From: a virus
DNA length: 64,000 nt
Direction: 5' to 3' (one strand)
IMG/VR virus record: IMGVR_UViG_3300030060_007988
In this document: piece after piece, positions 1 to 64,000 of the stretch
Position numbering within the stretch: position 1 is the stretch's first letter
Layout of the letters: every line of letters begins with the position of its first letter
Program-made: the position numbers and the translations under genes
Notes under the pieces: generated by a model
Seen by the model: the letters and a program-made list of their open reading frames with translations, nothing else
The model's database searches: none
What the model was told of the DNA's origin: nothing

Positions 1-441
1 TCGCATCTGGATAGGATAACCTGTGTAACATCATGCAGGGGTGTCTAGCAGGCCTATTTGCAACCGCCATCCTGTCTCAAGAGAGATAGTTGAATATAAT
101 ATCACTGAAAAAACTATGCGTTTCTAGGAGAAGGAGGACTTTTTTTCTGGCTAGAATGACACTGGATGAGTTATCACAAAGAGTGTTAGGGTGGTAATTA
201 CGGAAGAGAGATCCAAGAGCTAAAGGGCCTGAACATCCTGTAACAATGGCATTACAAGAGTGTATCGTGAAGTCTAGATGTGGCACGTCAAGATGCTAGA
301 TGATGCGGATAAGGGTATCAATCCCTACACAATAATCTATAGACTACACCGACTAGTCTCACGTCCTCTCTCACTAGCTAGCAAATCTCATACATCAAAT
401 CAATATAGCGCAAAAATAATTTGAAAAAAGTTGTGAAAAAA

Positions 442-478
442 TTTTTTTTTGTCAATTGTTATGGTTATTTTTATATAT
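442..478 (+). promoter_or_regulatory. class-1 (putative early) promoter T-tract-CAA-N8-GTTAT
   Basis: tttttttttgtcaa-ttgttatg-gttattttt; one of 8 copies with fixed 8-nt spacing, all intergenic and upstream of + genes. Confidence 0.6.
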
Positions 479-503
479 AATTAATTGATAAAAGATAAAC
501 ATT

Positions 504-641
504 ATGATAGAATTATTTAAGCAAGCATTTGAAGAAGCAAAGCAAAATCCATGGGAAGCATTAATGGCAACAGTAACATGTGTCACAATGTTCTTCATGT
601 TTTATATAACATATATTATCCTCTGGGCTATAGCTGGGTAA
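504..641 (+). CDS. small membrane protein (45 aa, MIELFKQAFEE...ILWAIAG)
   Basis: ORF below track cutoff, translated by hand; follows class-1 promoter; hydrophobic C-terminal half. Confidence 0.6.
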   Translation: MIELFKQAFEEAKQNPWEALMATVTCVTMFFMFYITYIILWAIAG

Positions 642-673
642 TCAATAATAACTAATAAATAAAGTAATAAGAT

Positions 674-841
674 ATGGAAAAATATACAGTACATTTAATA
701 GAACCACAACTTCACCTGGCAAAGGTAGTAATACTAGAAGCAACTCATTATAGTAACGCTAAGACAAAAGCATTAGATATGTATCCTGGATACGTGTTGT
801 TTGATCAATACCTTTGGACTAATCAAGAAGTTAGCTGTTAA
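674..841 (+). CDS. hypothetical protein (55 aa, MEKYTVHLIEP...)
   Basis: hand-translated ORF filling the gap between promoters; stop lies within repeat ctgttaataac. Confidence 0.6.
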   Translation: MEKYTVHLIEPQLHLAKVVILEATHYSNAKTKALDMYPGYVLFDQYLWTNQEVSC

Positions 842-859
842 TAACTTTGTTAATAACTT
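835..859. repeat. dispersed repeat ctgttaataactttgttaataactt (copy 1)
   Basis: identical to 4846-4870; two tandem GTTAATAAC quasi-palindromes. Confidence 0.8.
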
Positions 860-881
860 GCCAAAAATAATTGGTCTAGAA

Positions 882-915
882 TTTTTTTATCCCAATTGTA
901 TTGGTTATATTTATA
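882..915 (+). promoter_or_regulatory. class-1 promoter overlapping ATATTTATA element
   Basis: tttttttatcccaa-ttgtattg-gttatatttata. Confidence 0.6.
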
Positions 916-990
916 TATCAAATTTGAACGAGTGAGTTTAGGCCACCAATCAAATGTTAAGTAAAAATTAAAAAATAAAAATCGCAAAAT

Positions 991-2205
991 ATGACAAATA
1001 AAAAATATACTTATTTAAAAGGTTGTAGTTTCAAACGCAAGCCGGCGCTAGTAGATTCTACCGGAAACATTTATAGAGTTAATGACGACCAATATCAAAC
1101 TAGGTTATCTTATGCAGCTAGCAAAGAAACTATGGTTAAGATTGTATTGGACGGAGATAACAACGTTACAGGACTAACAGTAGCTAAATCCGTATCTGAT
1201 AGAGAATGCGCTAAATCAGCTATGGGTACTATGAGTAGCTATTGTATTAAAGAGGCTGTTAAGGAGACTGTAAAAGTCCCTGAAGAGCAGGCCGAGGTTA
1301 TGTCTTTTATTAAGGACAGTATAACATTAAGACCGGCAACCATGAAGATATCTGACCTTAAGTGGAAGTACTTAATGCGTTCAGCAGTTCGTGGCAAGAA
1401 TATTATGATGACAGGACCAGCAGGTTGTGGTAAGACTATGGCGGCTAAATCTGTTATGAATTCTATGGACCGAGAGGGATTCTATTTTAATCTAGGGGCA
1501 ACTCAAGACCCCCGAGCAACCCTTATCGGTAATACTCATTTTAATAAGGAGGATGGTACATACTTTACTGAGAGTACATTCGTTAAGGCTATTCAAACCG
1601 AAGATGCCGTTATTCTATTAGACGAATTAAGTAGAGCCCATCCAGACGCATGGAACATCCTTATGACCGTATTAGATGAAGGTCAGAGATACCTAAGGTT
1701 AGACGAGCACCCAGACAGTCCAACCGTAAAAGTAGCCCCGGGAGTATGTTTTATAGCTACTGCTAATATAGGTAATGAGTATACATCTACAAGAATGTTA
1801 GATAGGGCGTTAATGGATAGATTTATTATAGTAGAGATGGATATGCTAAACAAGGACGAAGAGGCAGATCTACTAAAAATGTTATATCCAAATGTAGATA
1901 GTGATGTCATAGATGCAATAGCAGATATAGCCTTTAGTACTAGAGTTGAAGCAAATGCAGAGACGCCAAGAATAAGTACAGCTATTAGTACAAGAGCGAC
2001 GGTAGAAATGGCTGGGTTATTATACGATGGATTTGATCTGTCTGAAGCTGCACAGGTTGTAGTATATCCACAGTACAGCATAGAAGGTGGATTGGATAGT
2101 GAAAGAACATACGTCAAACAACTGGTACAGAAGTTCATCAAATCTGATAACCAAGAGGAGGATCTCTTCAATGCGGACGAGATAGATGGAGCGGAAACTG
2201 AATAA
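991..2205 (+). CDS. MoxR/CbbQ-like AAA+ ATPase
   Basis: Walker A GPAGCGKT, Walker B ILLDELSRA, FIATAN, LDRALMDRF, STR sensor. Confidence 0.85.
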   Translation: MTNKKYTYLKGCSFKRKPALVDSTGNIYRVNDDQYQTRLSYAASKETMVKIVLDGDNNVTGLTVAKSVSDRECAKSAMGTMSSYCIKEAVKETVKVPEEQAEVMSFIKDSITLRPATMKISDLKWKYLMRSAVRGKNIMMTGPAGCGKTMAAKSVMNSMDREGFYFNLGATQDPRATLIGNTHFNKEDGTYFTESTFVKAIQTEDAVILLDELSRAHPDAWNILMTVLDEGQRYLRLDEHPDSPTVKVAPGVCFIATANIGNEYTSTRMLDRALMDRFIIVEMDMLNKDEEADLLKMLYPNVDSDVIDAIADIAFSTRVEANAETPRISTAISTRATVEMAGLLYDGFDLSEAAQVVVYPQYSIEGGLDSERTYVKQLVQKFIKSDNQEEDLFNADEIDGAETE

Positions 2206-2428
2206 ACTATTTTGCGATAGTGGCAACGAGTGGTGGTTGACAAAGGAGATTGAGTTCTCGCCACCACTGGCTGTCTAGGGCTGGATAAGGCTTAGGGTTA
2301 GTTGTAAGCTAGCAAGATATGTGTGATAGCAATGTGGGTTCGGTACATCTTTGTACAGGTGCCCAAAAAAATGACTATGGAAAGACACCGTTAGGTGAGT
2401 GTTTAACACTAATAATATATTAATAGAT

Positions 2429-2650
2429 ATGAAATGTAAATGCAATAATACAATACCACAAGGAAGACTGGATCTCGGATACAGGACATGCGTAGCATGT
2501 AGCACCGTTGAGGCATACGGCTGCGTGAGAATTAGCAATCACAAAACAGGCAATACCATACAGGTCACTAGCCAAGCAACCATGCGCAAGATGGAGAAGC
2601 TGGGTGCAAGAAGAGGCTATGGAGTAATGAGTGGAATGAAACACAATTAA
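2429..2650 (+). CDS. small Zn-binding protein (CKC...RLDLGYRTCVACS)
   Basis: Cys cluster; ATG at 2429 preferred over GTG at 2399. Confidence 0.65.
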   Translation: MKCKCNNTIPQGRLDLGYRTCVACSTVEAYGCVRISNHKTGNTIQVTSQATMRKMEKLGARRGYGVMSGMKHN

Positions 2651-2654
2651 AAAT

Positions 2655-2951
2655 ATGACTATGAAAAAAACTATGACAAGACAATCAGGAGCAGTAACCA
2701 GGCATATGCTTGATTATGTAAGAGACAATGGACCAGTAAGCTACACTGACCTCAATATGGAATACTACTTCTATCAGGGTGGTAGAGACTATGACCCAGT
2801 GAGAGACAGGGGAGGTAGCTATCCACACCATCACGGACAATTGCAAACCAGGAGATCTCGAAGAATCAAGGCCAGTCCACTAGTGCACTCTGAATGGATA
2901 GAAAAGACCAGGGACGGCAAATACCGATACAGATACTACGGAGAGATATGA
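2655..2951 (+). CDS. hypothetical protein
   Basis: ORF track; tight packing with neighbours. Confidence 0.6.
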   Translation: MTMKKTMTRQSGAVTRHMLDYVRDNGPVSYTDLNMEYYFYQGGRDYDPVRDRGGSYPHHHGQLQTRRSRRIKASPLVHSEWIEKTRDGKYRYRYYGEI

Positions 2952-3244
2952 GAAAGAACAGATACCTACACCGACTCGAGAGACTGAGGGACAATGTCTG
3001 CAAATGGATTGGCAAGACTAGCCATCCACCTAACATGGAGCGTAGCGATTTTGCAACTGATGCTGAATGGACATGTTGGCGTTCACTACTACTCGATATC
3101 AAACACTGTAGTCTCTATACTGGCTATCGGGTTGACCCTGAACGTCTGGCTCACTACAATTCTCTCTGGTTGGCTAGCAAAGGACAGGATGTTATTGTAG
3201 GCTGTGTTGCTGAACATCGTGTATACTATTATGAATGGCAATAA
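2948..3244 (+). CDS. hypothetical protein
   Basis: ATGA overlap with upstream stop suggests start at 2948. Confidence 0.55.
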   Translation: MRKNRYLHRLERLRDNVCKWIGKTSHPPNMERSDFATDAEWTCWRSLLLDIKHCSLYTGYRVDPERLAHYNSLWLASKGQDVIVGCVAEHRVYYYEWQ

Positions 3245-3308
3245 CAATGTGTGTCCCTACCCTTTAAACACGGCGGCGGGCGGCACTAAAAACTAAAAAG
3301 GAAAGACA

Positions 3309-3605
3309 ATGACAAAATATATATTCAATGGATACAATCTATCTGTACTGGCAATACTGTTTATTATATATGCAAACTATCAAATGACTTATAGTGAAGA
3401 ATCCAAAATACTGAATCAGGACGAAAACTATAAACCCACTAACAACTATGATCACGACCAGGACTGGGAGGATAGTGATGAGTGGCATACAATCTGGTAC
3501 AATCAAATAGACACTAATAGTAATGGTGAGGATGATGCCTTAGAGTATCACGGCAAGGAGGGCACTAGTGAATATGGCGAGTATGAACAAACAATTAACA
3601 ATTAA
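3309..3605 (+). CDS. membrane-anchored acidic protein
   Basis: N-terminal hydrophobic helix followed by D/E/N-rich region. Confidence 0.6.
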   Translation: MTKYIFNGYNLSVLAILFIIYANYQMTYSEESKILNQDENYKPTNNYDHDQDWEDSDEWHTIWYNQIDTNSNGEDDALEYHGKEGTSEYGEYEQTINN

Positions 3606-3664
3606 TTAACAATTATTTAATATTAGAATTATGGCTGATTGCTATAAGGTCTATATTTATTGAT

Positions 3665-3745
3665 ATGGAACACAAACGACAAATAGATATCTCTCAGATT
3701 TTATATGTATTGATTATGATATTAATGTTTATACTATCTATATAA
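3665..3745 (+). CDS. putative leaderless small membrane peptide (26 aa, MEHKRQIDISQILYVLIMILMFILSI)
   Basis: ATG 4 nt after ATATTTAT motif; single hydrophobic helix. Confidence 0.4.
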   Translation: MEHKRQIDISQILYVLIMILMFILSI

Positions 3746-3830
3746 TATGCGGGGCTCGCGATTGCAATACTTCTTCCTGTAGCATGTTTATATATATAAT
3801 ATCAAAGCCCAACAAAACAAATATGAAAAA

Positions 3831-4286
3831 ATGAAAAAAAATTTAGTTACAATACAAAAAAAACTTCAAGAGATAGAATCACTAGCTATGGATCTTGGAA
3901 TCAATGATATCTTTAGAAACAAAAAGTTCATAGAAGTATTGGCTGCCGACATGTTAGGCCATAGACCAAATGTAGAACCTCAAGGACCAGATGCATATGA
4001 AATGATTAGTGGTGTTGAATATCCAACTGAGTATAAGAGTGCAGGTGTAGGTGGCACGTTTCAGTTTCATTGGCTATCAAACAATAAGATGGACAAAATA
4101 AAGATATGTAAGAATGTTTATTTTATTGTCAGGTCTGGTGTATCAATACTTGAGATCTATGGAGTACCAACCAATAAGATAGTGTCAATGATAGAGGAAA
4201 AGGCAAGTGGTAGCAAATCACCAAAAGGCTGTAAAGCTTTTAGTTTGAAAAATCTTATTGACCTTGGGGCGAAAAAACTCAAATAA
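3831..4286 (+). CDS. PvuII-family PD-(D/E)xK endonuclease
   Basis: LQEIESLAMDLGINDIF, GPDA...EYKS and FIVRSGVSILEIY resemble PvuII segments (IQEYQDLALKHGINDIF, GNDA...ELKS, FAIYRGIAIEAIY) recalled from memory. Confidence 0.65.
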   Translation: MKKNLVTIQKKLQEIESLAMDLGINDIFRNKKFIEVLAADMLGHRPNVEPQGPDAYEMISGVEYPTEYKSAGVGGTFQFHWLSNNKMDKIKICKNVYFIVRSGVSILEIYGVPTNKIVSMIEEKASGSKSPKGCKAFSLKNLIDLGAKKLK

Positions 4287-4345
4287 ACATGAAAGTAGCC
4301 ATGACAAATTGTCACCAGTTTCGTGCCACATTGTCATCTAAAAAA

Positions 4346-4379
4346 TTTTTTTTTCCCAAATATTCTGATTATATTTATA
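4346..4379 (+). promoter_or_regulatory. class-1 promoter
   Basis: tttttttttcccaa-atattctg-attatatttata. Confidence 0.6.
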
Positions 4380-4417
4380 TATAACAAATTAATAATAACA
4401 ACTAAAAATCGCAAAAT

Positions 4418-4852
4418 ATGAGCAAAGTTAAAAAGTCTCCAGAAATCAAATACGGAATTGAAATCACAAAACCATTTAGTAAAGAAATGTATGACCACAA
4501 CAATAAGGTTGCACAAGAAATGAAATCTAACTTATTACACCATTGGACTCAACTAATCAAAAAATTAGAGGAGGATGATAGATATCTAATGGAAAGAGAA
4601 TGGAATGAAGATGATATAAAATCTGAATGCCCTGAATTGGTTAAACTTCAGAGAGGTGTTTGTTATTCTGGATTTGGTGGTGGATATAGCATCCAAGATG
4701 TATGTGATGAATTCTATAAAGAATTAGATATGATGCAAAACTGGCAATTACATGAAGAATATTCGTACCTTTCATTTGAAGGAGTAGTTCGTAGAACAAA
4801 ACATATGATGATTGGATTTGGTTGGTCAAAACATGACTATTCAAACTGTTAA
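4418..4852 (+). CDS. hypothetical protein
   Basis: ORF track; leader aaaaatcgcaaaatATG identical to that of the 991 gene. Confidence 0.75.
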   Translation: MSKVKKSPEIKYGIEITKPFSKEMYDHNNKVAQEMKSNLLHHWTQLIKKLEEDDRYLMEREWNEDDIKSECPELVKLQRGVCYSGFGGGYSIQDVCDEFYKELDMMQNWQLHEEYSYLSFEGVVRRTKHMMIGFGWSKHDYSNC

Positions 4853-4870
4853 TAACTTTGTTAATAACTT
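4846..4870. repeat. dispersed repeat ctgttaataactttgttaataactt (copy 2)
   Basis: identical to 835-859. Confidence 0.8.
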
Positions 4871-4947
4871 TCAAAAAAAAGTTTAAAAACATAGCTCAAA
4901 ACCCAATAAATCTAATTATATTTATATATAATAAAAAATAATAAATT

Positions 4948-5289
4948 ATGTCAATAAATAAAACTATCGCAACTAAGTTCAGAACAGACTTTCAGAAAAC
5001 TGTTCAAAAATTAGAAAAAAAATATGGAATGAGAATATCATTAGGAAACATCCGTTTCGATTCTCAAGAATTAAAAAGTACCATGACGGCAACCGCTGTT
5101 GGAAAAGGTGCTAGTAAAAGACTTTCAATATCTGACCTATTCATTGGTGACAATGTTTTAATCAATCACAGAAGAGCTAAAGGCCAGGAGTTTGAAGTTG
5201 TTAAGAAAGCAATTAAAAACGTTCGTCTTAAAAATACAAAGACTGGCGAACTATTTGTTGTATCACCATCTTTATTAATAAAAATATAA
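4948..5289 (+). CDS. hypothetical protein with possible C-terminal SH3/KOW-like domain
   Basis: LFIGDNVLI...FEVVK...VRLK pattern; preceded by class-1-like CAA-N8-ATTATATT (4904-4922). Confidence 0.6.
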   Translation: MSINKTIATKFRTDFQKTVQKLEKKYGMRISLGNIRFDSQELKSTMTATAVGKGASKRLSISDLFIGDNVLINHRRAKGQEFEVVKKAIKNVRLKNTKTGELFVVSPSLLIKI

Positions 5290-5293
5290 TAAT

Positions 5294-5722
5294 ATGAAAA
5301 AGACAAAGAAAGAATTAATATTAGAATATGTAGAAACAACATTTGGTGCAACCGGTGCAAGATTTACTGATATCCAAAAATTTATATATGAGCACAACCA
5401 TCCTGGGAAAACTTATGGAAGAAACAATAGAGGTTATTACTGTTGTGCATTATGGGACGGTGGAATGTTTGCTGGTAGAAAAGGTCACTTAGTGAAAGGC
5501 GATAATAGATTAGAGAAAATGAGTAACGGCCGATGGAAAGTTGTTAGAACAATTGAATCAAAGAAGCCTACTGATGATGAATACAATAAAGCAATTGAGT
5601 ATGTTGAGAAACTAGGAACACTAGATTCTATATATGATGTTGCAATGAAATATAATTTAAGTGCAGAACAAATGAAAGAACTATATGTTGTAAGAGAAAG
5701 GGCTCTTCACTATTTTCATTAA
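5294..5722 (+). CDS. hypothetical protein
   Basis: ORF track. Confidence 0.7.
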   Translation: MKKTKKELILEYVETTFGATGARFTDIQKFIYEHNHPGKTYGRNNRGYYCCALWDGGMFAGRKGHLVKGDNRLEKMSNGRWKVVRTIESKKPTDDEYNKAIEYVEKLGTLDSIYDVAMKYNLSAEQMKELYVVRERALHYFH

Positions 5723-5732
5723 AAATAAAAAT

Positions 5733-5870
5733 ATGATAGATTTAAAAACTTTAAGTATAGAACAATTAAACTTGGTACTTCATAACATGAGGATATATCG
5801 TGTAGATATTGAAAAGCAGAATAAAGTAATTGAGGAAATAAGTAAACGTAAAAAAGAAACAGAATTATGA
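5733..5870 (+). CDS. hypothetical protein (45 aa)
   Basis: hand-translated MIDLKTLSIEQ...; ATGA overlap with next gene. Confidence 0.55.
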   Translation: MIDLKTLSIEQLNLVLHNMRIYRVDIEKQNKVIEEISKRKKETEL

Positions 5871-6262
5871 AAAAGGTAAAACATAAACGTAAAGTTGGTG
5901 AAGTAGTTGACTTTATATTTTTTGACGGATCTAAAAAAACAGGAAAAATTGTAGAGCTAACATATCATGGCGACAATATAGATTCAGTAAGAACTCAGTA
6001 CGACTTACCAACATACAGAATACATGTCCCTGATAAAAAATACTCAAGGGGATATATGGTATACTCAAGTATGACTGATATGAGAATAGAGGATGCAAAA
6101 ACAAAACAGGTAGTTGAGGAATTTTGGGAAGATGAATCTGGAGCTGAGATTACGCATATACCTGATAAACTAGGTTGGTTGAAAAAATATCACAACAATG
6201 TAAATGAATCAGAACTTGATAACGCAATAAAAAAACAAAAAGATTTTTTGGAAAAACATTAG
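5867..6262 (+). CDS. hypothetical protein
   Basis: ORF track. Confidence 0.7.
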   Translation: MKKVKHKRKVGEVVDFIFFDGSKKTGKIVELTYHGDNIDSVRTQYDLPTYRIHVPDKKYSRGYMVYSSMTDMRIEDAKTKQVVEEFWEDESGAEITHIPDKLGWLKKYHNNVNESELDNAIKKQKDFLEKH

Positions 6263-6268
6263 GAAAAA

Positions 6269-6298
6269 TTTTTTTATCCCAATAGAAATGGTTATATT
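6269..6298 (+). promoter_or_regulatory. class-1 promoter
   Basis: tttttttatcccaa-tagaaatg-gttatatt. Confidence 0.6.
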
Positions 6299-6322
6299 AT
6301 ATAAAATCAAAAATAAAATGTT

Positions 6323-7372
6323 ATGGCAATAAGATACGGATACGCATGTATAAATATGACTCTTAGGCAACAACGCATTACAACAAACAGAGGTATGATT
6401 AGGAGAACCTTCGATAGTAAAGGTTTAGAATATGTTTCTGAAATTGTACTACTGAACCTAAGAGATCAATTAGAAATAATTAAATGGAATGAAGAACACA
6501 ATATTAAACTATATCGTATGTCTGGTAGTTTGTTCCCTTGGATGAGTGAATATGAATTTAAAGATCTTCCTAAGTACGACGAGATTAAAAAAATATTGGC
6601 TGAAACAGGAAAATTTGCAATGGACCACGGACAACGTCTTACATTCCACCCAGGTCAGTTTTGTGTACTATGTTCACCAACTGAACAAACTGTTAAGAAT
6701 GCAATTGTTGAATTAGATAGGCATTCTCAAATTATGGATATGCTTGGACTACCTGCATCGCCCGAGGCTAAGATTAATATCCATGTAGGTGGTGCCTATG
6801 GCGATAAAAAGTCAGCACTTAAGCGTTGGTGTAAAAACTTTAAAAGGCTAGAACCTAATACACAGAAAAGACTAGTTATTGAAAACGATGACAAAGCAAG
6901 TATGTACTCAGTTAAAGATTTATACGAAGGCATATATAAAAAGATAGGTGTTCCTATTACATTTGATTACTACCATCATAAATTTTGTACAGGTGGTTTG
7001 TCAGAAGAGGAAGCATTACATCTTGCAGCTAAAACCTGGCCAGAAGGTATTCGTCAATGTACACACTATTCAGAGTCTAGGCGTAATGAACAGAAAGCGT
7101 CAATGGAAATGTTATGTGAAAATAACAACATAGATATAGCTCTCCTAGAAAATGGCAATGACGATGACTGGCCAACACTATCAAGAGTTTACAAAGAATG
7201 GTGTAAAACAAAAGAACAAGCTCATTCAGACTATATTACACAAGAACCTAATTGTTATGGATTAGATATCGATTGTGTAGTAGAGGCGAAGGCTAAAGAA
7301 TTATCAATTATTAAATATATTAATCAAGACCGGCTTGCAGCCCAACTGCTAACAGAAAATGAAAAAGTATAA
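6323..7372 (+). CDS. uvsE: UV DNA damage endonuclease UvsE/UvdE
   Basis: GYACIN, YRMS, RLTFHPGQF, NIHVGG, LVIENDD, FDYYHH, HYSE, AHSDY, VEAKAKE motifs. Confidence 0.92.
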   Translation: MAIRYGYACINMTLRQQRITTNRGMIRRTFDSKGLEYVSEIVLLNLRDQLEIIKWNEEHNIKLYRMSGSLFPWMSEYEFKDLPKYDEIKKILAETGKFAMDHGQRLTFHPGQFCVLCSPTEQTVKNAIVELDRHSQIMDMLGLPASPEAKINIHVGGAYGDKKSALKRWCKNFKRLEPNTQKRLVIENDDKASMYSVKDLYEGIYKKIGVPITFDYYHHKFCTGGLSEEEALHLAAKTWPEGIRQCTHYSESRRNEQKASMEMLCENNNIDIALLENGNDDDWPTLSRVYKEWCKTKEQAHSDYITQEPNCYGLDIDCVVEAKAKELSIIKYINQDRLAAQLLTENEKV

Positions 7373-7658
7373 TAGAAACAGAATTAGAAAAACAGATTTA
7401 GGACCAGGACAAAGACCTGCTAAACATAACTCCAAAAAACCATTCAATCCAGAAAAGTATGGTCAACTCTGGGCAGGCATTGACTTTAAGTGTATACACA
7501 ATGCAAATCCTATTGGACAGGCAAAGGGGCCAGTTATAGGGGAGTTAAGTTTAGGAGGTAAAAATTTTAAACTAACATGGACTGAATGTAATAAACTAAT
7601 AGAAACCTTAGAAGATGCTAAGTACAAATATAACATCGGTAAAAGGTTAGGAATGTAA
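7359..7658 (+). CDS. hypothetical protein
   Basis: ORF track. Confidence 0.65.
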   Translation: MKKYNRNRIRKTDLGPGQRPAKHNSKKPFNPEKYGQLWAGIDFKCIHNANPIGQAKGPVIGELSLGGKNFKLTWTECNKLIETLEDAKYKYNIGKRLGM

Positions 7659-7670
7659 CAGGAGAATATA

Positions 7671-7904
7671 ATGGAATATATATTAAGTTTTTTATTAGGA
7701 GCTTCAATTTCAACAATAATTTGTTATTTATTTGCAATAAGAAAAATAAATACATTAAGTGAAAGGTTACTTGATAAGTTAACAATTATCAAATTACTAA
7801 AGGAAGAAATTGAAAAAAGAAATGCTAGAAAAAAATATTATAGAAACAAAAATGGAAAAGGAAAGAGCGGAAAAAATAATAAAGGAAAAGCTAGCAGAAA
7901 TTAA
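7671..7904 (+). CDS. small membrane protein with basic tail
   Basis: N-terminal TM helix; AGGAG upstream. Confidence 0.6.
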   Translation: MEYILSFLLGASISTIICYLFAIRKINTLSERLLDKLTIIKLLKEEIEKRNARKKYYRNKNGKGKSGKNNKGKASRN

Positions 7905-8163
7905 TGAAAAGTATGATGACCTACGAAGTGTAGGTGGATCACAATCACTATTTGATGCTATAAGTGATATCGTTGACGATAAGTCTACATACCTAAAGAA
8001 AATAGATTTTTTATTAGGAAAGCTATTAAGTGTTGAAAGTAATGATCAAGTTATCCTTGATATTGCAAAAACACAAGCAATGAGAAAAAATATATTTGAA
8101 ACAGGTAAAATAAAAAAGGATGATCTTATAGCATTAAATACAATATATAGACGTGTAAAGTAA
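7822..8163 (+). CDS. hypothetical protein (start uncertain)
   Basis: ORF track 7810-8163; overlaps upstream gene. Confidence 0.55.
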   Translation: MLEKNIIETKMEKERAEKIIKEKLAEINEKYDDLRSVGGSQSLFDAISDIVDDKSTYLKKIDFLLGKLLSVESNDQVILDIAKTQAMRKNIFETGKIKKDDLIALNTIYRRVK

Positions 8164-8174
8164 TATTTATATAT

Positions 8175-8490
8175 GGATCGCTATTACTTATATTAGCTGC
8201 TATTTTGGACACGGGTTCGAATCCCGTCACCTCCACTAAAAAATATATACGATATGGGGGTGTTATGGATTTGACAGGTAGTAAGGGTATGAGGAAGATT
8301 CACCGCAATAACTGGCGAACAAGTTAATTTAGCGAAAGTTAATGTTGAAGACATTCTTTCATATATCACTGACCTAGCAATAGCTGATGGATATGTTGAA
8401 GAACCAGCATTAATGGCTGCCTAAGAAGGCATCCTAGCAAACGGTAAAAAGAAGCCATGTCGTAAAAGCTTCGGTTGGTTGAGAGGTAAT
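8175..8490 (+). ncRNA. ssrA: circularly permuted (two-piece) tmRNA
   Basis: 3' acceptor piece first: GGAC-ACGGG TTCGAAT CCCGT-CACCTCC-A (8207-8235); short spacer; then 5' end GGGGGTG...GGATTTGAC (from 8256). Acceptor stem is 7 bp with a G3:U wobble. Resume context AATAACT-GGC (8314); tag ends ALMAA-TAA (8424) inside hairpin tgcct/aggca. Outer ends approximate. Confidence 0.9.
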
Positions 8491-8506
8491 ATTTTTTTGA
8501 GAACAT

Positions 8507-8905
8507 ATGACTGAATCTGTATATGATATTTTTGATTACAAATCTGACTTTTGGAATAGAATGAAAGAACAGATGTTACGTGATACAAAGGATATGGATA
8601 GTAGGAGAAGGTCAAAATATTTTAACGCCATAAGTGGACAAGGTCTAATAAAATCAGCTTTAGACATTGATGATGACTATGAAGGCGTAATAAGTGAAGA
8701 CATCGATAATGAGTCAGTTAGGATAATACGTGGAAAGGACATATTAGTAGTTGCTGCCACGGATAGAAAAAGACTAAATCATTTAATGAACAAAATGATT
8801 GGAACAGTATTATTGAAACCAAAATACAGTAATACTTTAAATTTTAAAAATGACATTGTACATATCTATACATTTGATATGACAAATTTGTCAAGTAATG
8901 ATTAG
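8507..8905 (+). CDS. hypothetical protein
   Basis: ORF track. Confidence 0.7.
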   Translation: MTESVYDIFDYKSDFWNRMKEQMLRDTKDMDSRRRSKYFNAISGQGLIKSALDIDDDYEGVISEDIDNESVRIIRGKDILVVAATDRKRLNHLMNKMIGTVLLKPKYSNTLNFKNDIVHIYTFDMTNLSSND

Positions 8906-8952
8906 GTGGACTGGAAGACACCTTTTATTAAATTATTTAAGGAGATTTAATT

Positions 8953-9369
8953 ATGGGAAATTTATTTTTAAACGAACGTCTGTTTCCAACGGACTTATTT
9001 TTCAAAAACTTTTTTGATACAACATCTGATTTTCAATCCTTTGCGGAAGTGAAGCCGCAATACCCAGTTGATATATATACTACTGATGAAGGATTGATTT
9101 TCGATATTGCTGCTGTCGGTATAGACAAAAGCGAAATTAAAATAGAGGCCGATAGCAATATGCTAAAGGTTTCGCATGAAAAAGATTCATCAAATGATGG
9201 CGTAGACTATATACATAAAGGTATAGCTAGGCGTGCTTTTAACTTAGGCTGGAAAGTTTCACCAAAATATGATTTGAAACAAATAGAGGCTAAATTGAAT
9301 AATGGGTTACTAAGTATATTAGTACCGGTTGTACCAGAAGCCAAACCAGTCGAAGTTAAGATTAAGTAG
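8953..9369 (+). CDS. small heat shock protein Hsp20
   Basis: YPVDIY, YIHKGIARRAF, AKLNNGLLSI alpha-crystallin motifs; AAGGAG SD. Confidence 0.92.
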   Translation: MGNLFLNERLFPTDLFFKNFFDTTSDFQSFAEVKPQYPVDIYTTDEGLIFDIAAVGIDKSEIKIEADSNMLKVSHEKDSSNDGVDYIHKGIARRAFNLGWKVSPKYDLKQIEAKLNNGLLSILVPVVPEAKPVEVKIK

Positions 9370-9376
9370 AATTAAA

Positions 9377-9583
9377 ATGAAAGTAACAAAATTAAGAAGT
9401 TTATTAAAAGCCATAAGTTGGAGAATTGTAGGTACATTAGATACAATGGCCCTAGGATGGATAATTACTGGCAGTCCTATTATGGGATTAAAGATAGGTA
9501 CACTTGAATTATTTACCAAGTTTATCCTATACTATATTCACGAAAGAATTTGGTTACGTTCAAATTTTGGAACAAAAAAATAA
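9377..9583 (+). CDS. DUF2061-like small membrane protein
   Basis: RSLLKAISWRIVGTLDT...TKFILYYIHERIW. Confidence 0.8.
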   Translation: MKVTKLRSLLKAISWRIVGTLDTMALGWIITGSPIMGLKIGTLELFTKFILYYIHERIWLRSNFGTKK

Positions 9584-9611
9584 GGTTGATTCCAGTCCGC
9601 CTTTAATTGTT

Positions 9612-9830
9612 ATGAATAAACAAATATACTATCACAATAAAATTGCATACTTAGTATTGAAGAAAATTGACATTCATCATTTAAGTCCTAGACAATATGG
9701 AATAAAATCAGATGACTGGCTAAAAGTACTTAAAGTGTGGAAGGATCATTTAAATGCTGACCATGTTTTAAGAGTGAAAGATACATTTTTAATTTGTGAA
9801 ATAATTGAAGATGCAAAAATTATTAAATAG
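9612..9830 (+). CDS. hypothetical protein
   Basis: ATG at 9612 within track ORF 9504-9830. Confidence 0.6.
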   Translation: MNKQIYYHNKIAYLVLKKIDIHHLSPRQYGIKSDDWLKVLKVWKDHLNADHVLRVKDTFLICEIIEDAKIIK

Positions 9831-9854
9831 ATATTTATTAAACAGGAGAAAAAA

Positions 9855-10028
9855 ATGAAATATAAAGAAATGACAAGAAAGCTAGTTGAAGATGCTGAAC
9901 AATTAATTACATCGGCAAATTCAACATTAACAACACCAGGTGTAACAGTTGATGATATCAGAAGTTACTTAAACAGGGCTAAAGGCAAATTGCAAGAAGC
10001 ACTATCAAAAATTGACTTAGAAAGATAA
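9855..10028 (+). CDS. hypothetical protein (57 aa)
   Basis: hand-translated MKYKEMTRKLVE...; ATATTTAT motif and AGGAG upstream; TAATG coupling to next gene. Confidence 0.65.
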   Translation: MKYKEMTRKLVEDAEQLITSANSTLTTPGVTVDDIRSYLNRAKGKLQEALSKIDLER

Positions 10029-11287
10029 TGAAAAAAAGACTACTTCCACTTACTATTGGATTGGCAGCATTAATGGTGTCAGGTTCAGCCGCATTCTATT
10101 CAGTATTCGGTTTAAGTAAATTGTTTGCTGGTGCCAGTACACAGGTAATCATAATGGCAGGTAGTCTCGAATTTGCTAAACTTGTATGTGCGTCATTATT
10201 ATATCAATATTGGGATACTATAAATAAATGGTTAAGATTTTATTTATCTGTAGCAGTATTTGTACTTATGGTTATAACAAGTGGTGGTATTTATGGATTC
10301 TTATCCGGAGCATATCAAGAAACAGCAACTAAATCTGAGTTCTTAGATAAATCTCTTGCAGTATTGGAAATGAAGCAAACAAGATTTGAAGAACAAAAGG
10401 TTGATCTCAATACTGAAAAAGTACAAGTAAATAAAACAATTTCTGATTTAAGAACATCATTATCAAACCCGGCATCAGTGTCATACTATTCAGAAGATGC
10501 AGGACAAGTAATAACAACTACATCATCTTCAACAAGAAGGGCTTTACAAAAAGAATTAGAAACTACAATAAATGATAGGGATAATATAAATCTAAAATTA
10601 GAAGCCGTACAAGATTCTATTATGAGACTTGATACTGAACTATTAGATTTAGCAATAGGCAATGAAGAGCAGCGTGAACTCGGACCACTAAAATATCTTG
10701 CAGAAATAACAGGAAAGGATATGGGTCAAGTAGTTAATTGGTTTCTATTACTTATTATATTTGTATTTGATCCTTTAGCAATAGCAATGGTAGTTGCAGC
10801 AAACTTTGCATTCGGCCAAATTAAAAAGCCAGATGAATATGAAGTAGAACCTGAGTTCTTTACTGATGAAGTTAAATGTGACATACCAAATGGAATGGAA
10901 TATGATAAACCATACACCGTTGAGGAAATAAAAGAAGCAATGTCAAAAGATCCAGAATTCAGTGATGATATTCCAGAAGAAGTTCCAGACATGAGAGAAC
11001 CGTTAGGCGACTGGGCAGAAAAGGAAATAGTTATTGAGGACGAAGATGAAGTTATAGTAACTCCTGAACAAGAAGAAAAAATAAAATGGGAAAACAATTT
11101 AAATGACGAAGGTGAAGTGATTGTTGAGAAATATAATATATATGGTGAACAACTTAGTGATAAAAAACGTAGGACAAATATTTTATCCAAAATAGGAAAG
11201 CTACCAAGAGTTGTTGGACAAAAAGTAAGATCATTATTATCAAAAAATAAAATAGATGACGCTGAAAATTATATAAATAATAAATAA
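10028..11287 (+). CDS. multi-TM membrane protein with coiled coil and acidic tail
   Basis: 3 N-terminal TMs, coiled coil, TM FVFDPLA, acidic C-terminus. Confidence 0.75.
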   Translation: MKKRLLPLTIGLAALMVSGSAAFYSVFGLSKLFAGASTQVIIMAGSLEFAKLVCASLLYQYWDTINKWLRFYLSVAVFVLMVITSGGIYGFLSGAYQETATKSEFLDKSLAVLEMKQTRFEEQKVDLNTEKVQVNKTISDLRTSLSNPASVSYYSEDAGQVITTTSSSTRRALQKELETTINDRDNINLKLEAVQDSIMRLDTELLDLAIGNEEQRELGPLKYLAEITGKDMGQVVNWFLLLIIFVFDPLAIAMVVAANFAFGQIKKPDEYEVEPEFFTDEVKCDIPNGMEYDKPYTVEEIKEAMSKDPEFSDDIPEEVPDMREPLGDWAEKEIVIEDEDEVIVTPEQEEKIKWENNLNDEGEVIVEKYNIYGEQLSDKKRRTNILSKIGKLPRVVGQKVRSLLSKNKIDDAENYINNK

Positions 11288-11298
11288 AGGAAAAGGTT

Positions 11299-11883
11299 AT
11301 GAAAAGAAATACAATGCCCAGAATAAAGGGCTCAAAGAAATCATCAAAAGACGTAATAGTAAATCAAAAAGATTTTGATAAATCATGTAAATATACGATT
11401 GAATATAGAAAAGGTACAAGGTGGAATCAATCTCCACAATCAACTTATAGATATATGTCATGTAAAAAGTGCGGTGAAATGGATTTAGTTGCCGAGTATG
11501 CAACAGCTGTCACATGTTGGAATTGTGTACAAAAAATGGTAGATCCACCAGTATTTAAATCTTCTCTTGCAAAAACAGGTCGACCAGCTGGGTGGCACTT
11601 CATGGCTGTATTTGTTGATAAAGATGGAAATGTATTTCATAAAGGTAAAGAACAACCTGATCTTAAAGGAACATTAAAGCCAACAAAGGTTAAAACCAAA
11701 AAAAGATTTAATAAAAAAGAAAAACTAAGATTAATGCAAAATGCAAACGCACAATTATTTGAACTAAAAAAGAAATTGAAAAATGCAAAATTCAAAAAGG
11801 ACATTAAAAAGATTGAAGTTCAGATGAGAAAATTTCAAAGAATTGCTGCAGGTAAAATACCTAAAAGTTTAAGACAAGGTTAA
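11299..11883 (+). CDS. Zn-finger-containing basic protein
   Basis: CKKC...CWNC; GRPAGWHFM. Confidence 0.7.
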   Translation: MKRNTMPRIKGSKKSSKDVIVNQKDFDKSCKYTIEYRKGTRWNQSPQSTYRYMSCKKCGEMDLVAEYATAVTCWNCVQKMVDPPVFKSSLAKTGRPAGWHFMAVFVDKDGNVFHKGKEQPDLKGTLKPTKVKTKKRFNKKEKLRLMQNANAQLFELKKKLKNAKFKKDIKKIEVQMRKFQRIAAGKIPKSLRQG

Positions 11884-11898
11884 AAACAATCTTCAAAA

Positions 11899-11928
11899 TT
11901 TTTTTATTTCATTTATTTTTGTTATATT
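11899..11928 (+). promoter_or_regulatory. class-1 promoter
   Basis: tttttttatttcat-ttattttt-gttatatt. Confidence 0.55.
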
Positions 11929-11955
11929 GTATCTAACAAAAGGATTAAGAGTATT

Positions 11956-12156
11956 ATGACGGATTTTATATTATTTATAGCAAGCTTAATTGCACTACTA
12001 GCAATATTTGCAACTGCATTTATTATATTTTCATTACCATTATATTTAGGATGGAATTTATTAGCATTTATGTTTGGTTTCAAACCTATATCGTTTATGT
12101 GGGCATTTATATGTACAAATATTATCATAATGGTTAGACACATGTATAAGTTTTAA
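11956..12156 (+). CDS. small membrane protein
   Basis: hydrophobic 66 aa. Confidence 0.6.
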   Translation: MTDFILFIASLIALLAIFATAFIIFSLPLYLGWNLLAFMFGFKPISFMWAFICTNIIIMVRHMYKF

Positions 12157-12157
12157 A

Positions 12158-12370
12158 ATGGATAAAATAATTTACATACGAGGAACATATTCAAAAGAAG
12201 CTCAACGCATTGAAATGGATGTTAGAGAAAATTTAAATATTCATGACTATAAAACAATATGTGAAAGACTAGCTGCCTCACTAGGATATAGTCAAAAGAG
12301 TATAGATGAAGCATTTGGTGTGGCTAAAGAATCCACACTCAAAAACAACAAACAAATTTTAAACGATTAA
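12158..12370 (+). CDS. hypothetical protein
   Basis: ORF track. Confidence 0.65.
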   Translation: MDKIIYIRGTYSKEAQRIEMDVRENLNIHDYKTICERLAASLGYSQKSIDEAFGVAKESTLKNNKQILND

Positions 12371-12380
12371 AGGATTGGTT

Positions 12381-13007
12381 ATGTATAGAAATTTATATGG
12401 AGAAGGAAAAGTAAAACAAACTCAACCACCAGGTGATAAAGACCTTGAGGATAAGAAAGCACTATTTAAAGTGTACAAAGAAATTGAGTATGGTGTAGAC
12501 ATTAAAGATTCAGTTCTATATCTTATGGGAGAGATTGGTGAATATTCTTCACTTGATGTAATATCACGTGTAAGAACAATATTGAAGAATAGGGAAGACA
12601 ATGATGAATCACCAATAAATATAATTGTAAATTCAGGTGGAGGTTGCGCATATGAGATGTTTGGAATTATTGATTATATAAAATCCTTAAAGGTTCCTGT
12701 GAATGTAATAGTAAGAGGACGTGCAATGAGTGCTGCCGCAATGGTTCTTGTTTCGGCAACTGGTAAAAGATATGCAAGTAAGCATTCAACTATTATGATT
12801 CATGAAGGAAATAGTATAAACGCCGGTAAAGCATCGGACCTTAAGGCTGCAGGTAAACATATACAAAATATTGAGAATATGTGTAATAATTTATTAGCTG
12901 CATCAACAAAGAAAGATGCAAAGTGGTGGGAAGAAAATACTAGAAATGATTTATACTTAACAGCCGAGGAAGCCTTGGAATTAGGAGTCATTGACCAGAT
13001 TATATGA
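12381..13007 (+). CDS. clpP: ClpP-family serine protease
   Basis: VNSGGG, AMSAAA (Ser), IMIHE (His), NDLYLTAEEALELGVID (Asp). Confidence 0.88.
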   Translation: MYRNLYGEGKVKQTQPPGDKDLEDKKALFKVYKEIEYGVDIKDSVLYLMGEIGEYSSLDVISRVRTILKNREDNDESPINIIVNSGGGCAYEMFGIIDYIKSLKVPVNVIVRGRAMSAAAMVLVSATGKRYASKHSTIMIHEGNSINAGKASDLKAAGKHIQNIENMCNNLLAASTKKDAKWWEENTRNDLYLTAEEALELGVIDQII

Positions 13008-13651
13008 AACTAGTAATACATACAGATTGGTTAAGAGTATACGATGATGTATTAAGCAAGTCAGATTGTAATAAAATTATACAATTTGGTCAAAAGCTTT
13101 CTTTTACAGATTCTACGGTAGTAGGACAAACAACAAAAAAATCTACATATCGTACAAGTAGTCATATAGTATTACCTGAATCATTGCATCAAAATTTAAT
13201 ATTGTCTAAAATAGTTGAAAAGGCATCAGGATATGATGCAGCAAATCAGGAACCAATTTCGTTATTGAAATATAAACCAGGACAACAATATAGACCACAT
13301 CCAGATTATTTTGATGAACATAGTGAAACAGGCCGTGAGCAAATGAAAGGTCTTAGAAATAGAGTTATGACTGCACTTCTTTTTCTAAATGATAATTTTA
13401 CAGGTGGCCAAACGCAATTCTATAATGATGAAAGAGGGTATAATCCTGAAATAACTGTACATCCTAAAAGGGGAAGACTTATACTATGGATGAATATGAA
13501 TATTAAATATAATTTTGCACAAGTAACTAAAAGAAAAAATATTATATCCACACATGCAGGATTACCAGTAATTGAAGGTACAAAGCATTGTGCAGTTATC
13601 TGGATACGTGAATCACTAATTAATAAGGAGCCAACAAATGAAACTTACTGA
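13004..13651 (+). CDS. 2OG-Fe(II) oxygenase, prolyl-4-hydroxylase-like
   Basis: HPD motif, RVMTALLFLND..GGQT.F, HAGLPVIEGTK..AVIWIR. Confidence 0.85.
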   Translation: MKLVIHTDWLRVYDDVLSKSDCNKIIQFGQKLSFTDSTVVGQTTKKSTYRTSSHIVLPESLHQNLILSKIVEKASGYDAANQEPISLLKYKPGQQYRPHPDYFDEHSETGREQMKGLRNRVMTALLFLNDNFTGGQTQFYNDERGYNPEITVHPKRGRLILWMNMNIKYNFAQVTKRKNIISTHAGLPVIEGTKHCAVIWIRESLINKEPTNETY

Positions 13652-14387
13652 ACAACAAATAGCAGACAATTGGATAAAACTAACACAGTGTATTGAAACT
13701 GAATTTACAGGTGAAAGAAAAACTAAGTTATTGGAAATGTATGAATTTTTTAAAGACCGAATGATGTTTGCACCGGCTTCAGGATTTGAACACTTACACA
13801 ATTGTTTTGTTGGCGGATATGTAGATCATGTTTTGCGTGTTATTGAATGTGCTCAGGAAAATTATGAATTCTGGAAAAGAATGGGTTCAGACTGCTCAGG
13901 GTACACTAAAGAAGAACTTACTTTTGTTGCACTTAATCATGATTTAGGTAAAATTGGAGATTTGGAAAATGATTACTATGAACCGTGCACCAGTGATTGG
14001 CATAGAAAAAACCAGGGAAAATTATATGAATCAAATAAATCAATTGGTCATCATATGCCAGTTCCACATCGGTCTATATTTTTATTGAATCATTTTGGAA
14101 TTAAAGTTAGTGAAGTTGAAATGATTGGTATACTAACACATGACGGTTTATATGATGAAGGTAATAAAACATACTTTATGAACTGGGCTGATGAAAAAAG
14201 TTTTAAAACAAATCTTCCATTAATTATGCACCATGCAGACCACATGGCATCTAGGATTGAATATGAAAAGTGGAAAACAAATAAAAAGCCTGTAACCAAA
14301 AAAACGACATATAAGTCAAAGCCTAAAGTTTCATCTGCAAATACAAAGGCTACTGATATGTTTAAAGATTTATTCGGAGACTCATGA
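13638..14387 (+). CDS. HD-domain hydrolase (YhaM-like)
   Basis: GGYVDHVLRV, ALNHDLGKIG, HDG, HHADH. Confidence 0.8.
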   Translation: MKLTEQQIADNWIKLTQCIETEFTGERKTKLLEMYEFFKDRMMFAPASGFEHLHNCFVGGYVDHVLRVIECAQENYEFWKRMGSDCSGYTKEELTFVALNHDLGKIGDLENDYYEPCTSDWHRKNQGKLYESNKSIGHHMPVPHRSIFLLNHFGIKVSEVEMIGILTHDGLYDEGNKTYFMNWADEKSFKTNLPLIMHHADHMASRIEYEKWKTNKKPVTKKTTYKSKPKVSSANTKATDMFKDLFGDS

Positions 14388-14683
14388 TTTTAACAATAAT
14401 AATATTATCTATCATAACAATAAGTTTGACATTTGCATTGGTTAACATTCTTAGAAAGTATGAAAAGTTAGAAGATGAAAATGATTATGTAAATAATTAT
14501 GTAAACGATTTACTTATTAAATTAAAGAAAACAATTTCAACAATGAAAGATATAGATGTTAGAGGATCATTTGAATCCGATGACGAAACAGGTGCAATAT
14601 TTGGAGAAATAAAAAACATGATAATTGATATTGAAAAAAATTATCTCATAGAGGAAGACATAGATGCCAAAGAAAAAAAATAG
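14384..14683 (+). CDS. membrane-anchored protein
   Basis: N-terminal TM plus coiled coil. Confidence 0.65.
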   Translation: MILTIIILSIITISLTFALVNILRKYEKLEDENDYVNNYVNDLLIKLKKTISTMKDIDVRGSFESDDETGAIFGEIKNMIIDIEKNYLIEEDIDAKEKK

Positions 14684-15350
14684 AATGTATTTCACTCTTG
14701 ATACTCAAGATGCAATAGTAAAATATAATAAGTCAAAAAACGACACTGAGCGAAATAGGTTATACCAAGTTCATATTCATAAAGCATTTGATAAGCTAGC
14801 TGAAAACATAATTAATACATTTAAGTTCCAGTATTTTGATATTCCTTATCAGGATGTTAAGCATGAAGTGGTTGCATTTCTAATTGAAAAGATGCCTAAA
14901 TATACTGAAGGTAAAGGAAAGGCATTTTCATATTTCAGTATTGTTGCAAAAAACTATTTAATACTTCACAATAACAACAATTACAAAAAACTAAAACAAC
15001 GTGCTCCTATAACAGTCCTTGATACTTCTCGTGATGTTATTGGAGAACAATATTCTAAAACTTTACGTGAAGAAAAGCGTGACTTTATGGAATTATTTAT
15101 AGAGTGGTGTACTAATAATCATGATTCGCTAGTTTCAAAACCACGTGATAAAAAAATTCTTTTTGCACTTTTAGAAATATTTAGAACACGTGATAACATT
15201 GAAAACTTTAATAAGAAGGCCCTTTACATTATGATTAGAGAAATGACTAATGTAAAAACTGGATATATTACAAGAATAGTTAATATAGTAAAACAAAAAT
15301 ATGTTGATCTATATAAAGTATATACAAACCGAACAACAATCTCAGAATAA
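14664..15350 (+). CDS. late-transcription sigma factor (T4 gp55-like)
   Basis: KLAENIINTFKF.Y, KAFSYFSIVAKNYL sigma region-2-like; sits at the junction with structural genes. Confidence 0.65.
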   Translation: MPKKKNRMYFTLDTQDAIVKYNKSKNDTERNRLYQVHIHKAFDKLAENIINTFKFQYFDIPYQDVKHEVVAFLIEKMPKYTEGKGKAFSYFSIVAKNYLILHNNNNYKKLKQRAPITVLDTSRDVIGEQYSKTLREEKRDFMELFIEWCTNNHDSLVSKPRDKKILFALLEIFRTRDNIENFNKKALYIMIREMTNVKTGYITRIVNIVKQKYVDLYKVYTNRTTISE

Positions 15351-15364
15351 TATATTTATATAGT

Positions 15365-15724
15365 ATGGATGTAAATAAAGAAATATTTAATGGCAAGTCC
15401 TTTTCAGATTTACTAAAAGATATATATGATAATTCTAGGGAAAAGGAAAAACAAATAAAAATTTTGATTAAAGAACTTCAACCTTTAATAAAAAACATAG
15501 GTGATGCAACAGTTATTGTTCCATTAATTAAGGAATATTTGGAAGTTGGAGTAAAAAATGATGATCACTTAATAAAGATAGCATCCATATTTCAAAGAGC
15601 AATGAGTAGACCCGGTGATGAGCAAGGAAATTTGTTATTAACCGATGATGAAAAAAAGCAACTTTTATCTGAGGTCGAAAAAATAAATGATTCTGAGGAA
15701 AAAGAAAATGGGAATATCAAGTAA
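15365..15724 (+). CDS. hypothetical phage protein
   Basis: ORF track; ATG just after ATATTTATA. Confidence 0.7.
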   Translation: MDVNKEIFNGKSFSDLLKDIYDNSREKEKQIKILIKELQPLIKNIGDATVIVPLIKEYLEVGVKNDDHLIKIASIFQRAMSRPGDEQGNLLLTDDEKKQLLSEVEKINDSEEKENGNIK

Positions 15725-16811
15725 ATTATATGGTGGTGTAAATTCAATAAATTCAGGTGGATCACTACAAGAACAAAATAAACATACACATGCTGCTAGT
15801 GGTAAAGCCCCAAATGTTCTTGCACCTTTTGATTCTGAAGACTTAACGTTTGTAGTTGGTTCAGTAAAGCAAGTATGCCTAGATCCAAATAACTTAAAAA
15901 TATTTGATGATCCATCTCAAAACTCTGTTGGATCAATATCAATGACAATAATATCAGGACCAGGTGATAATGAAGAAGAGATTGCAAGACCTTTATTTTC
16001 AAACATTAAACAATATCCTCTTCCTAATGAAGTAGTATTTGCAATTAAATTACAATATGCTGGTACAGGACAAAATAAAAAATTCAATTATTTTTACTTT
16101 CCTCCAATAAATTCAATAAATAGTTCACATCACAATGCTGGTTTGGCAGGCGTATTTAATTTTAATGATGATGAAACTTTACTAGGCGATAATTTTGTTT
16201 TTAACGAAGATGCAAGAAACCTTTTACATTTTGAAGGAGATGTAATTGTTGAAGGAAGAAACAGAAATTCAATAAGACTCGGTTCATCAGTTACACCTGC
16301 AGAGAGTACCGAAAATGAATTTTCAGTTGATAGTGAAGACGGTACTCCTATTATCATTATAAGTAATGGACATGAAGGTGAACCTATATCAGGTGGAGGT
16401 GATGGAACTGAAGAGGTTCTATTAGAAAGTGTAAATGATGATAGCTCAGTAATATATTTAACTAAAGATCAAATGATTCCATTAACACCTGTTAATACTT
16501 TAAATCTAAAGGGTGACCCATTAGACGCATATATAGGATCATCACAAATAATTTTAAATTCAGATAGACTAGTTTTTAATACAAAAAATGATGATATTAT
16601 ATTAGCATCGGCAAATAATATTGCAATGTCAACGGCAGCGTATAAAGTTGACTTAACAGACCTTATGGATTTAATAGGAGAATTGATTGCAGATGTTGAA
16701 AAACTATCACAAGGAACATTTCCTACAGGTGTTGGACCAACAGGACCACATCCATCTGTACCAGGTACAATAGCACAAATAAAATCTAAGTTTGATCAAT
16801 TGGCACAGTAA
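15708..16811 (+). CDS. baseplate hub/spike-related protein (gp5-like)
   Basis: YPLPNEVV, EGDVIVEGRNRNSIRLGS, QIILNSDRLVFN beta repeats, C-terminal PTGVGPTG; upstream of gp25. Confidence 0.5.
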   Translation: MGISSKLYGGVNSINSGGSLQEQNKHTHAASGKAPNVLAPFDSEDLTFVVGSVKQVCLDPNNLKIFDDPSQNSVGSISMTIISGPGDNEEEIARPLFSNIKQYPLPNEVVFAIKLQYAGTGQNKKFNYFYFPPINSINSSHHNAGLAGVFNFNDDETLLGDNFVFNEDARNLLHFEGDVIVEGRNRNSIRLGSSVTPAESTENEFSVDSEDGTPIIIISNGHEGEPISGGGDGTEEVLLESVNDDSSVIYLTKDQMIPLTPVNTLNLKGDPLDAYIGSSQIILNSDRLVFNTKNDDIILASANNIAMSTAAYKVDLTDLMDLIGELIADVEKLSQGTFPTGVGPTGPHPSVPGTIAQIKSKFDQLAQ

Positions 16812-17353
16812 TGATTATTTGGGTAACATTAGAACAGGATATAAAAGGTTGGTTAGAAGACCTAGGCGATAAATCAGTAGGTGATACTGCATCGCATTTT
16901 GCAACTTCATATGCAAACGCAATATCAAATGCAACAGATCCATACTTTAATGCAATTATACCTCCAGGAAAGGAGGGCAATATAGAGTCTGCATGGAATG
17001 CTGCATTTGCACAAATGGAAAATAGTGATAGTCCTCCAACACCTGCAACATGGTCACAGGTTGATGCAGCAACAATTGCTTTTTTTGCAGGTGCACAATT
17101 TCAATTTGCAACACCACATCCTCCAAACACTATACCTACAGGGCCAAACATCATTACATTTCCAGGTGCACCAGGTCCATTGGCAGCTGCCCTTAACGAT
17201 GCATTAACATCTGAAGACCCTGGTCAAGTTGCATCAAAAATGGTTAAAGGGTTTCAAGATCATTTAAAAGTAGTTCAAGGATTATACACGGGAGCAATCA
17301 CAACGCCAGGAGGTCCAGTGCCAACTCCAGTACCTTGGGTTGGTGTATCTTAA
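16811..17353 (+). CDS. baseplate-associated hypothetical protein
   Basis: Ala/Pro-rich; gene context. Confidence 0.55.
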   Translation: MIIWVTLEQDIKGWLEDLGDKSVGDTASHFATSYANAISNATDPYFNAIIPPGKEGNIESAWNAAFAQMENSDSPPTPATWSQVDAATIAFFAGAQFQFATPHPPNTIPTGPNIITFPGAPGPLAAALNDALTSEDPGQVASKMVKGFQDHLKVVQGLYTGAITTPGGPVPTPVPWVGVS

Positions 17354-17418
17354 ACATATTTTCATAAAAATATTGTTTGACTTTTATATTTATTATAGAA
17401 TACATATGGGAGATTTAT

Positions 17419-17889
17419 ATGAAAGCATCAGAACTAGTAAAGTTAATAAAGCAAGTAGTTAGGGAAGAAGTAAACCTAGCTCTTACTGAAAACATTAAAC
17501 CTTTACTGAAGCATATCATTAAAGAACAAAGGGTTATTAAAAAAAGTAAAAAATCTAATAAATCAATTAAAATGATTGAGGCATTACAGGTTGATAATAA
17601 ACAAAAACCAAAAAACAAAAATTTTGTTAAAGATCCTATACTTAATGATATATTAAACGAAACTGCAAATACAGAATGGAAGTCAATGAATGGCATGCAT
17701 ACATCAAACATTGCACAATCAATGGGAATGAAATCTATGGATGAAACTTTTGGAGGAAAACCAACTGTTCAACAAATGATTCCTCAAGATAGACAAGGAA
17801 GACAAATTCCTGAGTCATTATCAAAAGTATTGACAAGGGACTATACAGATTTAGTTAAGGCTATGGATAAAAAGGACAAAAGTAAATAA
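17419..17889 (+). CDS. hypothetical protein, possible head-internal protein
   Basis: LIKQVVREE and several [IL]xE motifs; GGGAG SD. Confidence 0.6.
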   Translation: MKASELVKLIKQVVREEVNLALTENIKPLLKHIIKEQRVIKKSKKSNKSIKMIEALQVDNKQKPKNKNFVKDPILNDILNETANTEWKSMNGMHTSNIAQSMGMKSMDETFGGKPTVQQMIPQDRQGRQIPESLSKVLTRDYTDLVKAMDKKDKSK

Positions 17890-17892
17890 ATC

Positions 17893-18426
17893 ATGGCATA
17901 TGAAATACCAAAAAAGAATCCTATAGATCAAGATCCAGATATAATAGTTGGTCTATCATTTCCTCTTAATCCTAATTCATCGGATTTTGACACAACTGTG
18001 ACAACAATAGATCAGGCCAGACACAATCTTAGAAATCTTTTACTAACTATGAAAGGTGAAAGACCATTCTTACCAAACTTTGGTACAAATTTGCATAGAT
18101 TAATATTTGAACAAAATATAGCAAGTGGAACAATGGTTAAATTTATTAATACTGAAATCAGAGATGCTGTTGAAAAGTGGCTTCCATATATTGGAATATC
18201 ACAAGTCAATGTAACACCACAGGAAGATCAATATAGATTAGGAATATCAATTTCATATGTTGTATCTCCATCAGCTGCAAATCAAACAATAGAACTTGCA
18301 GCAAGTGGTGAAACTGGTGCTATGACTGTTACTGGTGGATCAGGTGGTGACGGTGGTTCTGCTACAACTAGTGGTGGATCAGGTGGCGGCGGAGCTTCTG
18401 GCGGAGGTGGCGGAGGAGGATACTAA
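17893..18426 (+). CDS. baseplate wedge gp25-like protein with Gly-rich tail
   Basis: NLRNLLLTMKGERPFLPNFGTNL..LIFE, AVEKWLPYI. Confidence 0.88.
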   Translation: MAYEIPKKNPIDQDPDIIVGLSFPLNPNSSDFDTTVTTIDQARHNLRNLLLTMKGERPFLPNFGTNLHRLIFEQNIASGTMVKFINTEIRDAVEKWLPYIGISQVNVTPQEDQYRLGISISYVVSPSAANQTIELAASGETGAMTVTGGSGGDGGSATTSGGSGGGGASGGGGGGGY

Positions 18427-20297
18427 TGGCGTATACTAATCAAAATATAAATGAAAAAAATGTTAAGTATTTAAATAAATCTTTTAGTGACTTCAAAGCA
18501 AACCTAATAGATTTTTCTAAAATATATTTTCCAAATTCATACAATGACTTTAATGAATCAAGTCCAGGTATGATGATGATTGAATTATCTGCATACGTTG
18601 GAGATGTTTTATCATATTACTTAGATTATCAATTTAAAGAAAACTTAATTCAGCATGCTTCAGAAAAAGGAAATGTATATAAGCTAGCAGAATCATTAGG
18701 ATATGATGCATCACTAGGTGCAGCGGCGGTTGTTGATTTAGATATATTTCACTTGGTTCCTTCAATTGGAGAAGGTGCATCAATAGGTCCTGATTTAAAA
18801 TATGCATTAAACATAAAACCTGGAATGCAAGCAAAATCAACTAACGGAGCTTTTTTTAATTGCAATGACAATATATCTTTTGGTCAAAGTGGTTCTGCAC
18901 AAGTATCTGTTCATAGTGTAGACAGTAGTGGAAATCCTAATTTTTACTTACTGAAAAAAACAGCAACATTTACATCAGGACGTGTTTTAACTAAAGACTT
19001 TGTTGTAGGATCACCATCACCTAATTTTAAAATATTACTTCCATCTGATAACATAATAGATGTAAGAAAAATAATTGATTCTGATGGAGGTATTTGGACC
19101 AAGGTACCTTACCTAGCAAATGAAACAATATTTTCAGAGAGACGGTTAACTCCAGCAGTTGATCCTTCAGTGTCATCTCAAAACGATAAGTCTCCATACC
19201 TACTAACCGTTAGGCGTACACCAAAAAGATTTACAACTAGAATAACATCAACAGGTAGGGTTGAAATACAATTTGGAAGTGGAATAAGCTCAAGACCTGA
19301 TGAAGAAATAATACCAAACCCTGAAAATGTTGGTTCCAATCTACCAGGCTCAACTAATAATCTTGATAAATCATTTGACCCTGCAAACTTTATGTTTTCA
19401 AAAGTCTATGGTGAAGCTCCTGGAAATACAACTCTTACAGTTGAATATGTTGTAGGTAAAGGATTAGAAGATAATGTTCCGTCCAATACAATTAATCAAA
19501 TATCAACAATAGAATATGACATTGATGATCAAGACTTAGACCAAGGATTACTTAATACAGTTAAAGGAACTATTGCAATAAATAATTTACTACCTGCAAC
19601 TGGAGGCAAAACTTCAGATTCAATTGATTCAATTAAAAATGAAGCATTGGCATCGTATGCAACTCAAAATAGGGCAGTGACTAAACAGGACTATATTGTT
19701 AGAACATATGCAATGCCAGGTAGATTTGGTAGTATTGCTAAGGCATATGTTGATGAAGATACACAAATAGTAGGTACTGAAAATCAGCCTAATCCGTTGG
19801 CTCTTAATTTACATATTTTGACATATGATTCAAATAGGCAATTAGTTCAAGTAAATAATGCAACAAAGAATAACTTAAGAACATATCTTTCTCAGTTTAG
19901 AATGTTAACGGATGCAATAAATATAAAGGATGCATTTGTAATTAATATAGGAGTTGAATTTGAAATAGTGGCATTACCTAATTATAGTGCCAAAGAAACT
20001 TTATTAAAATGTATTGAAAGACTAAAAGGATTTTTCCATATTGATAAATGGCAAATAGGACAACCTATAGTAAAAAGGGATATCATACAAACATTGGCAC
20101 TAACTGAAGGTGTACAATCAGTAGTAGGCCAATTGAGAATAACAAATAAGTATAGGCCTTCACAGGGATATTCTGGAAACATATATAATATTAAAGAAGC
20201 AACACTTGACGATGTAGTATATCCATCATTTGACCCGAGCATATTTGAGGTTAAATATCCAGACACGGACATCATTGGAAAGGTATCATCTTACTAG
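18426..20297 (+). CDS. baseplate wedge subunit (T4 gp6-like)
   Basis: FNESSPGMMMIELSAYVGDVLSYY, IQFGSG, ATQNRAVTKQDY. Confidence 0.88.
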   Translation: MAYTNQNINEKNVKYLNKSFSDFKANLIDFSKIYFPNSYNDFNESSPGMMMIELSAYVGDVLSYYLDYQFKENLIQHASEKGNVYKLAESLGYDASLGAAAVVDLDIFHLVPSIGEGASIGPDLKYALNIKPGMQAKSTNGAFFNCNDNISFGQSGSAQVSVHSVDSSGNPNFYLLKKTATFTSGRVLTKDFVVGSPSPNFKILLPSDNIIDVRKIIDSDGGIWTKVPYLANETIFSERRLTPAVDPSVSSQNDKSPYLLTVRRTPKRFTTRITSTGRVEIQFGSGISSRPDEEIIPNPENVGSNLPGSTNNLDKSFDPANFMFSKVYGEAPGNTTLTVEYVVGKGLEDNVPSNTINQISTIEYDIDDQDLDQGLLNTVKGTIAINNLLPATGGKTSDSIDSIKNEALASYATQNRAVTKQDYIVRTYAMPGRFGSIAKAYVDEDTQIVGTENQPNPLALNLHILTYDSNRQLVQVNNATKNNLRTYLSQFRMLTDAINIKDAFVINIGVEFEIVALPNYSAKETLLKCIERLKGFFHIDKWQIGQPIVKRDIIQTLALTEGVQSVVGQLRITNKYRPSQGYSGNIYNIKEATLDDVVYPSFDPSIFEVKYPDTDIIGKVSSY

Positions 20298-20306
20298 GAG
20301 AAAATA

Positions 20307-21446
20307 ATGATAACATCAATATTTGCAACAAAAGACGCAACGCTATATGAAGCAACCGAGAGTTTAAACACAGGTAACGATGCAGTTCTTGAGGTTTCAA
20401 AAGTAGGAGATGTTTCAGGGTCTCAGCTTGCAAAGAATTTTTTATTTAACACAAGAGCACTGGTTCAATTTGATTTGACTTCAATTTCATCTTCAATATC
20501 AAGTGGAGAAATATCCAGCGACTTTAGAGCATATCTAAATTTATATACTGTTGAGGCAAAAGAAGTACCTAGAGAATACGAACTTTATTCATATCCAATA
20601 TCACAATCTTGGACTGAAGGCTCAGGCAGATTTTTTGATCTCCCTGCCAATGAAGAAGGATGTAGTTGGAAATTTAGATTTGGAAAAAAGAACGGTACTG
20701 ATTGGGGAACAGGCTCAATATCATTAAATCCTTCAACAGGATCATTTACATCAACACCGGGAGGAGGTGCATGGTTTACAGGAAGTTCAGTGGCAGGTTT
20801 ATTTGAAGCTTCTCAAAGTTTTAGTAATGAATCAACTGATGTAAGAATGGACGTAACAAAAATGGTTAAGCAGTGGATAACTGGTTCTGCAAATGGAGGA
20901 TTAGAAAATAATGGATTTATTGTTAAAAGGTCAGATGAAGACGAACAAAGTTCTACACCTTTTGGAAGATTAATGTTTTATTCAGGGGATACCAATACTG
21001 TATATTTACCTAGGTTAGAAATTGCATGGGATGATAGTACATTTAGTAGTGGAAACTTAGAAGAATTAACATCAGATAGTAAAGTACTATATTTAAAAAA
21101 TAATAGAGGTGAATACCACACAGACGAAAAAATTAAAGTAAGAGTTAATGGACGTGATAGATATCCTGTAAAAACATTTGCAACTCAGTCATCTGCATTA
21201 ACTGTTAAATTTTTACCAACCAGTTCATATTATGCCGTAAAGGATGCTCATAGTGAAGAAACTATAATTCCTTTTGATACTGAATATACTAAATTAAGTT
21301 GTGATAGTTCTGGAAACTTTTTTAAATTATGGATGAAAGGATTACAACCTGAAAGATACTATAGATTTATATTTAGAGTTGATCAAGAAGGTGGTTCCGT
21401 TAGACAAATATTTGATGACAATTATATATTTAAGGTTGTGAGATAA
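20307..21446 (+). CDS. structural protein with DNRLRE-like domain
   Basis: KDATLYE...NTG...RALVQFD, NNGFIVK, PRLEIAWDD. Confidence 0.55.
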   Translation: MITSIFATKDATLYEATESLNTGNDAVLEVSKVGDVSGSQLAKNFLFNTRALVQFDLTSISSSISSGEISSDFRAYLNLYTVEAKEVPREYELYSYPISQSWTEGSGRFFDLPANEEGCSWKFRFGKKNGTDWGTGSISLNPSTGSFTSTPGGGAWFTGSSVAGLFEASQSFSNESTDVRMDVTKMVKQWITGSANGGLENNGFIVKRSDEDEQSSTPFGRLMFYSGDTNTVYLPRLEIAWDDSTFSSGNLEELTSDSKVLYLKNNRGEYHTDEKIKVRVNGRDRYPVKTFATQSSALTVKFLPTSSYYAVKDAHSEETIIPFDTEYTKLSCDSSGNFFKLWMKGLQPERYYRFIFRVDQEGGSVRQIFDDNYIFKVVR

Positions 21447-21448
21447 CT

Positions 21449-23524
21449 ATGGCATATGAATATGATAAAAAATATGATCAACAAATTATATTTGGATCTG
21501 AATATAATATAGATCAAGGAGGAAATATAATATCATTTGGGGAAGAAAGTCAAGGTATAGTGGTTCCTAGAGTTCCATTATTCTATAGAAACTTAACTTT
21601 TCACAATGTAATAGATGCAGAGATAAAGCATTTTGTACCAGAGATTACAACAATTCAACCTCCGCCAGGAGACCCTGAATTTGTACCACCACATCCTCCA
21701 GTTGCTATACCATTATCACAACCAGGATTTGGAGTATACTCGGAAGGTATACAGGCATTTAACTATTTTCATTGGAATATTCATGACTGGGCAATGAGAT
21801 CATATGTAAATCCAGACAGGGCTCCCAATTCTGCAGGATGGCTTATTGCTATTCAAGGTGACTTTACATTTTTTAAAGCTCAATTTTATAGTCACATAGA
21901 CGAAGCAACAGGTGATAAAATATACTATGGTGAAAATGGTATAAAAAAATATGAGTGGTTTATTGATGGTAAGTTGGCAAAAACTGGTGCACCAGATGAT
22001 CCAGTATTTGATTTTGATTATGATAAATTACCTGATGATCCTACTTATGGTGATAGATTATGGGATGTAAATAGTAAAGGTATAATCAGAAAAGATACTG
22101 TACCTTGGTCTGAAAATACATATGAAGTATCAGTGAGAGTACATAATGATGCTGGGTTTACAGAATCAAAAATCAAAATGTGTGTTTGGGGAGGATATGG
22201 TAATGATGGTGAAAGTATAGATATCAACATGGATGTTTATACGGAAGCAGATTTTGAAACAGGAAATGTATTTCAATCGTATGGTCCTATGCATGAAAGA
22301 AAAGGATTTTTATATTATCCAAGAACTACTCCTTGGCCACCAACAATTGAAAGATACTATGTAGGACCACAAAATGAAGCAATATTTGTTACAGAAGAAC
22401 AAGGTCCACCTAACCATCATGGGGATACATTAGGAGAAGCTGTAGCTGATACTCAACAAAATGTATGGTATTGGTCAAGAAGAAATAACCTAGTGGTAAT
22501 GGACCAAAAAGAAGGTACTGGTAATTCTGCACAACTGGCACAATTTAGAATACATACCAAACATAGGACACAACCATTTCTAGGATTTGATAGGGCTGAA
22601 GAATTGAGCATGGACCAGTACGCCAAGAGGGTAATAGAGTGGTTACCTCAAAACCAAGCGGCACGTGAATTTATGCGAGAACATATGGCTGAACCATACC
22701 AAGCATTTGCCAATACTGCATTTACAGAACAACCACAGTCCCACCAATTAGGATTTTTTGTATTAAGAGATATCTATGGAAATAGAATACCTACTAATCA
22801 GGACATTTGGGGAACAATGAATTGGGGAGGACAATTTGGAACAAATTATAGAACACTTAACTATGGCACTGATTACTATGCAGCATGTAATGATAACTAT
22901 ATTTGGTTACCATTAGTAAAATCAAAAAATAAAAACGGAACTCATGAGCATAGACATTGGCGAGGGGACTTTCAGAGTTATTGCTGGTTTGATACCGGCC
23001 AAGGATATAAAAATAGTTCAGTAATGTACAACCATTATGAGTTTGGTAAAACACATGCTGACTATGAATCTAGATGGGGAACATTACTTAGTGCACCATC
23101 ACCTCAAGGAGGATTTAAAACAGTCACTGAAGATTGGTTCTTTAATGGATATGGTCAAAGAAACAGTCCTTTCGACAATGATAGGTTTAGTAGCATAGAT
23201 TTTGTTCCAAATACAATTAAGCAATCACCATACTTAGCATTAGACTATAGTGCAAACTTTACAGGTCAAGACATACCACCTGAACCAGGGTTTAGACAAT
23301 TTTTAAATGATGATGGTGAATTAAGATTATGTCCAGTATTTAATGTATCAATATGGGTTGACAATCCAACATCACCAGCAGTACAACTATATGTAGATGG
23401 TGGAATTGAGTCACTACCTGCAACTGGCCCAGTATATGATATAGAATATTTCTGGAGTAAAGGTGCACCTATTAATGAAGCATTAGGTCAATTTGCAAAT
23501 GTTAGGACAACAATATATCCTTAG
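21449..23524 (+). CDS. putative virion protein, variable
   Basis: long ORF in baseplate cluster; Pro-rich linker, PKD/Ig-like segment. Confidence 0.55.
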   Translation: MAYEYDKKYDQQIIFGSEYNIDQGGNIISFGEESQGIVVPRVPLFYRNLTFHNVIDAEIKHFVPEITTIQPPPGDPEFVPPHPPVAIPLSQPGFGVYSEGIQAFNYFHWNIHDWAMRSYVNPDRAPNSAGWLIAIQGDFTFFKAQFYSHIDEATGDKIYYGENGIKKYEWFIDGKLAKTGAPDDPVFDFDYDKLPDDPTYGDRLWDVNSKGIIRKDTVPWSENTYEVSVRVHNDAGFTESKIKMCVWGGYGNDGESIDINMDVYTEADFETGNVFQSYGPMHERKGFLYYPRTTPWPPTIERYYVGPQNEAIFVTEEQGPPNHHGDTLGEAVADTQQNVWYWSRRNNLVVMDQKEGTGNSAQLAQFRIHTKHRTQPFLGFDRAEELSMDQYAKRVIEWLPQNQAAREFMREHMAEPYQAFANTAFTEQPQSHQLGFFVLRDIYGNRIPTNQDIWGTMNWGGQFGTNYRTLNYGTDYYAACNDNYIWLPLVKSKNKNGTHEHRHWRGDFQSYCWFDTGQGYKNSSVMYNHYEFGKTHADYESRWGTLLSAPSPQGGFKTVTEDWFFNGYGQRNSPFDNDRFSSIDFVPNTIKQSPYLALDYSANFTGQDIPPEPGFRQFLNDDGELRLCPVFNVSIWVDNPTSPAVQLYVDGGIESLPATGPVYDIEYFWSKGAPINEALGQFANVRTTIYP

Positions 23525-23536
23525 TGAGAAATAAAA

Positions 23537-26500
23537 ATGTCAGATATGATTAAGTCAAATATAATATATAGTTTACCTGAAAAGGAGAGAGCCCTATTAC
23601 AGGCTCAAGAGGCTAATCTATCTCAATATCCTCAAAACATTTTATTTACAAATGATCCTATATGTAATTTGGAAATATATTCAGAAGATGAATATTTAGA
23701 GACAATTGTAAATGTTGATTATTATGAAGTTGGAGGTTCATGGTATGAAGAGAATGTAGGTATAGAAAAAGGATTTAGGGTAAATGTACCACTTATACTT
23801 CAACAGAATGGATATACTGAAGGATATTTTAGGGTAAGAGTTTCATTTACAATAGATCTATTAGGTGAAGCATTTAACAATCAGGTATATATTAAAGACA
23901 TATCACAGGACAGGACTGAAGTTGAATTAGGGGCAATAGATCCTGAAAACTCAGCAGTTATTGACGCCGATGGAAATCCAAATAGTCAATTTCAAAAATT
24001 TGTTGATTTAGGCGGAATATCATCAACAGGAAACAAATTAATATTTAACTTAAAAACTGCCACGGGTAAATCTTATCCAATAATTAATCAATACTACTTT
24101 GATACTACTGGGTTATCAAGAACATCACATACTTCCCCTCCAAATATTCCTAATTCAGTTTTCTCAGTTGCCATTAAACTTTTAGAACCAATACCTGCAC
24201 AATTAAAAAAATTAGAAAAGGTTTGGGTCGATATCGATGTTGTACCTCCAAGGGATATATTTGTTAAACTACAAAAAAGATATCAAGATACCGAAGAATA
24301 CACATCACTAGCCAAACCAAATTTTCATGCCCAATATCAAGGTCAATTTAGGGAAGGAAATACTACAAACTATTTAAGCTCAAATGACCTACTAGGTACT
24401 CAACAAAATGTAAAGGATAGAATAATATCTGAAGTACTAAGTGGTAGCTTAGGTGGGATAAAAGTAAATGTAGATCATAGACAGTTTAAAAACTTTGTAT
24501 ATTTTAGTTCAGCCGAAGAAAGAATTAGAAACTTCCATTTTAAAATGCAACAGTTGGAATCCTTTCAACAAAAAATCAATGAACTAGGAAGTAAGTACTC
24601 TCAATCGTCCGCATTTGTTGGAAAGTCAGCAGTTACGGCATCAGCTGAATTTATTGTAAATAGGCAAAAATTTGAAAAAAGAAGTCAAGCACTAATAGGT
24701 ACATTTGATCATTTTGAAAAATATATGTATTATGAATCTAGTTCGTTTGAATCCAGTTCATATGGATTGTATCCAAGTATTGGCTGGCCTAAAAGTACAA
24801 CTGAAAAACCATATAAGTTATATTCATATACCTCTTCTCAGGTAAATAATTGGTATGGTGCAATAGATCAAAGACAAGGTATACTATATTCTGCATCAGT
24901 ATATGATAGGGAAAATCCATATAACTTAAGAAAACTTATACCTCTACATGTTGTAGATGATCCATTAAATATTCACTACACTAGATTCATAGACATGATG
25001 GGTCACCACTTTGATGTTGTATATAACTTAACCAATGAACTTGGTAAAATAAATGATCGACAGGAAGGTCTCAACAATGGTATGTCAAAGGATATTGTAT
25101 ATGATGTATTAAAATCATTTGGCTGGAATCCAATAAATGGATATCATTTAGAAGAACTCTGGAAATATTTGATTGGAACTGATTCTTCAGGTAGTTATCA
25201 AACAACTGAAGATGGCTCATCAATGGTATATGTACAGACTGGATCACTATCAGCTGAAGACATAACAAAAACTACTTGGAAAAGAATTCTAACAAATTTA
25301 CCCCATATATACAAAACAAAAGGCACACGTAGAAGTATAGACGCATTACTTTCATGTTATGGAGTACCAACCTCAATTGTCAATGTAAAAGAATTTGGAG
25401 GACCTCATCCAATAAAAGGAACTGAAACAAAATTTGAACATACCAAATTTACATATGCACTAAAATTCCATGAAGGTGCAGAAATAAGAATTCCGTATGT
25501 AGGTATGACAGCAGACAGTGAATATGTAACTGAACTTGGACTAACAGGAAACGTTACGGCCTCACTGCCAAACACACATGAATTTAGGGTCAACTTTTCA
25601 GGTTCAGAAAAAAGAAATCAAATAATATTTGGTAGGGATCTTGTATCTTTTGGTAGTGAAGGTCCTCACGATGCTGATGGTGGTAACACCCCTGGCCTTC
25701 AAAGACTGGGCTGGTGTTTATTTGCAGAACATAGCAATAGTGCACACATGAGCTTTAAAGCTGGTGAATCACCCTATGGAAGATTTAGACTATACATAAC
25801 TGGATCCCCAGGTGGTGATATTGGTGAAACATCCGGAACCGGTTCAGTTGCTGCAAAATCTGCTGGCTCACAGAGTTTCATAGAATGTCATACTGGCTAT
25901 CTTCCAATATTTGATGGAGACTGGTGGAATGTAATGGTTAGTGTTGATGGTAAAAGGGAAGATGGCAAGTTTCCAGGGGTTGGTCCAATAGGTGCTTCAA
26001 CTGCACAATCAGGTTCTTTTCCTGAAGCACAATGGATTCTAAGAACGGCAAAGGCCGGCAACTGGAGTGATGGTAATATAACACATAGTGGAAGTGGAGT
26101 AATCAATCTCAACGAGGCTGCAACTGGTCCTCATTCAGCAAGTTTTGTACGTTCTTGGGCAAGGACAGATTTATCTGGAGCTGACTTTGGATTTGGGGCA
26201 CATATATGGGGCTCTACAACTCCTAGGAAAGGACTAACTCAACATCTAACTGCATCAGACTTTCATGATTTTACTGGAAAGATCCAGGAATACAGGGCAT
26301 GGGCAGAAGTACTCAAAGAATCAACTTTTCACTCACATACACTTTCACCAACATCAATCAATGGAAATACTTATACATCAAGTTTTGATACACTTTTAAT
26401 ACGATATCCTTTTGGAACAGACCTGCAAATATTCAATCATGCAACACATAGTCCAGCTACAAATGCATTACACAATGTAGTGATATCATCAAGTCATCCA

Positions 26501-28231
26501 GGTGTTAGATTTGCCGATGATAGAAATCCTAATGCTAGTGGAGCAGGGGCTGGTGAACCTAATCGTTCCAATGATACAAATGCAACAGCATCAAATTGGG
26601 AATCAGCATTTCTTAATTCAAATAACACACACTATCATCCACAAACCGAAGTATACTTTACAACAGTACCAGGAACAATAGGAGATAGAAACATATCACA
26701 AAAAATTAGAGTGGAGAGAACTGTTACAGGTTCAGAGCTTCAACCAATATTTAAAAGAAACAGTGTAATGTCTAGTTCGGCAGACCTCAATCCTTTAGAT
26801 TCTAATAGATTGGCTGTAACCATATCACCAACAAATAATTTGGATATCGATATAGCATATCAGTTTGGTGGACTTGAATTTGATGACCTAGTAGGTGATC
26901 CACGTGATCTAACAAGAAATGTATACTCAGACCTTGAAGCTATACATGAAGCATACACAAAAAAATATGCAGGAGGATATGATTTTAGTTCGTTTATTAG
27001 AACTGTTAAATTTTTCAATCCTGCAATGTTTAAACAAATAGAAGACCTTTTACCAGCAAGGGCAAACAAATTTGTAGGACTAGAAATTAGACCAACAATT
27101 CTGGAAAGAGTAAAGGTTCCAACACCAGAAGGAAATGCAGTTGATCTTCAGCTTACTTCAAGTTATGGGCAAATTCCAACATCTAGTATGTATACTCATT
27201 TTGTAGATGAAACAGACTTAAATGATGGATTCTCTACAAATTTAAATACATTCAAAACAAATGTATATACAAAAACGCATGATGGTACGGCAGCCGTGCT
27301 TCCACTAACACAAGAAAATTCATCAATTGATATAAAAATATCTGCAACTGCAAGTTCTGTATATGGATATTCTTCATCAGTGTTTGGTGATAATGGTGAT
27401 ACAGGTTTATTCATAGTTAATCAAACAGACTTTCAAACAATGATTACTGCTTCACGTGAAGATAGGCGTCCAAAATATGAAAGAGAATTTTTCTATAAGG
27501 CAGGATTTTCAGGATCATTTAATCCTGATGGTGTATTTGAATTTATGACCAGATATCAAATGGAGGCAACTGACCAGACATTACGTGAAAAGAAACAAAT
27601 AGGTTTATTTAGACCTTTAAAATATTTCAATTCTCATTCACTAAAATACTCTGATGTATATTATGAAGATGCTGAAAGAAGAAATCGCCAAAGATTTTCA
27701 GGTACAGGACAATTTAGTGGACTATCTAGTCATTTAACATCATCTGCCTCAAGTTCAATATGGTTTAGTAGGGATGCCAATGGTCAACCAAACTCAGGAT
27801 TAACCTTTACATCTAGTTTAGATACACCAGATGGATTACCAGTAATTGAAGTATTTGCGGCTAATCCTAACCAAATAGTTGTTACAGGTCCTGGCGGATT
27901 AGAAACTACGACACCTATACTTGTTAACATACCTAAAGCTCCACCAATTAAAGTAATACCGGCAGTTCAACCTGAAGTAATACCTGCATCAAAGGTATCA
28001 AAAATTATACCAAAGGTTACTGTTTCTCCAAAAGTTGCACAAACGTCAATTAAAAATTACAAAGCAAAGTCTAAATTTAAAATAGGCTTAGCACCTAAAA
28101 AGATAACATTGGCACCAAAGGTTGGTACGGTAAAAAAGATTGGAGTAAAGGTATCTAAATTTACACCAAAAGTTTCAAAGGTTAAAAGTTTTACTTCAAA
28201 AGGTAAAAGTGGAAAAGGTGGTAAATATTGA
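23537..28231 (+). CDS. large baseplate/tail protein (gp7-like wedge) with LamG-like region and Lys-rich tail
   Basis: IYKTKGTRRSIDALL; DGDWWNV...FTGKIQEYRAW. Confidence 0.6.
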   Translation: MSDMIKSNIIYSLPEKERALLQAQEANLSQYPQNILFTNDPICNLEIYSEDEYLETIVNVDYYEVGGSWYEENVGIEKGFRVNVPLILQQNGYTEGYFRVRVSFTIDLLGEAFNNQVYIKDISQDRTEVELGAIDPENSAVIDADGNPNSQFQKFVDLGGISSTGNKLIFNLKTATGKSYPIINQYYFDTTGLSRTSHTSPPNIPNSVFSVAIKLLEPIPAQLKKLEKVWVDIDVVPPRDIFVKLQKRYQDTEEYTSLAKPNFHAQYQGQFREGNTTNYLSSNDLLGTQQNVKDRIISEVLSGSLGGIKVNVDHRQFKNFVYFSSAEERIRNFHFKMQQLESFQQKINELGSKYSQSSAFVGKSAVTASAEFIVNRQKFEKRSQALIGTFDHFEKYMYYESSSFESSSYGLYPSIGWPKSTTEKPYKLYSYTSSQVNNWYGAIDQRQGILYSASVYDRENPYNLRKLIPLHVVDDPLNIHYTRFIDMMGHHFDVVYNLTNELGKINDRQEGLNNGMSKDIVYDVLKSFGWNPINGYHLEELWKYLIGTDSSGSYQTTEDGSSMVYVQTGSLSAEDITKTTWKRILTNLPHIYKTKGTRRSIDALLSCYGVPTSIVNVKEFGGPHPIKGTETKFEHTKFTYALKFHEGAEIRIPYVGMTADSEYVTELGLTGNVTASLPNTHEFRVNFSGSEKRNQIIFGRDLVSFGSEGPHDADGGNTPGLQRLGWCLFAEHSNSAHMSFKAGESPYGRFRLYITGSPGGDIGETSGTGSVAAKSAGSQSFIECHTGYLPIFDGDWWNVMVSVDGKREDGKFPGVGPIGASTAQSGSFPEAQWILRTAKAGNWSDGNITHSGSGVINLNEAATGPHSASFVRSWARTDLSGADFGFGAHIWGSTTPRKGLTQHLTASDFHDFTGKIQEYRAWAEVLKESTFHSHTLSPTSINGNTYTSSFDTLLIRYPFGTDLQIFNHATHSPATNALHNVVISSSHPGVRFADDRNPNASGAGAGEPNRSNDTNATASNWESAFLNSNNTHYHPQTEVYFTTVPGTIGDRNISQKIRVERTVTGSELQPIFKRNSVMSSSADLNPLDSNRLAVTISPTNNLDIDIAYQFGGLEFDDLVGDPRDLTRNVYSDLEAIHEAYTKKYAGGYDFSSFIRTVKFFNPAMFKQIEDLLPARANKFVGLEIRPTILERVKVPTPEGNAVDLQLTSSYGQIPTSSMYTHFVDETDLNDGFSTNLNTFKTNVYTKTHDGTAAVLPLTQENSSIDIKISATASSVYGYSSSVFGDNGDTGLFIVNQTDFQTMITASREDRRPKYEREFFYKAGFSGSFNPDGVFEFMTRYQMEATDQTLREKKQIGLFRPLKYFNSHSLKYSDVYYEDAERRNRQRFSGTGQFSGLSSHLTSSASSSIWFSRDANGQPNSGLTFTSSLDTPDGLPVIEVFAANPNQIVVTGPGGLETTTPILVNIPKAPPIKVIPAVQPEVIPASKVSKIIPKVTVSPKVAQTSIKNYKAKSKFKIGLAPKKITLAPKVGTVKKIGVKVSKFTPKVSKVKSFTSKGKSGKGGKY

Positions 28232-28315
28232 TAACTATTTAAAAATAGGAAGAAATTACAAATAATGTTATATTTATATTAGATAAACGTTTACAATATA
28301 TAAAGGAGTATTAAA

Positions 28316-28909
28316 ATGGGATATTTAGATAGCACAAAAGTAACTGTTGATGCTGTATTAACAAAAAGAGGTAGAGAATTAATGGCAGACCCAAATGCCA
28401 ACTTTAGCATAGTTAAATTTGCGTTAGGTGATGATGAAATTGATTATAGAATGTATGATTTTGAACATGCCAATGGAAGTAACTTTTATGGTGAAGCTAT
28501 TGAAAATTTACCACTTTTGGAAGCATTCACAGATGAACGTGCAACAATGGTACATAAACTAACAACACTTGATAGAAACACAACACAGATACCTGGTATA
28601 ATAAATGTCAATCAGAACATAACAAAGGCAAGTGACGACCCAGCGTTTGTACTTGCACCAGGAACTAGAAACGGAGAAGATACATCTTATAGTTTAACTG
28701 TAACTGATACACGTGCAATCACTACAACACCTAATGGTGCAACGGCAGCAGCTGGTCCTATAGTTGGATTCCAGCAAACATCCATAGGTGAATCATTTAC
28801 TTTAACGCCACAGCTCAATACTATATCTGATAGATCTTTAGCACTTATAATTACGGGTAATGATACAGGTGCTTCATACATTGCAAATCTGTTTGTAACG
28901 GCAGTGTAG
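28316..28909 (+). CDS. tail/baseplate structural protein
   Basis: VDAVLTKRGRELMA...IVKFALGDDEIDY; late motif plus AAGGAG. Confidence 0.6.
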   Translation: MGYLDSTKVTVDAVLTKRGRELMADPNANFSIVKFALGDDEIDYRMYDFEHANGSNFYGEAIENLPLLEAFTDERATMVHKLTTLDRNTTQIPGIINVNQNITKASDDPAFVLAPGTRNGEDTSYSLTVTDTRAITTTPNGATAAAGPIVGFQQTSIGESFTLTPQLNTISDRSLALIITGNDTGASYIANLFVTAV

Positions 28910-28927
28910 TATTAGGAGAAATTTAAA

Positions 28928-30142
28928 ATGACAGTATACAAAGATTTTCTACCAGGAGATATTATTACAGATCAAGCTTTTAGTGTTGAAACTGAAGGTT
29001 TATTTTCTGATGCAAGACAAGGTACAGTAAATGTATTCTTGTCATCATCCACTCAATACGGAAGTGGATCAACGGCAACTGGTAAATATTATATGAACAT
29101 ATATACGTCCTCACAGGCACTTACAGACAATCAACATGAATTTGCTATTGCTTGGGGACATTTCAAAGGATCAGGATCATTTAATTCTGCAACCGGTACA
29201 GGTTTAGAATCAGGAGCAGTTAATAAAGAAGCCACACCTTCAAATGCAGTATGGCATCAGTTTATTAATACACTTAGAAATGCAGGTGGTGTAGGAACAT
29301 ATAGTGATGCTGCCGGAAGATCCAGAGATGAAAGGCATGGACTAATGATGCCATTCTTACTTAGAAATAATGTTGGTGATTTGCTAGTACCTGGTGTGAA
29401 CGGTGAAGGAAGATATAACCAAGGAAGTGGAATGTGGATAACCTTTAATAGAAAAAGATATAAAGAAGGAATAGATCCAACTAGTTTTGAAATGCACTTT
29501 TCTTCAAGTAAGCATACCCACGCAACCGGTGAAAATGTATACTTAAAGCTAGTTGCTGATACAACACAAGAACTATATTTTGATCATTCTAGTAGAGGAC
29601 TTAGAATTTATCCTCTTAGGAGTGGTTCTAGGGTAAGTGCATCTTCACCCGAGTATTTATTCCAAGGAGGAAGTAATACTGTAAGTGTTGCTGAAGGTCC
29701 ACAATCATCTAGTGCATATGGGTATTTATTTCCTGATGTTGGAATAGCATGGGTTCATACCAATGCAATGACTGTTTCAATGTCATCTGAATTTAAAGCC
29801 TCTACAGTTGCAAAAGCAAAAAATATAAATCAGCATCAGTTTTTAAAACACATTAAATTTTTAAAAGCAAGAAGTCAAAGTACAAGAAAAAGTCAGTACT
29901 ATTTCTGTAGGGCTTTTAATGGTGAATTTAATTATTCAACAAATAGATCTTTTTATACTGTTGATACTGATGGCACAACTACACCGAGACATTTGGAAAT
30001 GATTGAAAATCCAGTTGTATATGTAACAACCATTGGTCTATATAACGACTTTAATGAATTAGTTGCTGTCGCAAAACTTAGTAAGCCATTTAGGAAAACT
30101 TATGATAGAGAGTTACTGTTTAGGGTAAAACTGGACTTTTAA
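28928..30142 (+). CDS. structural protein, paralog 1 (C-terminal TTIGLYN...ELVAVAKLSKP domain)
   Basis: C-terminal domain shared with the next two genes. Confidence 0.7.
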   Translation: MTVYKDFLPGDIITDQAFSVETEGLFSDARQGTVNVFLSSSTQYGSGSTATGKYYMNIYTSSQALTDNQHEFAIAWGHFKGSGSFNSATGTGLESGAVNKEATPSNAVWHQFINTLRNAGGVGTYSDAAGRSRDERHGLMMPFLLRNNVGDLLVPGVNGEGRYNQGSGMWITFNRKRYKEGIDPTSFEMHFSSSKHTHATGENVYLKLVADTTQELYFDHSSRGLRIYPLRSGSRVSASSPEYLFQGGSNTVSVAEGPQSSSAYGYLFPDVGIAWVHTNAMTVSMSSEFKASTVAKAKNINQHQFLKHIKFLKARSQSTRKSQYYFCRAFNGEFNYSTNRSFYTVDTDGTTTPRHLEMIENPVVYVTTIGLYNDFNELVAVAKLSKPFRKTYDRELLFRVKLDF

Positions 30143-30155
30143 ATAGGAGACAAAC

Positions 30156-31655
30156 ATGATCTTATATAGAGGATCCATTAAATTAATATCAAAGATAGGA
30201 TATAAAAAAGTATATGTTGGTGGAAAAACCAATGCATCAAAACTTTCAGCTGTAAAAACATCAAAGTTTTCAAAATATACACCAGCTAAAGTTTCACCAG
30301 CCACTTCATATCCATCAGTTGGAAACAATCCCTATAGTACACCAAAAGGAAGTACTGCTGCAACATTCTATAAAGTACCTTCAAAAACTGTTTCAACTAA
30401 AACAAAACTAATACAGTCAAAAGTTATACCGCCGCCAACATCACCACCGCAAATAAATACATCGGCACCAGGTACACCATTCACTACTCCTTTAATAAGT
30501 AATGGTACATTTAAGTTTTTTGATTTTGCAACAGATGTATTTCCGGGATCAATGGCCAAAGATATAATAAGACCATGTTGGGATAATGAAGCTGAAATAT
30601 TAGGAACATCAGGATCAATTGGCTCAGTACATCTATCAGCTGCACAGTCTGCAAGTTCTAAGGCACAATACTATCTAGACGTATTTGCAAAAGACCCTGC
30701 AACAAATCCTACTGCTAGTGTACAATTTTCAATTTCACATGGCCACTTAAAAGGTTCAGGTTCAACAAGTCAATCAGGACAAACTACAGGAAATACTCCA
30801 TCAAAGGCAGTATTTAATTCACTATCAAATCATTTAAGTACATTCCAATCAAATAACGTATTTGCAGATCAAAATGGATCATTCTTTAGATGGCAAGGAA
30901 CAAATGGTAATGAATTTGGTTTCCAAGGATTTATTGCAGTTGCATTATCTAGGGAAAAGTATAGGGATGGTATTGATACAAAAACATTTGAACTTCATCT
31001 TTCTGCTAGTTTAGAAGATACTGCTGCAGGCGCAACAACAAGAACATCAAAATTAAAATTAGTTATTGATGATACTGTTGACTACGGAGGAGTTACTGCA
31101 GGAGGGGTAAGACAGTTTCCTATAAGATCAGGTTCGGTTGAGAATAATTTAAATGATCCTATAAATGCCAACCATGAAAATTCTGCATTTGGATTTGCAT
31201 ATCCTGATTTAGGACTTTTAGTTTTTGATACTAAAGGTTTAAATTTATCATGTTCAGCAAACTTTTTTCATGGTACTCAAATGAATGACGTAGTTGATAA
31301 TAAAGAATATGGAATGACAACTCACTTTTTTAACCACCTAAGAGATGGAAACTTTTTTAGGTGCAACTCTAGAGAAGAAGTACTTAGCAACTTTTATTAT
31401 TGTAGGGCAAATAATGGAGAATTTAATTTTAGTAACAATCCATCGTTTACAACCGGAAGTAATGCAACTGATACATTAAGACATTCTCTTGGTTCAACAC
31501 CAGAAACAACAATGGTAGGTAATCCTATTGTCTATATTACAACTATAGGTCTATACAATGAGTATAACGAATTATTGGCTGTAGGAAAACTAAGTAAGCC
31601 TTTAAAAAAGAGTTTTGACCGTGAAGTTTTAATTAGACTAAAATTGGATTACTAA
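30156..31655 (+). CDS. structural protein, paralog 2
   Basis: YYCRANNGEFNFSNNPSF...ITTIGLYNEYNELLAVGKLSKP; basic Pro-rich N-terminus. Confidence 0.7.
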   Translation: MILYRGSIKLISKIGYKKVYVGGKTNASKLSAVKTSKFSKYTPAKVSPATSYPSVGNNPYSTPKGSTAATFYKVPSKTVSTKTKLIQSKVIPPPTSPPQINTSAPGTPFTTPLISNGTFKFFDFATDVFPGSMAKDIIRPCWDNEAEILGTSGSIGSVHLSAAQSASSKAQYYLDVFAKDPATNPTASVQFSISHGHLKGSGSTSQSGQTTGNTPSKAVFNSLSNHLSTFQSNNVFADQNGSFFRWQGTNGNEFGFQGFIAVALSREKYRDGIDTKTFELHLSASLEDTAAGATTRTSKLKLVIDDTVDYGGVTAGGVRQFPIRSGSVENNLNDPINANHENSAFGFAYPDLGLLVFDTKGLNLSCSANFFHGTQMNDVVDNKEYGMTTHFFNHLRDGNFFRCNSREEVLSNFYYCRANNGEFNFSNNPSFTTGSNATDTLRHSLGSTPETTMVGNPIVYITTIGLYNEYNELLAVGKLSKPLKKSFDREVLIRLKLDY

Positions 31656-31656
31656 T

Positions 31657-33123
31657 ATGTCAAATAAAATATTTAAAGAAATACATCCAGATGATAGGTC
31701 TTATCAATCAATTGAGACCAATAAAGAGTGGAATATACTGAGCTCTAAGGCATCATCATCATTTGGTATATTGACATATAAGGGACAAAGTGGATCAATC
31801 CATGATTCAAAATTTAGGGATGGAGGTACATCTAATGGGGTATTCAAAAGACTATTATGGAATTCAATAAATCATCTATGTTATGATAAATTTAGAATAG
31901 ACCCATATGCAGCTAGTGATAACAACCGACAAAGATTAAATGATATTGGTGGAGCTCCTCCATTGTTTGAAAGAACAACTAGAATAAGAAATATTGCAAG
32001 ACCATTACCTGGACAATCAGAACCAAGAAAACAGGTTGATCCCAATTCAACTGGACAAAATAATCAGTACTCACCAGCTCCTGGTGCATACATTCCATCT
32101 CAACTTCATACAGATGTTGCAATTCTATCAATACCTAGAAATATATTTGGTACTGAAATTCAAAGAGGAACATTTGAATTGGTATCTGATGGAAAACACA
32201 TAGTAACTGATGATGGAAAAGGTGCATTGGTAAGTTCTTCTCATAACAATGTTGTACAAGTTGGTGATATTTTTTATGAAAGAGGCCTTGCCGTTATTAC
32301 TTCAAACTCACATTCAAATCAAGACCTTTTGGATGACTATGAATTAAAGTTTAGGGCAACACATGACGTACACAATTTTGAGTATACATGTAGGGCAACT
32401 GAACGTGAATATAATATGTCGCTAAACCCCAGCATTTTAACAAGGGATTCATTTATTAGAACAGTGGTTGCTGCAGGATTCCCTGGAGGTGAAAGAATAG
32501 ATCTAAACTTTAATAGGTCAATACGATATCAGCCTAACACTTTACAGTCAGGTGCTAGCTCGTCAATAGATCAAACAATACATGGTGGAGGTGGAGCCAC
32601 ATTAGCTGTAGAACATATAGCTGCTAGTGCAAGTAATTTTTTAAAAGTAATATCTCGAGGAACATCAAATAAATTTGCATTTATCAAATATAAAGAAGAG
32701 ACTGGTGTACTATATAATTTAAAATTCAATTATGTACAAGGAACTGTAAATGGTCGTGTTTTCAAAACATCTGAAGGTGTAAACGGTGACCAATGGAGTG
32801 AAATATATACTGAATCACAAAATGATGTTGAGATTGCATGGTCTGGTTCAACAAACAATCCCACAATGATTAAATTTGCGGCTGAAGGTGTTGCGGATAA
32901 ACATGCATACTATGATAAAATATCTTTAACTAGTGATAGGCAACAATCATCAGGACTAACAAAGGTTAGAGGAATGGCAACTCACAGTCAGTTTCAACCT
33001 TTTATTACAACAGTTGGACTATATAATAATTTTAATGAGTTATTAGCAGTTGGTAAATTACCAAAGCCAATTAGAAAACCGGACAATTATGATATATCAT
33101 TTCAAATAAAAATAGACAAATAA
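31657..33123 (+). CDS. structural protein, paralog 3
   Basis: YTCRATEREYNMSLNPS...ITTVGLYNNFNELLAVGKLPKP. Confidence 0.7.
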   Translation: MSNKIFKEIHPDDRSYQSIETNKEWNILSSKASSSFGILTYKGQSGSIHDSKFRDGGTSNGVFKRLLWNSINHLCYDKFRIDPYAASDNNRQRLNDIGGAPPLFERTTRIRNIARPLPGQSEPRKQVDPNSTGQNNQYSPAPGAYIPSQLHTDVAILSIPRNIFGTEIQRGTFELVSDGKHIVTDDGKGALVSSSHNNVVQVGDIFYERGLAVITSNSHSNQDLLDDYELKFRATHDVHNFEYTCRATEREYNMSLNPSILTRDSFIRTVVAAGFPGGERIDLNFNRSIRYQPNTLQSGASSSIDQTIHGGGGATLAVEHIAASASNFLKVISRGTSNKFAFIKYKEETGVLYNLKFNYVQGTVNGRVFKTSEGVNGDQWSEIYTESQNDVEIAWSGSTNNPTMIKFAAEGVADKHAYYDKISLTSDRQQSSGLTKVRGMATHSQFQPFITTVGLYNNFNELLAVGKLPKPIRKPDNYDISFQIKIDK

Positions 33124-33134
33124 GGAATTAGTTT

Positions 33135-33539
33135 ATGGCATGGAGAAGTAAATCCAAAGTTCGTCAGAACGCAATTAAACATGGTTATAGAAGTGGATTT
33201 GAACACAAGGTTGCAGATCAATTAACAGAATCAAAAACTAAATTTGAATACGAAACAACGGTTATAGATTATATAAAACCTCAAACCAATCATACATATA
33301 CAATTGATTTTACATTACCAAATGGAATACTTGTAGAAACAAAAGGAAGGTGGGTATTGGAAGACCGTAAAAAACACCTCTTAATAAAAAAGCAACACCC
33401 AGACCTAGATATTAGAATTGTTTTTCAAAGTGCAAAAGGAAAAATTAGAAAAGGTAGTAAAACAACATATGCAGATTTTTGTGATAAACATGGAATAGTT
33501 TGGGCAGAAAAAGAAATTCCAAAATCTTGGCTTAAATAG
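33135..33539 (+). CDS. endonuclease I / Holliday junction resolvase (T7 gp3 family)
   Basis: GYRSGFE, YTIDFTLPNGILVETKG, DRKKHLLIKKQHPDLDIRIVF, KGSKTTYADFC. Confidence 0.92.
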   Translation: MAWRSKSKVRQNAIKHGYRSGFEHKVADQLTESKTKFEYETTVIDYIKPQTNHTYTIDFTLPNGILVETKGRWVLEDRKKHLLIKKQHPDLDIRIVFQSAKGKIRKGSKTTYADFCDKHGIVWAEKEIPKSWLK

Positions 33540-33570
33540 TTTATTTTGTCAATTATTTTTGTTATATTTA
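33539..33570 (+). promoter_or_regulatory. class-1 promoter
   Basis: tttattttgtcaa-ttattttt-gttatattta upstream of primase. Confidence 0.55.
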
Positions 33571-33574
33571 ATAC

Positions 33575-34489
33575 ATGAACAATTATGCAATAATTAAGTT
33601 ATTGAATTCATTACTTGGAAAAGGATATGAATTAAAAAACAATGAAGTATCATATCATTGTCCTTTTTGTAATCACCATAAGAAAAAATTACAAGTAAAC
33701 ATATCTAGTCAATTTTGGCAATGCTGGGTTTGTGGTGTTAAAGGAAGAAAGATTATATCACTATTTAAAAAACTTTCTGCGCCTTATGAGTATTTTAAAA
33801 AACTTTCAAATCTATTAGGCGATAGGCTTGACTTTAATATCAACAAAAAATATTCAGATGAATTGAATTTACCTATTGAATACATTGCATTTAAAGACGC
33901 CAACACTAAAAGTCCTGAATATAAAAATGCAATATATTATCTTATTAAAAGAGGAATAACGCCACAGGATATTTTTAAGTATAGTATTGGGTATTGTGAA
34001 AGTGGTCCATATCGTGGAATGATAATTATTCCAAGTTATGACTGCAATGGTAAACTAAACTTTTTTACTGGCAGAAGTTATTATGAAACAAACTATAAAC
34101 ATAAAAACCCTTCAGTATCAAAGGATATTATTGGATTTGATTTACATATAAACTGGGATGAACCTATTACTTTAGTTGAAGGTGCATTTGATGCAATTGC
34201 AGTTAGAAGAAATGCCATTCCATTATTTGGAAAATTAATGTCTGATAAACTAAAAATAAAAATAGTACAAAAACAGGTTTCAAAAGTAAACATAGCACTA
34301 GACAGGGATGCATTAAAAGGATCACTCAAAATATCAGAGTATTTAATGTCAAATGGTATAGATGTTCATTTTATAGATTTACCTGAAAAAGACCCTAGTG
34401 AATTAGGATTTAAAAATATACAACGATTAATTAGTGATTCCAATCCACTAAACTTATTAAAAATAATGGAGTTTAAATTATTATGTTAG
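33575..34489 (+). CDS. DNA primase
   Basis: Zn finger CPFCNH...CWVC; TOPRIM LVEGAFDA, LDRD, KDPSE. Confidence 0.88.
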   Translation: MNNYAIIKLLNSLLGKGYELKNNEVSYHCPFCNHHKKKLQVNISSQFWQCWVCGVKGRKIISLFKKLSAPYEYFKKLSNLLGDRLDFNINKKYSDELNLPIEYIAFKDANTKSPEYKNAIYYLIKRGITPQDIFKYSIGYCESGPYRGMIIIPSYDCNGKLNFFTGRSYYETNYKHKNPSVSKDIIGFDLHINWDEPITLVEGAFDAIAVRRNAIPLFGKLMSDKLKIKIVQKQVSKVNIALDRDALKGSLKISEYLMSNGIDVHFIDLPEKDPSELGFKNIQRLISDSNPLNLLKIMEFKLLC

Positions 34490-34692
34490 AAATTGAAATT
34501 TGGCCATATGTGTCCGGCAGTCATAAAGTATACACAAATAACGAAAAAATGAAAAATGAATTATGTACAGTTTTAAAAATAGAAAATGCATCATGTACAT
34601 ATATGAAAAAAGGAAAACCTTTTGCATGGGATTTAATATTTAACGATGTTAGAATGTCTACTGTAAAACGAATCATAAAAAAGTATAACTAG
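34483..34692 (+). CDS. hypothetical protein
   Basis: ORF track; coupled to primase. Confidence 0.6.
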   Translation: MLEIEIWPYVSGSHKVYTNNEKMKNELCTVLKIENASCTYMKKGKPFAWDLIFNDVRMSTVKRIIKKYN

Positions 34693-34702
34693 GAGTTTTA
34701 TA

Positions 34703-37700
34703 TTGAATACAATTATTGATGTAGGATTTAATTCTACTGAGAAAATATTGCATGTTGCAGACATCCATATAAGAAACTACAAACGTCATAAAGAATATAA
34801 ACAAGTTTTTAGAAAACTATATAAAGAAGCCAGAAAAACTCCAAAGGAAACTGTCATATATGTTGGTGGAGACATAGTACATACAAAAACTGATATAAGT
34901 CCAGAACTTATACAAATGGTTAGTGATTTTTTTAACACTCTTGCAAAAATTAGACCTACAATTGTTATAACTGGTAATCATGATGCTAACCTAAATAATC
35001 CTAGCAGACTAGATTCTCTTTCTCCAATTGTTGATAACTTAAACAATCCAAACTTACATTACTTAAAGGATTCAGGAATATATACAATAGCTGGAATAAA
35101 TTATATTGTAATGTCAGTTTTTGATGATCCTAAAAACTACTTAACAAAAAAAGATCTACCAAAGGGGTATAACATAGCACTATATCATGGACCTGTAAAT
35201 AAATCACAAACTGATATTGGATATGTTGTAGATAATCCTCATATGACAACAAAAATGTTTGATGGATATGATTTAGTACTTCTTGGGGATATTCATAAAA
35301 AGCAATTTTTAAATGATGAAAAAACAATATGTTATGTTGGATCCTTAATACAACAAAACTTTGGAGAAACATTTGAAAATCATGGCTATATGTTATGGGA
35401 CGTTAAAACAAAAAAGTCAGAATTTTTTGAAATAGAAAATGACTTTGGATATTACACTATTGATGTAAAAGATGGTAAACCATTAAACCTAAATAAGATT
35501 CCAAAAAAACCTAGGTTAAGACTTAGGACTGAAAATACAACGGCGGCTGATATAAAAAATATTATAGTTGACATTAAAAAGAAATATAAAATTCAGGATG
35601 TAACAATAATTAGACAGGACAACATATTGAGCCAAAAGGGTGATGAAATAACTGGGATAGAAATAACAAGGGATGTAAGAAGTGCTGAATATCAAAATCA
35701 ACTTTTAGAGGATTACTTAGTTAGAAGATTTACACTTGATGAAGACATGATATCCAGGATAAAGGTTATTAATAGTGAACTTAATAAAATATTAAATGAT
35801 ATTGACATAGGTAGACATATACATTGGAAACCTAAGAAATTTGAATTCTCAAATATGTTTAGTTACGGTGAAGGTAATACAATGGATTTTGAAAACTTAT
35901 CAGGATCTATAGGTCTATTTGCACCAAATCATTCTGGTAAGTCTGCACTATTTGATGCATTATCGTTTTGTGTATTTGATAGGTGTAGTAGATCACGTCA
36001 TGGTATGGATGTAATGAATAACAAAAAGAAAACTTTTCACTGTAAATTAAATTTTGAAATTGACGGTATAGATTATTTTATTGAAAGACATGGGAAAAGA
36101 TTTAAAAGTGGAGGCGTACGAGTTGATACTGATTTTTGGATGATTGATGAAAGTGGTGAAAAGGTTAGTCTCAATGGTGAACAACGAAAGGATACTAATA
36201 AAAACATTCAGGGATATTTAGGTGCATATGAAGACTTTACATTAACTGCACTATCGGTTCAAAATAACAATACTGGATTTATTGATAAAACTCAATCTGA
36301 GAAAAAAGATTTACTTGCACAGTTTTTAGATATAACTGTATTTGAAGAATTATACCAATTAGCAACTGATGAAATTAGTGATGTGGCAGCTGTACTAAAA
36401 CAATTCCGTGATACAGATTTTGAATCACAGCTAATAGAATATGAAAATTCTCTTAAGAGCTTTAAAGAAAAGTATAGTGAAGTTGAATCTAAAAATAATA
36501 AAATAAAAACAACTTTAAAAAAATTAAATGACAAACAATTGGAACATAGTAGTAAATTAATAACAACATTTAATTTAAAATATTCCATAAGTGAATTAAT
36601 ATCAAAAAGAAAAAATATTAAAGACACAATTGAGTTTCTTCAATCAAAATTAAATAAGTATGAAAAGTATACTGTTGAAAATAAAGTTAAACTTCAAGAT
36701 ATAAACAAAAAGCTAGCTGATTTAGATGAAAATGAAGTAACATCCAATAAAATGTTATATGATTCAACTATGGTTGAAAAAACAAAAATTACAAATGAGT
36801 TAGATAAATTAAAAATCATTGTTAAAAATAAATTGGAAAAGCTTTCAGCGATTGGTCAGTTTGATCCTAATTGTGATTTTTGTAAAAATACACCATTTGT
36901 ACAAAGTTCTACAAAAATAGAAAATTCATTAAATGGGGATAAAGTTCTTGCAAAGAAAAACATTGAGAAAATAAATCAATTGGATTCTACATTGGAAAAA
37001 CTAAAACCTTCACTAATTGATTATGATAATCTGACTTCATATAAATCAGAGCTTCAAACAATAAAACAGTATGAAAGTGAAATAAGAATTAAAACATCTA
37101 AAAATGAAACTCTTATTGCAAACAATAAACATGATTTAACTAAAGTAAATGATTTAATAGATAAATACTATAATAATGAATCGGCAATAAAGAGTAATCA
37201 AAGAGTTCAGAAAAAAATAGATGATATAAAAGAATCTATAAATGAACTAAATCTTGAGCTTAGAAAAAGTACCGTTAATTCACAGGATATGTACAGTGAT
37301 ATTAAAGTTTATGAAAATAAAATACTTACAATAAAAACCTCTATTAAAGAAGCTGAAGAGCTGGAAAAAAGATATAAGGCATACGAATATTACCTTAATG
37401 CTATTGAAAGGGACGGTATTCCATATGAATTAATTTCAGCTGTTCTTCCATATATAGAAGATGAAGTAAATAATATTCTTTCACAAATAGTTGATTTTAA
37501 AATATTGTTTAACGTTGATGGCAAAAAAATAAATACATACATATCATATACAAATGACGACTTTTGGTCATTGGAACTTACAAGTGGTATGGAAAAGTTT
37601 ATATCTTCATTGGCTATAAGAGTTGCACTAGTAAACATTTCAAATCTGCCAAGACCTAATTTCTTAGCAATAGATGAAGGATTTGGAAACCTTGATTCTC

Positions 37701-37852
37701 AAAATATAAATTCAATGTCAAACCTATTTGACTATCTTAAAACTCAATTTGATTTTATGATGGTTATAAGTCATATTGATGTTATGAAAGATATCATGGA
37801 TGACTCTATAGAAATTGACACATCTAATGAATTTAGCCGCATTTGTTATTAG
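34703..37852 (+). CDS. fused SbcD/Mre11 nuclease - SbcC/Rad50 ATPase (gp47-gp46-like)
   Basis: ADIH, GGDIVH, GNHD, LGDIH phosphoesterase motifs; Walker A APNHSGKS, Zn hook CDFC, signature TSGME, Walker B IDEGFG, ISH; TTG start with AGGAG. Confidence 0.9.
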   Translation: MNTIIDVGFNSTEKILHVADIHIRNYKRHKEYKQVFRKLYKEARKTPKETVIYVGGDIVHTKTDISPELIQMVSDFFNTLAKIRPTIVITGNHDANLNNPSRLDSLSPIVDNLNNPNLHYLKDSGIYTIAGINYIVMSVFDDPKNYLTKKDLPKGYNIALYHGPVNKSQTDIGYVVDNPHMTTKMFDGYDLVLLGDIHKKQFLNDEKTICYVGSLIQQNFGETFENHGYMLWDVKTKKSEFFEIENDFGYYTIDVKDGKPLNLNKIPKKPRLRLRTENTTAADIKNIIVDIKKKYKIQDVTIIRQDNILSQKGDEITGIEITRDVRSAEYQNQLLEDYLVRRFTLDEDMISRIKVINSELNKILNDIDIGRHIHWKPKKFEFSNMFSYGEGNTMDFENLSGSIGLFAPNHSGKSALFDALSFCVFDRCSRSRHGMDVMNNKKKTFHCKLNFEIDGIDYFIERHGKRFKSGGVRVDTDFWMIDESGEKVSLNGEQRKDTNKNIQGYLGAYEDFTLTALSVQNNNTGFIDKTQSEKKDLLAQFLDITVFEELYQLATDEISDVAAVLKQFRDTDFESQLIEYENSLKSFKEKYSEVESKNNKIKTTLKKLNDKQLEHSSKLITTFNLKYSISELISKRKNIKDTIEFLQSKLNKYEKYTVENKVKLQDINKKLADLDENEVTSNKMLYDSTMVEKTKITNELDKLKIIVKNKLEKLSAIGQFDPNCDFCKNTPFVQSSTKIENSLNGDKVLAKKNIEKINQLDSTLEKLKPSLIDYDNLTSYKSELQTIKQYESEIRIKTSKNETLIANNKHDLTKVNDLIDKYYNNESAIKSNQRVQKKIDDIKESINELNLELRKSTVNSQDMYSDIKVYENKILTIKTSIKEAEELEKRYKAYEYYLNAIERDGIPYELISAVLPYIEDEVNNILSQIVDFKILFNVDGKKINTYISYTNDDFWSLELTSGMEKFISSLAIRVALVNISNLPRPNFLAIDEGFGNLDSQNINSMSNLFDYLKTQFDFMMVISHIDVMKDIMDDSIEIDTSNEFSRICY

Positions 37853-37906
37853 ATTCTTTTATATTTATACTAGTATAATTATATATAGAATTAATGGTAA
37901 TGGTAT

Positions 37907-40861
37907 ATGGCAAACTCTAGAAACTTACATTTATCGCCTACAATATTATTTCAGGATACATCTGAGTTTTCTCACGATTATTTTAATTTAACTGAACTAC
38001 CAGGATTTTTTAAATTAGGATCTAATATTGTTAAATTAACTCCAAATGTCAATGGTTTACAATTTGGTACACCTGTAGATTTTGAGTTTGTATCAAGTAA
38101 TGGCACCACTTTAGTATCTGATGTTAAAGATGATCCTGATAACGCAGGCCAAAAAATAATTGAAGTATTTGTAACAGAAGAAACGGCTGCCGAGTCGATA
38201 ACAATAAGACTTTTAGGAACGGCAAAGTTTGGTACTTATGATGTATCATTTCCACAACAAAACAATATATTTTGGACATCAACAATACTGGCAGATCCAT
38301 TGGCTGTTGAATTATTAGGAAGTACTTCGGGATCTATAGTTTCTGGATCATTATTTGTTGGAAATGCATCAGGCGATGGTATACAAATTAGAGGTGATAA
38401 GAGTGAAGCATATATAAGATCAATTGGATATGGAGGTCTTGCCTTTGGTGAACCAGGATTCATGATGTTTAGTGGTTCTGTACTTCCTGGAAACAATGTT
38501 GATGAATATTCCGGTGTCGGCCTAGAACTATTTCAACATACAGGAAGTTTTTTTAAATTTAGAACATCTCCTGAAAAACATGCAGGTCTTGAAATTAGAA
38601 CTGATAAATTTCTTATTGGAAGTAGTGGATCAAAGTCAGAAGGTGTTTCATATCAATTTATATCAGGTTCAAATGGACAGATAGAAATAAGTTCATCAAC
38701 CTTTCATTTAAATCCAGCCGATGGTTCATTTAGATTAGGAGATAAACTGGTCTGGGATGGAACAACACTATCAATAGTTGGAAACTTAACAATATCAAAT
38801 CCTTCTTCTGTTGGTAGTGCTCTAGGTGTAGGGGATACTGGTGGTGGAAGTATTAGTGATTCGTTTATTAGGACAGGACCTAATCCAACGCTAGGGGACT
38901 CATGGGTAACTGGAAGTAAACTACAATTCATGGCAATAAGTGCAAGTGGAAAAGCAAATCAAGGTGGACAAGATACAACTCCTCATACACAAGAAAACAT
39001 TGCCACCCTTCATCACCAGCCTGGAATGATATTTTATAGAGGGGAACTTGACGGTGATGGTGAGCATGTCTTTGGTTCTGACAATGGTTTCCAAAGTTCA
39101 TATCTTCATTTTTCACAATCATTTCAAAGGGCAAATACGCCAACACTACAGGCTGAATTTATAGTTTCAGGAAATGATCCTTCAATAGCATTTGGATGGA
39201 TAGACGATGTTGCACTAGATAATGATACTACCACAATAGATGGTCCTGAAGCAAACCAAACAAACTTGGCTCTTGAGGAAAGTATTCATATGAAATACTC
39301 GTCACTGTTTAGAGTTGAATCCAGGGACTTCAATAGTACAGCCTTTAGTGATGGACAACCTCATGAATTTTCAGGGTTTGTTTCTAGCAATACAGATTCT
39401 GACCTGTCTGAAGTTGAGAATGAATCAACCACAAATGAACAACAAATGTTTGCACTAAATGAAAATCAGGCTTGGCCAAACGATGGTGATTTTTCAAATG
39501 GAACATCCTTTATAGCAAAAATAACACTAAAACATCCAGACAGTGGAGGTGGTGCAATATATGAAATATATAAAAATGGCGATATGACTTCTCCGTTTGC
39601 ATCTTTTGAAACCTCTGGAACATTGTCACCAAGTCTTAGACCTATTATTCGAGTATTCAAGACTTCAGAAAATACATTTGGACAGGATGCAGTTCTCTGG
39701 AGATTCTTTGGTGTAAATGCTTCACCTACAGTGTCTTCAACTTCAATATCAGGTGATATGATTAAAACTGGAAAAATAGAGTCAACAAACTGGACTGGTG
39801 CGTCCGGCAATAGGGGAACTAGCCTTGATCTAAATAGTGGTATATTTCATATGCGTTCAGATGGCTCTACAAAGTTTAAACTCGACGCCAATGCTGGTAC
39901 TGCACAAATAGCTGGGTTTCAAATAGGGTCAACTACACTCACTGGTAATGGTACAACATCTAAGTTTCAAACAAATGATTCAGGAAAAAGAATAGAAATA
40001 GGTGGTGCAGACAATAACATAAAGTTTTTTAAAGACGGTATAGATAATGCAGTTTGTACAATTGATGATAACCTTTTAAGTACACATCCAGGTATTGAAA
40101 TAAAAGAGGGTGTAATTAGAATAATCAATCTTAGTGATTTTGGTGATGAAGGATTAGGAGCTCCACTATTTGTCAAAACAGAAGCTGATATGGGAGAAAA
40201 CAGGTGCGGTGGATTTTTTGGAATATCAAATTCTGGAACATCGGTACCAAACTGGTGGACAAGCACGTCTGCGCCTGGTATTACTGGTAAGGTATCAAAA
40301 ACCCAGGTGCAAGGAAATACTTGCTCAATTGTAACACAAAACCTTCCATTCATGGCTGGAATTGTTGCCGAGTGTAATATAACTGGATGTCAAACAGATG
40401 CCATAAAAACAATAACTGCAGGTATAGTTGCAATAGGTACAAATTCAGGTGGAGGATTTTCATTTTATGGAGCAGGTGGTATTCTATACAATTCAGGAGA
40501 AATAAGAAGTGGTGCAGATATCGTTGCATTTCATAGTTCAGACAAGAGAATGAAGGAAAACATTGTCACTATAGATGAACCACTTAATATTATTGGAAAA
40601 CTTAGAGGTGTAACATTTAACTGGAAAAAAGAAACTGCACCTGAGTGGGCAAACGATTATCTAGGTAAAGATATGAGTGATATGGGATTTATTGCTCAAG
40701 AAGTGCAAGATGTGTTACCTAATCTAGTACAGCAAAGAGAAAATGAATACTTAACTGTAAGATATGAAAAAATGATTCCTTTACTTGTTGAAGGTATAAA
40801 AAGTCAACAAAAACAAATAGACCTATTGACAAAAAGAATAACTGAACTGGAAAGCAAATGA
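37907..40861 (+). CDS. tail fibre/spike with C-terminal intramolecular chaperone (peptidase S74)
   Basis: SSDKRMKENI...LRGVTFNWK...GFIAQEV...VRYEKMIPLLVEGIK. Confidence 0.85.
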   Translation: MANSRNLHLSPTILFQDTSEFSHDYFNLTELPGFFKLGSNIVKLTPNVNGLQFGTPVDFEFVSSNGTTLVSDVKDDPDNAGQKIIEVFVTEETAAESITIRLLGTAKFGTYDVSFPQQNNIFWTSTILADPLAVELLGSTSGSIVSGSLFVGNASGDGIQIRGDKSEAYIRSIGYGGLAFGEPGFMMFSGSVLPGNNVDEYSGVGLELFQHTGSFFKFRTSPEKHAGLEIRTDKFLIGSSGSKSEGVSYQFISGSNGQIEISSSTFHLNPADGSFRLGDKLVWDGTTLSIVGNLTISNPSSVGSALGVGDTGGGSISDSFIRTGPNPTLGDSWVTGSKLQFMAISASGKANQGGQDTTPHTQENIATLHHQPGMIFYRGELDGDGEHVFGSDNGFQSSYLHFSQSFQRANTPTLQAEFIVSGNDPSIAFGWIDDVALDNDTTTIDGPEANQTNLALEESIHMKYSSLFRVESRDFNSTAFSDGQPHEFSGFVSSNTDSDLSEVENESTTNEQQMFALNENQAWPNDGDFSNGTSFIAKITLKHPDSGGGAIYEIYKNGDMTSPFASFETSGTLSPSLRPIIRVFKTSENTFGQDAVLWRFFGVNASPTVSSTSISGDMIKTGKIESTNWTGASGNRGTSLDLNSGIFHMRSDGSTKFKLDANAGTAQIAGFQIGSTTLTGNGTTSKFQTNDSGKRIEIGGADNNIKFFKDGIDNAVCTIDDNLLSTHPGIEIKEGVIRIINLSDFGDEGLGAPLFVKTEADMGENRCGGFFGISNSGTSVPNWWTSTSAPGITGKVSKTQVQGNTCSIVTQNLPFMAGIVAECNITGCQTDAIKTITAGIVAIGTNSGGGFSFYGAGGILYNSGEIRSGADIVAFHSSDKRMKENIVTIDEPLNIIGKLRGVTFNWKKETAPEWANDYLGKDMSDMGFIAQEVQDVLPNLVQQRENEYLTVRYEKMIPLLVEGIKSQQKQIDLLTKRITELESK

Positions 40862-41589
40862 AACTAATATCAAAAATAGAATATAGAAAGGATGTACCTG
40901 CAACGGCAGATGCATGTGTTAGTGATCCATACGGAAACCCAAACACAAGTTTTGCTGGTTCAACTAAATCCGACCCAGCAGATAGTACTCCAGGATTGAG
41001 TTTTGAAGGCATAGGTAGGGAATTGAAAAGAAATAGCTGGCAAAGTAATTTGATTGCACACACGGCTGGTGATGAAGATCAATTAAGTATGAAGAAAATG
41101 GTTGATGGTACTGAGTTTACACCTAATGAATATATCAGAACAAACTATGGTCCCCATCCAGATGGAAATAGCTATGCTGCATCTGAATGGTTTGACTACA
41201 ATCACTATGTATATACTCCACCACCTGTTACAACTGCTCCACCTACACCACAATTTCAAGTACAGCCTCCACCCCCTACTCCGCCTCCTCCACCACCGGC
41301 CCCTCCTCCTGGTCCAGCAAACGATCCAGGTACCTTCTATAATGCAAGGTCAGACAAAAGATGGAAGGCTGATATTGAAATGGTTGGCCATTCCCCATCA
41401 GGATTACCAATTTATGAATGGAACTATATAAGTAAACTGGCAACGCCAGGAAGATATAGGGGAACAATTGCACAAGATCTTATTAAACATAATCGTACTG
41501 ATGCAACCACTATGGATAGGAATGGGTACCTTTATGTTGACTATAATAAAATAGATATAGAATTTGGAAAGATAATTGATGAAATTTGA
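40858..41589 (+). CDS. Pro-rich protein with C-terminal S74-like chaperone domain
   Basis: poly-Pro linker; SDKRWKADIEMVG..PSGLPIYEWNY..GTIAQDL..GYLYVDY. Confidence 0.7.
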   Translation: MKLISKIEYRKDVPATADACVSDPYGNPNTSFAGSTKSDPADSTPGLSFEGIGRELKRNSWQSNLIAHTAGDEDQLSMKKMVDGTEFTPNEYIRTNYGPHPDGNSYAASEWFDYNHYVYTPPPVTTAPPTPQFQVQPPPPTPPPPPPAPPPGPANDPGTFYNARSDKRWKADIEMVGHSPSGLPIYEWNYISKLATPGRYRGTIAQDLIKHNRTDATTMDRNGYLYVDYNKIDIEFGKIIDEI

Positions 41590-42241
41590 TAAAGATATAA
41601 ATAACCAGGAAATACTCCTAGACAAACACAATGACCAAACAATGATGGAATGGGAAAGACCTTTAATGGATGCTGAAGTGGATATGCTGCAACCTAAAGG
41701 TCATGTACTTGAATTAGGATTTGGTTTAGGAATGTCAGCTGATGCAATACAAAGATACAACCCTAAGTCACACACAATAATAGAGTTGGAAGATGATGTA
41801 TTTGAACGTGCCAAATTATGGGCAAGTAATAAAAACAACGTAGATCTAATTAAAGGTAGATGGCAGGATGTTATGCATAAGCTTCCTAGACAGGTATATG
41901 ATGAAACATTTTTTGATGTGACAGAAACTGGTGGCATAAAAAATCATGCTGATGCAAAACTAATTGAGTACTGGACATATATCTTTGTTGACTTATGGTT
42001 TCACTTTCATAGTAAAATTGGTAGCAAGCTTACGTTTTTTGTTGCAGATTTTAATTGGCCAAACACATATAACTATCAAAAATTAATTGCTGAAAATCCT
42101 AATTGGATTCATACATATAAAATGATTGATATAGAAGTACCTGAAAATTGTAGATATAGAAATGTCAACAAGGCAGTGGTAAATTTGCTAGAGAGAATAA
42201 CTATAAAAACCCCAACGCCAAAAAATATTTATAGATATTAA
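41579..42241 (+). CDS. class I SAM methyltransferase, GAMT/RMT2-like
   Basis: MMEWERPLM, VLELGFGLGMSA, HTIIE, GRWQDV, FFD. Confidence 0.8.
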   Translation: MKFDKDINNQEILLDKHNDQTMMEWERPLMDAEVDMLQPKGHVLELGFGLGMSADAIQRYNPKSHTIIELEDDVFERAKLWASNKNNVDLIKGRWQDVMHKLPRQVYDETFFDVTETGGIKNHADAKLIEYWTYIFVDLWFHFHSKIGSKLTFFVADFNWPNTYNYQKLIAENPNWIHTYKMIDIEVPENCRYRNVNKAVVNLLERITIKTPTPKNIYRY

Positions 42242-42252
42242 GGAGACTAATA

Positions 42253-45200
42253 ATGCCAAACTATACCAGAAATTTACCTTTACCCAATGATATATTTTTT
42301 CTTGATGGAGGTGGAGGCCCAACTACTGGAAGAATATATTTTTTTCCAGCAGGGTCAATAGGTGTATCTGCATCATTTGCTGCAACGTCTTCACTATATG
42401 AATTGTCAATGTCGGCAAATACTAATGACTTCCATACACCAACCGATGGTACATCAAGTTATGTATACTTTAGTGCAAGTGGTGCCATACTTGGACCAGA
42501 TTCATCCATTGGATTGTATTGGGCAAGAACTGGAAGTCAGCATCAAACAAGAATAATACCAAATCATAATAGTAGTTCTAAAAATTCAGGGTATGGTTCT
42601 CTAGGAGGGAAATTCTTTTCATTTACTGCCAGTGCACATGCACCACGTAAAAAATTCTATAAGGTTGTATTTACAAATCCTGAAAGTAGAGTTGCTGCAA
42701 CAAGTAGCAATATAGTTTTTTCATCACACCCATCTGCATCCTTTAGTTCATCACAAGGATACACCTTTCAAATAACTGGTTCAGATACTACATCAATATA
42801 CAATTTAAAAACAACATCGTCTAGGAACGGAGGTGATTATTCTACGCCATACTCATCAAGTACTGAAGGAGGTAAAACAATAACAACTATTCCATTCTTC
42901 TATCAGTACTCAGCGTCTGCTGCCGTTCTTGCTGGTGCTGGAGGTAACAGTTCATCTGCAAAGGATGGTGTAAGAAACCTATTTAATGTAATAAATGAAA
43001 ATAAAGATACACTTGGGGTTTCCGCATCATTTACATCAAATAATGGACTTTCATTTAAACTAACGTCAACTAGTAGTTTTATATTACCTCACCCAATATC
43101 ATTTGTAACTAAAAGTATACATAGCTCAAAAACAAAAATATTTAACATTGAAGGTGCAAGACACGTTACGTCATCTCAGCCGTCAGGTGATAATGTCATA
43201 CAGGTACCAATTAATTTTACAGCATCTAGGTATTTAGTTGCAACTGCATCGGCCCTTGCAATAAATCAAACATCATCGGCTGCACCATTTGTTAGTGCAT
43301 CAATAAGTGGAAGTAAAAATGACTTCTATGGTCTAATATTGACAAATAAGCTAGAGAAATCAGTTGGACTAGTTTCAGATATTGGAGGTGCAGGAATAAC
43401 AGCATCAGTACTAAGATCTGGTTCATCGGTTCCTGCAGTTCCTGATTTTTCAGGTTCACAAGCAAATCCAAGTCCTCCTACTACTGTAATTCCAATAATT
43501 GTAAACAATAATGATGATGTTGCAACAATGGTTACAAAATCTGTTGAACAAATAAATCTTTACTTTACAGAAGAGGCAAATACAGGAAAGTACATTCCAA
43601 TCACTGCTTCTTTTTCAAGTTCAGGTAAATCATCATTACTTATTGAAACACAATATGGATTCTTAATGAATCCTCCAACACATAGTGATGCAAGAACAAT
43701 TACAATGAGTGTTGTTAGACCTGGCTCAGGTGAACCTGGTACCAGTTTAGGTGTACCTAACTATGGTAACCCAGACTTTAAGTCAGCATCGGCACAGTTA
43801 ACATTAGACCCAGATGATAAAACTAGTTTCTTTATTTCAGGATCTAATACAAGTGCAAGTTTATATTTTTCAGGTTCAGGTCGTATGGGACTTGGAACCA
43901 AAAATCCAAAGTCTGCATTTGATGTTAAAGCAAATGATTTTAAAATTAGATCACGTGACGGAAAGAGAGAATTGAAGTTTGATGGTGATGGTCGTTTATC
44001 AACAAAACTTTTTGCAGACCAAGCAGCGTCTGAATCCCTAGGTGGTACACTACTACTAACATATTCACCAGGTACATTTGAAAATCCAACACCGGCACAA
44101 ACAGGTGAAACTATTGGATCTATAATATTTGTTGATGAATCACTAAACACCGTTGATAAATTTCAAGGTTCAGGTAGTGCGGCCAAAATTACATCAACAG
44201 TTAGAGGTACATCACCATTAGGAGGTGGTGGTTTAATTGGAGACCTACAGTTTAAATTAAATCTAGACTCAAGCACAAGTTCTTCACTTGTTTCCTTTCT
44301 TAATATGGGACCTCATCTTGCACTACAAAATAACTTTGCAGTTCATTTTCCATACTCTGTTAGTATGAGTAATAATTTGATTGTCGGTGGATTTATTAGT
44401 TCCAGTGATATTAGAGGTGTGACATCTGCAAAGGTAACAACTGTTGACACTGGAGATGATAATGATACATACTTTCCACTGCTTGCAACAAATGCCGTTG
44501 GTGATTCAACATTTGAAACTGATAGTGAACTATCCTATAATGCATTAACAAATTTCTTAAACGTAAACTTTGTTGGAAGTGGTCTTGGCTGGATAAAAGG
44601 AACATTTTTTACAGGTAGTGAAGTAAGAGTAGGTTCAGTTTCAGCAAGTAAAAGATATGGAGGTTCTGGTGATGTAAGTGCAAGTGGAACTGTATTTGCA
44701 CTAGATGTTCAAGGTGGAGGAGGTAATATTACCGGATTCACATCAATGTCAATTAATTATATAACTGCATCAATAGTAGATGTTGATGGTGATACAATTC
44801 GTATGGGCGGCGAACCTTTTACAAAGGCAAACATTCAAGCTTTAAAATTAGGAAGAAGTTTAAAACCAGTAAGGCCTGGTAGGGATAAACCTGATGTTGA
44901 AGGTGATACTGGAATATTTGAAAGTCACGTAACCGCAAGTGGAAACATAAGTGCGAGTGGTACTTTAATAGTCCAACATATAACAGCCTCAGGTCATATT
45001 AGTTTATTTGATAATAAAGAATTACAATTAGGGAGTAAGGCAGGAGGAGATGCTAATATAAAACATTCTGGAACTAATTTACAAATAGCTGAAACTACTG
45101 GTCATATCCAGATAACTAATTACAAAACAGATGGTGATATTGTATTAAGTACGGATGATGGAACTGGCGGAGAAACTGCATATATTACTTTAGACGGTGG

Positions 45201-45867
45201 AGATGTGTCTACAAGAATTCATACTAATATAACAGCTTCAGGAGCCATAAGCGCAAGTGGTACTATAATAGGTAGTGGATTAAATATAGATGCAGGTACT
45301 AATTTTCTTGGCGGAAATCGATTTGGAGTGTCAGATAGCGAATATGATTTTAGGGATGCAGATGTACGTGTTGCCCAGTCCATTATAACTACAAACTTAA
45401 CAGCTTCTGGTAATATAAGTGCAAGTGGTAATTTCATAGGTAATAACATAGGGCCAGGAATGTACGATAATCGTATCTATTTGACTCCAGCCGATTTTTT
45501 TGCACAAGAAAATGCACAAACCACTAGAAATGATGGTGGATTTATATTTGCAAATGGTGGTGTATTAATAGATGCTGGAAGAAGATTGAAATATTATGCA
45601 CAAAAGGTTATTCCTAAAGGATACGAAGCAACACATGTTTTAGTAAAAGGAAGTGATGGTACAAATAACTGTACAGTCTTTTCAAGTAGCTTTACCGAAG
45701 ATACTGCAGGACAAGTAGGCGCCGCCGGAACTATAAACACGGAACTAAATTTTACATCTTCAACTATAGTGGGAGGAGGTAATGGAACTTACTGCTCAGT
45801 GCAATGGACTGCAGGTAGTGGTGGCGACAAAATATTTGGAGGCTACATTCAGATAAGACCAGTATAA
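42253..45867 (+). CDS. tail fibre-like protein with ITASGNISASG repeats
   Basis: Ser/Gly-rich; GRMGLGTKNP; repeats in C-terminal part. Confidence 0.7.
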   Translation: MPNYTRNLPLPNDIFFLDGGGGPTTGRIYFFPAGSIGVSASFAATSSLYELSMSANTNDFHTPTDGTSSYVYFSASGAILGPDSSIGLYWARTGSQHQTRIIPNHNSSSKNSGYGSLGGKFFSFTASAHAPRKKFYKVVFTNPESRVAATSSNIVFSSHPSASFSSSQGYTFQITGSDTTSIYNLKTTSSRNGGDYSTPYSSSTEGGKTITTIPFFYQYSASAAVLAGAGGNSSSAKDGVRNLFNVINENKDTLGVSASFTSNNGLSFKLTSTSSFILPHPISFVTKSIHSSKTKIFNIEGARHVTSSQPSGDNVIQVPINFTASRYLVATASALAINQTSSAAPFVSASISGSKNDFYGLILTNKLEKSVGLVSDIGGAGITASVLRSGSSVPAVPDFSGSQANPSPPTTVIPIIVNNNDDVATMVTKSVEQINLYFTEEANTGKYIPITASFSSSGKSSLLIETQYGFLMNPPTHSDARTITMSVVRPGSGEPGTSLGVPNYGNPDFKSASAQLTLDPDDKTSFFISGSNTSASLYFSGSGRMGLGTKNPKSAFDVKANDFKIRSRDGKRELKFDGDGRLSTKLFADQAASESLGGTLLLTYSPGTFENPTPAQTGETIGSIIFVDESLNTVDKFQGSGSAAKITSTVRGTSPLGGGGLIGDLQFKLNLDSSTSSSLVSFLNMGPHLALQNNFAVHFPYSVSMSNNLIVGGFISSSDIRGVTSAKVTTVDTGDDNDTYFPLLATNAVGDSTFETDSELSYNALTNFLNVNFVGSGLGWIKGTFFTGSEVRVGSVSASKRYGGSGDVSASGTVFALDVQGGGGNITGFTSMSINYITASIVDVDGDTIRMGGEPFTKANIQALKLGRSLKPVRPGRDKPDVEGDTGIFESHVTASGNISASGTLIVQHITASGHISLFDNKELQLGSKAGGDANIKHSGTNLQIAETTGHIQITNYKTDGDIVLSTDDGTGGETAYITLDGGDVSTRIHTNITASGAISASGTIIGSGLNIDAGTNFLGGNRFGVSDSEYDFRDADVRVAQSIITTNLTASGNISASGNFIGNNIGPGMYDNRIYLTPADFFAQENAQTTRNDGGFIFANGGVLIDAGRRLKYYAQKVIPKGYEATHVLVKGSDGTNNCTVFSSSFTEDTAGQVGAAGTINTELNFTSSTIVGGGNGTYCSVQWTAGSGGDKIFGGYIQIRPV

Positions 45868-45900
45868 CATAATTGATAAAGTTTAAATAGATATTTATAT

Positions 45901-46221
45901 ATGGCAGCAGGCGATAAAATAAAATGGGAAGACGCAAACTTTTTATGGAATGAAGCAATTCCAGGAAACGTCTATACATGGGATGATGTAAAGGTATTAG
46001 AAGAGGCCGCACTAGTTTTTGAAGGAGCTGATTACACCGCACTTGAAAAACTAGAGGACAAAAAGAAAAAAAGAATTATACATTTGGTTATGCGTAAAAA
46101 AGGTATAAAAATGTATGATGAAATAAAGGAAGTCAAGGACATAGTTGTACATGCCGAAGACATTAAAATATTAATAAATGAAGTTAGAAAACAAGCAATT
46201 GTTGAGAATATAAATCTATGA
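45901..46221 (+). CDS. hypothetical phage protein
   Basis: KWEDANFLWN..YTWDDV; ATG directly after ATATTTATAT. Confidence 0.7.
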   Translation: MAAGDKIKWEDANFLWNEAIPGNVYTWDDVKVLEEAALVFEGADYTALEKLEDKKKKRIIHLVMRKKGIKMYDEIKEVKDIVVHAEDIKILINEVRKQAIVENINL

Positions 46222-46394
46222 GTAAATCACAAGACAAATTATATAAAAAAAGTGTTGGTTTAGGGGATACCATAGAAAAGATAACATCAATGACTGGAAT
46301 CAAAAAAGTTGTTAAAAAAGTTGTTGGTGAAGATTGCGGATGTAATCAAAGAAAAGAAACATTAAATAAATTATTCCCATATAAGGATAACTAA
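46218..46394 (+). CDS. small phage protein (58 aa, GLGDTIEKIT...DCGCNQRKETLNKLFPY)
   Basis: hand-translated; ATGA overlap upstream and 1-nt gap downstream; CGC motif. Confidence 0.75.
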   Translation: MSKSQDKLYKKSVGLGDTIEKITSMTGIKKVVKKVVGEDCGCNQRKETLNKLFPYKDN

Positions 46395-46395
46395 T

Positions 46396-46980
46396 ATGTA
46401 TAAACTATATACTGATAAAACTGAAATATTTGAATGTGACATATCCCTATCAGGTGCCAGCCTATCAAATAGTAAAGCAAGGCTAGTTGTTGAAACAGCA
46501 AACATAAATCTTTTATTTAACGGAACTATAGATGACAAGGGAAAATGTAAAATACCTGTTAAAAAATTAAAAGGCCTAGTTAATGAAAACATTGAAGGAA
46601 ACATTAAGTTGGAGGTCATTGCAGATGATACATATTTTATTCCTTGGGAAAGTGAATTTAAAGTAAAGGCTAGCAAAAGTATTACTGTAGAGGTAAAATC
46701 ACAGAGAAGAAAAATAACAGAATCTTCAAAACCAAAAATGAAAGTAAATGTAAAGTCTTCAAATAACGATATAGAAATAGTCAATGATATACTTTCCGAA
46801 AAAGAACACGTTATTAATATAATGAAATTATTAATAAATGAAAACATTAATATAAAGAACTTAACAGTTAAAAAGAATAAAGTAAATAACATAATTGCCG
46901 AATATACAAGAGACAACTATATAGGTAATAAAGAAGGAGTTATATCAAAAGTTGTTAAAGTACTTTCAAAAAGAAAATAA
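46396..46980 (+). CDS. hypothetical phage protein
   Basis: ORF track. Confidence 0.7.
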   Translation: MYKLYTDKTEIFECDISLSGASLSNSKARLVVETANINLLFNGTIDDKGKCKIPVKKLKGLVNENIEGNIKLEVIADDTYFIPWESEFKVKASKSITVEVKSQRRKITESSKPKMKVNVKSSNNDIEIVNDILSEKEHVINIMKLLINENINIKNLTVKKNKVNNIIAEYTRDNYIGNKEGVISKVVKVLSKRK

Positions 46981-46992
46981 GGGTTATAGATC

Positions 46993-49900
46993 ATGCCGTT
47001 ACCAGATTTAACAGGCCAAAATATACAGGATACATATCAGAGACTAGTGCAAGTTGACGCCACAGGAAGCTTTACTGATGGTACTGGTAGCAATATACCT
47101 ATCAGTATTGAGGGCAACAATGTTAGAGTGTCAGGTTCAATTATTGCACAGGAGTATATAGTTTCATCATCTGTTACAAATGTAATATTCCAGCAACAAA
47201 GTGGTTCAACTATATTTGGTGATAGCGTAGATGATACACATCAATTTACTGGTAATATAACAGCCTCAAATAATATAAGTGCAAGTGGTGATGTACTTGC
47301 TACTAGATATTTTCTAGATAATACAAGAGTAATGGATTATGATGGCACCGACTTAAATGTAGGTAATGCCAGTACTAAAACTTTTATAGCAGGAACTAAT
47401 GTAGCCATAACAGCTCCAATAACAGCATCAGGTGAAATAAGTGCAAGTGGAAATGATTATGTATTTGGTAATGTTACTATAGATAGTGGAAAAACCTTTA
47501 TAGGCAATACAACTAATGAAGCAGAGTCAAATTCAATGCTAACAGTAGGAGGAGGAAGTGGTACAGCTATAAAATTATATTCAACACATACAGGTACTAA
47601 TAGAGATGTAGGGTTTCATATGTCTGCATCAGCTAATGGTCAAGAATATTCAATTGGATTAGCAAGAGCTAGAAACACCTTTTATATTGCACCTTCAGAT
47701 GTTGGAACTGGACCTGCAAATGCAGTTTTTGAAACTGATGCATCTGGTAATATAACATCATCAGGAAATATAAGTTCAAGTGGTAATATAAATGCTAATG
47801 ATTTTTCTGTAGAAGGAACCAGTGTAATAAATAAGGGTGATTTAGGTGGAACTGACTTTATAATTGTAGGAGACCAAGGATTATCTCATGGTCTTTCTTT
47901 AGGAGGAACAACAGTTACAATATCTGGTAATGTATCTGCATCTAGTAATATAAGTGCAGTAGGTAATATAAGTTCAAGTGCAATAATAACAGCTAACAGA
48001 TTTGACATTAGTAATAATAAGTTTGCTGCTTTACAGCTAGGATCAACAAATATATTTGATCTAGGAAATGGAGGACAAGCATCATTTAATTTAACAAATA
48101 TAACAGCATCAGGAAATATAAGTGCTAGTGGAACTATAACAGCTGAACACTTCCATTCAAAGGATGATGTACAAATAGATGATGATTTAACAGTAAGTGG
48201 AAAAGGTACATTTAGTGATTTATTAATTTTTACATCATTTACAAATGCTATATTAGAACTTGAGAGGGATTCAGGTGCAGAATTAAAATTAAAAGCACAA
48301 GATAATCAATCAAGAATAACATATGAAGGTGGACCTTTATTGTTTGATAGAGATGAAAGTGGAACAAATACTCTAACATTAGGCACAGGAGGTAATATAA
48401 GTGCTGCAGGTAATATAAGTTCAATAGGCAACATAACATCTTCAGGAGATATAAGTGCAAGTGGTACTTTGATAGGAGGTGCACTACAAATTACACCAAC
48501 TGATACTTCAGAAGATGCTGGTCATTCTATAACAATGCAAAAGAATGGACATAATTTAACCAATGTAACAAATGGACTTTCATTTAATCCAAGTACAGAT
48601 ATAATGGAAATAGGAGGTAATTTACTAATATCACCAACAAATATTTCTAACTTAGAAAGTTTAAGCACTACTAATATAACAGCCTCAGGTGATATAAGTG
48701 CAAGTGGTGATACAACATTAAATAATTTAACTGTGCATGGTACTCAATTTACTAATAGAATTGATCGTATAGATAATGAAAAAATAGGTGTTCAATTTGG
48801 AGATGGAATTAATGTTTCTGGTGGTCACATAACCGCTTCAGGCAATATAAGTGCCAGTGGTCATATAAATACAAACAAAATACTATTAAATAATGAAACG
48901 GGTGCCGATTATATAGAATATAGTAATAGTGGTTTCTTCTATAAAGGTAGAGGTGATTTCCATACAGATTTAGAAGTTGGTACAACATTATTAGTTAATA
49001 GCCATATAACAGCCTCAGGTAATATAAGTGCAAGTGGTAATTTTACAGGAACAGAAATAACAGGTTCAAGTATTATAGCGTCAAGTATTAATTCAACAAC
49101 TAATTACCGATTAGCTGGCGATTCAATTATAGGTAATTTTTTCGGATCACATTTATTTGGAAATGGTAACTTTCCATTACTTTTAAATGGTTCAGCAATA
49201 ACTTTAGGCTTTGGTGCAATTCCTATTGCCGCCTCAGGTGATGTTAGTTTTACAGGTAAGTTAGGGGTTGCTAATATAACATCTTCTGGTAACATAAGTT
49301 CAAGTGGAGAAGTATCTGCTTTTAAATTTCAGATTGATGATATAGGTGCAATATTCAATGATAATGGTCATGTAAAATTTGGCCAAACACTACTACCTAT
49401 TCGAACTGCAAACATAACATCATCAGGTAATATACAAGCAGATGGTAACATAAGTGCAAGTGGAAATGTAGTAGCAGCTGATATAACAGCATCTGGAGAA
49501 ATAACTGCAAGTACAATTAGGGCAGGTTCAGGAGGATTAAGAGCAGATGATATCCTCATTACTGAAAATATAATTGGTGGTTCAGTAACACAAATTAGAT
49601 TTGGTCAAACAGCTCCAAACACAAGAATTCAGCCAAGGGACGATGGCAACCTAGAGCTAAAAGATGTAGGCACTGGATTTTCTGACAAAGGCCTGCATTT
49701 AGGTAGTTTATCGGCATCAAACAATATTAGCTCAAGTGCAAATGTAATTGCTGATGCATTCTTTTTAGGTCCAAACTCTGAAGTATTATCATTTAGTGGA
49801 GACCAACTAAATATTAATTTTGGAGGACAATTTGATTCAATAGGAATAGGAAGAGGAAATACTGCTGTACCAATTTTTGCGCATGGTCACTTACATGTTT

Positions 49901-50568
49901 TTGATCCACTCCAACCACTCGGAGGTCATATAACAGCATCGGGAAATATTTCAGCAAGTGGAACAATAACGGCTGGAACATTTACTGGTGCAACAACAAG
50001 TGGAGATCAATCAGGTAGTTTAACATTATCTGGAAGTTTAACTTTAAGAGCAAATGAAGCAGAACCAGCAACTAGTGCAAGTACATTATTTGTAAAAGCA
50101 ACTCCGACGGATAATGCCCCTGATACAGATTTAAGATTTGGTAATTCAGGATTAACTCCAGCATTTGCTTGGGTAACATTAGATGAGGAAGCAACTGCTG
50201 ATAGTAGTGAATATGGATTTGGTAAAACAACAGATGTAACATCTAATACACATAATATGATTGTAACTCATGATAGTTCAGGTGATGGTGTTAAAATATT
50301 TTCTCAAATAGATGGAATTTACAAAGTTACTGGAAATTATGTAGTAATTAATGGTAGTACTAGTACTGATGTTGTATATGATATAAATGTAGATGGAAGT
50401 ACAGTTCATACAATATCAGCAAGAGCACATGCATCAGTTGATCCAGTTGAAAGAACACAAATTTATGTAGGAACAGTTAATTCTGGAAGTTTTGTAAGAA
50501 CAACAGTAGATGGAACTAGCTGTAAATTACAAGTAGGTTCAGTATTAATGGTAGAGAGATTAGCATAA
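46993..50568 (+). CDS. tail fibre with about 14 ITASGNISASG repeats
   Basis: SGSTIFGDSVDDTHQFTG and repeated (N/H)ITASG(N/D/E)ISASG units separated by unique segments. Confidence 0.75.
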   Translation: MPLPDLTGQNIQDTYQRLVQVDATGSFTDGTGSNIPISIEGNNVRVSGSIIAQEYIVSSSVTNVIFQQQSGSTIFGDSVDDTHQFTGNITASNNISASGDVLATRYFLDNTRVMDYDGTDLNVGNASTKTFIAGTNVAITAPITASGEISASGNDYVFGNVTIDSGKTFIGNTTNEAESNSMLTVGGGSGTAIKLYSTHTGTNRDVGFHMSASANGQEYSIGLARARNTFYIAPSDVGTGPANAVFETDASGNITSSGNISSSGNINANDFSVEGTSVINKGDLGGTDFIIVGDQGLSHGLSLGGTTVTISGNVSASSNISAVGNISSSAIITANRFDISNNKFAALQLGSTNIFDLGNGGQASFNLTNITASGNISASGTITAEHFHSKDDVQIDDDLTVSGKGTFSDLLIFTSFTNAILELERDSGAELKLKAQDNQSRITYEGGPLLFDRDESGTNTLTLGTGGNISAAGNISSIGNITSSGDISASGTLIGGALQITPTDTSEDAGHSITMQKNGHNLTNVTNGLSFNPSTDIMEIGGNLLISPTNISNLESLSTTNITASGDISASGDTTLNNLTVHGTQFTNRIDRIDNEKIGVQFGDGINVSGGHITASGNISASGHINTNKILLNNETGADYIEYSNSGFFYKGRGDFHTDLEVGTTLLVNSHITASGNISASGNFTGTEITGSSIIASSINSTTNYRLAGDSIIGNFFGSHLFGNGNFPLLLNGSAITLGFGAIPIAASGDVSFTGKLGVANITSSGNISSSGEVSAFKFQIDDIGAIFNDNGHVKFGQTLLPIRTANITSSGNIQADGNISASGNVVAADITASGEITASTIRAGSGGLRADDILITENIIGGSVTQIRFGQTAPNTRIQPRDDGNLELKDVGTGFSDKGLHLGSLSASNNISSSANVIADAFFLGPNSEVLSFSGDQLNINFGGQFDSIGIGRGNTAVPIFAHGHLHVFDPLQPLGGHITASGNISASGTITAGTFTGATTSGDQSGSLTLSGSLTLRANEAEPATSASTLFVKATPTDNAPDTDLRFGNSGLTPAFAWVTLDEEATADSSEYGFGKTTDVTSNTHNMIVTHDSSGDGVKIFSQIDGIYKVTGNYVVINGSTSTDVVYDINVDGSTVHTISARAHASVDPVERTQIYVGTVNSGSFVRTTVDGTSCKLQVGSVLMVERLA

Positions 50569-50569
50569 T

Positions 50570-51088
50570 ATGGCAACAGTAACGTTAACTGCTTCAGGCA
50601 CCGGTCAAAAAAAAGGTGCTGGACTGATTGTATCCTTTAATATAGGAGGAGGATCTATACCTGCAGGATCAACAATAAACGGTATTACTTTAAAACTAAG
50701 AATAGCTCGATCATCAACAGGTCCTTCTGCTAGTGAAATATTAGTAAATGTAGTAGATGATGTAAATGATTCATCTACAGTTAGTACAACTAATGCAACA
50801 TCTGCTACTCTTCCTCCTACCTTTCCTACATTTAATATTATAGCATTTGGATCTGATAGTGAACTTTTTGGATTGTCAACATGGACTCCAGGATCATTTG
50901 AAGGCCTTGGATTTGAAGTAAGAATAACACATAATGGATCGACTGGGATATTATATTGGGAACCGATTGGCACTGAAGCAATTATAGATTTTACACCATT
51001 AGAGATTCCTCGATACAATAATGCTGCAAATAATATACATTTACAATCCGGAAATATAAATATTTCCTCAGGTAATATATCTATTTAA
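50570..51088 (+). CDS. putative fibre-associated protein
   Basis: beta-rich; follows the fibre gene. Confidence 0.55.
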   Translation: MATVTLTASGTGQKKGAGLIVSFNIGGGSIPAGSTINGITLKLRIARSSTGPSASEILVNVVDDVNDSSTVSTTNATSATLPPTFPTFNIIAFGSDSELFGLSTWTPGSFEGLGFEVRITHNGSTGILYWEPIGTEAIIDFTPLEIPRYNNAANNIHLQSGNINISSGNISI

Positions 51089-51110
51089 ATAAAGTCGGAT
51101 ATTTATATTT

Positions 51111-53522
51111 ATGGACGAAAAAATAACATTAGGGAAGTGGTTAGCAAATTCAATACTTCTAGAAGACACTAAAATAACAAAGGTGGTGGTAATATATCCA
51201 GGAAGATTCCAACCTATGGGAAAGCACCATGCACAAACATATAAAACTTTAAAGTCAAAGTTTGGTGATGCATGGGTTGCAACAAGTGGAAAAGTTCAGT
51301 TACCTAAGTCACCATTTTCATTTAGTGAAAAAAGGAAGATAATCAATTCACATGGTATATCAAGAGTTGCACAAGTTAAAAATCCATATAGGGCAGATGA
51401 AATACTAAGTAAATATGATCCTAACACAACCGCCGCAATATTTGCTGTAGGTGCAAAAGATGCAAATAGGTTAGGTGGTAAATTTTTTAGACCTTGGAAA
51501 GGAAAGGCCGAAGTTGGGTATACTCAAGGTGCATATACAATTGTTGCTCCACACCAAAGTCTAAATGTTAGAGGATATGGCGAAATGAGTGGCACTACTA
51601 TACGACGTGCTTTAGGTGATAAATCACTGGATAAAAAAGAAAAGACAAAACTATTTAAGGATATATTTGGCCACACTAAAAACTACGATATGATTGTTAA
51701 TAAACTCGAAAAGCTTAATGAAACTATTGAAGAATTCTGTGAAAAGAGTGATATTGCAAATCTTATTAAGGAAATATCAAAAAACAAAATATCTGCAAAA
51801 ACAGACAAAGACAAAAATGAAATAGACGATGGACCTAGATATTTTTATGCAACACAAAAATCATATAGAGCTGATACAAAAGAAATGGCTGAAAAGTTAG
51901 GAATGGAAGTTTTAAACTACATTGTACCAGATAATGAATTTTTTCAACATGGAACAAAGTTTCCTAAAGGACCTACAGCCGCTGTGTCATATTTTCCAAC
52001 AGGTGTACCAGGTGATTTTTATGGAGGTACAAGATATCTAAAAAATAAAATAGGTAGAGATGCATATGAAAGATGGAGTAAGTGGTCAAATTATTTGGCA
52101 CAAGTATCAGGATATAAATTTATTGAATTTTTAAATGCAGATCTATCAATAGAAAAATCGGAAGAAGAACCTAAAAAACCTGATGGCGATATTGTACAAA
52201 TACAAAAAGATTTAAAAACACAAAGAAAATCAGGAGAAGAGGTTGAAGTTGATCCTGAAGAAATAAATGTTAATGCACCTAATATTAATGAAAGTTATTC
52301 ATCTTGGTTAGTAGATCAAATTCTTCTCACTGAAGGTGGTGCCTACGGCCACATGGCTCATCCATTTGATGATAGAGGTTTAACATTTGGTGATTTTAAA
52401 AGAATTATAGATATAGCACTTCAAGGAAGATTAGACTTAGAACAATCTGCAACTGAAAAAACAGATGGACAAAATTTATTCATATCTTGGACAAATAAAC
52501 TTGTTGCAGCCAGAAATACTGGTGATATAAAAAGAGGAGGTCAGGATTCTAAAGCAATTGCAAAAAAGTTTGCAGGTAGAGGTAATATAGAAAAAGCATT
52601 TAACTTTGCAATGCGTGATTTATCAAAGGCAATAGGTAGTTTAAGCGATAAGCAAAAAACTAAAATATTTAACAATGGAAATAACTGGGTAAATATGGAA
52701 ATAATGTACCCAGCATCGTCTAACGTAATAAACTATGATGCTCCTAGATTACAATTTCATAATGTATTACAGTATAAGGATGGTAGGGCAATAGGATCAC
52801 TACCAGATGGTGCAAGAATATTAGCTGGTATGATTGCACAAGTAAATCAAAATGTACAAAAAACATTTAGTGTAATTGGACCTAAAATATTAAAGGTTAA
52901 ACGAAACCAAGATTTTGCAATAAAAAAACCATACTTTATTGGAAAATTAAATAAACTTATGAGTAAACTAGGAATGAATGATAGCAATACATTTGCAGAA
53001 TATCATCAAGCTTGGTGGCAGCAATATGTTGATAAAAATTTTGGTAATGTTGAAAATAGAATAAAAATGGGGCTAGTTAAAAGATGGGCCTTTGGCGATA
53101 AGTCATTTAGATTAAATAGAAAAAATATAGATGATGAAAAAGTATTGGCAAAGTCAATTGATGTTGACAAACAGAAACACCAAACACAGGTTAAAAAGAA
53201 TATGCTTCCATTTGAAAATCTATTTTTTGAACTCGGTGCAGAGGTATTGAAAAATGCAGAAGGATTTTTAGCTGCAAACCCTAGTAAAGCAGTACAAGGA
53301 ATACGAAAACAACTTGCATCTGCAATTTCATCAATAAGAAAAGGTGGTGACCTTAAAAAACTAAATAGGTTAGGTCAACAATTAAATAAAATAAAAGCAA
53401 TAGGCGGTTTCAAAACAATAGTACCTAGTGAAGGTTTAGTTTTTATATATAAAGGAAAAACCTATAAATTAACTGGTGCATTTGCCCCTATAAATCAAAT
53501 AACTGGAATGATGACATTTTAA
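51111..53522 (+). CDS. multidomain protein: cytidylyltransferase-like N-domain plus ligase-like nucleotidyltransferase C-domain
   Basis: YPGRFQPMGKHH...MSGTTIR; TEKTDGQN (KxDG), EGLVF, YKLTG. Confidence 0.65.
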   Translation: MDEKITLGKWLANSILLEDTKITKVVVIYPGRFQPMGKHHAQTYKTLKSKFGDAWVATSGKVQLPKSPFSFSEKRKIINSHGISRVAQVKNPYRADEILSKYDPNTTAAIFAVGAKDANRLGGKFFRPWKGKAEVGYTQGAYTIVAPHQSLNVRGYGEMSGTTIRRALGDKSLDKKEKTKLFKDIFGHTKNYDMIVNKLEKLNETIEEFCEKSDIANLIKEISKNKISAKTDKDKNEIDDGPRYFYATQKSYRADTKEMAEKLGMEVLNYIVPDNEFFQHGTKFPKGPTAAVSYFPTGVPGDFYGGTRYLKNKIGRDAYERWSKWSNYLAQVSGYKFIEFLNADLSIEKSEEEPKKPDGDIVQIQKDLKTQRKSGEEVEVDPEEINVNAPNINESYSSWLVDQILLTEGGAYGHMAHPFDDRGLTFGDFKRIIDIALQGRLDLEQSATEKTDGQNLFISWTNKLVAARNTGDIKRGGQDSKAIAKKFAGRGNIEKAFNFAMRDLSKAIGSLSDKQKTKIFNNGNNWVNMEIMYPASSNVINYDAPRLQFHNVLQYKDGRAIGSLPDGARILAGMIAQVNQNVQKTFSVIGPKILKVKRNQDFAIKKPYFIGKLNKLMSKLGMNDSNTFAEYHQAWWQQYVDKNFGNVENRIKMGLVKRWAFGDKSFRLNRKNIDDEKVLAKSIDVDKQKHQTQVKKNMLPFENLFFELGAEVLKNAEGFLAANPSKAVQGIRKQLASAISSIRKGGDLKKLNRLGQQLNKIKAIGGFKTIVPSEGLVFIYKGKTYKLTGAFAPINQITGMMTF

Positions 53523-53545
53523 GAAAAATTTAGATATTTATTAAT

Positions 53546-54109
53546 ATGAAAAAAGGTATAAAAGAATCAGCAGTACAAAGAATGAGAAATATAGTTTCTG
53601 GTAAACATAATAACAGGACTAAAATTCAAGGAGGATATAGAACTTATGCCAAAGATCATGGCGAAGGTGATGTATGGGAGGAGCGTGGTAAAACATGGAC
53701 TATAAAAAATGGCATAAAACAAAATGTAACTAAAATGGACAAGATAAGAGATCTGATTAAAATACCAGTTGTTTGTCCTGTTACAAGAAAGCCTATGAAA
53801 CATAAATTTGATAAAGTTTGTTATAGACTTTATGGATATGGATTTAATGCATATGTTCAGAATGAACTAGAACAAAAGTTAAATGGAACATGGAAAAAAA
53901 GTGTTAATGAAATAAGTAAACAAAATAAAAAATCTCAAATACGAGATTTAGAAGTTCAATACATGGAATGGTTAGACTCTGATGTGTCAAAAAAGTTTAT
54001 TACTGAAAATGGAATGATTGAAGATTGGGAAAACAACATTGATAAAGAAAGTCTTAGAAAAAATTTCTATGAACAATTAAACAAATATAAAAAAACTATA
54101 GAGGAGTAG
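53546..54109 (+). CDS. hypothetical phage protein
   Basis: EGDVWEERGKTWTIKNGIKQN. Confidence 0.7.
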   Translation: MKKGIKESAVQRMRNIVSGKHNNRTKIQGGYRTYAKDHGEGDVWEERGKTWTIKNGIKQNVTKMDKIRDLIKIPVVCPVTRKPMKHKFDKVCYRLYGYGFNAYVQNELEQKLNGTWKKSVNEISKQNKKSQIRDLEVQYMEWLDSDVSKKFITENGMIEDWENNIDKESLRKNFYEQLNKYKKTIEE

Positions 54110-54113
54110 TTAG

Positions 54114-54476
54114 ATGTCAGAATTAAAAAATAACATAAGATTTCATGGCCATCCTGGAAAATTCAAAAGAGTAACAAAGTGGACAGGCGGACAAGTTACA
54201 TTCACCGGTACAAACTATGGTGCAGGTGCTTTAATTATAAGTGGGTCACAAGCACAATTTGATCAAGAAGCATATGTAAAATTAACCGATGGTGGATCTA
54301 TTTTGTTAAGAGACCTAGCAGCTGCAAATGATGATTTCTTTGAACTTTCTGTTGCAGAACTATCAGGTTCAGGGGCAGGAGAGTCAATTACACCTGGTGC
54401 TGCACCAAATAAAGGAATTGAATTTATACAAACTGGTGTTGTTTATGTATTACATAGAAACACTACAACATCATAG
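54114..54476 (+). CDS. hypothetical protein
   Basis: ORF track; GAGGAG SD. Confidence 0.65.
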   Translation: MSELKNNIRFHGHPGKFKRVTKWTGGQVTFTGTNYGAGALIISGSQAQFDQEAYVKLTDGGSILLRDLAAANDDFFELSVAELSGSGAGESITPGAAPNKGIEFIQTGVVYVLHRNTTTS

Positions 54477-54486
54477 GAGTTAAAAT

Positions 54487-54702
54487 ATGTGGGATATATT
54501 TAAAGAGGATAATGACTATAATGAAAAGTCTATAATTGGATTTATAGCATTTTTAATAATGTGTTTAATAATGATTGCTGACTTAGCAACCGGATGGGCT
54601 GGTCAGGATTTAGTAATTAATGAATTTGTATATGATTCATTTGTATGGGTAGTACTTGGATGCTTTGGAATAGCCGGGGTTGAAAAGTTTGCCAAAAAAT
54701 AA
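54487..54702 (+). CDS. small 2-TM membrane protein
   Basis: two hydrophobic helices; adjacent to holin. Confidence 0.65.
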   Translation: MWDIFKEDNDYNEKSIIGFIAFLIMCLIMIADLATGWAGQDLVINEFVYDSFVWVVLGCFGIAGVEKFAKK

Positions 54703-54717
54703 TTAGAAGGAAAAGTT

Positions 54718-55113
54718 ATGGGATTAGGATTAGGAAAGTTATTCAGTGGTGGTGCTGCTGATTTAGTTGAAGGTGTAGGAGGAGTACTCGATAATCTAAC
54801 AACAACAAAAGAAGAAAAACTAGCTGCAAAACAAAAAATGAAACAATTGGTTGCAGACTATGAAACTAAAATGGAGGCCAACATTACTGATAGGTGGAAG
54901 GCTGACATGAACAGTGATTCATGGTTAAGTAAAAATGTAAGACCATTAGTACTAATATTTTTAGTAGTATGTACAATGCTTATGATTTTTATTGATGCAG
55001 GAACAATTGAATTTACAGTTGAAGAAAAATGGACAGATCTATTACAGTTAGTACTTATTACTGTTATTGGTGCTTACTTTGGTGGGCGTTCGTTTGAGAA
55101 ACGAAAAAAATAA
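54718..55113 (+). CDS. 3TM holin (GTA_holin_3TM-like)
   Basis: RWKADMNSDSWLSKNVRPL...AYFGGRSFEK. Confidence 0.75.
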   Translation: MGLGLGKLFSGGAADLVEGVGGVLDNLTTTKEEKLAAKQKMKQLVADYETKMEANITDRWKADMNSDSWLSKNVRPLVLIFLVVCTMLMIFIDAGTIEFTVEEKWTDLLQLVLITVIGAYFGGRSFEKRKK

Positions 55114-55130
55114 CAATTAAGAAAATATAA

Positions 55131-56711
55131 ATGTCTAAACACACGTCAATGAAAGATATTGTTCGAGAAGAGTATAAACGATGCTCTCAGGACCCAGTGC
55201 ATTTTATGAAAAAGTACTGTATGATTCAACATCCAACACGTGGAAAGATAAATTTTAACTTATATGAATTTCAGGAAAGATCATTACTTGACTTAATGAA
55301 TCATGACTATAATGTTATTTTAAAATCAAGGCAGTTAGGTATATCTACATTAACTGCAGGATATTCATTATGGTGTATGTTATTTAATGAAGATTTTAAT
55401 TCATTGGTAATTGCAACAAAACAGGATGTTGCCAAAAACCTTGTTACTAAAGTTAGGGTAATGCATCAATATTTACCTAGTTGGCTTAAAGGTACTGTTA
55501 TTGAAGACAATAAATTATCATTGAGGTTAAATAACGGATCTCAAATAAAAGCAGTTTCAGCTGCAGGTGATGCTGGTCGTTCTGAAGCATTATCACTATT
55601 AGTTATGGATGAAGCTGCATTCATTGATAAGATTGATGAAATCTGGGCATCTTCACAACAAACATTAGCAACAGGTGGTAGGGCAGTAATACTTAGTACA
55701 CCTAATGGTACAGGAAATTTCTTTCATAAAATATGGACCAATGCAGAATCAGGTCTAAATGAATTTAATACAATAAAGCTCCATTGGAGTCTCCACCCAG
55801 AACGTAATCAAAATTGGCGAGATAGGCAGGATGAATTACTTGGTCCTAAAATGGCTGCACAAGAATGTGATTGTGATTTTGTTAGTTCAGGTAATTTAGT
55901 CATTGATGGAACACTATTACAATGGTATGAAGAATCATCATGTAAAGAACCGTCTGAAAAAAGAGGGTTTGATGGAAATTACTGGATATGGGAATACCCA
56001 GATTATTCTAGAGACTATATGGTGGTTGCCGATGTAGCACGGGGAGACGCATCTGATTTTTCTGCATTTCATGTTATAGATATTGAATCGGTTACCCAAG
56101 TTGCAGAATATAGAGGTCAGCTTACTCCAAAGGAATTTGGAAATATGTTAGTGGCTGTTGCAACCGAATATAATAATGCACTGCTAGTTATTGAAAATGC
56201 CAATGTAGGTTGGGGTGCAATACAAAGTGCAATTGATAGGGATTATCAAAATCTATATTATACATATAAACAAGATGGGGTTGTAGATGCAACTACACAA
56301 TTAACAAAAGGTTATGATTTAAAAGACAAGTCTCAAATGACTCCAGGTTTCACTACATCATCTCGTACAAGACCACTTTTAATATCAAAACTTGATATTT
56401 ATTTTAGGGAAAAAGAATGTCTTGTTAGGTCTAAACGTCTAATTGAAGAACTAAAAGTTTTCATTTGGAGAGGACATAAGGCTGAGGCACAAAGCGGATA
56501 TAATGATGATTTGGTAATGTCATTTGCCATAGCATTATGGGTTCGTGATACTGCACTTAAGTTGAGGTCTCATGGTTTAGAATTAAACAAAAGGGCAATT
56601 GGTCTTATTGGAAAAAATAGTGGCATATATTCTTCTAATTCTCAAAACACGCAGGATTGGAAAATGAAAATTAAAGGAAAGGACGAAGACTTAACATGGC
56701 TAATAAAATAA
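55131..56711 (+). CDS. terL: terminase large subunit (T4 gp17-like)
   Basis: LKSRQLGIST, LVMDEAAF, LSTPNG, VADVARG..SD, NDDLVMS. Confidence 0.95.
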   Translation: MSKHTSMKDIVREEYKRCSQDPVHFMKKYCMIQHPTRGKINFNLYEFQERSLLDLMNHDYNVILKSRQLGISTLTAGYSLWCMLFNEDFNSLVIATKQDVAKNLVTKVRVMHQYLPSWLKGTVIEDNKLSLRLNNGSQIKAVSAAGDAGRSEALSLLVMDEAAFIDKIDEIWASSQQTLATGGRAVILSTPNGTGNFFHKIWTNAESGLNEFNTIKLHWSLHPERNQNWRDRQDELLGPKMAAQECDCDFVSSGNLVIDGTLLQWYEESSCKEPSEKRGFDGNYWIWEYPDYSRDYMVVADVARGDASDFSAFHVIDIESVTQVAEYRGQLTPKEFGNMLVAVATEYNNALLVIENANVGWGAIQSAIDRDYQNLYYTYKQDGVVDATTQLTKGYDLKDKSQMTPGFTTSSRTRPLLISKLDIYFREKECLVRSKRLIEELKVFIWRGHKAEAQSGYNDDLVMSFAIALWVRDTALKLRSHGLELNKRAIGLIGKNSGIYSSNSQNTQDWKMKIKGKDEDLTWLIK

Positions 56712-56726
56712 TAAAGAGGTTACATT

Positions 56727-58529
56727 ATGGCAGATAAAACATTATTTGGAAGACTAAGAAAATTATTCTCTACAGGGGTAATAATTAGAAGGTCTGGAAC
56801 AAATTTAAAAGTTGTCGATACACAAAGACTACAATCAACTGGTAATTTAGAAACGAATAGATTGGTTGATAGATATAATAGATTACATTCACCGACAAAT
56901 TCATATTCAGTATATCAACCAGGTCAAGGATATATACCACTAAGAACTGAATTGTTTAACGATTTTGAAGCAATGGATTCAGATTCAATAATTAGTGCAG
57001 CACTGGATATATATGCTGAAGAATCAACTTTAAAAAATGAAAGTGGTGATGTAATATCAATAAAAAGTACAAATGAAAATATTACTAAAACATTACACAA
57101 CTTATTTTATGATATACTAAACATTGAATTCAACTTATATCCTTGGGTTAGAAATATGGCAAAGTATGGTGACTTTTTCTTAAGGTTAGATATTGTTGAA
57201 AAATTTGGTGTTACAAATGTTACTCCATTAACAACATATGAAGTTATTCGTGAAGAAGGATTTAACCCAGATAATGAAAATGATGTTAGATTTGTTATTG
57301 ATCCATCAATGGGTGGTGGAGGAAGCTATGGTGGCGGAGGAGGTCAAGGGGCAAAAGAATTTCTAGAAAACTATGAAGTTGCACATTTTAGGTTATTAGG
57401 GGATTCTAACTTTTTACCTTATGGTAAGTCAATGATTGAATCAGCCAGAAAAACTTGGAAACAATTAACCCTTATGGAAGACGCAATGTTAATTCACAGA
57501 ATTATGCGAGCACCAGAAAGAAGAATATTTAAAATTGATATTGGAAACATTCCACCAGCTGAAGTTGATAACTACATGGCTCAGGTAATTAATAAAATGA
57601 AAAAGCAACCATATATTGATGAAAACACTGGAGACTATAATTTAAAATTTAATCTACAAAATATGTTAGAAGACTATTATCTTCCAGTTAGAGGTGGACA
57701 AAGTGGTACTGAAATAGATTCATTGAGTGGAATGGACTTTACAGGTACTGAAGATATTGAGTATTTGAAGAATAGAATGTTGGCAGCTTTAAAAATACCA
57801 AAGCCGTTTTTAGGATTTGATGAAAACATGGAAGGTAAAGCAACATTGGCTGCACAAGATGTCAGGTTTGCAAGAACAATTGAAAGAATACAAAGAATTG
57901 TTGTAAGTGAATTAACCAAAATAGCAGTTGTACATTTATACACTCAAGGATATACCGATGAGGATTTAGTCAACTTTCAATTATCACTTACCAATCCATC
58001 AACCATTGCAGAACAAGAAAGATTAGAACTTTGGTCTAGTAAAGTAAATCTTATTAGGGATATGAAAGATCAAAGAATGTTATCTGAAGAGTGGATTTAC
58101 AAAAATGTTTATGGATTTGGCGATGGTGAAATAGAGAAAGAACGTGCAAATGTAATAGAAGACATAAAACAACAATTTAGAAAAAATCAAATTGAAGGCG
58201 AAGGGCAAGATCCAGCAAATCCACCTCAACAGCAATCGCCAGAACAACAAGAATTTGAAGAAGATGTAGATCTAGGAGGTAGACCTAAAGAAGGTCCTAA
58301 ATATAATTCACAGAAATCTGCTAGAGGACGTGATCCTATAGGACGAGACGAAAGAAGACGAGATGGGTCAGGTAGTTTAGGTAATAATAAAAATAAGTTT
58401 AACGGCCATTCACCATTAGCAAGAGAAATAAAATCAAAGTTAAAACTTAACGGAAAAAAATTATTTCTTGAAAAAAATGATAATGAAGGTTTATTAGATG
58501 AAAATAACCTATTGAACGTGAAAAAATAA
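56727..58529 (+). CDS. portal protein (T4 gp20-like)
   Basis: QLTLMEDAMLIHRIMRAPERRIFKIDIGN, MLEDYYLPVRG, ALKIP. Confidence 0.95.
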   Translation: MADKTLFGRLRKLFSTGVIIRRSGTNLKVVDTQRLQSTGNLETNRLVDRYNRLHSPTNSYSVYQPGQGYIPLRTELFNDFEAMDSDSIISAALDIYAEESTLKNESGDVISIKSTNENITKTLHNLFYDILNIEFNLYPWVRNMAKYGDFFLRLDIVEKFGVTNVTPLTTYEVIREEGFNPDNENDVRFVIDPSMGGGGSYGGGGGQGAKEFLENYEVAHFRLLGDSNFLPYGKSMIESARKTWKQLTLMEDAMLIHRIMRAPERRIFKIDIGNIPPAEVDNYMAQVINKMKKQPYIDENTGDYNLKFNLQNMLEDYYLPVRGGQSGTEIDSLSGMDFTGTEDIEYLKNRMLAALKIPKPFLGFDENMEGKATLAAQDVRFARTIERIQRIVVSELTKIAVVHLYTQGYTDEDLVNFQLSLTNPSTIAEQERLELWSSKVNLIRDMKDQRMLSEEWIYKNVYGFGDGEIEKERANVIEDIKQQFRKNQIEGEGQDPANPPQQQSPEQQEFEEDVDLGGRPKEGPKYNSQKSARGRDPIGRDERRRDGSGSLGNNKNKFNGHSPLAREIKSKLKLNGKKLFLEKNDNEGLLDENNLLNVKK

Positions 58530-58595
58530 GAATTTGGTTACTGTAGGTTATATTTATATTTGAATATATGAATCATTATTGGAGAAAAGAATCTG

Positions 58596-59462
58596 ATGAA
58601 ACACAGAAAGTATAAAAATACTGGTATTCTATTTGAATTACTAGTAAGACAAATAACTGATGACACCTTAAATGGTGTAAAGAATTCATCAGCACTCAAA
58701 ATAGTAAAGGAATTTTTTGGAAAAAGAAAAACATTAAATTCAGAACTTAATTTGTATAGAACATTACTAGGCGAAAAATTTAATCGAGAAGATAAGGCTG
58801 ATAAATTTTTACAAGCTGTATTGACTGAATATGCAAAACTAAATACTCAGTCAATAAGAAGAGAAAAATATAATCTTATTAAAGAAATTAAAAATAAGTA
58901 TGATCTCAGAAACTTCTTTTCACATAGGGTATCTAACTATAAAGAGTATGCATCAGCATATATGCTTTTTGAATCACAAAGCGGAAAAATACAAATTAAT
59001 CCTGCAAATCTAATTAAGAGTCATTATTCAATTGTTGAACACATAATAAAAAAACCACTCACTAAAAAAGAAAAGAGTAGGGTAATTGAAAGCTATTCCA
59101 AGCAAGATAAAGATTTAAGATTATTATCGTATAGAATATTAATTGATAAATTTAATGAAAAGTATGGAAAGGCTTTAAATGAGCAACAAAGATCATTACT
59201 TAAATTATATATAAATAATGTATCTAATACAACAAAACTTTTAGATGAAGTAAAGAATAGAATTCCTAAACTTGAAAAATCTTTAAAAACATTAAATAAA
59301 AATATAGATGATAAAGTTGTAAATATAAAATTGAATGAAGTAATAAATCAGTTATCAAATTTTAAAAGCTTAAAAAGAATAACTGAGGAAAATATACTAA
59401 CACTATTAAGATATCACAAACTCATTGAGGAATGTAAAAATGCAACATCTAAAAAAAATTGA
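58596..59462 (+). CDS. hypothetical protein in head module
   Basis: KHRKYKNTGILFELLVRQIT; gene context. Confidence 0.7.
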   Translation: MKHRKYKNTGILFELLVRQITDDTLNGVKNSSALKIVKEFFGKRKTLNSELNLYRTLLGEKFNREDKADKFLQAVLTEYAKLNTQSIRREKYNLIKEIKNKYDLRNFFSHRVSNYKEYASAYMLFESQSGKIQINPANLIKSHYSIVEHIIKKPLTKKEKSRVIESYSKQDKDLRLLSYRILIDKFNEKYGKALNEQQRSLLKLYINNVSNTTKLLDEVKNRIPKLEKSLKTLNKNIDDKVVNIKLNEVINQLSNFKSLKRITEENILTLLRYHKLIEECKNATSKKN

Positions 59463-59988
59463 TGAACTAATAAACCAGATCCTTGAAAAATCTGATAGGG
59501 ACCTTTTGGATTCTTCAAAGTTAATTCCTAATGAATCCCCTGATTTTATAGAAGATGAGGATTTAGAAGAAATTAGTACTACAGGTGGATTGGATGGCGG
59601 TGAAGGACCTCCTAGAACTCCTTATGCATTTTCAGGGGATACCAAAGATGATGAAGAAAAGAGGAAAAGAAATGCAATGTCAAGCACGGGGTATACAATA
59701 GTTGGAGAAGCAAAAACAAAATTAGGTGAAATTTATGATTCAAACTATAAGTCATATAAAAGAGATGAATCATTAAATAGCAAGCAAAAAGTAAATGGTT
59801 CTATAAGGGAAATAAGTAAACGCTTATTACAAATAGAAAGAATAATAAATAGAAATATAAAACTTAAAAAAGAGTCAGGTGTTAACACTACTAGATATTG
59901 GAAATCTACAAGAAGAACAATGGGAAAGGTTAGTGAAAGAATGATTAGAGTTGCACGAAGACTTAGAGAATTATCATCATATGATTAG
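59440..59988 (+). CDS. hypothetical head-associated protein
   Basis: EEISTTG..PRTPYAF; [IL]xE motifs. Confidence 0.65.
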   Translation: MQHLKKIDELINQILEKSDRDLLDSSKLIPNESPDFIEDEDLEEISTTGGLDGGEGPPRTPYAFSGDTKDDEEKRKRNAMSSTGYTIVGEAKTKLGEIYDSNYKSYKRDESLNSKQKVNGSIREISKRLLQIERIINRNIKLKKESGVNTTRYWKSTRRTMGKVSERMIRVARRLRELSSYD

Positions 59989-59997
59989 GAGACAATT

Positions 59998-60222
59998 ATG
60001 CCAGGACTAGACGAAAATAGCATACCACCAGCACAAGGTGGAATAACAAAAAGACCTGAAACAATATCGGGAAAACTTGAGTCTCTCGTTGACGGTGCAA
60101 TACAGGGTCAAATAGCAAAACCACAAGTTAAACATTCAGACCCATTACCTGAGTTAGAATCACCAGCACCTGGATCCTCAACTCTTGATATTGATGGAAC
60201 GCCAGAAAAGTACGCAGGATAA
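59998..60222 (+). CDS. hypothetical protein
   Basis: ORF track; AGGAG SD. Confidence 0.6.
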   Translation: MPGLDENSIPPAQGGITKRPETISGKLESLVDGAIQGQIAKPQVKHSDPLPELESPAPGSSTLDIDGTPEKYAG

Positions 60223-60226
60223 TGAT

Positions 60227-60859
60227 ATGAATAAAAGATTACTGATAGATTATATACCTTTTCACATATCACCTCAAATGATTGCTGAATCTGAGCAAAA
60301 AAATAATGGAAGGGTAATTGTGACTGGTATATTACAAAGGGCTGGTGCAAAAAACCAAAATGGACGTGTATATCCTAAGGCTGTTCTTGAAAGAGAAGTT
60401 GCTGAATATAAAAAAGTTCAGATTGCAGAAAGACGAGCTCTTGGAGAACTGGACCATCCTGAATCATCAGTAGTAAATCTACAAAACGTAAGTCATAATG
60501 TATTGGATTGTTGGTGGAAAGGTGATGATGTTATGGGTACAGTTGAAATATTAAATACTCCTAGCGGTAGAATACTAAAAGAGCTACTTGCTGCAGGCAT
60601 AAAGTTAGGTATTAGTAGTAGGGGATTAGGAAGTGTTGAGTCTTTACGTGAAGACACTGTTGAAGTACAACCTGATTTTGAATTAATATGTTGGGACTTT
60701 GTAAGTAATCCTTCCACTCATGGTGCATTTATGAAACCAATGAATGAAAGCGTAAACAATATAAAAGTAAATAAATATGCAGGAGTTAATTCTGTTATCA
60801 ATGACATTATCTGTGAAGTAACAGGAAAATGCGAAATAAAAAAATGTGGTTGTGAATAA
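60227..60859 (+). CDS. prohead core protease (T4 gp21-like)
   Basis: NQNGRVYP, ALGELDHP, VSH, LGISSRGLGS, DFVSNPST. Confidence 0.93.
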   Translation: MNKRLLIDYIPFHISPQMIAESEQKNNGRVIVTGILQRAGAKNQNGRVYPKAVLEREVAEYKKVQIAERRALGELDHPESSVVNLQNVSHNVLDCWWKGDDVMGTVEILNTPSGRILKELLAAGIKLGISSRGLGSVESLREDTVEVQPDFELICWDFVSNPSTHGAFMKPMNESVNNIKVNKYAGVNSVINDIICEVTGKCEIKKCGCE

Positions 60860-60876
60860 TTTAAAGGAAGAAAATT

Positions 60877-61587
60877 ATGAAACTTAAAAAGATACTAAGC
60901 GAAAATCAAGAATTGAATTTTACTCCAAAACAAAAGCGTGCCTTTTTGGAATCAATTTCTAAATTTAATGAATATGGTCAATCAATATACCGAACCAGTA
61001 AACTTAAAGAGGCTGTTAGTGAAATTGCAGGATTAGTAGATATGGCGTCTAAAGTTGCAGTAAATGAAACTGGTGACTGGTTTGATAATGTATCAGTTAA
61101 GCGTGATATGAAAGGATTGTCTGAATCTATGTCAGTATTTGAAAAAACAGCTGATGAAATGGGAGCATTGCAACAAAGATTGGAATCTCTATATGAAGAT
61201 ATGGGACATAAGCTTGGTAAGTATTATGAAATAGCTGAAAAGATTGATAACATTGATGATAAAGAAGCTGCAATGGACTTTAAAGATTTACCAGATAAAG
61301 ATATTGACAATGATGGCGATGTAGATGATTCTGATTCATACTTACATCATAAACTAGGTAATGTTGCAAAGAGAGTTGAAAACAGAATGAGTAAATTGGC
61401 AGGTATTGAAGAAGCTGCTCCTAAAATGAAAAAAGAACCTTATGACAAGGAGAGGGATGATGCTGCATTGAAATTAATAAGATTTAGTAATATGGTAAAA
61501 ATGGAACAGCCAGGTGTATATAGTCGTAATAAAACAAAAATAGCTAAAGCTATGAAGGCCATTGAAGATTTAAGATTCTTAAGATAG
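60877..61587 (+). CDS. head-associated protein with DxDxDG Ca-binding-like motif
   Basis: MKLKKILSE; DIDNDGDVDDSD. Confidence 0.65.
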   Translation: MKLKKILSENQELNFTPKQKRAFLESISKFNEYGQSIYRTSKLKEAVSEIAGLVDMASKVAVNETGDWFDNVSVKRDMKGLSESMSVFEKTADEMGALQQRLESLYEDMGHKLGKYYEIAEKIDNIDDKEAAMDFKDLPDKDIDNDGDVDDSDSYLHHKLGNVAKRVENRMSKLAGIEEAAPKMKKEPYDKERDDAALKLIRFSNMVKMEQPGVYSRNKTKIAKAMKAIEDLRFLR

Positions 61588-61596
61588 GAGAAATCA

Positions 61597-61752
61597 ATGT
61601 TAATGCAAAAGCTCACATGGCAACAGTGGTTAAATATACCACAAAACAAAAAACTTTCAGAATCTAATATGGAATCTGCAAAGAGAAAGTATCGTGACGA
61701 ACAGGCTAAAGTGGATCAACACTTAGCATATATAAACATTAAAAATAAATAA
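61597..61752 (+). CDS. hypothetical protein (51 aa)
   Basis: hand-translated MLMQKLTWQQWL...; AGGAG SD. Confidence 0.6.
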   Translation: MLMQKLTWQQWLNIPQNKKLSESNMESAKRKYRDEQAKVDQHLAYINIKNK

Positions 61753-61768
61753 AAAACTTCCTTAATAA

Positions 61769-61798
61769 TTTTTTTATGTCAAATATTTTTGTTATATT
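61769..61798 (+). promoter_or_regulatory. class-1 promoter of the bS21 gene
   Basis: tttttttatgtcaa-atattttt-gttatatt. Confidence 0.6.
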
Positions 61799-61827
61799 AT
61801 AGTAATTGTTAATTAAATACGTATTAT

Positions 61828-62169
61828 ATGAGTAAGAAAAATTATAGAGGGAAATTTACCCCTCGAGACCGTTCAGGAAAACCAATCAGAAACTATAGGG
61901 CAAGAACAGATTTTGTTATCCCAGGAGTACCACTAGGTGTTAAAGTTTTAGACAACAATGTTGAAAGAAGCTTAAAAATATGGAAGAGACAACTTAAGGA
62001 CTCTGGCAAAATTATGGAATTAAAACAAAGACGCTACTTTGAAAAGCCGTCATCTAAAAGAAGAAAGGAGAAGGATTTTGCAATACGGCGTGACTGGATT
62101 GAAAACCTAAAGAGACGTCAAAATGAAAAAGAGTGTTGGACTATAATAACACCAAAGGGCGCAATGTAG
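61828..62169 (+). CDS. rpsU: phage-encoded ribosomal protein bS21 with N- and C-terminal extensions
   Basis: VKVLDNNVERSLKIWKRQLKDSGKIMELKQRRYFEKPSSKRRKEK matches the bS21 pattern. Confidence 0.85.
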   Translation: MSKKNYRGKFTPRDRSGKPIRNYRARTDFVIPGVPLGVKVLDNNVERSLKIWKRQLKDSGKIMELKQRRYFEKPSSKRRKEKDFAIRRDWIENLKRRQNEKECWTIITPKGAM

Positions 62170-62195
62170 TATATCTACAATTATTTACACAAATT

Positions 62196-62216
62196 AGAGG
62201 CTTCGGCCTCTTTTTT
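62196..62216 (+). terminator. intrinsic terminator after bS21
   Basis: agaggc-TTCG-gcctct hairpin followed by T tract. Confidence 0.85.
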
Positions 62217-62379
62217 GCTTTTTAAAAACATACTTTTGCAATATATGTATATATTTATTTTTGAATTAAAAAATCTACAATGCACTACCTTCTATGTAGT
62301 GGACGATTAAATTAAAACAAATCACAATTAAGATTCAAGAATAATCTTATTATCCTAAAAAATTTAAGGAGTAATAGTA

Positions 62380-63591
62380 ATGGCAGACTTACTAAAGGAC
62401 GCAATTGCGGATGCTAAGGCAGTTAGAGAAACGGCAATTGCAAACGCTAAGCTAGCTCTTGAAGAAGCATTCACACCAAGACTTCAATCAATGTTATCTA
62501 AAAAGATATCTGAAGACATGGAGGACGACAAAAATGAAATTGACGACAAGGATGAAATGGCAATGAAAGATGAAATGGCTATGAAAGACGAAATGGCTAT
62601 GAAAGATGAACAATCTGATTCATCTGACATTGGGACAGGCGATAATAAAGTTGATCAGGCAGACGGTGACGATTATGAAAAACCGGAAACTGATACAATC
62701 ACTGACCAACCAGGAACCGAAGACGACAATGTCAAAGTTGTTTCTGATTTATCTGAAGAAGATGATGATGAAAAAAACGAGTTGCACTCTGAAGACGACG
62801 ATATGATGGACATGGACAACAATGATGACGATGACGATGATATGGAAGACATGATGAGTGATGATCAAGACGATGACTTAGAAGAAATAATTAGAGAGTT
62901 GGAAGAAGACGACGACGATAAAAAAGACGAAGTCTACGAAATGGAAAAGAAAGACGAAATGGAAAAGAAAGATGAGATGGAGAAGAAGGATGAAATGGAG
63001 AAGAAAGATGAAATGGCTATGAAAAAAGAGATGGAGAAGAAAGACGAGATGGAGAAGAAAGACGAAATCAATAAAGATGAAATGGCTATGAAAGATGAAA
63101 TGGAAAAGAAAGATGAAATCGATGAAGATGTAGATTTAAAAGAAATTATCAGATCTTTACGTGAAGAAGAAGATGATGATAAAAACGAAATGGAAAAAAA
63201 GGACGAAATGGAAAAAGAGAAGAATGAAGCAAAACTTCAGGAAGCTTATGATACTATTCGTTCATTAAGAAAAACCATTAATGAAGTTAATCTTTTAAAT
63301 GCAAAATTATTGTTTTCAAATAAACTTTTCAGATCAAATGAATTATCTGAATCTCAAAAAGTTAAAGTAATAGAAACTCTTGACCGAGCAGTAAACATGC
63401 GTGAGGTTAAGCTTGTATATACTACTTTAGCTGAATCATTCAATAGAGCAACAAAGTCAACTAGACAAAGAAAATCAATATCTGAAGGAATTGCTAGTAA
63501 ACGAGTTGCTGGAACAAAACCCGTTAAGAAAGTTATCTCTGAAGGCTCAACTTTATCAAATAGGTTTAAAAAACTTGCAAACATTTTGTAA
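62380..63591 (+). CDS. prohead scaffolding protein (gp22-like position)
   Basis: AIADAKAVRETAIANAKLALEEAFTP, highly acidic, coiled-coil C-terminus; directly upstream of the major capsid gene. Confidence 0.8.
   Translation: MADLLKDAIADAKAVRETAIANAKLALEEAFTPRLQSMLSKKISEDMEDDKNEIDDKDEMAMKDEMAMKDEMAMKDEQSDSSDIGTGDNKVDQADGDDYEKPETDTITDQPGTEDDNVKVVSDLSEEDDDEKNELHSEDDDMMDMDNNDDDDDDMEDMMSDDQDDDLEEIIRELEEDDDDKKDEVYEMEKKDEMEKKDEMEKKDEMEKKDEMAMKKEMEKKDEMEKKDEINKDEMAMKDEMEKKDEIDEDVDLKEIIRSLREEEDDDKNEMEKKDEMEKEKNEAKLQEAYDTIRSLRKTINEVNLLNAKLLFSNKLFRSNELSESQKVKVIETLDRAVNMREVKLVYTTLAESFNRATKSTRQRKSISEGIASKRVAGTKPVKKVISEGSTLSNRFKKLANIL
62548..63117 (+). repeat. in-frame 18-nt tandem repeats (KDEMAM at 62548-62610; EMEKKD at about 62938-63117)
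   Basis: visible in DNA and protein. Confidence 0.85.
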
Positions 63592-63618
63592 TTAAAAAAA
63601 AATTAGAGGAGACAAATA

Positions 63619-64000
63619 ATGTCAAACATAAGTAATTTATTAAACGATGCTTCTAATAGCTACAATGAAAATTTAGCTAAAACTAGAAGTCTTGTTGGAA
63701 AATGGAATAAGACTGGTCTTCTTGAAGGTATCAACCAAGAGTATGATAAAAGTGGAATGGCTGTTCTACTAGAAAATCAAGCTCGTCAATTAATAGATGA
63801 AAATTCAAAAACAGGTACATCTTCAAACTCGGAAGAGTGGTCAGGTGTAGCTTTACCATTGGTAAGAAGAATTTTCAGTGAAATTGCTGCTAAAGATTTT
63901 GTATCAGTACAACCAATGAACTTACCTTCAGGACTAGTATTTTTCTTAGATTTTAAATATGGTACAGCTTTAGGCTCAGGCCAATTTAATCAAGGATCTG
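63619..64000 (+). CDS. major capsid protein (T4 gp23-like), 5' part, truncated by window end
   Basis: hand translation: KWNKTGLLEG..MAVLLENQ..ALPLVRRIF..DFVSVQPMNLPSGLVFFLDFKYG; GAGGAG SD. Confidence 0.92.
   Translation, partial: MSNISNLLNDASNSYNENLAKTRSLVGKWNKTGLLEGINQEYDKSGMAVLLENQARQLIDENSKTGTSSNSEEWSGVALPLVRRIFSEIAAKDFVSVQPMNLPSGLVFFLDFKYGTALGSGQFNQGS

Follow-up and report, generated by a model that had tools for sequence, protein, structure and literature searches.

The 64,000-nucleotide stretch analysed here (the window) is the left-hand portion of the genome of a marine T4-like phage, whose host most likely belongs to the Bacteroidia and is of the Flavobacteria type. Among its head genes is one for ribosomal protein bS21, and the product lacks the aromatic residue 54 that is the Bacteroidia-type, anti-Shine-Dalgarno-occluding trait. 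Shine-Dalgarno (SD) sites are nearly absent from its earliest genes and frequent elsewhere, and bS21 and SD use occur together at the level of whole clades. What we observe directly is the bS21 gene with its residues and regulatory signals, the way SDs are distributed, and the coupling between clades. A possible explanation, which we put forward tentatively, is that phage bS21 retunes SD-blind ribosomes toward SD-led mRNAs.

The window is 33% G+C and nearly all of its genes lie on the + strand (Table 1). PHROG annotation left most of them unnamed, so gene classes were assigned by position and promoter motif. The bS21 gene lies within the terminase-portal-protease-capsid region, where it forms a self-contained unit of early-type promoter, SD-less leader, ORF and terminator inside the head-gene cluster. 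The early-type (class-1) promoter pattern, CAW-N8-RTTATWTT, has 11 matches in the window against 2.6 expected, and eight of these are intergenic and on the + strand (453, 893, 4357, 4904, 6280, 11910, 33550 and 61780). The late-type motif ATATTTAT has 23 copies, 18 of them on the + strand and most just upstream of genes. The initial annotation had proposed that the bS21 mRNA is SD-independent; the absence of an SD from its leader, behind an early-type promoter, bears this out, and related contigs show the same, with no SD at 17 of their 18 distinct bS21 genes.

Table 1. Features of the window discussed in the text.
Feature	Position	Strand	Basis or description
Early block	278..7658	+	16 mostly small genes, adenine-rich SD-less leaders, 1 of 16 with SD
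Permuted (two-piece) tmRNA	8176-8424	+	Rfam tmRNA_permuted, 78 bits, cut-off 47
Class-1 operon	11910..15350	+	ClpP-like protease, 2OG oxygenase, HD hydrolase; distal genes SD-led
Class-1 unit inside tail module	33550..37852	+	Primase (no SD), then small ORF and SbcCD fusion (SD)
Large terminase	55131-56711		
Portal	56727-58529		
S77 prohead protease (T4-type)	about 60194-60859		
Class-1 (early-type) promoter motif CAA-N8-GTTATATT, ahead of bS21	61780..61798	+	Pattern match
bS21 leader	61799..61827	+	29 nt, A/T-rich, no SD, A at -13, -12 and -11; pairing energy +0.5 kcal/mol
Phage bS21 gene	61828..62169	+	Pfam, PDB alignments, family alignments A1 and A2, AlphaFold model
Intrinsic terminator, ends bS21 unit	62196..62211	+	6-bp stem, 4 G-C pairs, then TTTTTT
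Late-type motif ATATTTAT, ahead of scaffold and capsid genes	62251..62258	+	Motif copy
AGGAG SD of scaffold gene, 8 nt ahead of ATG	62367..62371	+	Leader scoring
Scaffold	62380-63591	+	Acidic, repeat-rich
GAGGAG SD of major capsid gene (63619 to window end)	63606..63611	+	Leader scoring
Gp23-type capsid gene, start of	63619 onward		

The protein in the scaffold position consists mostly of acidic repeats of the KDEMEKKDEM type and has no Pfam match. Besides the prohead protease, the window encodes a ClpP-like serine protease (12381-13007, +) in a class-1 operon. SbcD- and SbcC-like domains are fused in one ORF of about 1000 codons (34703-37852, +), whose longest frame begins at a TTG with AGGAG ahead. 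An identical 14-nt leader, aaaaatcgcaaaat, stands at 977-990 and 4404-4417, ahead of the ATGs of two unlike genes; the one at 991 codes for a CobS/MoxR-like ATPase, and the one at 4418 has no assigned function. The G+C-rich intergenic islands 1-277, 2206-2398 and 3245-3308 are possibly structured RNAs, and Rfam at gathering thresholds gave no match in them.

The product of the bS21 gene has 113 residues. Residues 38-88 match Pfam PF01165 (Ribosomal_S21) over model positions 2-53 of 55, with 45.4 bits against a curated cut-off of 27 (E 6.6e-12), which upholds the original identification of the gene as bS21. The protein matches 37 solved bS21 chains at E up to 1, and its best solved relative is the P. 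gingivalis bS21 of entry 9i5v (PMC12123416). A full-library search returned 1558 relatives at E up to 0.001, and near-identical genes were found on marine (TARA) metagenome contigs. Searching a phage collection with the window bS21 matched only four Melnitz records, at 35% identity. The layout is that of a conserved basic N-terminal extension (about residues 1-37) closed by a PG..GVKV motif, the core at 38-88, and a C-terminal extension containing a conserved ECWT motif. The AlphaFold model has a mean pLDDT of 87 and helices at 45-59, 61-69 and 74-101; confidence is good for the N-terminal extension and the three core helices and lower (about 63-71) for the C-terminal tail. Foldseek returned mitochondrial bS21m as the sole match to this model (E 0.08, probability 0.97), small helical proteins being a class that aligns poorly.

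In F. johnsoniae, Tyr54 of bS21 stacks on A1534 and Ile55 touches the 3′ tail of 16S rRNA (Jha et al. 2020, PMC7797042). Tyr54 has been described as a residue found in Bacteroidia only. In chain 7jil_z, from F. johnsoniae, KPS is followed by 11 further residues and then Y54-I55. Counting from the same KPS, the initial annotation had placed an Arg in the phage protein where Flavobacterium has Tyr, and the alignments agree: R87 falls at the Tyr54 position in both the ungapped phmmer alignment and family alignment A1, and R88 falls at that of Ile55, so that both residues contacting the 3′ tail are replaced. F84 and W90 lie one helical turn from Arg87. We aligned 154 bS21-like sequences, the best 150 matches of a representative search and a few relatives. 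Position 54 is most often Arg (116 sequences), and Tyr, Phe or His occurs in 16. The Arg of the phage protein may reflect ancestry rather than adaptation.

To map SD use, the + strand was tiled with ORFs and the 20 nt ahead of each start were scored, the starts being our own ORF calls (first ATG) and not those of a trained gene finder. An AGGAG-type 5-mer precedes 23% of gene starts and a 4-mer core 43%, compared with 2.6% and 9.6% of internal ATGs. In 27 of 33 SD calls the motif ends 6-8 nt ahead of the start codon, and our duplex calculation puts SD strength in the window at about -7 to -10 kcal/mol. The 16 AGGAG sites listed in the initial annotation, ahead of 7671, 8953, 9855, 13638, 20307, 28316, 28928, 30156, 34703, 42253, 54114, 54487, 59998, 61597, 62380 and 63619, are all present, each 6-8 nt ahead of its start codon. 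The leaders it described as SD-less, at 504, 674, 991, 4418, 4948, 5294, 6323, 33575 and 61828, are indeed so.

The early block stands apart from the rest of the window. Among genes starting up to position 7400, 1 of 16 has an SD, compared with 32 of 58 elsewhere (Fisher p=4e-4), and the median pairing energy is -0.35 kcal/mol, compared with -5.95 elsewhere (p=2e-6). Fourteen of the 16 early-block genes have an A at -12 (binomial p=9e-5 against 39% genomic A). The first genes of units differ by promoter type: an SD precedes one of the eight genes that come first behind a class-1 promoter (a weak AGGA at 11956) and six of the seven that come first behind a late motif with room for a leader (p=0.01). 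When every gene was assigned to its nearest upstream promoter, pairing energy still separated the classes (p=0.001) but the motif count did not (9/27 class-1 genes versus 24/46 late genes with an SD, p=0.15). The split between SD-less early and SD-led late genes that was originally suggested therefore stands only in part. The earliest genes do lack SDs, but SDs are not specific to late genes, being found on 14 of 24 middle genes as well as on 18 of 33 genes of the virion module. Distal genes of class-1 operons are SD-led, so SD use does not follow an early-versus-late dichotomy; the operon at 11910..15350 places SDs outside late transcription units.

Several late genes begin 2-5 nt behind ATATTTAT, too close for an SD, and in most relatives the terminase gene likewise lacks an SD and starts within 2-5 nt of the late motif. 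The mRNAs of such genes are probably leaderless or nearly so, which would add a third mode of initiation to the adenine-rich and SD-led ones. In the window, the ATGs at 15365, 45901, 51111 and 53546 come 2-5 nt after ATATTTAT(A), and the same spacing is seen at the terminase genes of contigs L014, L031, L044, L049 and L054.

By terminase, the closest cultured phages are "Microcystis phage" Mel-JY01 (60% identity) and Flavobacterium phage immuto (55%), and a comparison of capsids adds Rhodothermus phage RM378 (36%). Two scans yielded at least about 598 confirmed related contigs. No bS21 was found anywhere in the immuto genome, and 4% of its 211 genes have an SD, which is below its own internal-ATG background. 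Of the immuto clade, 29 metagenomic contigs cover the whole interval from terminase to capsid; none has bS21 (0/29), and their SD use is 0-19%. In the window's clade of 16 contigs, SD use is 38-82% and bS21 is present in the terminase-capsid interval of 15. An SD precedes the orthologous capsid gene in every one of 12 bS21-clade contigs and in none of 13 from the immuto clade, where the capsid leaders are adenine-rich instead. The bS21 gene lies on the strand of the structural genes in the window, as it does in each of the 15 related contigs that have it. A 79.6-kb relative (71% TerL identity) likewise has an SD-poor block of small ORFs. In one TARA relative, L008, the capsid was called as two ORFs of 157 and 338 aa (2316-3940) with about 135 nt between them; an intervening sequence, a frameshift and an assembly error are all conceivable causes.

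This coupling has its limits. Because only two sister clades are contrasted, it amounts to about one evolutionary event, and the contrast could equally mark a host shift. Within the bS21 clade, four relatives (L072, L082, L085 and L086) have a shorter bS21 with Tyr or Phe at position 54; its third helix reads AKYYQWL, compared with AAYIQTL in F. johnsoniae. SDs lead 37-61% of their genes, as many as in the Arg-type relatives, and their capsid genes too. We therefore rejected the idea that, inside this clade, SD use goes hand in hand with the loss of Tyr54; that loss is not required for SD use and is not the whole of any switch. In L078, SD use is 82% and AGGAG precedes nearly every head gene, and its 11.8 kb contig has no bS21 in the usual interval, where a 467-aa ORF (7119-8522) takes its place. 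Outside these clades, Melnitz, a bS21 phage of the SD-using host OM43, has SDs on 36-68% of genes in every 20-kb stretch, its early-type small genes included. An uneven distribution is thus no general property of bS21 phages. Cyanophage P-SSM4, which lacks bS21, has SDs on 27% of genes overall, in a patchy distribution of 0-50% per 20 kb.

Sequence comparisons point to a host that is probably a member of the Bacteroidota. Flavobacterium and Rhodothermus phages are among the nearest cultured relatives by capsid and terminase, which favours a Bacteroidia host. Adenines at -3, -6, -12 and -13 are published determinants of translation in F. johnsoniae (PMC13000457). The early leaders of the window fit these, 87% of them having A at -12 and 56% at -13; the corresponding values are 71% and 67% in immuto and 32-47% in Melnitz and P-SSM4, and the overall profile resembles that of immuto and differs from that of the SD-less genes of Melnitz, P-SSM4 or Mel-JY01. 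The Tyr/Phe54-type bS21s of the sister contigs have P. gingivalis and F. johnsoniae bS21 as their best solved matches. Against a Bacteroidia host are the record of Mel-JY01 as a Microcystis phage and the poor fit of the class-1 promoter to the Bacteroidetes TTG/TAnnTTTG consensus. The TAnnTTTG element was dropped as a host test: the intergenic gaps of Flavobacterium phage immuto contain none, so it is not diagnostic.

Other possible host markers were the tmRNA and matches in bacterial genomes, the latter uninformative. The tmRNA lies directly behind a late-type ATATTTAT motif, and its tag, according to ARAGORN, ends in ...EEPALMAA. No tmRNA was found in immuto or Mel-JY01. Permuted tmRNAs are native to Alphaproteobacteria, some Gammaproteobacteria and Cyanobacteria, which speaks against a Bacteroidia host, though they are common in marine phages generally (PMC9004378). 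We rejected the tmRNA as a host marker because two-piece forms are widespread in marine phages whatever their host (PMC9004378). A scan of bacterial-genome contigs with bS21 gave no match, and the ClpP-like protein matched bacterial genomes only at 23-44% identity, in unrelated phyla, with no close bacterial homologue.

The switch that we propose would begin in Bacteroidia ribosomes, in which the 16S anti-SD is held in a bS21/bS18/bS6 pocket and SD sites are ignored. The earliest phage genes and phage bS21 itself would be translated in the manner of the host, from unstructured leaders with adenines at -12/-13, and bS21 would be transcribed from its early-type promoter as a separate unit among the head genes. 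We infer that the phage protein, with its Arg-Arg pair and conserved extensions, could then bind the 30S subunit in place of host bS21 and leave the anti-SD more accessible. Such ribosomes would initiate better on the mRNAs of SD-led middle and late genes, among them those for capsid, scaffold, portal and baseplate, and less well on the SD-less mRNAs of the host and of the early phage genes. As the bS21 gene is itself SD-less, blind ribosomes would make the protein early and its synthesis would be self-limiting.

The scheme agrees with published biochemistry. In F. johnsoniae, bS21 with Y54A or a C-terminal truncation leads to 3- to 5-fold more protein from a strong-SD reporter (McNutt et al. 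2023, PMC9976891), and ribosomes with truncated bS21 initiate less on SD-less mRNAs (PMC9976891). The model of the initial annotation, in which phage bS21 frees the anti-SD, fits the published mutants, but loss of Tyr54 cannot be the whole switch. The SD of rpsU used in the published assays is below -13 kcal/mol, and the SDs of the window are far weaker. We hold the proposal only tentatively because the Tyr/Phe54 relatives are SD-led, because the coupling represents one clade event and because the assayed SD is so much stronger. The more far-reaching reading is that phage bS21 variants in general act as a switch by which the virus changes the start-site rule: they would re-expose the anti-SD in SD-blind Bacteroidia ribosomes, turning on a whole class of SD-led phage genes and turning down SD-less mRNAs of the host and the early phage genes. 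We consider that reading somewhat unlikely.

The SD use of the Tyr/Phe54 relatives and of L078 would be accommodated if the host were a Bacteroidia and the SDs functional, with the anti-SD freed by some phage function other than bS21. Candidates are the removal or modification of host bS21, bS18 or bS6, or bS21-free subunits, and phage bS21 might then sustain initiation on SD-less mRNAs or top up a limiting protein. The ClpP-like protease in a class-1 operon would suit this account; a phage protease acting on host bS21 has been speculated on by McNutt et al. (PMC9976891), and Chen et al. concluded that the bS21s of their own phages keep blocking the anti-SD (PMC9723584). However, bS21 and SDs occur together in 15 of the 16 site-spanning contigs of one clade and are both absent from all 29 of the other, no alternative factor was identified, and the conserved extensions of phage bS21 argue for a special function over simple supply. 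We consider this account unlikely. A different account, distinctly unlikely in our estimate, is that the host is not SD-blind at all but a cyanobacterium or another AT-rich marine bacterium, in which SDs mark highly expressed genes, SD-less early leaders reflect S1-dependent initiation on A/U-rich RNA, and bS21 merely supplements the ribosome in a generic way, the role suggested for it in pelagimyophages. The window has CobS-like, Hsp20, 2OG oxygenase and PhoH genes, which are typical of marine cyano- and pelagimyophages. Mel-JY01, recorded as a Microcystis phage, has bS21 in a syntenic place, and residue 54 of that protein is Lys; among the tmRNA clan models cyano_tmRNA fits best, at 57 bits and below the cut-off; SD use is patchy in P-SSM4 too; and Arg54 is the usual non-Bacteroidia state. 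Yet identity to cyanophages in capsid and terminase reaches only about 30%, compared with 55-63% for the Flavobacterium phage and 36% for the Rhodothermus phage. The early leaders have the A(-12/-13) pattern of a Flavobacterium phage and not that of Melnitz or P-SSM4, the sister bS21s have the Bacteroidia-specific Tyr54, the early-type small genes of Melnitz do have SDs, and two-piece tmRNAs are host-independent in marine phages (PMC9004378).

Both of these accounts, and the bS21 switch itself, take AGGAG to be a ribosome-binding site. T4 RegB cuts GGAG in mRNA, and the AGGAG motifs of the window stand in A/T-rich surroundings near late motifs, so they might instead be signals for transcription or RNA processing, such as targets of a RegB-like endonuclease. 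The regular spacing to start codons, the presence of AGGAG inside operons far from promoter motifs, its retention at orthologous capsid genes while the flanks drift, and its 4-9 times higher frequency at starts than at internal ATGs make this highly improbable.

The bS21 switch, if it operates, differs from each of the known systems that it resembles. The freshwater myophages assigned to Bacteroidetes by Chen et al. 2022 (ISME Commun 2:31, PMC9723584) also carry bS21 in a T4-like head module, and those authors proposed that it is substituted into host ribosomes and favours phage mRNAs during virion-protein synthesis. In their phages, however, bS21 is on the reverse strand, opposite the structural genes, and in the window it is on the same strand behind an early-type promoter. 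All 61 of their proteins have an aromatic residue at position 54, for which reason the anti-SD was taken to remain blocked, whereas the window protein has Arg-Arg at 54-55. The window bS21 is further distinguished by its long conserved extensions and its marine rather than freshwater origin. SD motifs were not analysed in that study (PMC9723584). The autoregulation of rpsU in F. johnsoniae (PMC7797042, PMC9976891) uses the identical ribosomal site and logic, in that altering or removing the C-terminal region of bS21 or Tyr54 frees the anti-SD and favours SD-led mRNA. There, a single host gene with a very strong SD (below -13 kcal/mol) responds to the absence of bS21, whereas in the phage a variant bS21 would serve dozens of genes with an ordinary AGGAG. 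Host rpsU has the strongest SD in most Flavobacteriales genomes, and the SD-less phage gene is the inverse.

Phages HTVC008M (PMC6375957) and Melnitz (PMC9004378) are, like the window, marine, T4-like and equipped with bS21, and Melnitz also has a two-piece tmRNA. The bS21 of Pelagibacter phage HTVC008M enters E. coli ribosomes, as PMC9976891 reports in citing Mizuno et al. 2019. But the hosts of HTVC008M and Melnitz use SDs, the SD use of Melnitz is uniform over its genome and that of the window is uneven, bS21 of Melnitz is found among small early genes beside a tRNA and not in the head module, and the structural genes are only distantly related to those of the window. In Francisella tularensis, swapping bS21 variants in the 30S subunit alters the translation of a subset of genes, a precedent for ribosomes specialised through bS21; this bacterium uses SDs, however, its paralogues are cellular, and neither a virus nor sequestration of the anti-SD is involved (PMC9578407, PMC12262407).

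In the literature searched, we found no published link of phage bS21 to SD-led (late) genes. The 2026 NAR work on the F. johnsoniae anti-SD does not mention phages, and in McNutt et al. 2023 phage bS21 appears only as speculation (PMC9976891). Of ribosomes with a masked anti-SD, that of the Bacteroidia is the one best understood, and its mask is under the control of bS21, as published mutants show. A phage lineage has apparently gained a divergent bS21 together with SDs on its virion genes, and its bS21-free sisters have neither. A role in retuning ribosomes is unproven but testable with the existing F. johnsoniae reporter and in vitro systems. If the proposal is false, one must still explain why a phage with an SD-blind host has SD sites at all. 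If it is true, this would be a clear example of a virus that builds specialised ribosomes and times its gene expression through them, and the commonest virus-encoded ribosomal protein would have a defined job in temporal control at the level of the ribosome.
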